A stretch of DNA of 64,000 bases, from assembly GCA_964016885.1 (NCBI GenBank), contig OZ024740.1:356996001-357060000 (forward strand). The letters run 5' to 3'. The notes under the pieces were generated by a model. The model was not told where the DNA came from. It searched no databases and saw nothing but the letters and a program-made list of their open reading frames with translations. Both the position numbers and the translations under genes were made by a program. Positions 1 through 64,000 of the stretch are shown piece after piece (within the stretch, counting starts at the first letter, position 1; the number at the start of each line of letters is the position of its first letter). This DNA comes from Eledone cirrhosa (lineage: Eukaryota).

Positions 1-373
1 TCACATATCGACGCCACCTTAAGCAATTGGAGCGTTTCCATCAGATTTGTCTCAGACGGATCCATGGCGTTCACTGGAGGGACCACATCAGTGATGTCGA
101 GATTTTGGAAAGCTCTATGTGTGACAGTATAGAAGCTCTTGTGCTTAAGCAACGACTCCGTTGGAGTGGTCACCTGGAGATGCTACTCATCATGCTTGCC
201 AAACATGTGGTAGAGAATGTAAATCAGCAGGAGGGCTCAAGCGACATGCAAAAGTACACGAACTCCAACCACAGCCGACTATTCCCAGTGAATGTTTTGG
301 TTGCCGACTCTGTGCAAGACATTTTAGATCATTGGCTGGGCTAAAAAGCCACATTAGATCGCAGCACTGTTAG
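1..373 (+). mobile_element. RTE-clade LINE 3' remnant (post-RT region and C-terminal C2H2 zinc fingers)
   Basis: Translation ERFHQICLRRIHGVHWRD...RLRWSGHL is typical of the RTE C-terminal region; a second frame gives CQTCGRECKSAGGLKRHAKVH and CRLCARHFRSLAGLKSHIRSQH. Confidence 0.8.
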
Positions 374-381
374 TTGCTATC

Positions 382-488
382 GTGTGTGTGTGTGTGTGTG
401 TGTAGATATGCTTATGTGCGTGCGTGTGTGTGTATATATATATGAATATGTATATTATTATTGTTGTTGTCGTTATTATTATTATTGC

Positions 489-519
<31 letters not shown>

Positions 520-663
520 GTTATTAATGTACGTGTGTGTATATGTGTGTGTGTATGTGTATTATGTGTGTATGTATATATGTATGTATGTATATATATA
601 TATGTGAAATTAATAAACATTCGTTGTACTGCCTCTCTGTTTTGTCCCTGTTCAAATTTTTCC

Positions 664-704
<41 letters not shown>

Positions 705-752
705 CTTTTTTTTTTATTTATTTATTTATTTATTATTATTTTTTTTTTTTTT
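382..752. repeat. compound microsatellite (GT)n/(ATT)n/(TA)n/poly-T
   Basis: direct reading. Confidence 0.95.
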
Positions 753-798
753 CTTCTCGTGCAATGGCCATACTCGATAACGAGGGGGCAGCCATCAT
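753..798 (+). mobile_element. RTE-type 3' terminal stem-loop fragment followed by degenerate (ATGT)n
   Basis: TGGCCATACTCGATAACGAGGGGGCAGCCATC; near-identical reverse copy at 62078-62149; related to the 3' end of the 600-bp element. Confidence 0.65.
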
Positions 799-847
799 AT
801 ATGTATGTAAGTATTATGCACGTACGTATGTATGGTTTACTGCAAAT

Positions 848-1365
848 GAGCCAGTACTGGAAAGCCTTCCAAGGGAAAAGTAACATGTCTAGACAAGCTC
901 TTCTGATGCTCGAAGGAAGGTGCAGGAAAATCTCAGCTGGAAAAGACTTTCAAAGAATGAAAGGCACGAGTGGAGCACGAACTCCGGGGGCAGTTGCAGG
1001 TGGAGACGATGGGGTGTCTAGGGGTATCGGGCATGTGGATTTGGGAGAGGAAATAGATGGTGGGTGTGCATGATGTGCAGACGATGGTGGGGGGTAGGAT
1101 GGATGAGGTGACGAGTTGTATGGTGGAAGATACTTGTTGGAATTGAGGGATGGGATCGGAAGAGAGGAGACGGTAGAAGAGGGGTTACCAAGCTATCGTA
1201 GATCCACCACCATGTAGAGTTCAGTATGCCACCCCACCACGGCGCCGCCCTAGTCCGCCGATTTGATGACAATGGTGTCGCGGCTTCTGGGGAAGTGGAG
1301 AGCGGTGAGTTCAGCTCGAGAGTGGAAAGCATTTCATTGTATACACAGTCGGTACATCGGAAAAA
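848..1365 (-). mobile_element. possible degraded CR1/Jockey-like LINE 3' remnant
   Basis: minus-strand peptides ...YRL..ELNSPL...RRTRAA and a ...FPAEIF.. segment loosely resemble CR1 C-termini; weak. Confidence 0.3.
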
Positions 1366-2258
1366 TTACCTAGTGGTATTTAGTTTCAATTGACTCATCT
1401 CCCTTTAAGCCAAGTATTCGATTCGTCTTTCGTTCCTTGCGATAGTGATAAAATAAGTACCTGACAAATCACCGAGTTATCATTTCACATCGTTTACCCC
1501 GCTAATGATCTTGATACAGACATGAATATCACTATTGGATATTTTCTTTTCATTACCTTTTAGATCTGAACTGAAAAATGAACTAAATTGTATGACATGA
1601 CAAAGCTCGAAGATCTGTCATCAAAGAATAGTCCATAGCAAACTGTCTTCAATGGCTTATTCGTTAATTAGCACGGATGAGTATATTGCTAGTTATAAAG
1701 TTTTGAAAGATGCTATGGTTTACTTATAGCATCTAACACTCAGGCAAGTTGTATTAGAGAAGGGTTATATAATCCGATTTAATGATCAAAATGTAGAGTA
1801 AGGAGTAGGTTTCTCCTGACCTGGACTCGTAATAACATTTCCGTAACGTTACTGTTTAAAGTTAACTCCTTACTCTTATACAGAAAATGTGGGAGGAACG
1901 TGGGAACGTTACACATTCCCATAAAAGAATATGTCACGTTTACTTTGTAAATCAACAAAATGTAATCTTCTTTAAGTAAGTTAAAAAAATATCTTCTATC
2001 TTTTTTAATTAAAACTAAATGTTAATGCAGAGGTTAAATGGTTATTTTAAGTATAAAGGTTAATTATATAGATCACCTATCATACAAAACATTGTGCTTT
2101 CTCTATATATATTTCATATTTTCTATTTCGATAATGTAATTCCCTTACAGCAATATAAGTGTGAAGAATCCCAATTCGATTTACTGTCAAATGATTTTTT
2201 ATTTAAAATTAACTTGGTTATGCTTTACCTAGAATGACTGTACAACATTTTAATTGCA

Positions 2259-2369
<111 letters not shown>

Positions 2370-2443
2370 GGGTTCAATCGGGGGTAACCACAGTAAGTAA
2401 GGTACTCAATACATAACAGAGTATAAATATTTAATATAGAAAT

Positions 2444-2495
2444 GGCTTCTACAGGACTAGAACTGTTTCTTTGAAAGGAAACCATCAGGAAAGCC
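2444..2495 (-). ncRNA. degenerate type I hammerhead ribozyme motif (A9G)
   Basis: minus strand GGCTTTC-CTGATGG-TTTCCTTTCAAA-GAAA-CAGttctagtcCTG-TA-GAAGCC; inverted sister copy at 2662-2706. Confidence 0.55.
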
Positions 2496-2661
2496 GACTG
2501 TTAATGTGATATGGTGGTATTTATACATTTTCTGTTGGTAGGGGAAGGTGGTGATTGAGATGGGTGGGGGTCATTGGCTGATGGATTTAAAGAATGGGGG
2601 AGTTCTTTGAAAAGCTATATTCAGAGAAAAATACAATACAGTGATACAGAATGATATAAAT

Positions 2662-2706
2662 GCTTTCCTTAAGAGTTCCTTCGAATGAAACAGTCCTGTA
2701 GAATCC
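2662..2706 (+). ncRNA. degenerate type I hammerhead motif (G5U), inverted partner of 2444-2495
   Basis: GCTTTC-CTTAAGA-GTTCcttcGAAT-GAAA-CAGtcCTG-TA-GAATCC. Confidence 0.5.
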
Positions 2707-2716
2707 ATTTCTATAT

Positions 2717-2775
<59 letters not shown>

Positions 2776-4255
2776 CTATATTACATATATATATTACATA
2801 TATATATATATATATATGGGATATAATTACGGTATGTGCGCATTTCTTCTAAGTTTAATTTTACTACTAATTGTGTGTGGTTGAAGGTATATTTGGTCGA
2901 AGTCTACATGCTGTCGAAATGTTCGATAAATAATGGAACGGGGCTGCCGCGAAGAGGCTACTGTCGATTGTTTGTCAGAGATTTCCCCATAAGAAAATTT
3001 ATTCTTAAAGCTTGCTAGATTTGATTTTGTATATGGTTAATTATGCTAATTAGAAGAAGAAATAGTATATATTTTAATATCTGATGATTCTAAAGACATG
3101 TGGGTAGGCTGCGCAAATAAACATCTGTACACCAACTATGCATCTCAGACCCTGCCTGAATTGACAATGGTAAAGTAGCACCCACAAATTAGTAATGGAA
3201 AACCACCATCATGTGAACGTGTAATAAGCCCTTTGGGGACAATTATTCAAACACCGGCCAGAGTTACTCCCCTTGCTCTGTGACAATAAGAACGTGTATG
3301 TTTGAACTAAGAATGAACTTTGATGTATGTATCACTTTAAAACCGCTTCTGGGTCCTGTACTGCGATGGTCGCCAACATAGGTTCCGTGGAACCTTGGGG
3401 TTCCGTAAAACAAACTCCGGGTTCCTTAAAAAAATAAATATTTACCATTAATATTTTGGGTTTTCTGAAAAAGGTGCAAAGAAAATGCCAAAAGTGCAAT
3501 GTATAAATGAACGAGTACTATTGTAGTTTACACAGGTTCTCCACTCCAATTCGTGGAAAACTCTACTTTCAGTTTCTCACTTGAATTAGCAGAAAAACAC
3601 TGTTCTGAGATTCGTGAAAATTGAATACTTTCAATTTCACATCAATTCTTGGAAACACATAGTTTTCTGAATTCCGAGAATTTGACTACTACTGATAATA
3701 CACTAATTGAACTTAAAAATTGACCAATCACGAACAAGTAAATGTTGGTCGATAACAGCATAACTTTAAACTGAAAACTTCAGTTCAGCGAGGTCTTTCA
3801 GCCGAGAGACAGGGTCAGTTCGCTGTTCTCACAACGTAAGTTCAGTAGAATGTTTTCAATAGAAAACACGTTTTAATCTGCTGTCCTCACAAAAGCTTTA
3901 AAGTCGCCTAAAGTTTCCTCACAGAGTGAACTCGCTTACTAGTCGTTTTCAACATGCATCCAGTTCTACAGACAATTCTAAATAAGAACACGTTATATTC
4001 TGTTGTACTTTGCACAGAAAATATAACGCCTGTAAAGTTTCGACTACTAACAAAGGTAATTTTGTATTCCATGCATACACTATAAACTTTGCCACACAAT
4101 TATGTATTCATTTGATGACATCTGCATTCACAATTGAGAAATTACTTTATACAATAAATATATATGTCCACAAACATTTGACTAAACTTTATTTGTTCCG
4201 ATCTAATATATGTTTAACGCAGCCTAAAACCTTCTTATATTATATCTAACTTTGA

Positions 4256-4349
4256 AGGTTGACTTTGCCTTTCATCCTTACGGGGTCGATGAAATAAAGT
4301 ACCAGTAATGCACTGGGTAATTGCTGGCCTTGTGCCTAAAGTAGAAACA
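4256..4349 (+). mobile_element. 5'-truncated SINE inserted in the hAT element
   Basis: matches the 3' half of the abundant SINE; 17-bp TSD ATTATATCTAACTTTGA at 4239-4255 and 4350-4366. Confidence 0.88.
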
Positions 4350-4818
4350 ATTATATCTAACTTTGAGTCAAAATAGATAGAAGATATCTGAATTAATTTC
4401 CAATACCATCGTCACATCTTCTACACTATCAGCTGATTTGCATTTTTTGCACCTTTTAGTATGGCAGATATTTAAATATATTTACATTACCAATAATATT
4501 TAATACGACCCTAAAGTAGTATATGCAGGAAGTGCTGGACTCTGAAAAAGATTTCTTCTAGTTGCTTATAAATTTGCACCTTTTTCAGTAACCCCTAATA
4601 TTTTAATATTATTATAAGACTCTAAATAATATGTTTGCCATCCTAAAATGGAGAAATTTCAATTTTTAAAAATTAAATTTTTTTTTAACTAGTTAAGTTT
4701 TTCCAAATATCTAAAATTAAAGTTAATTTAAGTACTTTTTGTAATAAAAAAAATTAATTTCTCTTGTTTATTAATGTCATATTAAAAATGTTAACTGTAG
4801 ACAAATAACCTTGATATA

Positions 4819-6699
4819 ATGTCTACTGCAAAGAAGCTGAAGTTAGATACCAGCAGTAAGGTTAGACAGTGGTGTGATGATTATGTTAGATATAGATTTC
4901 AAAAAGCTGACACTAAAAAAGATACACCAGATCAGCCCATGTGTTTGCTATGTTCAAAAGTTCTATCAAATAGCTGTTTAAATCCTGCAAAACTTAAAAG
5001 ACACATTGATACTAATCACACCAATGATAAAAGCAAGTCACTGGAATACTTTACTTCGCTGAAAAACAACATAAAAAAATCACAAGCTAATATGTATGAC
5101 TTGTTTTGTAAAAAGTCAGATAGAAATAAAGCTTTAATACGAACATCTTTTGAAATTTCACATTTGATTAAAACAGGAAACCATTTACATTAGGAGAACA
5201 GTTAATTCTGCCAAGTATAAAAATTGCTACAGAGAATCTTTTTGAAAGCTGCAGTATTAAGGACAAAGAAAAATTAAGCCAGTTACCATTGTCAGCAAAT
5301 ACCGTAAAAAGAAGGATAATTGATATTTCTTCTGATATAGATACTAACTGCACTAAAGAAAAGCACATTATTTGGTCTGCAAGTGGACGAAACTACGGAT
5401 ATTAATAACAAGGCTCAATTAATTTGCTATGTACGGTTTGTAGACCTTGATAAAAAAGAATTAGTAGAAGAGTATTTGTTTTGTCTAGTATTAGACATCA
5501 CAACTAAAGGTCAAGATATATTCAATAAAATTGAAGAGTATTTCTTTTAAAATGGTGTATCTTGGAGCAAGTTGACTTCAATAACAACAGATGGAGCAGC
5601 TGCAATGACTGGTAAAAATTCTGGTTTGATTGCAAAAATTAAAGAACAGACCCCAAATTGTATTTCAAATCATTATATGATTCATTGAGAGGTTTTGTGT
5701 TCAAAAAAATTCAAAGACAGAGATACTCAAATATTAAATGACCAGCTGAAAGACATTGTCAAAATTATCAATTTGATGCCTGCAAGAGCAAAAAATTCTA
5801 GAATGTTTGAATCTATTTGTGAATCTTCTGGAGGTAATTATAATAGATTGTTATTGAACAATGATGTGCGTTGGCTGTCTTTTGTGGATGCTATGAAGAG
5901 AGTTTTTGAACTGAGAGAAGAAATGATAGTTTTTCTAAAAAAAGAGAATGATGAAAGAGCAAGTGTATTAGAAACCAATGAATGGAATGTGCAATTCGCT
6001 TATTTAGAAGACATTTTTGGTGAACTGAACAAACTAAATAAGTGTCTTCAGGGTAACAATGCAGATATTTTTACTTCAATCAATTTTATTACATATTTTC
6101 AATCAAAATTAAACATCTTTATAAAAAGAATTGAATCGGACAATTACTCATTACTTTCAAACCTTGAAATGGAGCTTAAAAAGAGAGAAGATTTTGACTC
6201 CAGCAATCTAAAGAAGATTATTCTTTCTCATTTAAATGTGCTTTCCACAAGTTTTTCAGATTACTTTGACTTGATGGAAAAAGATATTGTTAGCGGAAAT
6301 TTATGGATAAAAAACCCGTTCACCGAGATCGAGCAGTTAGTGTCAGAAAATGACGCTGTAAATTGTAAAGATTTACTACCTGCACAACGCTTACATCAGT
6401 TGATGGATTTGAATTCAAACGAAGACCTGAAAGTGATATTCGAAAGCAGAAAGAAAGAACTGTGGATCGACCTATTCTTGATTGGGTAGTTTAATGAAAT
6501 CAGCCAACTTGCATTGAAATATTTGACTTTATTCCCATCTAGCTACTTGTGCGAAGGGTTTTCGCAGTTGGTAGAAATCTGCACAAGGAAGATGAATAAA
6601 CTGTCAGCAATTGACGAGTGTATGAGACTGGCATTAACTAGTGTTGAACCTCGATTTTCTAAACTCACTGATGAGGCGCAGCAGCAGAAAAGCCACTAG
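4819..6699 (+). pseudogene. hAT (Buster/ZBED-like) transposase pseudogene
   Basis: BED finger CLLC..KLKRHIDTNH, LQVDETTD, TTDGAAAM, RWLS, YLCE.FS, terminal QKSH; broken by frameshifts and stops. Confidence 0.92.
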
Positions 6700-6870
6700 T
6701 TCGATTACATACACACGCATGAAACACTAAAATAAATAAATACTTTATTATTTTTTTTTGAAAAGTTTTGTATTGTATAGGTTCCGTGAAGAATTCAAAA
6801 TACTTAGAGGGTTCCTCGGTTTTAGAAAGGTTGGAGACCACTGCTGTACTGAACACTCTGTAGTTTCTAT

Positions 6871-6911
6871 GCCCTTGAGAAGCCCTTTTCGGGCGAAACG
6901 TACATAGGTGC
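6871..6911 (+). ncRNA. minimal hammerhead-like motif with U3-A8 core variant
   Basis: GCCC-TTGAGAA-GCCCttttcGGGC-GAAA-CGTACA-TA-GG(T)GC. Confidence 0.5.
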
Positions 6912-7185
6912 TTTTATATAAACATGTTCTGACAGTATATATTCTCCTTTGTAATCCTTTCATTTGTAACCGCTCTGCTTATTTTCTCGCCCGCTAAATA
7001 TTAACGCTTCCAATATTTAACCCTGTAGGCCCAAGTATTGAGCACAAAATGTACAACCTTTTGGCAACTAACTATATGTATCGCTTATCCCTTTAAACCT
7101 CTTCTTCTCTCTCACGATACTTAAATATTCTATATATATATATACAGCTTTTTAGAATCCAATATCAATAAATGCACCAGGATTT

Positions 7186-7233
7186 TTTCATTCTGATGAT
7201 TGAAAGCTTTTAAGAAACCACTGGTAAATGGAA
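7186..7233 (+). ncRNA. minimal type I hammerhead ribozyme (Penelope-like element terminus)
   Basis: TTTCATT-CTGATGA-TTGAAAGCTTTTAA-GAAA-CCACTGG-TA-AATGGAA; intact core, 7-bp stem I; fragment bounded by (TA)n. Confidence 0.75.
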
Positions 7234-7323
7234 TAATTGCCTTATGTTGTTTATTACATAACTATTAAGCTCTGTTACCTACATAGAGCACTCTTTTTTC
7301 CTGGACTTTTCCGACGGAATTAC

Positions 7324-7367
<44 letters not shown>

Positions 7368-7370
<3 letters not shown>

Positions 7371-7573
7371 CAACTAGAAATTGATTAACATATAAATAAA
7401 CATATGAAACAATCATAGGGGATAATTTTTACAAGTGTGTAAGCGCACATAGCTAGGTAGGTAACTAAATAAAGTTAACTAGAACTTCAAAAATAGATAC
7501 CTTATAATATGATTATGTTTGTTTCATATGTTTCATATGTTTATTTATATGTTAATCAATTTCTAGTTGTTAT
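7368..7573. repeat. ~45-bp inverted repeat in a (TA)n-bounded fragment (PLE-like fold-back)
   Basis: TAACAACTAGAAATTGATTAACATATAAATAAACATATGAAAC and its reverse complement. Confidence 0.8.
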
Positions 7574-7677
7574 AAAATGCTCGGACCTATTCATTAGAAT
7601 CTTAGAGCTTATTTTACGGGTGATATGGCACCCATAATTTTGATTTAGATTAAATTCACTTTGATTTATCTTAATTT

Positions 7678-7723
<46 letters not shown>

Positions 7724-7796
7724 ACATATGAGGGACTAAACTCTGTGAGTGAACACCGTTAATTTTTTCCCTCATATCAAGGATTTGAAGACAATT

Positions 7797-7884
7797 CATT
7801 TTCACCTGACGAGATCAGTGATAATCGATCATGACTACACGATCGATCTATCTCTTATTGAAACATGTGTCGTGATTAAAATGA
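7797..7884 (+). ncRNA. type I hammerhead ribozyme with long stem II
   Basis: TCAC-CTGACGA-[GAT..GATA ATCGATC..GATCGAT C TATC..ATT]-GAAA-CATGTG-TC-GTGA; GUC triplet; stem I extendable TCATTT/AAATGA. Confidence 0.75.
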
Positions 7885-8285
7885 TTGGAAATTTATACCA
7901 TGCCTTCGGATCTTTATTTTGATATAAATACTCTGTCTTACATCATCTAGCTGTTCCCATAAATGGAATTGGAGATATACAAAAGCGTGGAGAACTTAAT
8001 ATTGCTAACAAATATTTTATTGGACCCTTTGACACAACCAATAATACACCTTACTATATAACAACTATATATATACATATATATATCAAAATTAAGCTAG
8101 AAAAACCTCATTTTATGGGCGTATAAACAAGGTAGGCAAAAGGAGTTTTTAATCTAAATTTGCTTGTATATATAGATCTCCCTACCACAGTTTCATATAG
8201 GGAAGAATTCTTATTGGAACCACCAATAATATATAATATTGCTTCTCTGAGATGTTTAAGTATTAACGACTGATAAACCTTTAAT

Positions 8286-8318
<33 letters not shown>

Positions 8319-9115
8319 ATGTGTGTGTGTGTGTGTATAAGATCTGCTTGTCTTAAAACATCATCGATATTTCTAAATGAATCATTGCAAACTTCGTTAG
8401 AAAGATTCAGATTCATTCCAGAATCTTCTCTGAAAAAACTTTTCCACTCCAATATCACGAATTTAGGAGGCATGAAGATATTTTTTAATAAAAAAAAAGT
8501 TGTTTATTAAGTATGAACATTCTATTGGGGTGGAATGGTAGTGTCACAGAAAAAAGAAGGGAGTTGAGAAAGGAGGAAAACAAATATCATTTATAACTCT
8601 TTGTATGCTTTTTATAAACAACTTGAATATTTCTACAAGTACATTGTACCTGTTGAAGTATCCATCCACTTCTATAATTATTCTCCTTATGTAGAGAACA
8701 AAACGTTGAATAATGCTGCTAATTTTAGTGGCAATTCGACATGTTTATAATATCCAGCTTTTATCAGCGACCTGATTATGCGTGTGTCATTTTAACGGGC
8801 AGGGAGCATAATATTTACTTGCTATTAGGCTTGATACCTTATGGCGTGGAAATAGGGCTGTCTGAAGATTCATTTCTTTCCATTGGAAATTCGTTGGATT
8901 TTCGATCTTTCGGAATGATGAAACTGTCGGTAACAGCATCTGAACAGGTGATTATTTAATCATTTTTTAATTTATTTAGAAAATTGTTTAATAACCGCTT
9001 GCTTCGCTACTTTTATATTGTTCTGGTATCTCGAATTAGTGCCATTGAACCACATGTATTATAAATAACTTGAATATTTCTACAAGTACACTGTACCTGT
9101 TGAAGTATCCATCCA

Positions 9116-9300
<185 letters not shown>

Positions 9301-9372
9301 AAGTGCATACTTATGCGTGGGCCTACATCTTATAAAAATACTTTATTTTTACTATTACTAATAACCTCCGTA

Positions 9373-9955
9373 TGGCGGTGGATTGGCAGTATCGGTAGAG
9401 AGTCGGACACCATGCTTTGCAGCATAGAGTTACGGTCCTTTACGGTCTGATTTCAAATCCCACCGAGGTTAACTTTGCCTTTCATCCTTACGGGGGTCGA
9501 TAAAGTAAAGCACTAGTAACGTACTGGAGTCAATTTAATCGACTTCCCCTCCCCCAAAATTACTGGCCGTGTGCCTATCCTCTGTGGATTGGCAGTGTCG
9601 GTAGAGGGTCGGACGCTATGCTTTGACGCAAAGAGTTACGGCCCTTCCCATTCTGAGTTCAAATCCCGCCGAGTTTAACTTTGCCTTTCATCCTTACGGA
9701 GTCGATAAAATAAAGTACCAGTAATACACTGGGTAATTTGCTGGCCTTGTGCCAAAAGTAGAAACAATTATTAATAACATCTGTCATTTTCGTTTAATAA
9801 TGTTATTTACATTATAGAGTTACGGCCGTTGCCATTCTGAGTTCAAATCCCACCGAGGTTAACTTTGCCTTTCATCCATACGGGGTCGATAAAATAAAGT
9901 ACCAGTAATGCACTAGGTAATTGCTGGCCTTGTGCCAAAAGTAGAAACAATTATT
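9373..9955 (+). mobile_element. cluster of three tRNA-derived SINE copies
   Basis: A-box-like TGGCAGTATCGG, B-box GAGTTCAAATCC, central GCCTTTCATCCTTACGGGGTCGATAAAATAAAGTACCAG (resembles the Meta-SINE domain), tail GTAGAAACAATTATT. Confidence 0.88.
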
Positions 9956-10213
9956 CTCAAACTCCGGAACTGTAAATCATTCGGTTATTCTAAATAGAAT
10001 ATTAGTGTAATGATTTCTTTTATAGCATAAATGTGTTTTTGTCTTTGCAAGAAATTATTCTTCTCGCTCCACATAACGACGTAATTATCCTCGTGTATTT
10101 TCCGTCAATTGCTAGGGAACGTCTTCACGATCTAAAGTATCATCTTCCCGTTTTCCTTCGGTTGTAACGTTTTTCGAAATATTTACTTCTGCGTCCACAG
10201 ATTGTTTTTTTTT

Positions 10214-10790
10214 AGTTTCAGAAGATCCCGTTAAAGGTGAAAGCAGCGATTCTTTGCTTTTGAATCAATATGCAGAAACAACATCTTAATATTTCTACGA
10301 AAAAGATTCGTTCCTTAAAAGGTTGCGTTAGTGCACCTTCTATTTCGACAACCAGGATAAAGCGAACAGGAACCAGGGTAAATATGGGTTTAAAACATAT
10401 AATAACGCTCCAAGCAACCCAGCTTTATTACCTTTCAAAAACGACAACTGGAATTCATACGGAGAATCAAATTTCGAAACAGATGCAATTCCTTTCAACA
10501 TGATTTGAAGAATAGAATTCGATTTATAAAGGATTCTAATACCACGCATGTTCACTCCGATAAAACTAGCAATCTATGCCAAATAGAGAGGAGAACTTAC
10601 CATCAACTGCTACATAAGATTACTGTGACCAAGAATTGCCGGAAAATCGATCCGAGTGTTATTAACGACATCAACGATGCTGGTTTAAAAATTACTGGAC
10701 CCTATTTCCCCTGAAGAATCATAAACACAATTTCGCTAACAACCCATCTATTCAGCTTATTAACCCTACTAAGTCTGATTTAGGTAGACT
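10214..10790 (+). mobile_element. Penelope-like element RT remnant preceded by a hammerhead-like motif
   Basis: peptides SDKTSNL..Y.QLL.KIT...RKID...INDIN and NHKHNFANNPSIQLINPTKSDLGR match the PLE RT N-terminal DKT...RLINP motifs. Confidence 0.75.
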
Positions 10791-11040
10791 TAAAATGCTC
10801 TAACCTATGGTGTATTCTGCCATAAATATTTATTAATTAATTAATTATGTCCCCAAATGTATTTGTGTCGTGCATATTAGACTGACTAAATTAATATAGC
10901 AACGCTATATACGTATATGCCAAACAGAATTTAGAATATATTTGAAATAGTCAGTATAATTTGCTTGACTGATAAGGAGAGAAAAAGACTCTGAAATCCA
11001 TAAAATAATAATTTATGTAAAGAGGAACAGTTGAAAGTGT

Positions 11041-11228
11041 GGTGGATTGGCAGTATCGGTAGAGGGTCGGACGCCATGCTTTCTAGCATAGTTACGTCCC
11101 TTTACGATCTGAGTTCAAATCCCGCCGAGGTTGACTTTGCCTTTCATCCTGACGGGGTCGATAAAATAAAGTACCAGTAATGCACTGGGTAATTGCTGGC
11201 CTTGTGCCTAAAGTAGAAACAATTATTA
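11041..11228 (+). mobile_element. full-length tRNA-derived SINE
   Basis: same family as 9373-9955. Confidence 0.9.
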
Positions 11229-11370
11229 TTTTTTGTTTGTTTGTTTTTTTTCGTAGCGAAGGCATCCAATTTCGTAACTGGCTATATCTACTTTAAAGTT
11301 ACCTAAAGTCTTGTCGTATATGCCGTGTTTATATATGTCTGTGAGTGTATGTGTATATAAATATATATAT

Positions 11371-11401
<31 letters not shown>

Positions 11402-11403
<2 letters not shown>

Positions 11404-11820
11404 GGAAAATATTAGACCCCAACGGCAGAGCTCAAGCCGTTTCGATGGCTATTTCTCTGGGTCCAGAAATAGCCGTCGAAACGGCTTGAGCTCTGCCGTC
11501 GGGGTCTAACATTTTCCTATATATATATATATAACGAAGGAAATGTGGTCTACTACGGGAATAGGAGCTAGATAATGAAGGAAATGTGGTAAGGAACCAG
11601 GTGGACCATAACGCACCAAAGTACTCAATACTTAGAGTAGTAGAGTGGGTAATAGGAACTAGTAGGACCCCGACGGCTGAGCTCAAGTCGTTTCGACGGC
11701 TAATTCTGGACTAAAATGCTTTTTATATATATATATATTCCTATTACCTACTCTACTACCCTAAGTATTGAGTACTCTGGTGCGTTATGGTCCATCTGAT
11801 TCCTTATCACACTTTCTTCG

Positions 11821-11822
<2 letters not shown>
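11402..11822. repeat. nested inverted repeats in (TA)n (PLE-like termini) carrying the 3' half of a hammerhead
   Basis: palindrome 11402-11521; GAAA-CGGCttgagctctGCCG-TC-GGGGTC at 11478-11506; second inverted pair ~11575-11660 / 11737-11820. Confidence 0.75.
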
Positions 11823-11857
<35 letters not shown>

Positions 11858-12399
11858 AAAAAGCAGTATATATTTGGTACATGAAAAGAGCCGAGTAGCC
11901 CAGCTAGTACTCTTTGCATTAAGAAATATTTTAAATCCTATTGTATAATATTTTATTTCTCTTAACCCTCAGACTCTAAATGACTAAAACAATTGTCATT
12001 TAAACGAATTAAGTTGAAAACCATTTCCAGGAGGGAAATAATTTGACTGCTCAGCATATGTGACAATCATGAAAAACATTTTTTCTCGATTGATTGAAAA
12101 GCATTTGAGAATTTGGAGTAAAGGCAATATCGTCAGACTGGACTGTCGAAATTAAATATTGTAGGGAATTTAATAAAAAATTCGACCATTTCTGTCAACT
12201 TACGATCTAATGTATCTCTTAATGAACGCTGACGGGGAACTAAACAGCAACTTACAGTCCATATTCGAAAGAATAATTTAACTATTAACGTTCTTTACTA
12301 AATGAAACCGTATTAGGATGACATTCCTGAAAAGTACAAAAACACCACCATACATCACATTAAAGATTAAAATCTTTGCTCTAATACTTTGCAGTAACA

Positions 12400-12735
12400 T
12401 TACTCTATAAAGTACATCGCACGGATATCAGAGAGTCACTCCAGATAGAGCTGCTACTTCTCCTAATTAAGAGATCACAGCTGCGATACTATGAGCATGT
12501 GGTTAGAATGTCTCAGGGAAGAATCGCTGGGCAGATCTCACGGGCAAAACCAACCGGTAGGAGATCTGGGGGTTGACCCCGAGCGAGATGGCTAGATGGC
12601 ATCTATGAGCTTGGCTGGTCTCGCTTGGGGATCCAGCCGGATCAGTTGGAGACGGTTGCTACTGGCAGGACTCGCTGGAAGGAGTGTTTGAGGACTCTGC
12701 CCCCACGACCCTCGCAGGAATAAATGAGCGAAGAA
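12400..12735 (+). mobile_element. RTE (Expander/Rex3-like) LINE 3' remnant
   Basis: IKRSQLRYYEHVVRM...GRR..G.PRARW.DGI..L.W.RLGI translation. Confidence 0.8.
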
Positions 12736-13249
12736 GCTCTAATACTACAAGTTTTTTACAATGATCTGTGTAATAGTAAAATCACTATAAAAATTCGAAT
12801 TAGCAAAATAATTTATAGACATTTTCTTTAAAATCATTAAAGGATTTTAAAAGTTAATCATAATGTTTCTTTCCTTCCTAAACTATTTTTCTCTGTGGTA
12901 TTTTTCGGAATATATTAATTTAGTAGTGGCTGCTTGCGTATGATATGTTTCACATTTGAATCGACTCTTCTTAATTTAAGCCATTAATCAAAACAAGAAT
13001 ACGAATATGACAACTAACGTTTCAGGAATAATTTGCGAATCTGATCCATTGATATGTGCAAGAGGAACTAATCGCTGCTTTATTCAGACGGGCACAAATT
13101 TTGAACTGTACACCTCAAACTACAAAACCGTTCATTACACATGGTCTGCGAATTAACCCGGAGAAGGAGTAATTACGATGGAATCCGCATACCTTTGAGT
13201 TACGGCTGACCGTAACTATACATACATACGTACGTATACATACATACAT

Positions 13250-13845
13250 GGTGGCTGCCAACTCGTTTTCGAGTACGGCCACTACTTTATATCCATGTAG
13301 GAGAACCCCTACCGATGCGCTGAACGAGTGTGACTTTTTAGTCCAGCCAGTGACTTGAAAACTCTGGTACAAACACTACACTTGTGACAATTACTGACAC
13401 ATAGTGCTGGGCCCATGGTACCATGTGACGACAAGTGCAGAGAGATCTCCAGATATAAAGCAATGCCTGTGCCGTGAAGCTTTTATAGTGAGCAAAGGCA
13501 CTGCACAAAGCCAGTCCCACTCTCTTAACCAAGATGATATTTACCAAAAAGAAGAACAAGTCAACATCATTGGATACCATCAGGGTTGCAGGTGTTATAT
13601 CAGAGTTTTCCTTCTCCTAGAATTCTGCCTTGACAAAGGCTAAGGGGTCATCTCTCCCGGTGATTTTGGATGGCCATTGACTCTTAAGAGCTCCTTTGCC
13701 CTTTGACAGGTTTTGTTTTTAGTCCTGCAGGATGTCCAATGTCATCCTCCTCACCAAGAAACCTTGGTGGGTTTGCCAGTTTAGTCGCCAACGACCCGAC
13801 CATGGGACAGGTTGTACTGGGATACATGTTACCAGTAGCACCAAC
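13250..13845 (-). mobile_element. ~600-bp RTE-derived non-autonomous retroposon, copy 1
   Basis: repeated six times in the window; 3' part encodes an RTE C2H2 remnant (CSVCTRVFKSL.GLKSHTRSAH); ACTCGAAAACGAGT stem-loop; (ATGT)n tail. Confidence 0.85.
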
Positions 13846-13891
13846 ATACATACATACATACATACATACATACATACATACATACATACAT

Positions 13892-14477
13892 ACACTTTTG
13901 CAATCCAAGAACAGGAAATCATCTCGAAATACCTGATTCACAAAAGAGATAGGGATGCAGGAAAAACACTTAGATGTGAGAAGTACAGACTCTGCAGAAT
14001 TAACATCGAAGATGTCACCCATGTCATAAGCAGCTGTCCAAAGATGTCATCGCAGTACTATCTACCTATGAGGCATGATGTACTGGCCAAAACACTGTAC
14101 AATGCAATCCGTAGAAGCTACAGCAATGTGGAAGACATACATATACATAATATGAAAGAGTACTGGTGGAATGTTCCAGTAAAAACCCCAATAAAGTGCA
14201 AGCATAACAGACCAAATATAATGATATGGGAGAGGGAAAAGAAGGCATGCACAGTAGTGGAAGTTAGCTGTCCAACAGATGCCAATATAATATCAAAGAT
14301 TAGCGAAAAGGAGAATATTTATGCAGAACTAATGAGAAATCTGCAGAAACTCCACCCTGACTATACTTTCAGATTTATGCCTGTGATTATTGGAGCACTG
14401 GGATATGTTAGTAACAGCTTCAATACAAATCTCGAGAAGCTGGGCTTCACAGAAACACAAAGAACACAACTAGTTAG
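13892..14477 (+). mobile_element. R4/Dong family B 3' fragment, left part (interrupted by Gypsy)
   Basis: FAIQEQEI, RLC..H..SC, RHD, RPNI..W...VEVSCP; continues at 19453; similar to 26885-27800. Confidence 0.9.
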
Positions 14478-14758
14478 TGCTGTATTCCTCTCGGTACTCG
14501 CAGAGAAAACACAACGAGTTATATCAAATAATTTGTGTATTGTACGAAACAACCAAAACGCCCCTCCTCACGGTAGCAGAATAACATAAAGTAAGTGCCA
14601 GCAGCAGTCTGTGACCGAGTTTTGAATACCAACGCTGACTGACTGCCCAGGTCACGTGATTCATATGCAAATGTGTGAGCACGTGTAAATTGAATAAAAC
14701 GAATTTAACAGTCCATACAACAATGAGGTTGTGAGTTCGATTCCCAGTCCATACAACA
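14478..14758 (-). repeat. 3' LTR
   Basis: direct repeat of 19172-19452 with about 9 mismatches counted by eye. Confidence 0.95.
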
Positions 14759-17700
14759 CCTCCCCACCGAAATTGATGCGACAAAAGAAGCATCAAAGCA
14801 AAGTCTCTCTGGGGGTTTACGAGTTCTCTTGGACCGTCTTCGATTGTCTGGTCCATACTCTGGAACGGGCAATAAGGTCTTGGGTCTGGTCTGTCTTGGA
14901 GTTAGTGGCACGATTTCCGAGATCTCCATCGGGTGATCTGTTGCAAATTCAAAAACAGTGTCTACTGCATCAACAGGTTCATTGTCTTCCTCAGTAGTGT
15001 ACCGCGGTTGCGGCTGTTCCCAGTGTCGTCTCCACACCGGGCCATGAGGTATGACCTTAACGTTGAAGCAGCGAGTACCCAATGACTTCTTAATGATTGC
15101 TGGTACCCATCGGGGATCTTTGTCTTGGCGAGGTCCGTAGTACAGTGCATACACAGGATCTCCAGCCTTGTACTGCCTGGTAACCTTAGCGACACCTGCC
15201 GAGTCCGGAGTCATCTGAGACTTATATGCTTCCTTAGACTGCTTGCCTTGAGCGATGTGTGCTGGCGAGGGCAGCAGAGAATCAATCCTTGTCCGTATCT
15301 GCCGGTGATTCAAAAATTCACTCGGAGAGAATCCACTGGATGTCGGTGTTCTCCGGTACTGCATCAAGAACTCTTGAAGTGCTCGCTTCGGCGGAAGAGA
15401 AGTCTTCCTCAGAGCTTGTTTGAAGGTCTGCACCAAACGTTCCGCTGCTCCGTTGGTAGCTGGGTGGTAAGGTGCCCCTGTCAGGTGCGTGATCCCACGT
15501 TCTTTGCACCAGCTCTGGAACTCCTCAGAAATAAAAGTTGGTGTGTTATCGGTGACTAGCGTGTGAGGAAATCCGAAGTGCGCAAAACTTCTTCAAGCAG
15601 ATCTAAAGTGGCTCTGGAGGACGTGGATGACGTAGGATGAATGCATGGATACTTGGAATAAGCATCCGTGATCACCAACCAATTACTACCCATGAAATTT
15701 ATTGCGTGGTCCAGGTGTAAGCGGCTCCACGGCTTTTCAGGTAACATCCATGGGTGAACTGGAGACTTGGATGGCTGGTTTTGATGTTCACCACACGAAT
15801 CACATTGTCGACTGGTTTTCTCTATAGCAGCATCGATACCAGGCCAATAAACAGCACTTCTTGCCAATTGTTTCATGCGCTCCATGCCAAAGTGTCCGAG
15901 ATGCAGAAGATTGAGGATCTTTGGCTGAAGGTTATGTGGAATCACAACTCTCGATCCATGGATAAGGCATCCGTGGCAGATACTGAGTGAATCCGATAAC
16001 TTCCGGAACTTATTGACTTCGTCATTGATCTCAGTATTCTTTGGTGGCCAGCCTTCACGGACGTAGCGTATCACTGTAGATATCACTGGATCTTTCCCTG
16101 ACTCTTGACGGAGGACGTTAGCATCGATAGGTTGGACTTGAAGACTGAGAGCTTTGATGGCGCACACCATGTCCATGTCTTCACCATTTTCCTTCCTGTC
16201 AAAGTCGATGTCATTACCAAATGGCAAGCGACTGAGGGCATCTGCATTGCCATGATCCGCTGTTTTCCGATATTCGATGGTGTAGTCAAACTGGTTCAGC
16301 CACAGGGCCCACCTTGCTAGTCGGTTAGCAGCGAGAAGTGGCGTCCCTTTCCTCGGACTGAACAGTGATGTCAGTGGCTTGTGGTCAGTTACAAGTATAA
16401 GCTGATGTCCGTACAGATACTGATAGAACTTCTGCAAGCCAAATATGATGGCCAGGGCTTCCTTTTGAATTTGGCCGTAGTTACGATGTGCAGAAGTAAG
16501 AGTTTTGGACACATTGGATATTGGGCGCTCGCTTCCATCAGCATAACGATGAAACAGGACTGCTCCAATACCAACGTTTGACGCGTCGCAAGCCAGTCCC
16601 AAAGTTTTGTTTGGATCGAAGTGTATCAGAACTCGATCCGATGAAAGCACATTTTTCAACTGATCGAAAGCTGACTGTTCTTCATCTCCCCACTTCCAAG
16701 TAGTCGTTTTTTTCGTAAGGCAATAGAGTGGCTCTGCCATGCTGGCCAGGTTTGGGATAAACTTTCCATAGAACTGAACTGACCCCAGGAAAGACTTCAA
16801 GCTTGAGACGTTCGTTGGAGGTGGCATCTTTAAAACTGCTTCGACCTTGGATCCCTTCGCGATCCCTTCAGCCGACAAGGTGTATCCAAGGTATTCCACA
16901 CTGGGTAGTGCAAACTGGCACTTGTCACGGCGACATCTGAGTCCTTTGTCGCACAGACGTGTGAGCAAACACTTTAGGTTGTTCAGGTGATCGTTTGCAT
17001 CTTTCCCACTGACGAGCATGTCGTCCTGGAAGACGGCCACACCAGGTAGATCTTGAGTCAGGTTTTCCATGATCTCCTGAAAGTAACCAGGTGCTGACTT
17101 GATTCTGAAAGGGAGTCATTCCTGCAGGAGCACCCCACGGTGAGTGCTGAGTGCAAGCCTGCGTTGACTTTCTGGAGCCAGCTTGATCTGATTATAAGCA
17201 TCAGCAAGATCAATCTTTGTGTATCCGAATCCACCTCCGAGCTTCTGCATCAGTTCCTCTGGGAGTGGCATTGGATAACGATGATCTGCAAGTTGGTCAT
17301 TAATTCCCACACAGTAGTCACCACAAATCCGTAGTTTGGGCTTCAGGTTGCCTGAAGTGTGTGCTTTACAAATCGGTACCACTGGCGTTCCGTATTCGTT
17401 GAACTGTACTGGCTTCCAGATTCCTTTGGCGATGCCTTCTTCGTAACCTTTGGCCAGGTCATCACGAAGAGCAAACGGGACCGAGCGTGCCTTGTGAAAG
17501 ACCGGTGTCGCGTCTGACTTGAACTTCACTTCCAGTTCGAAGTCATTAAGACATCCCAATTCTTGCTTGAAGAGATCTGGGAATTCATCACACATGTTGT
17601 GACAATCTCGTTGCGTGGAAATATAGGGCGCATTTGAGGTCTCTGGATGCATCACTTCTGCACCCTCACTCTTGGCCTGGCTGTCTATGCTTTTCAATCC

Positions 17701-19020
17701 TAGAGCATTGTCCACGGAAATTCCCAGAGTCTGGATAGCGTTTCGTCCCAGCAAATTAAGATCAGGGATCTTGGTGACGATGTAGGGTATTGAATTCCGT
17801 TTACCGGTCGTTGGATCCTTGGTTTGGCCCATGAAAGTTCCCAGAACGGGCAGGTCGTGCTTGCTGGCAGATTCAAACCGATGTTTGACATCTTGCAGCT
17901 TCGGTTTTCCTAATTGTTTCCAAACTGACAAGGAAACAAAATTGCCTGTAGTAGCTGTGTCCAATTCCATTGTGAAAAGTCTGTTCTGGATTGTTATTGG
18001 CACATTCAAACTATGAGTATCGTGGGGAACTTCACCAAGGATCGCCTTGACTAGCTCAGCTTTCGTGATTCTTTTCACGTAATTCTGTGAGCGATGATTA
18101 CGTTGCTGATGTTGTTTCTTTCTACACACCGCTTGCAAATGTCCCTTTTTGTCACAAAAATGACATTTGGCTTCTTTGAAGGGGCAGTCTGTCGCTTTGT
18201 GTGCCTTTCCACATCGGTAGTCTGTGGAATAAGACTGCTGATGGTTCTTTCGAGGACCCTTGTTCTTGTTCTGCTGGACCTTGTAGACTTGCTTGGTTTT
18301 GGAACCGTAAACAGTTTCCTTGGCAACCTTTGCTGCGTCTTCGGTCCCGATGGCAACTTGGACAGCACGGGCGAAATCTAGTTCTGTATCCTTGATCTTG
18401 AAAATAGCCTTCAACACAGCTTCATTATTGACAGAACATATAAATCTCTGTCTTAGAGCTTCATCTTGTGGATTTGTGATCAAAGGAAAATCACAGGTAG
18501 CTGCATCCTAACGTATACGTGCTGCCAGCTCCTGGAGAGTTTCGCCTGGTTTCCGTTGCATGTCACTCCAGAACTTGAAACGTTCTCTCACAATGAAAGG
18601 TTTTGGGTCGAACTGTTCTTTCATGAAGTCAACAATTTCGTCCATTGTCAACTTGTTGATATCCTTAGGCGGATTTTGTTGAGCAGCCAGATTTGGAAGT
18701 TGTTTGTAGATAGCAGCCGTCTGATTAGTCAGGAACACTTGTGCCATGCGTTGCTCGGGTACAGCGTTAGCAGCCACAAACGTGCAGAATCTTGACCAGT
18801 AATCAGGCCATAGTTCTGTTGTTGAATCAAAAGCAGCAAATGGTGGGATGAATGCTGTTGGTGTCGAAGCAACTGGCGACGCCAATAAACTCTGTTGTTC
18901 AGAATCTCGAGCACCAAACAGTTTCATCAGAGTTTCCATATCTTTCTTGTGTTGTTGCATTTGTTGTTCCATCTGTTCTCTAAACAACTTCATTAGCTCC
19001 GCTGTTTGTTGTTCCGCCAT
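14759..19020 (-). pseudogene. gag-pol polyprotein with two in-frame stops and a frameshift
   Basis: CCHC CHFCDKKGHLQAVC, protease ELDTAT, RT KIDLADAY and FQDD, RNase H CDAS/TDHKPL, integrase HHCC and HLDH..DAYSK; stops at 18508 and 17116, frameshift near 15580. Confidence 0.93.
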
Positions 19021-19042
19021 GTTTTTATGATAAACAATTTCC

Positions 19043-19152
19043 CGGCAATGTAGGTAAATCCTATCGGCAATGTAGGTAAATCCTATCGGCAACGTAGGTA
19101 AATCCTATCGGCAATGTAGGTAAATCCTATCGGCAATGTAGGTAAATCCTAT
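19043..19152. repeat. 22-bp tandem repeat x5 in the Gypsy leader
   Basis: CGGCAATGTAGGTAAATCCTAT units. Confidence 0.95.
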
Positions 19153-19171
19153 CGTCGACGCCAATAAACTC

Positions 19172-19452
19172 TGTTGTATTCCTCTCGGTACTCGCAGAGA
19201 AAACACAACGAGTTATATCAAATAATTTGTGTATTGTACGAAACAACCAAAACGCCACTCCTCACAGTAGCAGAATAACATAAAGTTAGTACCAGCAGCA
19301 ATCTGTGACCGAGTTGTTAATACCAACGCTGACTGACTGCCCAGGTCACGTGATTCATATGCAAATGTGTGAGCACGTGTAAATTGAATAAAACGAATTT
19401 AACAGTCCATACAACAATGAGGTTGTGAGTTCGATTACCAGTCCATACAACA
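19172..19452 (-). repeat. 5' LTR
   Basis: TGTTGTA...TACAACA, followed on the minus strand by the PBS. Confidence 0.95.
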
Positions 19453-19735
19453 GTTAGGAAATTACAAGTACAATCCATTAATGGAACATCTAATATCTGC
19501 ATATATACACATGTACAGATACAAAACATATGCACATGCACACACACAACTCAAAACATACACCTCCTCACATTCAATAACATCCATACCTGCACACACA
19601 TGCATGCAGACATGCATACATATCTACCTAGTTGATGTTGTGTAAATTCCAATGAGGGAGTCTTGTAACTATGCTAGAAACCGACTCTCTCTCTCTCTAT
19701 TGGCAAAAAATTGTGAAATTATAAAACCAGAAGAA
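19453..19735 (+). mobile_element. R4/Dong family B 3' end and UTR, right part
   Basis: resumes GTTAGGAAATTACAAGTAC; matches 27499-27805; ends in (ATAC)n. Confidence 0.88.
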
Positions 19736-19813
19736 CATACATACATACATGCATACATGCATACATACATACATACATACATACATACATACATACATAC
19801 ATACATACATACA

Positions 19814-19844
<31 letters not shown>

Positions 19845-19942
19845 CATACATACATACATACGTACGTACATACGCACGTACATACATACGCACGTACACA
19901 CATACATACATATATACTTACGTACATACATACATACATACA

Positions 19943-22900
19943 ATGGCGACCGTTGTGGTCAGTGTCCGATAATTGGACGTGTGTAATTACGGCTTACATG
20001 AAGGCAACATACCATATATTGGAAAAAGTTGAGCTACATTACGCGGTAAGATTACATACAATAATTCTACATAAGTGTTTGAACTGTAAGTGTGTTGTAA
20101 AACACCTATTTATATGAACGATACATACACTTATGATATATGAACGATACATACACTTTAACATATAAATGCAACGTTGTTATATTACATTTATAAAGAA
20201 ATATAAAAGTAACGTTTTCGATTCAGAAACAAAAATATAAGTGTTTGAACTGTGAATGTTGTGAATATGTTGTAGAACACCTATTTATATGAATGATACA
20301 TAAACTTTAACATATAAATACAGCGTTGTTATATTATATTACATTCGTAAAGGAATATACTAAGTAACGGTTCTTTTTGTTCTCGATTCAAACGATTCAA
20401 GAACAACGTTTAAAACACAGTTGTAGAATTAAAAACTAACTGAAAAGAAATATTACCCAAGCTGTGAATAACTTTAAATTTGATTCTGACAGAACTTTGT
20501 CGTAACTTTTAAAGAAGATCATCGACTATTTAAAAAAAATAAATACAAAATATTAGTGAATAGACGAACTCATCATGGCAAAAAGTACAAGTCTCCTTCG
20601 ACCAAATCGCAATTACAACCGTTGTATACAGTGGAGCTACGAGCTTAACAAAGAATTATATGAAGCATACAAACAATCTGAACCCCAAAAGTTCGGTTTT
20701 ATGCAAAGGCTAAAAACTTTATGGAACTCCAAACACCCAGAATTAGACTTTTCTCCAAAGCATCTAAATGAACAGGCAAAACGTATCATTAGATGTAAAT
20801 TGATACATCTAACGGAATCGAGTGATACTACAAATACAGCCCTTGTAGACAACCACCCCACCTCCACTGACAGACAAAGAGAATGGCCGGCTAAATCTAA
20901 CAGTGAACAGCTCACCAACAATTTTGCTGAAATCCATCCCACTTCCACTGAAGAACAGCGAGAAAGGTCAGCTGACTCTAGTAGTAATTGTCACCACATC
21001 AACAACGAGGCTGCAATTCATGACTCTACTGAACAAACAGAGCACCAAAAACTTGTGGGCACCCTACAAGTGATATGGAACGATATGTTTCAAGAGATAC
21101 ACAGCCTTAATGTGAGTGACAGACCATACAACACTAGAGTCAGTAAAGAACCCACTAAATTGGAATTGGAAGCGGTGAACGAAATAGCTGGCAATTATCT
21201 GAAGGCTATACGATCTAAAGGTGTAGAAACGACATTTGAAACGCTCAATGTTTTGTTATATGTTTCAGCTGTCACATTGCTATCATATAACACACATCTA
21301 AAACCACGCAATCAAGATACAAACAGAAAGCCTGAACCAGCGTGGATGCGAAATTTAAAAACCAAAATTTTGTCCCTGAGACGAAGTATCTCACACATCG
21401 CAGTCGTTATGAAATGCAACATAGAGAGAAACTTCACACGACACCAAGAAGACCTAAAGAAAAAGTTAGAGAGACGATTTGGAGATACCAAATTTAAAAC
21501 TTTGAACTCCAAATTACACCAGTTGAAACAACAACTCACAGCTACAACAGAAAGACTAAAATATAAGTCAACAGCCCATAAACGACAAGTGCTAAATAGA
21601 TTGTTTGCCAGAGATCCTAAATCAGTTTATCGCAGCTTCGGTGGCAAAAGCTCAATCCCTGTAAACGACACCCCTTCAAAAGAACAGGTTGAGAACTACT
21701 GGAGATCTGTATGGGAAACGGATGACGGATTCAACAGACAAGCTAATTGGCTAAAACAACTGGAACAGGACTACTGCCAACATGTCCAGACAAAACAATA
21801 TGACATAGATGGGTCAATACTGGAAACAGCTCTACAGAAAATGTCGAATAGGAAATCGCCAGGCCCAGACCTCATTACAGGATACTGGTTGAAGAATTTC
21901 ACTTTCTATCGGCAAGATCTCATACGGCTGTTTACAGAAACCATTAAGGGCACACAAGAACTGCCCAGATGGTTATCAACTGCCACTACTCTCCTCATTC
22001 CCAAAAATAGCCAAACCACCCTTGCTAAAAATTACCGCCCAATTGCCTGCCAAAACATCATGTATAAATTATATACTGGGTGCCTTAACCTGTTCTTACA
22101 GGATCACTGTGCTACCAACAACATCATAACACCTGAGCAAGCTGGTGGAAAGAGGGAGGTGTGGGGTTGCATAGATCACCTACTAACTAACAAAATGATT
22201 CAGGTAAAAACAACAAAGAATCGCAGAAACATGACTGTCGTGTGGCTGGACTATCAAAAAGCATTTGATAGTGTACCTCATGGGTGGATTATTAAGGCTT
22301 TACAGTTAGCTAAAGTCCCACAACCATTAGTAGCTGCTGTTGAACGCCTGACCAAGAACTGGTACACCAATTTGATCCTTAGAGGTGAGAAGGAGCAGGT
22401 TAAGACTGATAGGATACATTACCAGAAGGGCATCTTTCAGGGTGATAGCTTGTCAGTACTACTCTTCGTTCTCTCACTGAATCCACTATCTTACCTACTC
22501 AGGAAACAAGGTGGACAAAGAAGTGGGCCCAGAAGTATCTCCCATCTTTTCTTTGTTGATGACCTGAAGTTGTATGGGCCAAATATCAATGACATCAAGA
22601 AACAATTGGACCTCATTACACAATTTTCAACCGACATCAAAATGAAATTTGGTGAGTCCAAGTGTGCATATTTGGCAGTAAAACGTGGAAGAGCTGTGCC
22701 CTCTTCTAGAAATCTAGATATGAACGGCCTGACAATACAACCTCTGCAGTCAGGTGACAACTACAGATATCTTGGACAGGATGAGAATGTCAGATATGAT
22801 GGACCCATAAATAAGGAGAGAACCAGAACTGAATACCTCAGAAGAGTAAAAAAAATATGGTCATCAGAACTGTCAGCATACAACAAATACATTGCCCACA

Positions 22901-24164
22901 ATACCTATGCTGTGCCAATTATAACGCCAACATTTGGCCTACTGAACTGGTCATTGCAAGAACTAAGTGAGATGGATGTTAGAACTCGTAAACTTCTCAG
23001 TGTTACTGGGAACTTTAACATCAATGGTGATGTGGATAGGCTATACTTCTCACGCAAGGAAGGTGGCCGGGGTCTAAAATCAATATTAACAACATATGAG
23101 ACCCGGATAGTAACACTGAAGCAACACCTTCAACAGAGGAAAAAGGTTGGCGACCATCTTGCTCAGGTTTATGAGCATGAAAAAAGAAATATCATTAGAA
23201 TAGCGACTGATCTGGAGGAGAGATATGGAATAAAGCCTGATATAAATCTCTCACCCAGAGAAATCGGAAGATCCTATTCAATGTTCAAACAAGAAAAAAA
23301 AATTGACCAATTTACAGAGAAAGTTGTGCATGGATACTTGAGGCGTAAAACACAGACCATAGAGGGGATAAACCACTCAAAAAGCCTGGCATGGAGTTCC
23401 GACAAGTTTATGACATCACACCTTGAGGGATATCTCTATGCAATACAGGAACAAGAACTCCCTACCAAATATCTGCTGCACAAAAGAGGAGGGCCAGCAG
23501 CTGACAATAAATGTAGGCTATGTAAAACAAAGATCGAGGATGTAAGCCACATTGTTGCCAGCTGCGAAAGAATGTCATCTCGCTACTACCTCCCCATGAG
23601 ACACGATGGGATAGCTAGAACTATCTGGAACGCACTTCGGAAAACAAAATTAACAACAAACGAAGAAGAATATATTGAGACAGATGGCACTAAGGAATAC
23701 TGGTGGAACCTGAAAATAAAAACTGCCACCAAATTAAAGCACAACCGGCCTGATATTGTAGTTTGGGACCACACATTGAAAACGTGTTCTGTTGTGGAGA
23801 TCAGCTGCCCACTTGATGTAAACGTTGTCAGAAAAATACAGGAGAAGGAGGACATCTACGGACCATTGATGAGGAGCTTACAAATCCAGTATCCAAGATA
23901 CACCTTTAGCTTCATACCCATCATTATTGGTGCTACGGGTTATATACCAACCCGCTTGGACCAAAGTATGACCGAACTTGGATTTGCGGACAAAAAGCGC
24001 AGCTCCCTAATTCATAGTCTACAAATGGCTGCGATAGCTGGCACCTTCAAAATATGCAAAACATTCTTGCGATTCAAGGGATGACAATTTCTTTTCTTTT
24101 ACAACCTTGCCACCAGGAAGGTGGCCGGTCAAAAAAATATACTCGAAATTAAGAGAAAGAGAAA
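19943..24164 (+). mobile_element. apparently full-length R4/Dong-clade non-LTR retrotransposon (family A) within (ATAC)n
   Basis: ~630-bp 5' UTR, single ORF, ~80-bp 3' UTR, (ATAC)n on both sides. Confidence 0.9.
20575..24084 (+). CDS. reverse transcriptase + CCHC + restriction-like endonuclease (R4/Dong ORF), 1169 aa, uninterrupted
   Basis: PGPD, YRPI, EQAG, DYQKAFDSVPH, GIFQGDSLS, FVDD, YLG, GGRGL; CRLC..H..SC; RHD..RPDIVV..VEISCP..K..Y. Confidence 0.95.
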   Translation: MAKSTSLLRPNRNYNRCIQWSYELNKELYEAYKQSEPQKFGFMQRLKTLWNSKHPELDFSPKHLNEQAKRIIRCKLIHLTESSDTTNTALVDNHPTSTDRQREWPAKSNSEQLTNNFAEIHPTSTEEQRERSADSSSNCHHINNEAAIHDSTEQTEHQKLVGTLQVIWNDMFQEIHSLNVSDRPYNTRVSKEPTKLELEAVNEIAGNYLKAIRSKGVETTFETLNVLLYVSAVTLLSYNTHLKPRNQDTNRKPEPAWMRNLKTKILSLRRSISHIAVVMKCNIERNFTRHQEDLKKKLERRFGDTKFKTLNSKLHQLKQQLTATTERLKYKSTAHKRQVLNRLFARDPKSVYRSFGGKSSIPVNDTPSKEQVENYWRSVWETDDGFNRQANWLKQLEQDYCQHVQTKQYDIDGSILETALQKMSNRKSPGPDLITGYWLKNFTFYRQDLIRLFTETIKGTQELPRWLSTATTLLIPKNSQTTLAKNYRPIACQNIMYKLYTGCLNLFLQDHCATNNIITPEQAGGKREVWGCIDHLLTNKMIQVKTTKNRRNMTVVWLDYQKAFDSVPHGWIIKALQLAKVPQPLVAAVERLTKNWYTNLILRGEKEQVKTDRIHYQKGIFQGDSLSVLLFVLSLNPLSYLLRKQGGQRSGPRSISHLFFVDDLKLYGPNINDIKKQLDLITQFSTDIKMKFGESKCAYLAVKRGRAVPSSRNLDMNGLTIQPLQSGDNYRYLGQDENVRYDGPINKERTRTEYLRRVKKIWSSELSAYNKYIAHNTYAVPIITPTFGLLNWSLQELSEMDVRTRKLLSVTGNFNINGDVDRLYFSRKEGGRGLKSILTTYETRIVTLKQHLQQRKKVGDHLAQVYEHEKRNIIRIATDLEERYGIKPDINLSPREIGRSYSMFKQEKKIDQFTEKVVHGYLRRKTQTIEGINHSKSLAWSSDKFMTSHLEGYLYAIQEQELPTKYLLHKRGGPAADNKCRLCKTKIEDVSHIVASCERMSSRYYLPMRHDGIARTIWNALRKTKLTTNEEEYIETDGTKEYWWNLKIKTATKLKHNRPDIVVWDHTLKTCSVVEISCPLDVNVVRKIQEKEDIYGPLMRSLQIQYPRYTFSFIPIIIGATGYIPTRLDQSMTELGFADKKRSSLIHSLQMAAIAGTFKICKTFLRFKG

Positions 24165-24244
24165 ACATACATACATACATACATACATACATACATACAT
24201 ACATACATACATACATACATACATACATACATACATACATACAT

Positions 24245-24852
24245 GGTGGCTGCCAACTCGTTTTCGAGTACGGCCACCACTTTATATCCATGTAGGAGAA
24301 CCCCAACCGATGCGCTGAACGAGTGTGACTTTTTAGTCCAGCCAGCGACTTGAAAACTCTGGTACAAACACTACACCTGTGACAATTATTGACACATAGT
24401 GCTGGGCCCATGGTACCATGTGACGACAAGGGCAGAGAGATCTCCAGATATAAAGCAATGCCTGTGCCGTGAAGCTTTTATAGTGAGCAAAGGCACTGCA
24501 CAAAGCCAGTCCCACTCTCTTAACCAAGATGATATTTACCAAAAAGAAGAACAAGTCAACATCATTGGATACCATCAGAGTTGCAGATGTTATATCAGAG
24601 TTTTCCTTCTCCTAGAATTCTGCCTTGACAAAGGCTAAGGGGTCATCTCTCCCGGTGATTTTGGATGGCCATTGACTCTTAAGAGCTCCTTTGCCCTTTG
24701 ACAGGTTTTGTTTTTAGTCCTGCAGGATGTCCAAAGTCACCCTCCTCACCAAGAAACCTTGGTGGGGTTGCTAGTTTAGTCGCCAACGACCCGACCATGA
24801 GACAGGTTGTACTGGGATACATGTTACCAGTAGCACCAAGTGGTGACCTGAC
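24245..24852 (-). mobile_element. RTE-derived non-autonomous retroposon, copy 2 (full)
   Basis: near-identical to copy 1; (ATAC)n on both sides. Confidence 0.88.
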
Positions 24853-24938
24853 ATACATACATACATACATACATACATACATACATACATACATACATAC
24901 ATACATACATACATACATACATACATACATACGTACAT

Positions 24939-25268
24939 GGTGGCTGCCAACTCGTTTTCGAGTACGGCCACTACCTTATATCCATGTAGGAGAACCCCTA
25001 CCGATGCGCTGAACGAGTGTGACATTTTAGTCCAGCCAGCGACTTGAAAACTCCGGTACAAACACTACACTTGTGACAATTACTGACACATAGTGCTGGG
25101 CCCATGGTACCATGTGATGACAATTGCGGAGAGATCTCCAGATACAAAGCAATGCCTGTGCCGTGAAGCTTTTATAGTGAGCAAATGCACTGCACAAAGC
25201 CAGTCCCACTCTCTTAACCGAGATGATATTTACCAAAAAGAAGAACAAGTCAACATCATTGGATACCA
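24939..25268 (-). mobile_element. RTE-derived retroposon, copy 3 (3' half)
   Basis: sequence identity; fused directly to the Dong B fragment. Confidence 0.85.
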
Positions 25269-27805
25269 AGAACAGAACAACACCAAAAATACCATCATAT
25301 ATAACTAAAATAGAAAAAAAGATCGCTGACCTACGAAAAACCATAGGATATGTGACAATGTTCCTTACATGGAAACAAACATTTTAAAAAACCTCACTCC
25401 TCACCAACAAAGAGTGAAAAATAAAATAAAGACGATGTTTGGTAACAGTAGAACCAGAACTCTTCAATATAAGCTGATCACCCTCAAACAAGAATTGAGA
25501 GCTGTTAGCGAAAAACGCCGATACCTGAAGAAGGTAGATGAGAGAAAGGTGCTTAATAAAAGATTCAGACGAAAGCAAACATCAGTCTATAGAGAAATGA
25601 AGAACAAAATAATAAGTGTCACTGAGGCCCCATCCCAGAAAGACATAGATTCCTTTTGGAGCAAAATATAGGGTGAAAAGAAGAATTTCAACAAGATGCA
25701 GTGTGGCTAAGAGAAATCCGAAAGAACTATTTCTCCTACACTACAACAAAAACATACGAAATAAGTGAGGGTACCCTTGAGACTGTGATAGGAAAACTCC
25801 AAGATAAGAGAACACCAGGAAGAGACATGATTGTCGGCTACTGGTACAAAAAACTGATATTCCATCGGAGGTATCTTACTGACCTCTACCAACAAGTTCT
25901 TAAGGGAGATACACTTATACGAGAATGGTTGACATTAGCACAAACATTACTGGTCCTCAAGAACAAAGACACCCACTTGACAAAAAAATACCGACCCATT
26001 CATACATGAACCTGATATATAAGATGTATACAGCCTGCCTGAACCTATTCCTCCAAGATCACTGTGAAAATAATAACATCATCACAGATGAACAAGCAGC
26101 TGGAAAGAAATGGGGTTGTGGATGTGCTGAACAACTCCTAATCAATAAAACTGCGATGTCGGAGGTGCGACAACTTAGGAGGAATATGGCTACAGTCTGG
26201 CTGGACTACAGGAAAGCTTTCGATTTGTTCCCCACTCTTGGATGATAGAGGCCCTCCAACTTGCTAAAGTCCCAGACATTATTATCAGAGCCATAGAGAA
26301 GTGTCTTCTTCTTGGGCTACTATCCTAAGGTTAAATAACTCTCTGCGCAAAACAAAACAGTGGCTCACAATGTGTTTGCTGTGCCTGTCCTAACACCAAC
26401 GTTTGGAATACTCAATTGGACGATAGACGAAATCCGAGCAGTTGATGTTGGAACTCGAAAAATACTAAACAACACCAGAAACTTCCACATCAACAGTGAC
26501 ATAGACCGCCTTTACTTCAAACGTAAACAGAGGGGCAGAGGCCTAACATCAGTCCAGACAGAATTTGAATGTTGCATCATATCTCTCCGTCAACATCTAC
26601 GAACCTCAAAGCGTAGGAGCCCGTCTCTCGAGCAAGTCTATCTGCAAAAAACAGATAAGATCATGAGAGTTGAGAAGGAACTCCTCGAGAGATATTCCCT
26701 GTGTGATAATCAAAAACTCACACCCAGGGAAGTCGCTCAACAGTATCGCAGTGAATCCATGGATGAAAAACTGCATGCTTATCAGCAAAATATCATGCAT
26801 GGATATATTGCCAGGAAGCTCCAGATAAGGAAAGTAGTCTATCTTGGACCAACAACCGCTATATTGGCTCCAACTTTGAAGGATACGCTTTTGCAATACA
26901 AGAACAGGAGATTAACACGAAATACCTGATTCACAAAAGAGATAGGGATGCAGGCAAAACACCTAGATGTGATAACAAGTGCAGACTGCAGAACTAACAT
27001 CGAGGATATCTCCCATGTCATCAGCAGCTGTCCAAAGATGTCATCGCCGTACTATCTACCTATGAGGCATGATGTGTAGTGGCCAAAACACTGTACAATG
27101 CAGTTAGTAAAAAAGATAGCCCCGACAATAAACACATTAAAAGCTACAGCAATCTGGAAAACATCAATGTACATAATATGAAAGAGTACTGGTGGAATGT
27201 TCCAGTAAAAACCCCAATAAAATGCAGGCATAACAGACCAGATATTATGATATGGGACAGGGAGAAGAAAGCATGCACAGTAGTGGAAATTAGCTGCCCA
27301 GCAGATGCCAATATAATATCAAAGATTAATGAAAAGGAGAATATTTATGCAGAACTGATGAGAAATCTGCAGATACTCCACCCTGATTACACCTTCAGAT
27401 TTATGCCTGTGATTATTGGGGCACTGGGGTATGTTAGTAACTGCCTCAATACAAATCTTGAGAAGCTAGGCTTCACACGAACAGAAAGAACACAACTAGT
27501 TAGGAAATTACAAGTACAATCCAATAATGGAACAGTAAAAATATGTAAAACATTCGAAAAATGTTGCATCTAATAACTGCATATACACATGTACAGATAC
27601 AAAGCATATACACATGCACACATAAAAATCAAAACATACACATCCACACATACAATAACATCCATATCTACACATGCATGCATGCATAATCTACCTAGTT
27701 GATGTTGTGTAAATTCCAATGAGAGAGTCTTGTGTCTATGTTAGAAACAGACTCTCTCTCTCACTATTGGGAAAAAATTTGTGAAATTATAAAACCAAAA
27801 GAACA
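25269..27805 (+). pseudogene. degenerate 5'-truncated R4/Dong family B element
   Basis: fragmented PGRD, YRPI, EQAA, DYRKAFD, GRGL, RHD, RPDI..VEISCP; RT core deleted near 26330; ends in ATAC repeats. Confidence 0.9.
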
Positions 27806-28007
27806 TACATACATAGTCGTATATTGGAGAGAGTTATTTAACGTATCTGTACCAAAACACAGCCACTTAATCAAATGTGTGTACTGTGAACTATTGGTTG
27901 TAGTATCATTACTGCAATCTCACAGATTTATTGAGTGGGTGAGGCATTGACCGGAGACCGTTGAGTTATCTCAACGATTTTCATAAACCTTGTGTGTGTG
28001 TGTGTAT

Positions 28008-28087
<80 letters not shown>

Positions 28088-28090
<3 letters not shown>

Positions 28091-28318
28091 AACTGGACTT
28101 CCTTGTTCACAAGTGTTTTTTAGGCATCATATCCTGTTTCCCTATTTTATTTGATGAGAACGCAAATATCGTCCCAGGATGATATTTGCTTTTGAAATGC
28201 GCATAATAAAATGCATGGAAACAAATATCATCCTGGGACGATATTTGCGTTCTCATCAGATAAAATAGGGAAACAGGATATGATGCCTAAAAAACACTTG
28301 TGAACAAGGAAGTCCAGT

Positions 28319-28322
<4 letters not shown>
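28088..28322. repeat. ~100-bp-arm fold-back palindrome between (TA)n tracts (PLE-like)
   Basis: near-perfect inverted arms. Confidence 0.92.
28144..28212 (+). ncRNA. type I hammerhead motif (C3U in this arm)
   Basis: ATTTTAT-TTGATGA-GAAcGCAAATATCGTC..GATGATATTTGCtTTT-GAAA-TGCGCA-TA-ATAAAAT; the opposite arm retains CTGATGA. Confidence 0.75.
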
Positions 28323-28382
<60 letters not shown>

Positions 28383-28824
28383 TGCCCAGCCTGTCTTCCT
28401 CTATTCTCCCTTCTTACCTTTTCTACGCTTCAGTGTCATTCTTCTTTGTCTGCACGTTGGACTACAGTCTATATTATTCCCTTCTGTTTTACTATTTCTC
28501 TTCTTCTACGCCCGTGCGTACCATTCTATCCCTTCTTTGTCAGTTGGCATATTTTTTTCATCTTTATTTATGCAAGCCGCATAAAGGCATATCTTGTCTC
28601 TACCTGTTTTATTATATTCCAATTTGCACTGAAATGAACGATATTAACCATAATTTTGTCGAAACCGTAGTGATTTCCAGAGGTTAACTGAAGAGATGGG
28701 CCTGTCCATCTTTCTGTTAATGTTTCCATTGTCTTTCTCAATTAATTCCTATCATGCGGGGATGGGGTTAAACTACACACACACACATGTGTGTGTGTGT
28801 GTGTGTGTGTGTGTCTGTGTGTGT

Positions 28825-28899
<75 letters not shown>

Positions 28900-28911
28900 C
28901 ATATATTATTA

Positions 28912-29020
28912 GTACGGATTAAAGTTTAAGCAAATAATTTCTGCTTTAACCCTAAACGGGATCTTCTGAAACTTGCTCAGTTTCAGAAAATCCTGTTTAG
29001 GGTGAAAGCAAAAATTCTTG
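28912..29020. repeat. inverted pair of CAGAAGA-type hammerhead-like repeats
   Basis: arms 28923-28973 (-) and 28979-29020 (+); same family as 10214 and 33878. Confidence 0.75.
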
Positions 29021-29089
29021 GGACTTCTTTGAGGAGGAGGAAAGGGGAAATAACTTTAAAGCCTTGGGAATCAATTTAAGATAGTGCAG

Positions 29090-29270
29090 TAATAATTGTT
29101 TCTACTTTAGGCACAAAGCCAGCAATTACCTAGTGCATTACTAGTACTTTATTTTATCGACCCCGTAAGGATGAAAGGCAAAGTCAACCTCGGTGGGATT
29201 TGAACTCAGATCGTAAAGGGAAGTAACTATGCTGGAAAGCATGGCGTCCGACCCTCTACCGATACTGCGG
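29090..29270 (-). mobile_element. tRNA-derived SINE
   Basis: family match. Confidence 0.88.
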
Positions 29271-32200
29271 GTATTATATATAGACGTATATATACATTTA
29301 TAATTCGGTCAGCCGTAACAAAAATTAGCTGAAGTTATGTTTCATCAAACTATTAGACGTTTGTGTTCTTGTCCGGTCATTTCGCTTGAAGGTACCGTCT
29401 ATAAAATAAAGTACCGATCAATAACTGGAGTCGGTTTAATTGATTTATCTCTTCTTCTAACCTGCTGGTCTTGTGCCAAAATTAGAAACCATTATCATCA
29501 ATGAAATATAATATACACGTGGAGAAATTTAACTGGATGTATTGTTTTCATCTTTTAAAATTGACCTTGTGTCTATTGAAAAACAATACAACTTCCAGTT
29601 ACAAAACATAAATATCGTCAACTTTTGTTTCTGTTTAGCTATAAAGATGGTGGTGGATAGAAGTGGTCACCTAAACGTCTTTCTGCTGAAAGTTTAAAAT
29701 ATATAGCAGTCGACTTGGCCTTCCCTCCTCTCGGGGGATCAATAAAATAAATACCAGACAAGTATTAAGATAGATCTACGTATTCACGTATAACCTCCAT
29801 CAAAAAGCATTCTATTCTAATTATCTAATTATAGAAATGTGTCTTCCTTGATTTCTTTAAAAACGATCCAATTAAAATACGTTTATCCTCTCTTGTGGCT
29901 TTTTTGCATTCTATTGTCAAGAAATGAGATCACACTTCTTTTTTTATTTAACATTTTGATATAGCATTTAGTCGACAGAAAACTCACGTGCATAAATGGT
30001 TTTTTGATATGATCAAACAATTTTGTTCGTATTTTTAACAATAACTTTCAGTAATGAGATTTTACAATTTTAGCAGCATTTTGGTCTAAATATGATGTAC
30101 GTGGAAATAGTCATGTCTTCATAGATATTCCAATATCATTGTTATATTTATAGTGAGCGGCCTAAAACAAACGGTCAGGGTTTAATTTTATTCGAAATCT
30201 TCTTACATTGTGGGCAACTGTTCACAGTTGTCTACAACGTAAGAGCTATACACTCAACAGTGGCCAATCTGCTTTTGTCATTGATCATTATCCATGGCTA
30301 CGTCAACAGATTCGTTAGTTCTAATAGTGTATTTGGTTAGATCTTCATTAATTCATGAAATATGTTTTCGACAAAGCTCTTAATCATTTGAATTCACGAG
30401 CCGATTTCGAATTTACTTCATTATATCGTCAATGTAGGTCGTTGGGAGACATATAAACGTTGCACCATCCTACACACATCGAAATGTGAAGCTATATATG
30501 TTCACTCGAAAGGAAACCAAGCAACATGTTGCAGAAAAAGGAATAGAACAGATATTTATGCTAAAAGATAAAACTTATAAAACTGACAAATGCTAGAAAT
30601 ACTATAAAAATCACGAAAACAACATTGAATCCTTAGAAACATTTTTCTAAATTTTTGAATTACTTTTCATTGTTGACTGTTTTCTGCTTCTACTAACAGG
30701 ATTTATTTGTTTAATTTTATTAAGAACTTTCCAAAATGCGCAATATTTATTTTCGTAGAAAAAGTTATTTTGTGTGGTGTTTTCTATAAAAATCTTTTAT
30801 TTTATTACATCAGTAAAATACTAGCGTATTTCAGAAGCTCAACTTTTTCTATATAAATGTAGAATCTATAATTATCTACTTCAAGCATTATTTAAAAATA
30901 CCAGTTTTTATTTGAACAGATATTATTTTCCCTATTTCAAAGAATACAACCTTTTCCTCTGTTGAAACAATACACCCAGAGTAATTACTCTTGGTAGAGG
31001 TTTTATCCTTTTAAGCCATTGACTGGTCATAAATAGATAGTATTAGAGGTGAATCAAGTGAAATTATTCAAACGAAACCTTATCACCCCTCTAAAGTATT
31101 CAACTGATCTAGCATGCACCGGGAATCAAGGTAAGAATTTGCTGACTGGTCTCTTTTAATGCTTACATTTTAAAATGCTGCGTTCCCAGATAGCTATAAA
31201 CATTCAGATATAAAGAGGTAACAAAAAGAGATTCTGGTATGTTCATGTCATTTTCAAGAGAACAAGTCATGTTAGTGAAGGCAAGTATATGAAGCTGAAC
31301 ATTTAAGTGACTCAAGGATTGCATTTGTTGGAAGCTTAATTAATATTCTCTACAGCGCTCACCAGAATATATGATTACCAGATATTATATATCGTAGTCG
31401 GTAATTCAATCATATCCAAATTGTCAACGCTGATTTAATCTGATATCTTTAATGAATACTGTACGTTACATGTGGATCATATAAATCAAATGTCTGCTCA
31501 TGCTTTAGAATTTTAATTAGTTTTCCCAAATTCAATGGATATATAGTCTTATCGTGCATATAAGTTTCCGTATAGATTCTATTTTACTTCATTAGTAATA
31601 ATTGTGTTCTGAAACATAATGACTTCAGCAACTATGAATATTCTGATGACATCAACTTGAACTGTATTTCTTTTGACAAGGAACAGATATAATTTTTGTA
31701 ACAGAAAGATATAGTCGATGGATCGATTTGCAATTTATTGTACTAAGGAGCTACTCCTCTACGGTCTACGATTCTCATTTCCCGTATAATCATACATAAA
31801 ATCAATGCTTCATCTCCAAAAGGAAAAGAAATATAGAATCAATACTTTTATTATTTCTTTATCAATGATATTAATATTATTAAAAGTAAAATGTAAAATA
31901 ATTGTTTCTACTTTTGGCACAAGGCCAGCAATTACCCAGTTCATTACTGGTACTTTATTTTAAATAATTGTTTCTACTATTGGCACAAGGCCAGCAATGA
32001 GCCAGTTCATTACTGGTACATTACTTTATTTTAAATAATGATAAATATTTACATCATCCTGCTCTGGTGCGGTAAATACAATCAATAGATTGACATTGTA
32101 CGTTCAGAGATATCAATAGCACATTAATATCCCCATTGATTTCAATGGATAGAAAACTATCTTTAACGGAATAAGTGAAATAAATACGTAAGAAAATCAG

Positions 32201-32334
32201 ACCTAGAGTGCAGCCACGGTTCACCAGAAATTCTTCCACCTACGCTACAGAGATTGTTTTCAGTTATGGATGTGAAAAGAATTGGCAACAAAAAGAATTT
32301 ATAACAACTTATTAACTGTAGTTGTTAGCGCTGT

Positions 32335-32512
32335 GTATTGGCAGAGTCATTAAAGCGTCCGACAAATGCTTGTTCAAATCCCGTAGTCAACTTTTCCTTT
32401 CATCCGTCCGATATCTATAAAATAAAATACCAGTCAAGCACTGGAGTCGATATAATGGACATTTTCATCACATAATAAAAAATACTGGCCTTCTGCATCA
32501 ATTAGAAATCAT
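32335..32512 (+). mobile_element. diverged tRNA-derived SINE
   Basis: TTGGCAGAGTC..GTTCAAATCCC..CTTTCATCC..GATA..TACCAGTC. Confidence 0.7.
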
Positions 32513-33802
32513 TGATTTTAGTCTTTTACATTTTAATTTCTTAGATATCACTTGTGACATTCATGCATTTCTCGTTTATATTAGCTGCGTCAGAGAAGTA
32601 AACTGACTTCAGCTAGATATGAAAACAGGGTCACGGTTTCCAATCACCAAGAACTTACCTTTTTCTCCACAATGTTAAGTCCTTTTCTAAAATAAATAAG
32701 GATTTCTATTGTGGGTTCAAGGTCAAACATTTTAATAAAGGAATAATGGGATACTAACTCAAGTCTGGCAGAATTTGAACTCGGAACCTAAGAAGATATA
32801 ACTAAATACCGCAAGGCATGTTACTTTACTGATTGCATTATACACAACTTTAAAAGAAAAATGATAATGCTTCAAAATGGTTTAGATTCAAATAATAACC
32901 TGTAACGTTTAGGAATGGACCCTCATTGGTTTCAGCGATAAGTGTTACAATTAATTTAACAACGGAATAGCCTGCTGATGAAATTTAATATAACACAGTG
33001 TTTGACAAGGCAGGTCCTTTGAATTAGAGGTACAGTCCATCTGACAGGATTCCAAACAGTTTCTAACTACACATTTTAATTCACAAGGTATGAGCCGACT
33101 CGAGACCGATCATAAATGACACTTGCATAAGATACCAAACAGTGGCTGGGATCGAATCCAAAGCTTAATTATTGCGAAGCGGACATCTTAACAATTCGGC
33201 CATGGAACGTTTAATAGATTTTTGACTCGCCACCACTTTGTTTTACTCAGGGATGGTCTTTCAAAAATTGATCATGAAGAATATCATTTACCCCTTTCCC
33301 TACTTAGATGGGGAAGAAAAATCAGCTCTAATGCTTCTTTATTTTCAGAGGCAACCAGCATGGAGTGGATAGGGTCAACCTGAAACAAAAGAAAATTCTT
33401 GCAAAAGAATTAACTGCACTAAAGGAAACTAAGATGCTAGTTGGTGGTGTGAAACAGCGTGATGGATGACTAAGACCAAAAAATAAAATTTAAAAAGAAA
33501 ACGGAAAAAATACTGCAGACCATTTTGATGAAGGCTCTAACAATTCCCTGGCGTGGTACTTTTTTCTAACACCTCCGAAATGATGAAAGGCAAATTTAAT
33601 CGCAGTGGGATTTGAACAAAAATTGTAGAGAGACGGAACAAAAACCACATAACATTTCTTCCTCCATCCTAACTACTCTGCTTTTCGGCGCTTGCAGGAC
33701 TTAATCAAAACGAAACTAGTATCTGCAAGTGTGTTGTTCCGCGTTGAAATCTCACTGGATAACAATTTGTTTGGAATACTCAAAATAGTTATTACTGTTC
33801 AG

Positions 33803-33872
<70 letters not shown>

Positions 33873-33877
33873 ATAAT

Positions 33878-33928
33878 AGTTCCAGAAGATCCCGTTAAGG
33901 GTGAAAGCAGCGATTCTTTGCTTAAACT
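33878..33928 (+). ncRNA. hammerhead-like motif with non-canonical CAGAAGA core
   Basis: AGTTC-CAGAAGA-TCCCgttaaGGGT-GAAA-GCAG..TTGC-TT-AAACT. Confidence 0.55.
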
Positions 33929-33951
33929 TTAATCTGTTATTTTAATATATA

Positions 33952-34793
33952 CTAGCAGAATGGCCCGGCGTTGCTCGGGATTCTAAACATAGATTGGCAT
34001 GTTTATCCCTCCTTTCTGAAACAGTACAGAGAAGTACGGAATACCTCGGCCTGGGAATGGTGTCTACATTTTGTGCTTATAAAAAAAAATCGTCTTAGAT
34101 TACCAGGAGTTTAATTTAATTGGGTGCCTGAGAGTAAAATGTTCAACCCACGAAAGCCAAGACGATAGGGTTAAGTAAAAAGGCATCAGACAAATCGAAC
34201 ATGTATTTGTTGTGCTATGGTAAGCAATAGTTACAGAGCAGTAAGCATGTGGGACTTTAGTGGTGGAGAGCATGAAGGAATTTAGTTGGATACTTTTAAG
34301 GTTACAGGCCCTAACGCAACCAAAATGCTAAACAATGCGGTCCCCGGGCAAAAATTTGAAATCTTTTTCAATCAAGAAAATTTGTGAAACATAAGTAATG
34401 CATATGCAAAGTTTAAAAAAAAATCGGTTGGGTACTTCTCGAGTTACAGGCCCTAACGCAACCAAAAAATCGGTTTTTCGCCTAATGCGGTCCCTGGGAC
34501 AAAAAATGAGAAAATCCTTTTTGCTCAAAACACTTTAAACGACATAAGTAATGCAAATTTTGAAGAAATCGTCTGGATTATTGTTCCGTTATGCCTCAAA
34601 AAAGTCTTTAAAGCCTAAAATATGCGGCTTTTCGCCTAATGCGGTCGCTAGGGCATTGAAACTTTGAAATATATTTTGCTCAAAGCACTCACACAACCAT
34701 AAGTATTACATGTGTAAAGTTTGAAAAAAATCGGTTGTATAGTTCTCGAGTTTTAGGGAGACAGACAGACATTCTCTGTTTTATATATATAGA
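33952..34793 (-). mobile_element. non-autonomous Helitron-like element
   Basis: minus strand starts TC and ends CCCGAGCAACGCCGGG hairpin + CTAG; internal (GACA)n and internal repeats. Confidence 0.72.
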
Positions 34794-35345
34794 CTAGCAG
34801 AAAACCACCCGGTGGGCGGTTTTCTGCTAGCAAATCTAGTGTATATACTGATATTGTTGAGATTTGGATGAGAAATGTTTTCGGCACCACATGTTCACCG
34901 TCTCTCGGTGTGTCTTTTATGCATGTATAAATATATGTTATCTATACGGTGAAATCTTTGAAATAAATATATGTTAAAACGAAAAAGGAGAAAAAGAGAT
35001 TAGTGACGGAAATATAAACGTTATGATACATAAACGTTATGATATAACGATGGAAATATATCTTCAAATGGTCCTTGGCATGATGTCAAGTCAGAACCGC
35101 CTCGAACTGGTTACTTCTGGCTTGTGCAAGGTGTCTCTATAGCAACCAGCGATTCCCTCGGCCTCAGTGACCAAAGTCAGTGGAGAGGGGAAGGTAATGT
35201 TTCTATAGCGACAGTGTTTCTCTTGGTAGTACCAAAGTGGACAAAGGAAGGGCACGGTAATATTTCTGTAGCATCTACATTTGAGTTTTAGGGAAGGACA
35301 GACAGACAGACAGACAAACAAACAGAGAAATGCCCATATATTTCT
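34794..35345 (-). mobile_element. second abutting Helitron-like element
   Basis: CTAG plus GC-rich palindrome at 34794-34831; (GACA)n near the other end. Confidence 0.5.
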
Positions 35346-35401
35346 GTGTGTGTATATATATATATATATATATTACACACACAGAAATGTATATATATGT
35401 C

Positions 35402-35444
<43 letters not shown>

Positions 35445-35689
35445 CACACACAGAAATGTATATATATTTCTGTGTGTGTATATATATATATTACACACAC
35501 AGAAATGTATATATATTTCTGTGTGTATATATATATATATATTACACACACAGAAATGTATATATATTTCTTAGAACAAAATTATTATTAATGTTTTGCT
35601 GTTCATAACAATTGGAATTGAAAAATTACTTTTGAAATTATTAGTTATTTTACTAATGCTTAGATATGTAAAAATGAAGCAATGTTTCT

Positions 35690-35882
35690 AATAATTGTTT
35701 CTACTTTTGGCACAAGGCCAGCAATTAACCAGTACATTACTGGTACTTTATTTTATCGACCCCGTGAGGATGAAAGGCAAAGTTAACCTCGGCGGTATTT
35801 GAACTCACACCGTAAAGGGACGTAACTCCATGCTATGAAGCATGGTGTCCGACTCTCTACAGATTCTGCCAATCCACCGCCC
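35690..35882 (-). mobile_element. tRNA-derived SINE
   Basis: family match. Confidence 0.88.
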
Positions 35883-36159
35883 TAATGTCTGTACGTAATG
35901 AGGGAGTGAGAGGGGAGAGAAAGAAAGGCAGAGGTGAAGTGACGAAGTGACTCTCTCCTCTTCCTCCTCCTCCATCTCCCCATTCGTCACAGCGATAGAG
36001 GGGAGGAATGTTAGTGTGTTACAAAGGGTGAAAGTGAGAGAAACAGACAGACTAAAAGAGAGGGATATCTGGAGAGAGAGAGATATATAGCAACCACGCG
36101 CGCACGTGTTTCCACTGTCGGACAGACAGACAGAGAAATTGCTGGTTATATATTATAAG

Positions 36160-36191
<32 letters not shown>

Positions 36192-36343
36192 CTCCGGCAC
36201 CATTTTCTCCAAGAACAACTTTATGTTTTCTGTGTTGCTTCTAAATGTTTGAAGAGGCCGTAGTTGTCGAATTGTGGCTATCCCCGAAATATATATAGGG
36301 GTAATAAAAGAAGTGAATTATGAAATGTAGACTTATACCTCTT

Positions 36344-36345
<2 letters not shown>

Positions 36346-36442
<97 letters not shown>

Positions 36443-36488
36443 CATATATATACATATATATATATACATATATACACATATATATATA

Positions 36489-36522
<34 letters not shown>

Positions 36523-36544
36523 AATACATACATATATACATACA

Positions 36545-36580
<36 letters not shown>

Positions 36581-36591
36581 CACACAAACAC

Positions 36592-36646
<55 letters not shown>
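36346..36646. repeat. compound (TA)n/(TG)n/(TACA) microsatellite
   Basis: direct reading. Confidence 0.95.
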
Positions 36647-37115
36647 GAGGTATCCACTGTAAGTTGTGGGGTCTATTCTGTATGAAGAACTCAATGTAAT
36701 CCATATGTTGAAAATGTAGGTTAAGATAAAATCTCAGAAAACAATAAAACATTAAAGGAAAACAGAGTCATGATATAAGTTAAAACAGCTGGTGATATGC
36801 ATGTAAGTAAATATTCTCTCTATCTGATAGTTTGTAAACTCACATAGATCAATAACTGAGTATAGATACAATGTATTATCACCATCTAGAAACGATTGTA
36901 AAGCAGTGAAGTATATCTCTAAGGACTTGATTTTTTATTTCATTGTTTTAACTTTTATATATATATATATATATATAAGCAGAAGGGATATTCAATTTGT
37001 TGGTAATTCAACAAATATAAATGTTTATAACTGATTCAGAGCACTCGACAAGTTTCCTGGAGTATAATATTCAATGATATTAAATAAATGGAAACTATAT
37101 TTATAAAACCATATT

Positions 37116-37177
37116 TATTCTATTATATATATTTCAAGGGTACCAAAAACTTTGGTACGCTTTCATCAGATAAAATA
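37116..37177 (-). ncRNA. intact minimal type I hammerhead ribozyme
   Basis: minus strand TATTTTAT-CTGATGA-AAGcGTACCAAAgttTTTGGTACcCTT-GAAA-TATATA-TA-ATAGAATA, overlapping AATAAA. Confidence 0.82.
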
Positions 37178-38072
37178 CTAAGTGTGTTTTATAAATGTTT
37201 ACATAGCCAAGGAACATACCTTAATGGTTGAAGTTTTTCTTGGATAGTGGAGTTAAAGACAGATATTTCAAAATTGTTAAGATGAGTATACAAATGAATA
37301 TGTAAATGAGGTTGAAGTATAGGTTTGAAAAAACGTTATTTTAGACGCTATGGAGAATTTAGATATGTGTTTGTATGAGTAGGAAAGAAAAAAAAAGAAA
37401 AAAGAAAAGAAGACCTTGTATTTACGTTAATTTGTTGGAAAAAATTTGAACATTTACCTATATTATGTATATACTTATATGGAAAATTATGTTTGTAAGT
37501 ATTTATCTTATTACAATATTGTAGTAGGTTATATGTATGAATATCTGTATATATTAATAATTGCATATGTATTAGTATTAAAGAGATATAGATAATTTAT
37601 AATTATTAGTTGTTTATATTTCTAGTATGGGTTACGAGGTTGTTGATTTTGTGTTTTATGTAAATAAATAGGTGGTTCAAGTTGTGAGAGGAGAACAATT
37701 TATAGATTTGAATATTTTGTTCAACATTGAAAATGTTTTCATAATATTGTTAATTTAGCGAAGTTACGTATATAATATGTTTACACGATTGAGAAAGGAA
37801 AGATAACTCCAATTTTGTTTGTTAATCGATAAATTTGAAGAGTGATTTAGGAAATTATATATTATTTAGTATGAGATTAATTATTTTAGTCGAAAGATGT
37901 GTGAATGTTGTAAAATCAAAAAAGAGAGGAGATACGTAATGTGCTTATCTAAGAAACTATCGTGAAGAGGATAAATTTTTCTAATGTCAGTTAATGATTA
38001 TCAATCTACATCTAAAAAATATTTTAGAGGGTGTCATTAGAAAAATAATGTAAGAATTAAAAATTAAAAATT

Positions 38073-38115
<43 letters not shown>

Positions 38116-39129
38116 TATACACACACATATACGCAAACACGTACGCACACATGTGCATATGTGCGTTTTTTATATAGATGTATATGTGTGTGTGCGTGTG
38201 TGTGTGTGTGTGTGAGACATACATCCAAGCACAAGCAGCTACTCAGATATATTCATGTGTAGACAAATAGAAGTATGCACCACATACAATAAAAAAAATC
38301 ATTAATTTACATATAACATATGCACACAAGTACAAATGTAAACATGCAGAGATATTCTATCACATGGATACATACAACGGCATATACATATATTCGCCTG
38401 ACAATCATTCTCCTCTAATTCTACTTTTCTTGTGCCCTCCCTATTCCCTCTCACTTCCTCTTTCTGTTTCTCTTCCTTCCATTCTAGTTCTCCCGTCTTC
38501 AACCTTCCTATACTTTTCAAGCAATCCTCCTCTTAGTTATCTCTTAAATTTTGTAGGTAACAGAACATTTATTCTTAAACTTCGCCACACGACCGCATTC
38601 TTTTGACGAAAGTCTGAATGTTTTATTTTTCCAGCGTTAATATATTGAATTGTCTGTTGTCTATTTTTATGTATTTGTTTCTGCTTTCGTCGAATGACAC
38701 CCATAAATATTCCTGTCCATTCTTTTTTATATTATCGTCACACTCGCATCTTACCCACACACGAGTTCTCCAATTTGTTACACAAACTAGCATTATAAAT
38801 GCAATTTCACCTTAATACACGACATCGTATTATTCGAATAATGTTAGGTGAAAATTCGTAAAATCATAATTTATACATACACAATAATATAGAGATATTG
38901 CTTGTACTTCTCTCTCCATCTTCGGGGGAATTAAAAAGATATTAAATTGAAGCAGAATGTATCCAAATAACTCTAATACCATAAGCGTCCCTACCCGCAA
39001 CGGCAGCAAAAAGCACGGTGAAGTCGAAAAGTCGATAATGACACCAAGAACGAGTACAATTGTAATCTATAGCCATTTAATGATGGAACTGTGTTACGGT
39101 AATCCTCAAATGGTGCTCTAATATGGAAT

Positions 39130-39480
39130 GGGTCTCCGTCGGCTTCGACGATAAGTCTTCCAATTGTTCAATCAACGGAACAGGTTGCTCGTAAACTTGT
39201 TGTGTTAATGGCTAAGCATTCCCTCCACGGACACATGTGTTCTTAATGCAATTTTCAGGGTCATTCAGCGTGGCACATTGTCTGAGAAATCTGGCCATTA
39301 GAATTATAAGTGCAGTCCATCCAACAGGTTTCCAGTCTCTTTCTGTCTATCAAATTTCACTCGCAGGGCATGCGCCGACACGCGGCTATGCTAAATAACA
39401 CTTGCTCAAGATGCCGTGCAGTGGGAATGAACCCGGGACCTAATAATTGCGAAGGGAATTCTTAACTATTTGCCCATACT
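39130..39480. repeat. interspersed repeat, unclassified, with tRNA-like B-box on the minus strand
   Basis: related copies at ~32930-33200 and inverted at ~48930-49075. Confidence 0.6.
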
Positions 39481-40379
39481 GCGTCCTCACTGATATCCCA
39501 CGAGATGCATGTATGTGCACTAGGAAAAGAAGATTATATTTTGAAAATAGCGAAAATATAAACTGAATTTCTGTGCCTGATTTATTGAATATAGGAATAC
39601 TGAATAATTTTATGTAGCTTCAATTATTTAAACTAAAATACATAAATGTCATTTTTTTAAATATGTTTCTTTACTTAATGCACAAAGTGCATCAAGTTAT
39701 TTTTATTTGCTCTGGCGTGCGATTAACAACAGTAACAACAACAACGATGACGATGATGGCGGTATTAGTGAAGTTGAAATATGAAAGCATGAGCAACAAC
39801 AATTTCAATATATATGGATATGGCAACATTGTATTTGTAATACACGGAAAAAACGATTTAAGAATTATTAAATAGAACATTGTTTTAAACAATACTTTAT
39901 ACAGTTGGGAAACAAACGTTAACTTTCCTCCTCCGCAGGAAGAAATGTACTGAATAAATTGTAAGCATTTAAAAACAAATATTTTTCAACCATCAAAAGA
40001 GGAAAATTATGATGCAGTTCTTCATCAAAATGTGGAAATTAGATTCAAAGCAATCATATACTCCCATCACTACTTCAGAAAATACGGTTATGGCTATGTT
40101 TCTCTGATTAGGTCAAAATAAGATTGAAACATGTCCAGAGTTGTTTTCCGTATTTGACGAAATAACGAAGCTAATTGCATTAAATATGCTAACACTGTTG
40201 TATTTTTTCGATATTTAATTTAGATTATTTTGGCGTGTGCAAGAAAACAACACCCTAGACATGTTTTTATCTCATTAGACCTCCTCAACAAAGCAAAGAC
40301 CTCACCATATTTGCTGATATTTCATGATAAGACAATCATGAAATAATGGTGCAATATCATAAAATATTTCCAGAACAAA

Positions 40380-40527
40380 AAATAATTGTTTCTACTTTTG
40401 GCACAATGCCAGCAAGTACCCAGTACATTACTGGTTTTATCGACGCCGTAAGGAGGAAAGGCAAAGTTAAGCTCGACGGGATTTGAACTAAGGCCGTAAA
40501 GGGAAGTAACTATGCTATAAATCATGG
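40380..40527 (-). mobile_element. tRNA-derived SINE fragment
   Basis: family match. Confidence 0.8.
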
Positions 40528-40999
40528 CAATATGAAGTATGATAAATTTTACGCTGTTGGGAAAAAAACCAATGAGATACCAATATTTCGGACTTTAGTC
40601 ATTATTAAGAAACAAAGCGGGAAAAAGAAAAAAAGTTTATCTTTGCTTTCTAGTATGAATGAAGCAAGTAATGGAATAGTCGGCAAAAATAGTAGAACTA
40701 ACGGATGTTTCTTCATAGAAGATGTTTTCCGTCAAATGAGATAATGTGAATGTTTTCTTGTGTGTGTATGTATTTTATCAAGAATGTTCTTTGTGTGTCG
40801 TGTTAGTTAATAAATGTGTGTATTTGTGTATGTGTTTGCATATCGTGTGTGTTTTTTATGTGAATGTATGTGTATGCTACTGTGTATTTGTAATAAATTG
40901 GTGTGTGTGTGTGTGTGTGATTGGTAATTGTGCAGAGGATTGAAGAGAGAGCGGATTGTGTGTCTGCGTATGAGGGGTGGTATGGAGGTTGCGAAATGC

Positions 41000-41750
41000 A
41001 TATCAATGAACATTTATTAGTGTGGGCGAGACATGTTTGTTACTAAAGGAATGCAAGAAAGTTAATTCATGGTGAGCTGATTATAGACGAAAGATAAGGA
41101 GAAATGGTTGATCCATTGTGTCAAATGATATCACAGAAACATGCAGTGTTATTACGTCCAATGTGCTCTATTGTGGTTCACCAATTTTAGACCTGTTTCT
41201 CCAATATTCGACATACCACATAGTTGTCATTTTATGCAGTAAATGAAGTTGAAAGAAATGGTTAAATCCGTGTTGGATGGTGATTTTTTTTATGGTGGGG
41301 TAGGTTTTGCAGCGAGAATGAGAGCGGATGAAGAACTCAGGTTTGGTTTGGGGTAGTGAAAGAAGAAAAACCTTTAGATCAGCTGGTCACAGGAATTTCC
41401 ATAATCTCTGATTGGGGGAATAGAGCGGTCTAGAGGTAATATGAAAAGTGGTTGGGTGAGAGTAAATGAGATGAATGTATCACAGATGGTTCTACGCAGT
41501 AAAATTGTGATTAGTGAAAAGGCAATCAAGTTTCCGCTCAGGACCGTTGAGTGTGTCAACGTCTGGTTGGGATAAATGTGTTGTGTGAAGTGAAGTAACG
41601 GACAATTTCGTGCAATTGGGTTTCGAAATCGAAGTTACAGCCCGTAACACAAGAATTGTGAAAAAAGGAAAGCAAATTGTGTATAAATAGAGAGGACTGA
41701 GGTAAACTTGAGATTGGTGTGGCGGTTAGTAGACCTGTAAAAGACACATG
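41000..41750 (-). mobile_element. degraded Penelope-like element, GIY-YIG endonuclease remnant
   Basis: minus translation CIK*QLCGMSNIGETGLKLVNHNRAH resembles the PLE C..C...YIGET...L..R..EH motif. Confidence 0.55.
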
Positions 41751-42049
41751 TATGTGTGTGCACTTTCCTGTGATTGAAAAAAAAAATGTTCTGGACCTAC
41801 AAATTCAACACCAAACGAGGTAAACATTTTCAACTTATCCACATCCACTCTGTCTGAATGTTCTCTTAACGTAATATCTGCTCCAAGCTCTATTTAAGAT
41901 TTGTTTACCATACACTGATGATCTTATGCTTGGATTACCCATTACTCAAATACTTTTGCGTTCCAAACATTCGCGGCATTAATTCACTGTCTACTACAAG
42001 ATTCCTGGAATCAGAATGTGCTGCTATGATGGAATACATCCTAGAATGG

Positions 42050-42258
42050 AAGTGGAGACTTCTGGTGTCCTCGGCCCTAGGGCTACCTCCCTACTCACCA
42101 CCATAGGCGCTGAGCTGGCCAGCCGCAGGTGTGAATCCCAAAAGTTGGAGTGGCTTTTCCAGCGCGTCTCCCTTGCCGTCGGAGGAACGCCTTCTCCATC
42201 CTGTCCGCCGGGGCTGTGTGTGGGGGGGGGGCATCGCGTAACATTCCATATTTAGGTA
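42050..42258 (+). mobile_element. 3' fragment of the CRE-like element
   Basis: near-identical to 47061-47240 (VETSGVLGP...QRVSLAV). Confidence 0.88.
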
Positions 42259-42439
42259 TCTGTGTTCTCACATGTAGACGCACGTCCTTTAACATAGTGT
42301 TGTGTCCCTAAACGAAGTTTATTTCCTTTAATAGTTACAATGTAATTTGCCTGCAGTATGTATACAATGAGATATGATTAAAATGTAGACGTTGTAATGT
42401 TTCACAGACCACACATTTAAGAGACCACAAATAATGATT

Positions 42440-43243
42440 TGTAGTATAGGCACAAGGCCAGTAATTTGGGGGAAGGGGAAAGTCGACTAAATCGACCCCA
42501 GTACGTTACTGGTGCTTTATTTTATCGACCCCGCAAGGATGAAAGGCAAAGTTAACCTCGGTGGGATTTGAACTCAGACCGTAAAGGACCGTAACTTATG
42601 CTGCAAAGCATGGTGTCCGACTCTACCGATACTGCCAATCCACCGCCCTAACATAACCACATATAATTGTTTCTACTTTTGGCACAAGGCCAGCAATTAC
42701 CCAGTGCATTACTGGTACTTTATTTTATCGACCCGTAAGGATGAAAAGCAAAGTCAACCTCGGCGGGATTTGAACTCAGATCGTAAAGGGACGTAACTAT
42801 GCTGGAAAGCATGGCGTCCGACCCTCTACCGATACTGCCAATCCATAACCACATATAATTGTTTCTACTTTAGGCACAAGGCCAGCAATTATCCAGTGCA
42901 TTACTGGTACTTTATTTTATCGACCCCGTAAGGATGAAAGGCAAAGTCAACCTCGGCGGGATTTGAACTCAGATCGTAAAGGGACGTAACTATGCTGGAA
43001 AGCATGGCGTCCGACCCTCTACCGATACTGCCAATCCACCACATATAATTGTTTCTATTTTTGGCACAAGGCCAGCAATTATCCCAGTGCATTACTGGTA
43101 CTTTATTTTATCGACCCCGTAAGGATGAAAGGCAAAGTTAACCTCGACGGGATTTGAACTCAGACTGTAAAGGGACTTAACTCTATGCTGGAAAGCATGG
43201 TGTCCAACCCTCTACCGATACTGCCAAAGCCAATCCACCACAT
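42440..43243 (-). mobile_element. head-to-tail array of four SINE copies
   Basis: units at ~42440-42650, 42662-42845, 42854-43040, 43044-43240. Confidence 0.92.
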
Positions 43244-43984
43244 ATAATAAATGCCATTAACCATTGATAGGAACCTCACAAATATAACGCACCAAAATAT
43301 ACGCGAAGAGCGAGAGAAAGAAACAAAATAAAAGGAAGGGGACAAAAAATAACGACCATCAAATCACTGCCAAATAATTTTTTGAATCGGATTAGAAAGA
43401 GAGAAGGAAAAAAAATTTTAAAACAAACCAACACGTGTTGCTCCCCCACACGGATATACACATATGTGTGTATTTGACATACCAACACACATATGTACGT
43501 GGGCTACATGTATGTGTATATATGTATGTGGTATGCTAATATTATGCCATTCCCTGGAGCAAGCATACCCATTTACAGACTTTTTCATCCCATTGAATAA
43601 GAGCCGTACAGAGCTGTTATACTAGTCGCGAATTATTAAACATTATAGTTCGCCTTACGTAACTCAACACACAAAGTCCAGAAAGATGTTGATCCTGACA
43701 TCGATGAAGGAAATTTGCTTGCATCAGATACCAACCCTCTTGAGTAAATGAATTTTTATCTTAAACATTTACCACACTGCTTCATCGCTTCTAACACATT
43801 CTCAAGTACACTAGATTCTATCCATATCTACATTGATGATTTTACGCTTGGATTATCTGATTACCCAATAGTCAAACATTCGCCCCAAACATTCCCGGCA
43901 TTAACTCACAGTTTAATCCATGATGGTGGGAAGCAGAATGTGCTGTTTTGATGGAATACATCCTAGAATGGAAATATAACCTCA

Positions 43985-46900
43985 AATAATAAATGCTAGG
44001 AACCTCACAAATTTAACGCACCGAAACATACGAGAAGGGCGAGAGAAATAAATAAAAACAAATGGAAACATAAAACAAAACAAAACAAAACCGACCAAAC
44101 CTGCCAAATAATTTGAATCGGTTTCGACAGAGAGAAAGAAAAAACAAAAAAACATAGAGAATATATTTATTTGCCGTTGTGCTGCCAAATGATGCCGAAA
44201 ACCACTGACCCGCATCTCCGGTCAAAAAGTTGACAGCAACAGGATAATAACATCGACCCCGCATCTTCGGTAAAAGAAGGCACTCGAGCCTCAGCATACT
44301 TGCAGCACCACTAACAGGCCAGAAGAGGGGCCGCAACTGTTCGGGGTGCGGCTGCTCCCACCACCTCACCTGTGTTGGCTTGACACGTCGAACTTCCAGT
44401 GCCCTCGCAGCGTGGAAATGCAGGAACTGCCTCTTCCCCTCGTCTGCCCAGCCACGGCCGTCTGGCACACCACCAGATGAGACAGCGAGCTTGCCTGACG
44501 CCCAACCGTCGCTGGTCAACATCGCTCGACTCAGGCGGCTCCGGAAGATCCCACTCAGGATCCCGAGAGCGGCCCGGGTGCCGGTAGCCGATGCCCTCGC
44601 TTCCTCGATTGAGAGCGCCCTCGACTCCAATCGAGCCAGCGACTGGGAGCGACTCTTTTATACCGCCCCACTCTCCCTTGGCCTCCCCAGCTCTGGCGCT
44701 GACCGGGGCGGCCGGTCTACAGCAGCCTTCGTCAAGGCCAATGTTTCGTTCTTTGAGCAAGCGCCCATTCAGAGCGTGCCTAGGGACGCCGCACACTCCA
44801 CCGTCGGGTACCCAATCCTCCATCGCTGAGTCCAGCACCAAGCGTTTGCGTGACCGCGTAAATGCTAAACTAATCATGGGTGATGTCTCGGTCGCAGTCA
44901 GAGTGGTTGCCTCAGAGGACACTGTCCTCCAACCCACCGAGGAGGTTCTGGCTGCCCTGCAAATCAAGCACCCTGAGCCACCCGCTGATCTCAGACCCAT
45001 ACTCCCACCCGACCCCATCTTGCTCCTTATGGCGTCCGACGCAGTCATGATGTCTGCCATTAAGTCCTTCCCAGATAGCAGCAGCAGAGGTGCTGATGGT
45101 CTCCGACCAAGCCACCTCAAGGAGCTGCTATCCCTCCTCTTAGCTGAGGCCGGGCGCCGCCTTCTGAGTGCAATTGTGGCGCTCACCAATAGGCTCACCC
45201 TGGACCCTCACGCCCGAGGCCTCTTTTTTTCGGCTAGCATCACCGCTCTCAGGAAGAAAGAGGGTGGCATACGCCACATCACTGTAGGCAATGTCTTCCG
45301 GAGGCTGGCTGCTAAGGTGGTCTGCAGGTCCATAACACCCGAACTGGGTGAGGAGTTCAGTCTTGTGCAACTGGGTGTCGGCGTGTCCGGTGGCTGTGAG
45401 GGGCCGCACATGCAACCAGGCAGTTCTTCAACAGCTGCCCACCTGAACCAGCATCCAGGAGCTCCAGGCACCTCATTGTCAAGCTTGACATGGGGAATGC
45501 CTTCAACTGCTTACGCCGGGACCATCTGCTCGGTGCCTGCCTCAGCTGAGCCCCCTCTGCCTACCCGCTGGCCTACCTGTCGTATGGAGCCTCGAGTATG
45601 CTCCTTGCTGCTGATACGGTCATACCTTCGGCTAGTGGTGTCCAACAGGGCGACCCTTTGGGACCCCTCCTGTTTGCCCTTGGTATAGACCACATCGCCC
45701 GGAGTATCACGGCCCCACTCAACGTTTGGTATCTGGATGATGCTACGTTGGGCGGGCCCGTACAGACTGTCTGCCATGACCTACAATCGGTGGTTCCTGC
45801 CCTGGCAGGAATCGGTCTCCAGATCAACTCGGCCAAGTCGGAGGTGGTGAATGTCAGCCACGATGCTGAGAGCTTTGCAGCCTCCGTCTCGGACGTGCGG
45901 TCCATTCTCCACCAGGTTCAGGTGACCCCCAAAGAGGATGTCCTCATCCTCGGGTCACGGATCCACCCGCCGGCCATCTGCTCTACCATCAGGTCCAGGC
46001 TTCAACAACTCCAGACTCTCACGAGCTAACTGGGCTTGATCGATGGCCACCCAGCTCTCTTTCTGTTGAGGAACTGCTTCGCCATGCCGAAGCTCCTCTA
46101 TACCCTTCGCATCGCTCCGTGCTACACCCACACATCTCTCCTCAGGACCTCGATACTTGTATCCGAGCAGCAGCCGAGGAGATATGCAACGTCAAGTTTG
46201 ACGACATTGGATGGCAACAGGCCACTTTACCTGTCAGGTATGGTGGCCTTGGCCTCCGATCCCCGATCTTGCTGGCTTTGCCGGCGTATCTTTCGTCGGT
46301 AACCTCGTGCCGAGTCCTCTTCAGCAACGTTCTTCAAAACACAATAGAACCCTCTGTGTTCATAGAACGTGAGGCCGCCTGTGAGGCGTGGGACCGGCTG
46401 GGACTTAGCCCAGTAGACGTCCCTCCTCCTTCTCCCCTTGTTGACGTCAAGTCCCCCCCCCCAAAAAAAAAGCACTTGGGATGCCATCCAGTGCAGCCTG
46501 GCCTCAGACAGGCTCACGCGCTAGCTCGCCCAGAACTGCCTTGCCTGCTTTCGAGCGGCCTCCAAACCCCACAGTGGTGCCTGGCTCCATGCCCTGCCCT
46601 CCTTCTCCACTGGCACGCAGCTAGACAACAATAGCCTGCGCATCGGCGTTTCCTTGAGGCTCGGCCTCCGGATCTGCGAGCCACACCAATGTCGCTGCGG
46701 ATCCACCGTGGACTCTTTCGGCCTCCACCTGTTTTCCTGTCGCCACAGAGCCGGCCGCCTTCCATGCCATGCTGCCCTTAACAAGGTCATAAAGCATGGA
46801 TTGGACGCTGCGGGCTTCCCTTCCCAGCTCGAGCCGATGGGGCTGGACTGAGGGGACGGAAAAAGGCCAGATGGAATGACCATCTTCCCGTTCCGTGGTG

Positions 46901-47241
46901 GCAAACCCCTCGTCTGGGATGCTATTTGCACCGACACTTTCTGCAGCCACAACCTGGTGCAGTCTGCGACTAACCCAGGTTCTGCTGCACGTCGGGCTGA
47001 GGAGGCCAAACTCCTCAAAAACCGGTCGCTCTCCGACAAGTTTGCGGTTGTACCCCTGGCAGTGGAGACTTCTGGTGTCCTCGGCCCTAGGGCTACCTCC
47101 CTACTCACCATCATAGGCGCTGAACCCCGCGAGTTGGAGTGGCTTTTCCAGCGCGTCTCCCTTGCTGTCCTCCGGGGAAACGCCTTCTCCATCCTGTCCG
47201 CTGGGGATGTGGGGGCCCCATCGTGTAACATTCCATATTTA
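43985..47241 (+). mobile_element. CRE-clade-like RLE non-LTR retrotransposon, frameshifted
   Basis: GADGLRPSHLKE, GGIRHITVG, QLGVG..GGCE, KLD..NAFN, GVQQGDPLGPLLF, WYLDD, GGLGL, CRCG..D..G.H...C, RPDG..WD..C.DT, VETSG. Confidence 0.9.
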
Positions 47242-49716
47242 AGTATGTGCACTATCATATATATGCAGTTCTCGCCCAATATGTACCAACTTATTCATAT
47301 GCATTAATCCGTAGATATTTTCAAGCAATCAATTATTTTGGAAATATTTTCAAGCAATCAATCATTTTGGAGATATTTTACCAGAAGAACAAAATATACA
47401 GATTTTTAGAGTGAGACAGAATGTGTTCACGTAATGAATTCTTAATAACTTTCAGTCCAATTCTAAAATATTCGAATTTTAAACATTAATCATTAGAGAG
47501 CTAAAAGAATGTAAAGTAAAGAAATATTAAATAGGAACGAGTTTGGCGGATTAAGTGAATAGGAAGGAAACCTAGAGTGTAATTTCCTAAACAAATATGA
47601 AAAAAAAGTATAAAATATTCCTGCATGTTATCAATATTAAACATTACTACAAAATACCGCTTCCATCCTGAGGTTGTTTTACAAAATAATAATTAATATA
47701 ACAGATTCAGAGGCATATACAACCAATTCTAGTATAGCCTAATCTAATTTAACATAGGAACAGAGCACTCTTAATGCACCAACATTCATTAATTCTATTA
47801 AGAATTAAACTAATATATTGAAATAGTTCTTGTCTTAAAATTACACGATCAAAATCTATCATAAAAATTCATGCCAACCCAAGATGGTCATTTTTTTCTG
47901 CTATCTTGGCAATCCGGTAAGCTCAAAAGCTAGAATTGATAACGAAATAAACTAGCAACTTTGAAAAGATCGTTTTGTTTCACTTAAAACACAAATTCAG
48001 CTTTATTTTATTATAGTTGTTCCAACATTATTGTAAGGATATGACATAGACTGAATATAATGCTAAAAGCAGCATGCCCAGATTTCGACATTGCATCTGA
48101 TGCGATAAATGACTGCTTACTGTAATGCCCACTATGTTCTTCCGCAAAAACCTAAACAAAGACACGGTAAATCTAAAGCAATAGATCTGTTGATTGAACC
48201 TCGTCATTTACCTGACTTCTTATTGAGCAAATGAAATAGGAGTTTCTATGCGATTGCTCAACAGGACTGTTACAGTTTGAGTACCTGTAACATAGTTCTG
48301 TTTAATCAGAGCTGACCTAGGCCTAACCAACAACTACTATTGACACCATCTCACCTATATTCACCTATATTCACGACCACCAAGAGCCTGTACCCGGTTA
48401 CTTAATCTGCTAGAAATAACGGTCAAATCTCCCTTAAATCATACTTTGCTATCTTTAAAAATATCAAAGTAGATAATATGATGCTGAGTACATTGTGCCT
48501 GGAAAGAGAAAGAGATGATCATAGCTACAATGTCTTTCATCATTGGTCTGCTAGGAACTAAACAACAATAGCAACAGCTGACTACTTTTGAGCCTTAGGA
48601 GTTCTGAATCAGAATGTTTTGCAGATACCATTTATCTCTTTTGAGCACCATTCCTATCGTATATTAATACTGACAGCACGCTAGTGGAAACAGCTTGCTT
48701 AACTTTTTATATATCAGTAATTGTACATATTTACTCAGCAATCATTAAATTTCATTAATAAAGTGACTAAACAAATCTCATTTGTATAACGCAGACTCAA
48801 TGCAATTAAATATACTAATTCACTGGTCTTGCGAACAATCAAACAAAATCGATATTGATTTTGTCTTTCTTTCTTAGGTAAACATACATGCACACACAAG
48901 CACACCCACACACACACACACATACGTGTGTGTCAGGCTAAATCTCCAAGAGAAAAGATAATTACGTTAAGGGTACACGAAGCTGCATAATGCTCAGCTA
49001 CTTGCATATTAATCTCATAAATAGACTGTTCCATTGATCGAACAAACAGAACACTCATCGTCGAAACCGACGGGGCTCCATTACATTTCACACAAACTCA
49101 CACACACATACATACATACATGTATGTATGCACGTATGTACGTACTTATGTGTTTATGTATGTAATTATATATGTATGCATATATATATACATGTATGCA
49201 TGTATGTATTTATGTATGTATTTTTAATTTTTAGGGTCGTCGGCAGTTGAGTGAGAGGCCTCTAGCCTTTATTACGACATCTCTCTAGGAGAAGGTCACT
49301 CTGATGTAAAATTTGCGACTTCGTTTAAATCCAATGATGTAGACCAGTTCTACTTTTTGGGTAAATGCGTTCCATGTTTAGAGAGTGAGATTTGCTCTGT
49401 GCAAAGCCTTTCCTCACTCTAAAAAGCGTCAAGCACAGGCATCGATTGATATGTGACATCTTCTTAAATAGCATTACTCGAAATCGAGTTGCAGACATCA
49501 TGCTTGTATGTATGTTATATTATGTATGCATGTATGTATGTAGGTACGTAGGTATGTATGTATGTAGGTATGTATGTTTGCATATACACATGTATGTATG
49601 TATGTACGTACGTATGTATGTTAGTATTTATGTATGTATACATGTATACATGAACGTACGTATGTATGTATGTAACTATGTATGTATGTATGTATGTATG
49701 TATGTATGTATTATGT

Positions 49717-49849
49717 ATGCCTGTGCCGTGAAGCTTTTATAGTGAGCAAAGGCACTGCACAAAGCCAGTCCCACTCTCTTAACCAAGATGATATTTGCCA
49801 AAAATAATAACAAGTCAACATCATTGGATACCATCAGGGTTGCAGGTGT
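49717..49849 (-). mobile_element. RTE-derived retroposon, copy 4 (internal fragment)
   Basis: sequence identity; inverted relative to copy 5. Confidence 0.82.
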
Positions 49850-49939
49850 ATACATGTATACATACATAAATACTAACATACATACGTACATACATACATA
49901 CCTACATACATACATACCTACGTACCTACATACATTTAT

Positions 49940-50546
49940 GTCAGGTCACCAGTTGGTGCTACTGGTAACATGTATCCCAGTATAACCTGTCTCATGGTCG
50001 TGTCGTTGGCGACTAAACTGGCAACCCCACCAAGGTTTCTTGGTGAGGAGGTTGACTTTGGACATCCTGCAGGACTAAAAACAAAACCTGTCAAAGGGCA
50101 AAGGAGCTCTTAAGAGTCAATGGCCATCCAAAATCACCGGGAGAGATTACCCATTAGCCTTTGTCAAGGCAGAATTCTAGGAGAAGGAAAACTCTGATAT
50201 AACACCTGCAACCCTGATGGTATCCAATGAGGTTGACTTTTTATTATTTTTGGCAAATATCATCTTGGTTAAGAGAGTGGGACTGGCTTTGTGCAGTGCC
50301 TTTGCTCACTATAAAAGCTTCACGGCACAGGCATTGCTTTATATCTGGAGATCTCTCTGCACTTGTCGTCACATGGTACCATGGGTTCAGCACTATGTGA
50401 CAATAATTGTCACAAGTGTAGTGTTTGTACCAGAGTTTTCAAGTCGCTGGCTGGATTAAAAAATTTCACTCGCTCAGCGCATCAGTAGGGGTTCTCCTAC
50501 ATGGATATAAAGTAGTGGCCGTACTAGAAAACGAGTTGGCAGCCAC
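49940..50546 (+). mobile_element. RTE-derived retroposon, copy 5 (full)
   Basis: reverse complement of copies 1 and 2; followed by (ATGT)n. Confidence 0.88.
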
Positions 50547-51093
50547 TATGTATGTATGTATGTATGTCTAGGTAAATGATATGTTACACTATTATAAAAA
50601 CGTTTCAATTCAATCTCATGTTGGTCTGATTTATATCTTGTGAGGCTCTAAAGAGTTATCTGAACTTTATAACTTTGGGATCAAATGTATTCTTCATTAT
50701 AAGTATCGGTTTAAAACTTGGTGAGGCACTAATTTGCATAAGGTTTGAAGGCTCCTCGTTAAAAAAATTACTCTAGAACGACACACACACAAAAATGGAA
50801 ACACATGTATTGTGAGGCACCAAGTTCACTTATTTTGCTTAATGGTTAATCCCGAGCTGCTCACAGTTCAGCGGCTAATACCAAATAATTGTTCTTATCT
50901 GTTGATTTAAAAAATACTTACATTTTTTATGGGTTCCTAATTGGCTAGTATGCGATTGGATGCGTCTTAAAATCGCTATCTGCAATGATGTTATGACACT
51001 CGCAACCTCTACTTGGATTACCTTAAACGATACCTCGTTTACTTCAAAACAATATATATATATTTCGTTTCTGAATTGACCCTCCCAAAGTAT

Positions 51094-51153
<60 letters not shown>

Positions 51154-51273
51154 AAATTCGTATTTCTAAAAATATGTGGTATATTTACAGATAAACATTT
51201 AGAAAGCCGTAGCTATGCAAAAACACCGGAGACCATCAGCCCCTGGTGGTGTACAGCAGAAGCAAGGGGGACA

Positions 51274-51317
51274 ATTGTCGATGCATTTCGAACTTAACTA
51301 GTTTTCATCAGGAGGAT
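51274..51317 (-). ncRNA. minimal hammerhead motif (core intact, stems mutated)
   Basis: ATCCTC-CTGATGA-AAACtagttaaGTTC-GAAA-TGCA-TC-GACAAT. Confidence 0.6.
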
Positions 51318-51641
51318 CGCTCCCACTCTTGCGACTGCTGGACTTGAAAACAGACGAGAATATATAGTTTTCTCGTCTGTGTAAATAAGGGGATTAATCT
51401 GTATATGAAGCTGTATAAGTTGGCTCAACTTATAATAGAATAGAATTAGGATTTAGCTTCGGGCATAGCTGTATACAGGTATGTATTGGAATTTCGTATT
51501 TCTAAAGAAATACGGGAATTCTATTCTATTAGATGTTGAACCAACTTATACAGCTTCATATGCAAATGAGATTAATTACGTCATCTACACAGACGAGAAG
51601 ACTATATATTCTCGCCTGTTTTCAAATCCAGCAGTCGCAAG

Positions 51642-51685
51642 ATCGTCCTGGTGAGCACCAGTTAAGTTCGAAATGCATCGACAAT
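51642..51685 (+). ncRNA. minimal hammerhead motif (A6G), inverted partner
   Basis: ATCGTC-CTGGTGA-GCACcagttaaGTTC-GAAA-TGCA-TC-GACAAT. Confidence 0.55.
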
Positions 51686-51942
51686 TCTCCCCCTTGCTTC
51701 TGCTGAACCCCACCAGGAAGCGATAGCCTCCGGTGTTTTTGCATAGCTACGGCTTTCTAAATGCTTAACTGTAAACATACAGCTATGCCCGAAACTAAAT
51801 CCTATTTCTATTATATATATATATATTAATATATATGAGGGCGGCCGACCGAGGTAGAAGCTGCTAAATAGTCGGCCGTCTTCTTGTCTCTGATTTTCAG
51901 CCCCATGGATATTATCTGTTATATTCCTTTGTTATATTTTGA

Positions 51943-52000
51943 ATACCTGATGATGTCACCGGATTCATACTGAACCCGGTCATTGAAATGATCATAGTAT
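51943..52000 (+). ncRNA. type I hammerhead ribozyme followed by AATAAA
   Basis: ATAC-CTGATGA-TG..ACCGGaTTCAtacTGAAcCCGGTCA..-GAAA-TGATCA-TA-GTAT-AATAAA. Confidence 0.75.
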
Positions 52001-52195
52001 AATAAACCTTTCAAGGATTTACACCAGTCCAGCCTCCTGTTACTTTATAATATATATATATATCAGTGGCGTGGAGAGGAGAGGCTGATATGCTTGAACG
52101 ACTACTGGTCTTCCATAAACAACCTTGCCCAGACTTTGTGCCTTGGAGGGGAACATTCTAGGAGCAAAGCCGATGGTCGTTCATGACCAAAAGGG

Positions 52196-52281
<86 letters not shown>

Positions 52282-52599
52282 ATTAATTAGTAATCTTAAT
52301 CAATAGGATCGAAACATGACCACTCTTCGAGTCAGACCAAACCTAGAAAGACCATATTAGTTCGCCTTTTACATATGTTTGTCCGTCCAGGACGAATTTA
52401 CTTTCAACCACACATGACTAACTGCTATAAGCTTATAGGGAATATTACCTTTTTCATGACGCCTGATAAACCGAATGTTCACAGAAGAGACTGGCGTAAT
52501 AGAATATACATTTGCTTCATATTGTGCATCTGAGATTTATGCTTTCTATTTTATTTCGTCTCTTTAAACCTATGATGTACCCATGAATATTCTATGATT

Positions 52600-53025
52600 A
52601 TTCATTGATATTGTTGTTTAGGATGCAGATTAAAAGCATACTCTGTTGTATAAACCAGCTTCCCACTCCTTGTCGGTGTAGTAAGAAAGATACAAAAGCA
52701 GGAAAACTACGGTCATTTGATGAGGAATTTGCAGGTCCAGTACCCAAAATACAGTTGCATAAGTACTATTTTTGAAGCCACAAGATATACATCATCCTGC
52801 CAGGATCAAAGTAAGACTAAACTTGGATTCTTAGAGAAAGAGCGCAGTTACTTAATTCATAAGCTACATATGGTCACGATATCTGGAACCTTCAAAAGCT
52901 GTAAAACATACTTACAGTTCAAAGGATGAACCACTACACAACGGGCGACATAAATTTCCTTTTCTTTACAACCTTGATATCGGGAAAGTGACCGATTAAA
53001 AATAAACTTAAACTTAAGAAAGACA
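52600..53025 (+). mobile_element. old R4/Dong family A-like 3' fragment
   Basis: LMRNLQVQYPKY...GTFKSCKTYLQFKG*; related 3' UTR; followed by CATA repeats. Confidence 0.8.
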
Positions 53026-53592
53026 TGCATACATACATATATGTATGTATGTATTTGTTTATATCAGAATATGGCACATCTGTGCAATTTGGTAAAGAGA
53101 TCGCACATATTAGCAACAACAAAAAAAGCTCATCATCGTTGATGAAAACTAATGGTCATGAAAAAGCCGGGTTTCTGGTGTGTTGGTAAAAAGAACTCCA
53201 GTGAACTCCATGTTATTCTTCTGAACGTTTGATTACTTCTCCGCTAGGTTGGGGTGTGATCGCTAAGGCCGTCACTGGTCTCTAAAACGGTATCTGGGTT
53301 ACCTGTAAAAATTATATCTGAATAATGATGTCATACGGGACCGTCAACAAGAAAGAATGGCATTAGATGACATTGACCTCACCCCTACTTTTCATCGGTG
53401 TATCCCCAGTTTTAGAAAAATTCACAGTGATATGCTTATCCGAAACTCCACTTTAGAATTATTGTGAATTAGAGTGTCCACCCGGAATGTTCTGAAATGT
53501 CCAAGCACCAAAACTTGGCAACAGGTCTTATTTCATGCGGACCTGGTTGGTATGTTGCGACTTCCACGGTCTCACCTTTTCGCTACCATATT

Positions 53593-53786
53593 CAAACCTG
53601 TCAACTCTCCCCGTCAGACGGGAAAATCTTCCACCCACTTTAGGGTGGATGAGAGATGTCTTCTCTTGTCAAAATGGGTATAGCGTTCATTATGTAAAAT
53701 CTCCCCATTTTGCCTCATTTCTCCCTGTTTGGGGCCTTTTTTCTCATGGTACTCCCCGTTTGGGTTTTTAGATGTTGGCAGGTCTG
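53593..53786. mobile_element. 194-bp MITE (hAT-like TIRs)
   Basis: CAAACCTGTCAAC ... GTTGGCAGGTCTG; flanked by CATATT on both sides. Confidence 0.65.
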
Positions 53787-54532
53787 CATATTTCCAATGA
53801 AATACGCAACATATGATTTCCAAATAGTTTTGAAAATAATATATAATTTGCATTCCTCTTAAATATAAACGCTTTGAAATAAACAGATGTGGTTTCAAGC
53901 AATCTGTTATCAAAAGGGCTATCAGCGACGCCTGGCCTTTGGGTGCTTTCAGTACAGTCCACTCTGTTGCAAGCATTCATGCCGGGTCACTGGTTTAAGG
54001 ACATCACTTTACTTTCGTGCTAGCAGTCTTGATGACGCCTGAAAGGGTCATGAACACATACTCCTCTCCTGACTAAGCGATTAAAAAATATCTCTAAGCA
54101 AGAAATAATTCCAAATCATTATTATTAAAAGTGTAATTGTTTTAAACAGTTCACACTTCCCACTTAAAATGTTTTCTTTGTATTCTGGTTGAAGAAAGTC
54201 TGGCGTTTTGTTGTTGCTGTTTCTTTTTTTTTTTTTGTTTCTTTTTAAATATATCTTTTGTTGCTTTAGCTCATATGAGTTCCAACTCTAATTAGTGAAA
54301 TGGATAGAACAGACAGAGTTCTTTGACAGGAACGTCACATATGCGAATCCAAACACTTCGTCTTCTATAATTCGCCGTCGAAAATAATTTTTTTAGTACT
54401 AAATTCTCGTGAATATTAATCACAAGGCGAGAAGCCTCGGATGATTGAAAAAAATCCCTCTTTATTTTAAAGATTTAAAATGCTAATCATCAATTTCTTT
54501 GATTTTTTTTTATTTGATTTTTTTTTTCCAAT

Positions 54533-55360
54533 TATAATTGTTTCTACTTCCAGCACAAGGCCAGCAATTATCCAGTACATTACTGTTACTTTATTTTATC
54601 GACCCCGTAAGGATGAAAGACAAAGTTAACCTCGGCGGGATTTGAACTCGGACCGATACTGCCAATCCACAATTATGCTTCGTTTTTTTAATCAAATTTC
54701 ATTATGAATATTCATATAATAATAAACAAACGATGCAGGGGAAATAACTCTTATATTCTTTAACGGTCTGTTATAATCTATTTTAAGAAAGGTAATTAAG
54801 AGCTGAATATAAATCTAATTCAATATACCTCTTTACCATGGAAATGGAGTTATGCCAATGAAAGAAATCTATTATTTAATAAAGATATATTAGATATTTT
54901 CATTATTACATTTCTCGGTGGATTGGCAGTTTCAAGCAGAACGTCAGACATGATTTGCAGTTAATTACGGCCCTTAACGTTCTGAGTTTAAATCCCGCCG
55001 CAGTTAGCTTTGCCTTTCATTCTTACGGGGTCAATAAAATAAAAACATAAGTAACGCACAGGGGTCGATTTAGTACACTTTTCCCCCTCCCCTTCAAAAT
55101 GTTGCCCTTGTGTCAAAAGTAAAAAACAATTATTATATTTCTCATGAAATACACTGCATTTGAATTAATTAATGAATAATTTGGAGTAGATTACATAAAT
55201 TATTAAGGCGGCGAATTGGCAGCCATTAGAACGTCAGATAGAATGCTTTGTAGTATTCGTTCCGGCTCTCTGCTCTCTCAGTTCAAATCCTACTGAGGTC
55301 AACTTTGCCTTTCATTTAATCGAAGTCGATAAAAAAAAGTACCAGCCCAATACTAGGGTC
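54533..55360. mobile_element. three SINE copies (54533-54670 -, 54918-55135 +, 55206-55360 +)
   Basis: family match. Confidence 0.8.
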
Positions 55361-55419
55361 AATTCTTCCTTTCTCTCTCTCTCACACACGCACACACACA
55401 CACACACACACAATTGGCT

Positions 55420-55810
55420 CAATTGTGTTAGATCAGTTTTTATCACCTCATCCCAAGCTTTCCTAGATCTTCCTCAACCATAGCTACCATCAACTTTTAG
55501 TACCCTGCACCTTTTTACAGAGCTATCATCCTTCATATGCATCACTTATCCATACCACCACAATCTCTTCTCTTGTACACTGTATTTGATCCCTCTCATG
55601 CCCAGTTTCTCTTTCAGTTCATTTACACTTTGCCAATCATGTATATTACTATTACACATCCATCAGACCATGCAAGCTTCATTTCTTTCCAATCTTTGTT
55701 GGTCCTCTGAACTCAGCGCCCAGTTCTCACTACTCTGCAGCTTTGCTGTTTGTATACATTAATCATACAATCTGCCCTTTGTTTTGAGGGGAAAACCTTT
55801 TATAGTTAGC
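55420..55810 (-). mobile_element. RTE LINE 3' remnant
   Basis: minus translation KGRLY...SENWAL....RLERNE..M..WMC...ELKEKLG...RL.W.G.VMHM...GRSRKAW. Confidence 0.78.
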
Positions 55811-56001
55811 AGTAGTAGTAGCTCCCTGAACTTATTCCATCCCGTAAGACCATATTATTCAGCAGGGTACTCAATACTTTGGATAGTTGAGTGTAAATAT
55901 AGTAGAAAGTCAACTGCTAGGCTCTTGCCATTTCTGCAGCAAATTCCTGGCAGGAATAGGTGTATATAGGTCACAGGCACCCGCACATAAACACACGCGC
56001 G

Positions 56002-56061
<60 letters not shown>

Positions 56062-56200
56062 AAAGTTAAACAAGGTTCAATGAATACATTAAAGAATGAG
56101 TTTTACAATAGACTAGAAGCACTCAACAAAAATGGTTTTCCAGAGTTATTAATATTAATTCAAAATATTAACAAAATAGATATTCTTGTGATCAATTATA

Positions 56201-56263
56201 TTTTATTATACATATTTCAGAGGTATTGAGTTAAGTTTAATTGTACGTCCTCATCAGATAAAA
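56201..56263 (-). ncRNA. type I hammerhead ribozyme, intact core
   Basis: TTTTAT-CTGATGA-GGAcGTA...TACcTCT-GAAA-TATGTA-TA-ATAAAA. Confidence 0.72.
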
Positions 56264-56965
56264 TAAGATGATGCATGACATACCCTGATATAGTAGATGG
56301 TTAAGATTCAGTCATGGTAGTGATTAACATATGACAAAACTCAATATTTATACCCTAATATTTTGGTAAAGATTACCTTCGTGAGGGTATAAAAGCATTA
56401 TATATTTTCTTTCTCGTGTTTCGTAAATCCTTTAAATTTGTTTTCATAAAATTTGAATTTTAAAAATTAAACATAATTATAATATTAATACAAATACCTA
56501 TTAACTTTTAAAACCTAAAATATTATTCATTACTCTGAAATAACTTAAATTAAATATTTTGAATATTAACGACCAACTATATTAATTTGGATATATATTG
56601 CATATATGGAAAATTGTATATAAACTTGAACATAAATTACACCCCTTTGTCTCTCTCTCTCTCTCTCTCTTTAATCATCTTTCATTTGTTTTTTTGAGCC
56701 ACCTATTAAATATATTATCACATCAGCTGTTTCTTCCTCTATGCTTTCCTTTCCCTCCTCTTTCTTCAGTATTTTTTTTTTAACTGTTATATTGATGCCA
56801 TGTATTTTTGTCAGCTGTATTACACGCACCCTCTCTATTGTTTGTATTATGTTATCTCATGTTCTCAATATTGGGGTATAAATATTGAGTTTTGTCATAT
56901 GTTAATCACTACCATGACTGAATCTTAACCAACTACTAAGTCAGGGTATGTCATATATCATTTTA

Positions 56966-57028
56966 TTTTATCTGATGAGGACGTACTGTTGAACTTAACT
57001 CAGTACCTCTGAAATATGTAAAATAAAA
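56966..57028 (+). ncRNA. hammerhead motif, inverted partner with mutated cleavage triplet
   Basis: TTTTAT-CTGATGA-GGAcGTACTG..CAGTACcTCT-GAAA-TATGTA-AA-ATAAAA. Confidence 0.62.
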
Positions 57029-57070
57029 TATAATTGATCACAAGAATATCTATTTTGTTAATATTTTGAA

Positions 57071-57122
<52 letters not shown>

Positions 57123-57591
57123 GTATATATATATATACATATATATATATGGGCCTTCCAATTTCATTTTAAATTAAATACATGTTTGTGTATATTTTAA
57201 TTATTTAAAAATTATTTATAAGTGAACATGACCCAATGGGCCACGGGTGGTCTAGTATATATATACAAATGTGAGGAATCAAAACATATCAAATAGATGT
57301 TTGTGCTTCTCAATAAACAATCTCAATAGACTTTGTCTAGAGCCACAATAATTCAAATGTAAAAGATATATATAGAGAGAGAGACAGCCAGAAAGGGCGA
57401 TATATCTTAGATAATACACAATATATTATATATATACAAAGCACATATTTCAATCTATCTAGAGTACACATTACTTTTTGAAATATGTGCTTTGTATATA
57501 TACAATATATTGTGTATTCTTTATTATATATGGTGCTTTCTCTCTCTACATATATACATATATCTTTTACATTTGAATTATATATATATAT

Positions 57592-57846
57592 GGAGGCACG
57601 TGGCCTAGTGGTAAGAGTGTTGGACTTACGATTTCTGGGTTGCGTGTTGTGTTCTTGAGCAAAACACTTCATTTCACTTTGCTCCAGTATACTCAGCTGG
57701 AAATGAGTACCAACAATAGCTGGAGGTTTAACCCTGCGATGGACTGGCGTCCTGTCCAGGGGGGAGTCTTGTACTCTCAGTCGCTTCACGCCATGAAACC
57801 GAGATAAGCACCGGCCAAATGAGCCTTCTGGCTTAAGACAGACTTT

Positions 57847-57852
<6 letters not shown>
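57592..57852 (+). mobile_element. second SINE family (tRNA head, CORE-like centre)
   Basis: TGGCCTAGTGG A-box; GTTCTTGAGCAAAACACTT..TTGCTCC..CAGCTG..AATGAGTACC; AACCCTGCGATGGACTGGCGTCCTGTCCAGGG. Confidence 0.78.
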
Positions 57853-57882
<30 letters not shown>

Positions 57883-57890
<8 letters not shown>

Positions 57891-58134
57891 TGTAATAAAC
57901 AACATAAGATAGTTATTTCATTTACCATTACCAAAGGTTTCACGAAGACAGACGAGCTTGGCACATACGTCTGAACGATAGACGGCAGACGTATGTGCCA
58001 AGCTCGTCTGTCTTCGTGAAACCTTTGGTAAATGAAATAATTATCTTATGTTGTTTATTACATAACTATAAAGCTCTGTAGCCTACATAGAGCATTCTTT
58101 TTTCCTGTACCTTTCCTACGGAAATACTTCAATT
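57883..58134. repeat. fold-back palindrome of a PLE-like terminus (family of 7186-7330)
   Basis: ~88-bp inverted arms around a 12-bp spacer; right arm has stem II-GAAA-CCTTTGG-TA-AATG. Confidence 0.88.
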
Positions 58135-58460
58135 ATATATATATGTATATATATATTTATTTATTTATTTATTTATTTATTAAAATAACAGATTAAAGTT
58201 TAAGCAAAGAATCGCTGCTTTCACATTTATTATTATTATTACTATATATAAACGTAAGTATGTATACGTACATACATATATGTATACAGACGTACAGTAG
58301 TATGTATATATATACATACATGTACACATATATATATGTACGTATGGGTTTACCGAACATTTATTATAATGTTCGGTTTGTTTGTAAACAAACAGCCCGA
58401 ATTAAGCCGTACAGTGTTCGGCAACCATCGTCGCACTTTTGTTCAACACTGACAACGGAA

Positions 58461-58501
58461 CGATGAACTAGTTTCAAGCTTATTAGCTATCGTCAGCATC
58501 G
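58461..58501 (-). ncRNA. minimal type I hammerhead ribozyme
   Basis: CGATG-CTGACGA-tAGCTaataAGCTt-GAAA-CTAG-TT-CATCG. Confidence 0.75.
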
Positions 58502-58889
58502 TATACCTTCCTGTCAGATGATTGAATATTTGAAAGTATATACTTTCCTTATGCATATTAACAGCTGGGCAGCCTAATTTGCATATAGAGTGAATTAGTC
58601 GGCTGGGCGTACCGAAAACGATAAATGGAAAAGAATGAAATGGAATTTCATTTCTCACTCTTAGTACGGCTGATACTTAAACGTAAGTATGTATACGTAC
58701 ATACATATATGTATACAAATGTAAAGTAGTATGTATATATATACATACATGCACACATATATATATGTACGTATGGGTTTACTGAACATTTATTATAATG
58801 TTCGGTTTCTTTGTAAACAAACAGCCCGAATTAAGCCGTACAATGTTCGGAAACCATTGTCGCCCTTTTGTTCAACACTGACAAAGGAA

Positions 58890-58930
58890 CGATCAACTAG
58901 TTTCAAGCTTATTAGCTATCGTCAACATCG
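58890..58930 (-). ncRNA. second-unit hammerhead (C3U, stem I mismatch)
   Basis: CGATG-TTGACGA-tAGCTaataAGCTt-GAAA-CTAG-TT-GATCG. Confidence 0.6.
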
Positions 58931-59379
58931 TATACCTTCCTGTCAGATGATTGAACGTTTGAAAGTATATACTTTCCTTATGCATATTAATTAATACTTT
59001 CCTTATGCATATTAACGGCTAAGCAGCTTAATTTGCATATAGAGTGAGTTAGTCGGTCAGGCGTACCGAAAACGATAACGATACTTAAACGTAAGTATGT
59101 ACACGTATACATACTTACGTTTAAGTATCAGCCGTACTAAGAGTGAGAAATGAAATTCCATGTCATTCTTTTCTATATATATATTATCATCATCATCATC
59201 ATTTCATTTTACGTCCGCTTTTCCCTGCTTGCAAGGGAGGGACGGGAACTGATTTTGGCTTGGTTTCTACAGCTGGATGACCTTCCTAACACCAACCTCA
59301 TTTACAGTGAGCGCTGGGTGCTTTTTTGCCGTGGCACCTGCACGACCACTTTGCAGAGGAATGATAGGGACCCCAGTCC

Positions 59380-59513
59380 CTATCATCTCATTTCTACAGC
59401 TGAGTAAACTGAGCAATGTGAAATAAAGGAAACAACACAACACCCGGTCTGAGAATTGAACTCACAACCCTTCGATTGCGAGGCCAATGCTCTAACCACT
59501 AAGCCATGTGCCA
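59380..59513 (-). mobile_element. tRNA/CORE-like SINE fragment
   Basis: minus TGGCTTAGTGGTTAGAGC..GTGAGTTCAATTCTC..TTGCTC..CAGCTGTAGAAATGAG. Confidence 0.7.
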
Positions 59514-59623
59514 ACCATATATATAATATAGAAGAGCTTCTCTTCTATATTAAACATGTATACTCTGCTATGTATTGAGTACCTTACTTACTGTGGTTAC
59601 CCCCGATCGAACCCGGAATAACT

Positions 59624-59660
<37 letters not shown>

Positions 59661-59692
59661 ATACACACATATATATATATATATGTATGCAC

Positions 59693-59724
<32 letters not shown>

Positions 59725-59798
59725 ATGTGTACATACATACATACATACATACATACATACATACATACATACATACATACATACATACATACATACAT

Positions 59799-60393
59799 GG
59801 TGGCTGCCAACTCGTTTTCGAGTACGGCCACTACTTTATATCCATGTAGGAGAACCCCTACCGATGCGCTGAACGAATGTAACTTTAGTCCAGCCAGCGA
59901 CTTGAAAACTCTGGTACAAACACTACACCTGTGACAATTATTGACACATAGTGCTAGGCCCATGGTACCATGTGACGACAAGTGCAGAGAGATCTCCAGA
60001 TACAAAGCAATGCCTGTGCCGTGAAGCTTTTATAGTGAGCAAAGGCACAGCACAAAGCCAGTCCCACTCTCTTAACCAAGATGATATTTACCAAAAAGAA
60101 GAACAAGTCAACATCATTGGATACCATCAGAGTTGCAGGTGTTATATCAGAGTTTTCCTTCTCCTAGAATTCTGCCTTGACAAAGGCTAAGAGGTCATCT
60201 CTCCCAGTGATTTTGGATGGCCATTGACTCTTAAGAGCTCCTTTGCCCTTTGACAGAGTCCTGCAGGATGTCCAAAGTCACCCTCCTCACCAAGAAATCT
60301 TGGCGGGGTTGCCAGTTTAGTCGCCAACGACCCGACCATGAGGCAGGTTGTACTGGGATACATGTTACCAGTAGCACCAACTGATGACCTGAC
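59799..60393 (-). mobile_element. RTE-derived retroposon, copy 6 (full)
   Basis: sequence identity; (ATAC)n on both sides. Confidence 0.88.
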
Positions 60394-60433
60394 ATACATA
60401 CATACATACATACATACATACATACATACATAC

Positions 60434-61986
60434 AAATAAGGAGAGAACCAGAACTGAATACCTCAGAAGAGTAAAGAAAATATGGTCATCAGAACTGTCA
60501 ACGTACAACAAATGCATTGCCCACAATACTTATGCTGTGCCAATTCTAACGCCAACATTTGGCCTGCTGAACTGGTCATTGCAAGAACTAAGTGAGATGG
60601 ATGTTAGAACTCGCAAACTTCTCAGTGTTACTGGGAACTTTAACATCAATGGTGATGTGGATAGGCTATACTTCTCACGCAAGGAAGGTGGCCGGGGTCT
60701 AAAATCAATATTAACAACATATGAGACCCGGATAGTAACACTGAAGCAATACCTTCAACAGAGGGAAAAGGTTGGCAACCATCTTGCCCAGGTTTATGAG
60801 CATGAAAAAAATAATATCATTAGAATAGCGACTGATCTGGAGGAGAGATATGGAATAAAGCCTGATATAAATCTCTCACCCAGAGAAATCGGAACTCCCA
60901 AGGGATTAGTTTGCCAAGCGTAAACAAGTCAGAAAGGTGGATATATCCTCTTACCTATTTTCTGTCAGGCGTAAACACCTCTGACCTGTGTTTGGCCTCT
61001 CCCAAGGGGTTAGTCTCTTGAGCGTAAACAAGTTACCACGGCTTGTCCCAGAGGCGGGAAAGCTCAGATTCGGTTTCGAATCTTCGCCACCGTTATATAT
61101 TCAATGTTCAAACAAGATAAAAAAATTGACCAATTTACAGAAAAAGTTGTGCATGGATACTTGAGACGTAAAACACAGACCATAGAGGGGATAAACCACT
61201 CAAATAGCCTGGCATGGAGTTCCGACAAGTTTATGACATCACACCTTGAGGGATATCTCTATGCAATACAGGAACAAGAACTCCCTACCAAATATCTGCT
61301 GCACAAAAGAGGAGGGCCAGCAACTGACAATAAATGTAGGCTATGTAAAACAAAGATCGAGGATGTAAGCCACATTGTTGCCAGCTGCGAAAGAATGTCA
61401 TCTCGCTACTACCTCCCCATGAGACACGATGGGATAGCTAGAACCATCTGGAACGCACTTCGGAAAACAAAATTAACAACAAACGAGGAAGAATATATTG
61501 AGACAGATGGCACTAAGGAATACTGGTGGAACCTGAAAATAAAAACTGCCACCAAATTAAAGCACAACCGGCCTGATATTGTTGTTTGGGACCACACATT
61601 GAAAACGTGTTCTGTTGTGGAGATCAGCTGCCCACTTGATGTAAACGTTGTCAGAAAAATACAGGAGAAGGAGGACATCTACGGACCATTGATGAGGAGT
61701 TTACAAATCCAGTATCCAAGATACACCTTTAGCTTCATACCCATCATTATTGGAGCTACGGGTTATATACCAACCCGCTTGGACCAAAGTATGACTGAAC
61801 TTGGATTTGCAGACAAAAAGCGCAGCTCCCTAATTCCTAGTCTTTAAATGGCTGCGATAGCTGGCACCTTCAAAATTTGCAAAACATTCTTGCAATTCAA
61901 GGGATGACAATTTCTTTTCTTTTACAACCTTGCCACCAGGAAGGTGGCCGGTCAAAAAAAATATACTCGAAATTAAGAGAAAGAGA
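60434..61986 (+). mobile_element. 5'-truncated R4/Dong family A copy
   Basis: highly similar to 22808-24164; 203-bp insertion at 60895-61097; frameshift near 61840; (ATAC)n on both sides. Confidence 0.93.
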
Positions 61987-62077
61987 TATACATACATACA
62001 TACATACATACATACATACATACATACATACATACATACATACATACATACATACATACATACATACATACATACAT

Positions 62078-62149
62078 GATGGCTGCCCCCTCGTTATCGA
62101 GTATGGCCATTGCACGAGGAGAAAAAAAATTAATAAATAAAAAAGAAAA
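62078..62149 (-). mobile_element. tiny RTE-type 3'-end fragment within (ATAC)n
   Basis: reverse complement of ~700-798. Confidence 0.7.
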
Positions 62150-63714
62150 TACATACATACATACATACATCATCATCATATATACATACACATCATAACC
62201 CTAACTTAGGGTGTATGAAGTTAAAGCAGTGATCTTTTTTAATTTATCACCGTGTAACCCGGTCTTGCACACGACGGAAGTCGAATTGTGTCATGTGACT
62301 CAAACAAATCCTCAAATAAATCTTCGCTAAGCAGTGCCACGTTTTGAAGAGTGTTATGCATTTCGAAATTCCGAGTGGAATGTACTATATATATTCTTTG
62401 TACAGTTGACCAAAATGAAAACTATCTGCAAATTTATCCAGCGTCAAACATACACCATCCTCTCTTATAAATATGGAACAACATTGCTGTGTTTCGGTAT
62501 CATCTTTGTTGTCATATCTGCTTTCCATTTCGGAGAAGTAAGTTGTTTAACATTATTTATAGTTACATTAATTTGTAAATATTATACTTGAATTAATAGC
62601 AGCATCATTTCGCCTGGGTGGGCAACGAACGAAATCTGCACTCGTCCTTTTACATTAAGTGGTATATTTTATTAAAAACGTTTATATGGAACGTTACTCT
62701 CGTCAAACTGCTGATTATTCAATTGTCTAGAAGATGGGTGTGTATGTTGACTCTCAGCGCCGGTTAGAGGTTGGATGTCAGGCGTAGTATTTACCATTGG
62801 TCAGTCACGATTTAAAAACAAAAATACTGAATTACTGAAAACGCAATTCTTTATTCTTAGTGATAGTTATAATTGTGTATAAGTACATATAACAGCGAGT
62901 TGTTTAATATACAAATCAATGAAAACGGGTTGCCGCATTTAGTGTGGTTTTCTGACACTTCATGATGTAGTAACATTTTGACTTTGTTTTGCAGGATTTT
63001 TAATGAGAAATCGTGTGTAAATTTAAGATACTGTAATATCTTTTCTTTTATTATAAAACTGGCCTGTCTCGGCTATCCACGCCGGTGGTTGTTCGGAGAC
63101 AGGCCCATGATTACTGTTGTGTGTACTAATATACACAAAAAGCTGATGATTGTGCCTGGGAGTCGCTCACACACACACACGTGTGTGTGAATGTGTTTTG
63201 ACAATGCATCTCATTTCGGACATATTTCCTTAATTATTCAATAGTCTAATTACCTTTCCATTTATTTTAAACATATCTCTCGAGTTTTATTTATTCGACA
63301 AATTTCAATTCCATTATATAATGTTTGCAATAACAAAAAGAAAAAGAAAGAGGGAAAAAAATTAAATAACGAAAGTAAGTAAAAGGTTTAGGGGAAGGAA
63401 GGGAGAAAGGCAATGTTTAAATAAAAGAAGAGGGGAAAAACTGTGGAAACTTAACAAGGAATACCAAACAGTACTAAAGAACAAAAACATATAGTTTAAC
63501 ACAGTGAAGAGGGGAACTTCGCAGTCAGCGGCCCGACTCCCCTAAACGTCTCGAAAGCCACAGGCTGAAAAAGGTAGCAGGCCGACAGATCAGAGGATTT
63601 GAGGGTTTACTCCGCTCGGCTGCGGAAGCTGTGGCTCTCGTCCTAACCGCAACATCCAGGGTGTGGGAGAGAACAAAAGAATCACTAACAGAGACGTTCC
63701 ATTCTATGATTCAT

Positions 63715-63978
63715 TTATACATGCATATATTTATAGATACCCGTATATATATCTATATATATATATGTGTGTGTACCTGTATATATGTATGTGTATATAT
63801 GTGTGTGCGTATATATGTGTGTGCGTATATATGTGTGTATGCATATGTATTTGGGTGTGTGTATGTATATATATGTGTGTGTGCATATATGTATGTGATT
63901 TTATGTGTATATGTGCATAATTGCATGCGTGTATGTATATATTTGTGTGCATGTATATATGAATGTGCGTATGTATAT
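63715..63978. repeat. degenerate (TA/TG)n simple repeat
   Basis: direct reading. Confidence 0.9.
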
Positions 63979-64000
63979 TTCTTGCCCTAGCACAGCTGAT

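What the first reader, a model, noticed from the sequence alone, without database searches (positions are those of the whole stretch)
19943..24164. Intact R4/Dong retrotransposon with apparent (ATAC)n target specificity
Seen: an uninterrupted 1169-aa RT-CCHC-RLE ORF in an otherwise decayed landscape. All five Dong-type insertions, from two divergent families (13892-19735, 19943-24164, 25269-27805, 52600-53025, 60434-61986), are on the + strand and end in ATAC repeats. Three also start directly after (ATAC)n, including two 5'-truncated copies. Known: R4-clade RLE elements are sequence-specific (R4 on 28S rDNA, Dong on TAA repeats). Inference: a young, possibly active lineage with strand-specific tetranucleotide-microsatellite targeting that I do not recognise as described.
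Basis: partly seen in the sequence, partly recalled or inferred. Interest (0 to 1): 0.75.

Follow-up and report, generated by a model that had tools for sequence, protein, structure and literature searches.

The report
Young LINE homing to ACAT repeats
This is an intact copy of a very young, abundant jumping gene (a LINE with a restriction-like endonuclease) that, like nearly all sampled copies, lies inside an ACAT microsatellite in one orientation, so it likely homes to that repeat, a target I did not find described for this group.

Summary
Window 19943-24164 (+) is a 4,222-bp non-LTR retrotransposon with one intact 1,169-aa ORF: a predicted N-terminal three-helix domain, RT, CCHC and a PD..E restriction-like endonuclease.

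I sampled 55 further genomic copies, 22 full-length and 33 5'-truncated, with median identity 99.7%.
- 54 have (ACAT)n directly at the 3' end.
- 49 have it directly at the 5' break, and 5 more within 1-9 bases. Only one lacks it.
- Such arrays cover about 0.2-1% of sampled DNA, so (ACAT)n is a true target and not only a tail.
- 14 of the 22 fetched full-length copies keep the ORF.

An older lineage in the same clade (family B) ends in the same repeat in 20 of 20 copies. Relatives in metagenome contigs are flanked by (CTTA)n. A separate, well-supported clade is flanked by the classical Dong target (TAA)n.

Many target arrays are tails or linkers of an abundant 0.6-kb antisense retroposon that is itself flanked by (ATGT)n.

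Octopus papers already list recently active Dong-R4 LINEs, but none I could search names a target. Repbase and Dfam could not be checked.

Verdict: a real, young, (ACAT)n-specific Dong-like LINE, which is a new variant of a known kind. Moderate interest.

The parts
19735..19942 (+). Upstream (ACAT)n tract, about 52 units and imperfect. It is both the tail of the family-B copy that ends at 19735 and the 5' target flank of the intact element.
   Evidence: TRF row; sequence
19943..24164 (+). Intact family-A element, 4222 bp. It starts ATGGCGACC and ends GAGAAAGAGAAA.
   Evidence: 22 genomic copies align over 1-4222
19943..20574 (+). 5' UTR, 632 nt, with two about 95-nt direct repeats (20127-20217 and 20277-20372, 81% alike). 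No ribozyme was detected and the first 150 nt are not unusually structured.
20575..24084 (+). Single ORF, 1169 aa plus stop
20638..20796 (+). Predicted N-terminal three-helix domain (ORF residues 22-74), conserved among relatives and likely Myb/SANT-like
   Evidence: AF2 pLDDT >90 with helices 22-35, 42-53, 61-74; conservation; Atlas lead Myb_Rap1 0.83; fold searches uninformative
21997..22752 (+). Reverse transcriptase domain
   Evidence: Pfam RVT_1 E 1.2e-24; R2 structures E 4e-29 over residues 378-786
23512..23565 (+). CCHC zinc knuckle (CRLC..H....C)
   Evidence: conserved in 27 relatives; lies within the zf-RVT match
23740..23868 (+). Restriction-like endonuclease core (HNRPDIV ... K.C..vE ... 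PlD.N ... eK...Y.pL)
   Evidence: motif conservation; no Pfam model matched, so assigned by motif only
24085..24164 (+). 3' UTR, 80 nt, with a predicted GC hairpin GCCACC-AGGAA-GGUGGC
   Evidence: fold z = -4.2, 0 of 200 shuffles as stable
24165..24244 (+). Downstream (ACAT)20. It is the 3' flank or tail of the element and at the same time the (ATGT)n tail of the antisense 0.6-kb retroposon.
24245..24850 (-). 0.6-kb retroposon-like repeat, full length. Further copies lie at 13250-13843 and 24939-25268, and a related 3' end lies at 62078.
13890..14477 (+). Family-B Dong-like copy, 5'-truncated and preceded by (ACAT)12.8. Its 3' part is 19447-19735.
14478..19446 (-). Nested LTR retrotransposon. 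Its pol frames carry in-frame stops; LTRs at 14501-14758 and 19195-19452 are 96.9% alike.
25269..27805 (+). Decayed family-B copy with no ACAT at its 5' break and an 11-nt ATAC tail
52606..53025 (+). 3' fragment of a third Dong-like lineage (59% aa identity) with a short ATAC tail
60434..61986 (+). Older 5'-truncated family-A copy (95-98% aa identity). It lies between (ACAT)10.8 and (ATAC)22.5, and in turn between a 0.6-kb repeat 5' end (left) and a related 3' end (right).

Best explanation
Window 19943-24164 is an intact copy of a very young, high-copy, single-ORF non-LTR retrotransposon of the restriction-like-endonuclease (R4/Dong-like) type that lies inside a sense-strand (ACAT)n microsatellite, as 54 of 55 other sampled copies do; it likely integrates by nicking the (ATGT)n strand of such arrays and priming reverse transcription on an (ACAU)n RNA tail.

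Shown:
- the domain content;
- the near-identity of the copies;
- intact ORFs in most full-length copies;
- (ACAT)n on both sides in one orientation, for full-length and for independently truncated copies alike;
- the same repeat at the ends of a second, older lineage of the same clade.

Inferred:
- The endonuclease, probably guided by the N-terminal three-helix (Myb/SANT-like) domain, recognises the repeat.
- The fixed 3' junction (GAGAAA|ACAT) reflects a repeat tail on the RNA that anneals to the nicked strand.
- The 5' end is joined to the upstream repeats by annealing or microhomology. Truncated copies show 0-9 nt of microhomology. All full-length copies share the phase TACA|ATGGCG.

Many target arrays are themselves tails or linkers of an abundant antisense 0.6-kb retroposon or of earlier Dong-like copies. 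These elements therefore stack in each other's repeat tails.
For: Architecture:
- One 1169-aa ORF.
- RVT_1 only, with no AP-endonuclease family.
- CCHC plus PD..E..K motifs conserved in 27 relatives.
- The best solved relatives are R2 proteins, aligned over the RT only.

Youth and copy number:
- 635 and 883 first-look candidates for the two ends.
- All 40 + 40 scored candidates are 100% identical.
- 55 fetched copies are 97.8-100% identical, median 99.73%.
- The 33 truncated copies break at 32 different positions.
- 14 of 22 full-length copies have an intact ORF.

Target:
- The 3' flank starts with an ACAT unit in 54 of 55 copies.
- The 5' flank abuts ACAT in 49 of 55 and lies 1-9 odd bases away in 5. 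One copy has none.
- Background array cover is 0.2-1%.
- Flanks beyond the arrays differ between loci.
- Arrays without an insertion exist: window 24851-24938 and 59730-59798, and kb-long arrays in L156.

Second lineage:
- Family B has 20 of 20 3' ends in the repeat and 10 of 20 5' breaks in ACAT-rich DNA.

Phylogeny:
- Families A and B, with the (CTTA)n-flanked L056 and L059, form a clade with SH-aLRT 100.
- The 13 (TAA)n-labelled rows lie on the other side of a branch with support 100.

Landing pads:
- The 0.6-kb repeat adjoins the target array in 25 of 55 loci.
- That repeat has a constant 3' end followed by ATGT- or AT-type repeats in all 20 of its own copies sampled.

Literature (passages read):
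Against: - No biochemical or polymorphism evidence: no empty allele of any one locus was seen, and no RNA run is on record.
- The sample is not random. The search scored only the best 40 candidates for each end, so the youngest copies are over-represented. For the older family B only half of the 5' breaks could be placed in the repeat.
- Two of the five window copies (25269 and 52606) do not start at ACAT.
- Tract lengths are asymmetric: the 5' median is 72 nt and the 3' median 28 nt (p = 5.5e-5). Simple random insertion into an array does not predict this.
- No named R4, Dong or Rex6 sequence was in the tree.
- The Myb-like fold of the N-terminus was not confirmed by fold search or by Pfam.
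- A study of O. bimaculoides found few non-reference insertions for its Dong element (PMC9115989, passages).
Confidence: 0.85

Rival explanations
1. Tail only, no endonuclease specificity. (ACAT)n is just the element's 3' tail. The 5' repeats arise because new copies are primed wherever their RNA tail can anneal (earlier copies' tails, other LINE tails), or because the RT slips or switches onto a tail at the end of synthesis. The protein itself would then cut without sequence preference.
For: - The 3' junction is fixed, and the 3' tracts are short (median 28 nt) against 72 nt upstream.
- Many upstream tracts are tails of other elements.
- Two window copies lack ACAT at the 5' break.
Against: - 54 of 55 5' breaks lie in or next to the repeat, including copies whose upstream tract abuts unique DNA (L016, L021, L050, L055).
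- Annealing-driven choice would still be homing to the repeat.
- RLE relatives are described as mostly target-specific (PMC4640811, passages).
- Relatives with other repeats also carry the same repeat on both sides: L056 with (CTTA)n, and L081, L085, L092, L095 with (TAA)n.
Confidence: 0.1
2. The element belongs to an RLE clade other than R4/Dong (an unnamed sister group, or HERO or NeSL-like), so 'Dong' is a misnomer although the behaviour is the same.
For: - No named R4, Dong or Rex6 sequence was available for the tree.
- The element's clade is separated from the (TAA)n-flanked clade by a branch with support 100, at about 30% identity.
Against: - The architecture matches the published description of R4/Dong: single ORF, no N-terminal zinc fingers seen, a conserved N-terminal helical domain, RT, CCHC and RLE (PMC7998251, passages).
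- The nearest outgroup rows are flanked by (TAA)n, and include a Pediculus protein from a species whose element is used as an R4/Dong representative in that paper.
- Octopus repeat annotations list recently active Dong-R4 insertions whose coverage divided by count gives about 4.2 kb each (PMC13282606, Table 1 passage: 4,732,901 bp / 1129 insertions).
Confidence: 0.15
3. Passive association. Copies insert at random, and the repeats grow at their ends afterwards, or copies survive only in repeat-rich, low-recombination regions.
For: Microsatellites are abundant in this window. Passive accumulation has been proposed for Drosophila Waldo near CA repeats (PMC3812793, passage).
Against: - Copies are about 99.7% identical, so there has been little time for repeats to grow.
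- The repeat starts at the exact junction base, in one orientation, on both sides.
- Background array cover is 1% or less.
Confidence: 0.02

Closest known systems
Dong (Bombyx mori) and Dong-like elements of the R4 clade (DongAg, DongBg, Darwinula Dong1/2)
   Same: Single ORF with RT, CCHC and a restriction-like endonuclease, and a conserved N-terminal helical (Myb/SANT-like) region. Insertion is orientation-specific into a microsatellite that then flanks the element on both sides. The element here is related at about 30% identity to (TAA)n-flanked elements (PMC7998251 and PMC3812793, passages).
   Different: The target is the tetranucleotide (ACAT)n, not (TAA)n. The element sits in a separate, well-supported clade whose other flanked members carry (CTTA)n.
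Waldo (WaldoAg1/2, WaldoFs1; R1 clade)
   Same: Homes to ACAY-type microsatellites (PMC3812793, passage).
   Different: Waldo is an AP-endonuclease LINE of an unrelated clade. The element here has no AP-endonuclease family match and carries a C-terminal RLE motif. Use of the same repeat would be convergent.
R2 (28S rDNA-specific RLE LINE; solved structures 9nl3, 9dou, 8gh6)
   Same: The best solved relatives (E 4e-29 to 1e-15) over the RT and its N-terminal extension. Same enzyme order (RT, CCHC, RLE) and, by inference, the same target-primed reverse transcription.
   Different: The match is limited to residues 378-850. No N-terminal zinc fingers are seen. The target is a microsatellite, not rDNA. 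No HDV-like ribozyme was found at the 5' end.
Togen (NeSL-related, (TG)n) and microsatellite-specific HERO families
   Same: RLE LINEs that home to microsatellites (PMC4640811, passages).
   Different: Different repeats and clades. Relationship was not tested here.
Octopus Dong-R4 LINEs (O. vulgaris repeat annotation 2026; O. bimaculoides 'Dong' element 2022)
   Same: Probably the same or a sister family. The O. vulgaris annotation lists 5 recently active Dong-R4 families with 1129 insertions covering 4.73 Mb, which I divide to about 4.2 kb each (PMC13282606). The O. bimaculoides library holds a full-length Dong ORF (PMC9115989). The closest named protein to this ORF is from Argonauta hians, at 64% identity.
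   Different: Neither paper mentions a target in the passages found: the words 'target' and 'ACAT' are absent from PMC13282606, and 'target site' is absent from PMC9115989. Sequences could not be compared, and supplements were not read.

Membership tests
R4/Dong clade of RLE non-LTR retrotransposons | Single ORF with RT followed by CCHC and a restriction-like (PD..D/E..K) endonuclease, and no AP endonuclease | tested here: met
   One 1169-aa ORF. RVT_1 is the only enzymatic Pfam match, with zf-RVT weak. The CRLC..H..C and RPD...E...K motifs are conserved in 27 relatives. The RLE is assigned by motif, not by a profile.
R4/Dong clade of RLE non-LTR retrotransposons | Site-specific insertion into rDNA or a microsatellite | tested here: met
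   (ACAT)n lies on both sides in 54 of 55 copies.
R4/Dong clade of RLE non-LTR retrotransposons | N-terminal Myb/SANT-like domain without zinc fingers (PMC7998251) | tested here: inconclusive
   AF2 gives three confident helices at residues 22-74, and the Atlas leads point to Myb families at 0.76-0.83. Foldseek gave only a weak myb row (1wgx, probability 0.51). The VIA list was filled by another part of the model. Pfam found nothing.
R4/Dong clade of RLE non-LTR retrotransposons | RT groups with named R4, Dong and Rex6 references in a phylogeny | not testable with these tools
   No named reference sequences were on hand. The tree shows only that the element is the neighbour of a (TAA)n-flanked clade that includes insect proteins.
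Dong sensu stricto | Target (TAA)n | tested here: not met
   The flanks are (ACAT)n.
Waldo / R1 clade | N-terminal AP endonuclease | tested here: not met
   No AP-endonuclease family in Pfam at E <= 0.1. The C-terminal RLE motif is present.
R2 clade | 28S rDNA target, N-terminal zinc finger(s) plus Myb, and similarity over the whole protein | tested here: not met
   The target is a microsatellite. PDB R2 proteins align over residues 373-850 only. The conserved N-terminal 75 residues show no Cys/His pattern.

The most novel reading that the evidence does not exclude
A whole clade of Dong-like RLE retrotransposons has left the classical (TAA)n target for tetranucleotide microsatellites: (ACAT)n in this cephalopod-like genome and (CTTA)n in relatives. 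One member is transposing now. It lives on the repeat tails of an unrelated, far more abundant retroposon that uses the same microsatellite in the opposite orientation. That makes a self-renewing landing-pad ecosystem, and natural material for finding which residues of the N-terminal Myb-like domain or the endonuclease set microsatellite choice.
Probability: 0.45. Interest if true: 0.6.

Novelty: new variant of a known kind. Interest (0 to 1): 0.5.

Why it matters
Microsatellite homing by RLE LINEs is known, for example Dong with (TAA)n. How the target is read, and how it changes, is not.

This genome offers closely comparable lineages with different repeat targets: (ACAT)n, (CTTA)n and (TAA)n. 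One of them is young, has hundreds of near-identical copies and keeps many intact ORFs. That makes target choice directly testable by in vitro nicking, target-primed reverse transcription and domain swaps.

There is also a practical consequence, which is my inference. Insertions buried in microsatellites are hard to call from short reads. This could explain why a Dong element in O. bimaculoides showed few non-reference insertions (PMC9115989) although Dong-R4 is the largest class of recently active LINE insertions in O. vulgaris (PMC13282606).

Finally, the stacking with an antisense retroposon shows how one element's tail can seed the niche of another.

Tried and rejected
- HDV-like ribozyme at the 5' end: the Rfam scan of 13000-28000 at E <= 1 gave only microRNA-like hits on the repeats themselves. 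The first 150 nt fold no better than shuffles.
- RNA evidence: no RNA holder is listed among 24 runs, so expression stays untested.
- Laying contigs of four runs showed that four coded organisms hold near-identical pieces. Summed depth rises from 5' to 3'. Contigs cannot give copy number, starts or polymorphism, and no contig bridged the flanks. The second read-laying run was not used.
- N-terminal fold: Foldseek against the PDB gave no row at E <= 0.001. VIA wide was filled by the long helices at 252-350. Pfam at E <= 10 on residues 1-80 found nothing. A domain-only model was not made because of the queue.
- First metagenome scan with the single protein: 29 pattern matches, no relative. The second scan, with alignment A1, worked.
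- Parent LINE of the 0.6-kb repeat: the protein search ('longer') found nothing. The long 'open frames' beside copies in the genome turned out to be kb-long (ACAT)n arrays, which are open in all six frames.
- Family-B 5' junctions: break points taken from blastn against two reference copies are unreliable where subfamilies diverge, so 10 of 20 remain unclear.
- Tree with the mixture model did not finish in time. LG+G4 with the quick search was used instead. Two pairs of long branches are flagged as unsafe and play no part in the argument.
- Earlier notes of this scan on this genome: none.
- Literature: searches found no statement of an (ACAT)n target for R4/Dong. Repbase, Dfam and subscription papers (for example Kojima & Fujiwara 2004, cited only) were not searchable. 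No supplements were opened.


Full report
**What is at the coordinates.** The + strand is open from 20560 to 24084. From the ATG at 20575 it encodes 1169 residues. The element runs from 19943 (ATGGCGACC...) to 24164 (...GAGAAAGAGAAA), 4,222 bp. It has a 632-nt 5' UTR and an 80-nt 3' UTR. About 52 imperfect (ACAT) units precede it and 20 perfect ones follow it.

Pfam sees only a reverse transcriptase (RVT_1, residues 480-731, E 1.2e-24) and a sub-threshold zf-RVT match. The closest solved proteins are R2 retrotransposon proteins, aligned over the RT region only (E 4e-29). In an alignment with 26 relatives the C-terminus shows a conserved CRLC..H....C knuckle. After it come RHD, HNRPDIV, K.C..vE, PlD.N and eK...Y.pL, the pattern of a restriction-like endonuclease. 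There is no AP endonuclease and no second ORF.

The first 75 residues are conserved among relatives. AlphaFold2 models them as three confident helices at 22-35, 42-53 and 61-74, followed by a disordered linker at 82-147. A language-model look-up points to Myb families at scores below its reliable range. Foldseek, VIA-align and Pfam did not confirm a Myb fold. [quoted passage not shown]

**The other window copies.** tblastn with the ORF finds five pieces, all on the + strand. There are two corrections.
- '13892-19735' is a truncated copy of a second lineage (family B, 36-54% aa identity). An LTR retrotransposon with minus-strand pol frames and about 97% identical LTRs splits it at 14478-19446.
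- The 52606-53025 piece belongs to a third lineage (59% aa identity).

**Is the repeat a target or only a tail?** I searched the window's own 3.0-Gb genome with both ends of the element.
- The first 300 bases gave 635 first-look candidates. The 40 that were scored hold 41 places, all 100% identical.
- The last 260 bases gave 883 candidates, with 40 scored, all 100% identical and all on contig 1.

I fetched the first 20 of the 5' places. I also fetched 35 of the 40 3' places. The five left out were the window's own and four already in the full-length list.

- 22 loci hold full-length copies. 33 hold copies truncated at 32 different 5' positions.
- Identity to the window copy ranges from 97.8 to 100%, median 99.73%.
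- 14 of the 22 full-length copies keep the 1169-aa ORF.
- In the 3'-end sample, 7 of 40 copies are full-length, counting the window's own.

At the 3' end, 54 of 55 loci continue with an ACAT unit, and the last has a one-base deletion. At the 5' break, 49 of 55 abut (ACAT)n directly. Five more (L027, L029, L035, L041, L043) are separated from an ACAT-rich tract by 1-9 odd bases. One (L022) has none. The DNA beyond the tracts differs from locus to locus, so these are independent insertions.

Arrays of three or more ACAT units cover 1.0% of the window on the + strand and 0.2% on the - strand. They cover 0.41% / 0.17% of 40 kb of distal flanks.

**Junction details.**
- All 22 full-length copies share the junction ...TACA|ATGGCG.
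- Truncated copies join in all four repeat phases, with 0-9 nt of microhomology: 0 nt in 9 copies, 1 in 9, 2 in 4, 3 in 5, 4 in 1, 5 in 2, 7 in 2 and 9 in 1.
- The 3' junction is always GAGAAA|ACAT.
- The 3' UTR folds into a GC hairpin more stable than all 200 shuffles (z = -4.2).
- The 5' end shows no HDV-like ribozyme and no unusual fold.
- One result is unexplained. The ACAT tract is longer on the 5' side than on the 3' side: median 72 against 28 nt, longer in 41 loci against 9, Wilcoxon p = 5.5e-5. This also holds for truncated copies.

**A second lineage and relatives elsewhere.** The 3' end of family B has 2,687 first-look candidates, and the 40 that were scored are 89-94% identical.
- In 20 fetched copies the element always ends ...AAAACCAGAAGAA followed by CATA/ACAT repeats (20 of 20).
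- 10 of the 20 5' break points lie in ACAT-rich DNA. The rest could not be placed reliably.

A profile scan of metagenome contigs returned 80 loci that encode relatives.
- Twenty have (TAA)n-type repeats within 500 nt downstream of the ORF, and several have them at both ends (L073, L081, L085, L092, L095, L103). This is the classical Dong pattern.
- The two closest, L056 (43% identity) and L059 (36%), carry (CTTA)n. L056 has it on both sides in the sense orientation.

In a maximum-likelihood tree (IQ-TREE quick, LG+G4, 52 rows) one clade with SH-aLRT 100 holds family A and the family-B pieces. It also holds the Argonauta hians protein (64% identity to the ORF), further database proteins, and L056 and L059. 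All 13 (TAA)n-labelled rows lie on the other side of a branch with support 100. The labels cluster more than in any of 200 shuffles.

The root is not known, and no named R4, Dong or Rex6 sequence was available. The tree therefore shows neighbourhood to (TAA)n elements, not formal membership.

**Where the arrays come from.** A 606-bp repeat lies on the minus strand next to the arrays, at window 13250-13843, 24245-24850 and 24939-25268, with a related end at 62078. It adjoins the target array in 25 of the 55 family-A loci. Its 3' end follows the downstream tract in 12, and its body precedes the upstream tract in 18.

I sampled 20 copies of this repeat and read them in its own sense.
- All 20 have a constant 3' end (...CAGCCACC) followed by ATGT- or AT-type repeats.
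- 6 start at position 1 and 14 are 5'-truncated at varied positions.
- The 44 bases upstream are again ATGT/AT-type repeats.

It therefore behaves as a very abundant retroposon (50,263 first-look candidates) that uses the same microsatellite in the opposite orientation. No Rfam family, protein relative or parent LINE was found for it.

The window shows the same architecture empty and filled. A bare (ACAT)22 linker lies between two such repeats at 24851-24938. A Dong-like copy lies inside such a linker at 60392-62077.

**Mechanism.** By analogy with R2 and Dong (established knowledge of RLE LINEs), I infer four steps.
- The protein binds the repeat, probably through the N-terminal helical domain.
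- The endonuclease nicks the (ATGT)n strand.
- The freed 3' end anneals to an (ACAU)n tail on the RNA and primes reverse transcription.
- The cDNA end is joined to the upstream repeats by annealing or microhomology.

The flank statistics and junction patterns are observed. Every enzymatic step is inferred.

**Known or new?** From passages read in the cited papers:
- (ACAY)n is the target of Waldo, an AP-endonuclease LINE (PMC3812793).
- Other RLE lineages target (TG)n and other microsatellites (PMC4640811).
- Octopus papers list Dong-R4 among recently active LINEs: 5 families and 1129 insertions covering 4.73 Mb in O. vulgaris, which I divide to about 4.2 kb each (PMC13282606). There is also a full-length Dong element in O. 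bimaculoides, for which short-read calling found few new insertions (PMC9115989). No target is mentioned in the passages found.

Eight full-text searches turned up no R4/Dong element with an ACAT-type target. Repbase, Dfam, supplements and subscription journals were not searched.

Earlier AI notes of this scan describe (TAA)n-homing Dong-like copies stacked in other LINE or SINE tails in other genomes. They are leads only and match the landing-pad pattern seen here.

**Verdict.** This is a real, young and probably active (ACAT)n-specific Dong-like LINE. It is a new variant of a known kind, with a neat interplay with an antisense retroposon. Interest is moderate (0.5).

Noticed in passing
window 13250-13843, 24245-24850, 24939-25268 (minus strand); related 3' end at 62078-62120: An abundant 606-bp retroposon-like repeat with 50,263 first-look candidates in the genome. 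It has a constant 3' end and an (ATGT)n tail. It is often 5'-truncated and is itself flanked by the repeat on both sides, in the orientation opposite to the Dong-like elements. No Rfam or protein match was found and its parent LINE is unknown.
   Followed up: partly
L156 753-2617 and 2926-5094: Kilobase-long (ACAT)n-type arrays. They are open in all six reading frames, which makes ORF-based tools report spurious long open frames.
   Followed up: partly
window 14478-19446 (minus strand): An LTR retrotransposon nested in a family-B Dong-like copy. Its gag-pol frames (protease/RT/integrase-like) are interrupted by in-frame stops. The LTRs at 14501-14758 and 19195-19452 are 96.9% alike.
   Followed up: partly
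L056 1-100 and 4822-4869; L059 4651-4694: The closest metagenome relatives (43% and 36% identity) are flanked by (CTTA)n in the sense orientation. This is another tetranucleotide target in the same clade.
   Followed up: partly
L071 3092-3133, L074 4022-4114, L090 3719-3758, L098 3189-3222: Within the mainly (TAA)n-flanked clade, some relatives carry other repeats after the ORF: sense-strand (TTA)n, (AG)n or (CT)n. Target switching may be frequent in this group.
   Followed up: no
55 family-A loci (L001-L055): The ACAT tract is longer upstream than downstream of the element: median 72 against 28 nt, p = 5.5e-5. This is unexplained.
   Followed up: partly
L009 320-400: A full-length copy is preceded by a fragment of the family's own 5' UTR (positions 111-187). 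That fragment ends at an internal GATACATACA motif, so a very short ATAC run inside another copy may have served as the target. The region is rearranged and this was not resolved.
   Followed up: no
window 42498-43248: A tandem array of 3.8 copies of a 193-bp SINE-like unit, 90% alike. A related 66-bp duplication lies at 31896-32028.
   Followed up: no
window 19943-24164 in runs X1, X4, X5, X7: Contigs from runs labelled as four different coded organisms hold pieces of the element with few differences, for example 17 in 1079 nt. The family is therefore shared by close relatives or by differently labelled samples.
   Followed up: partly
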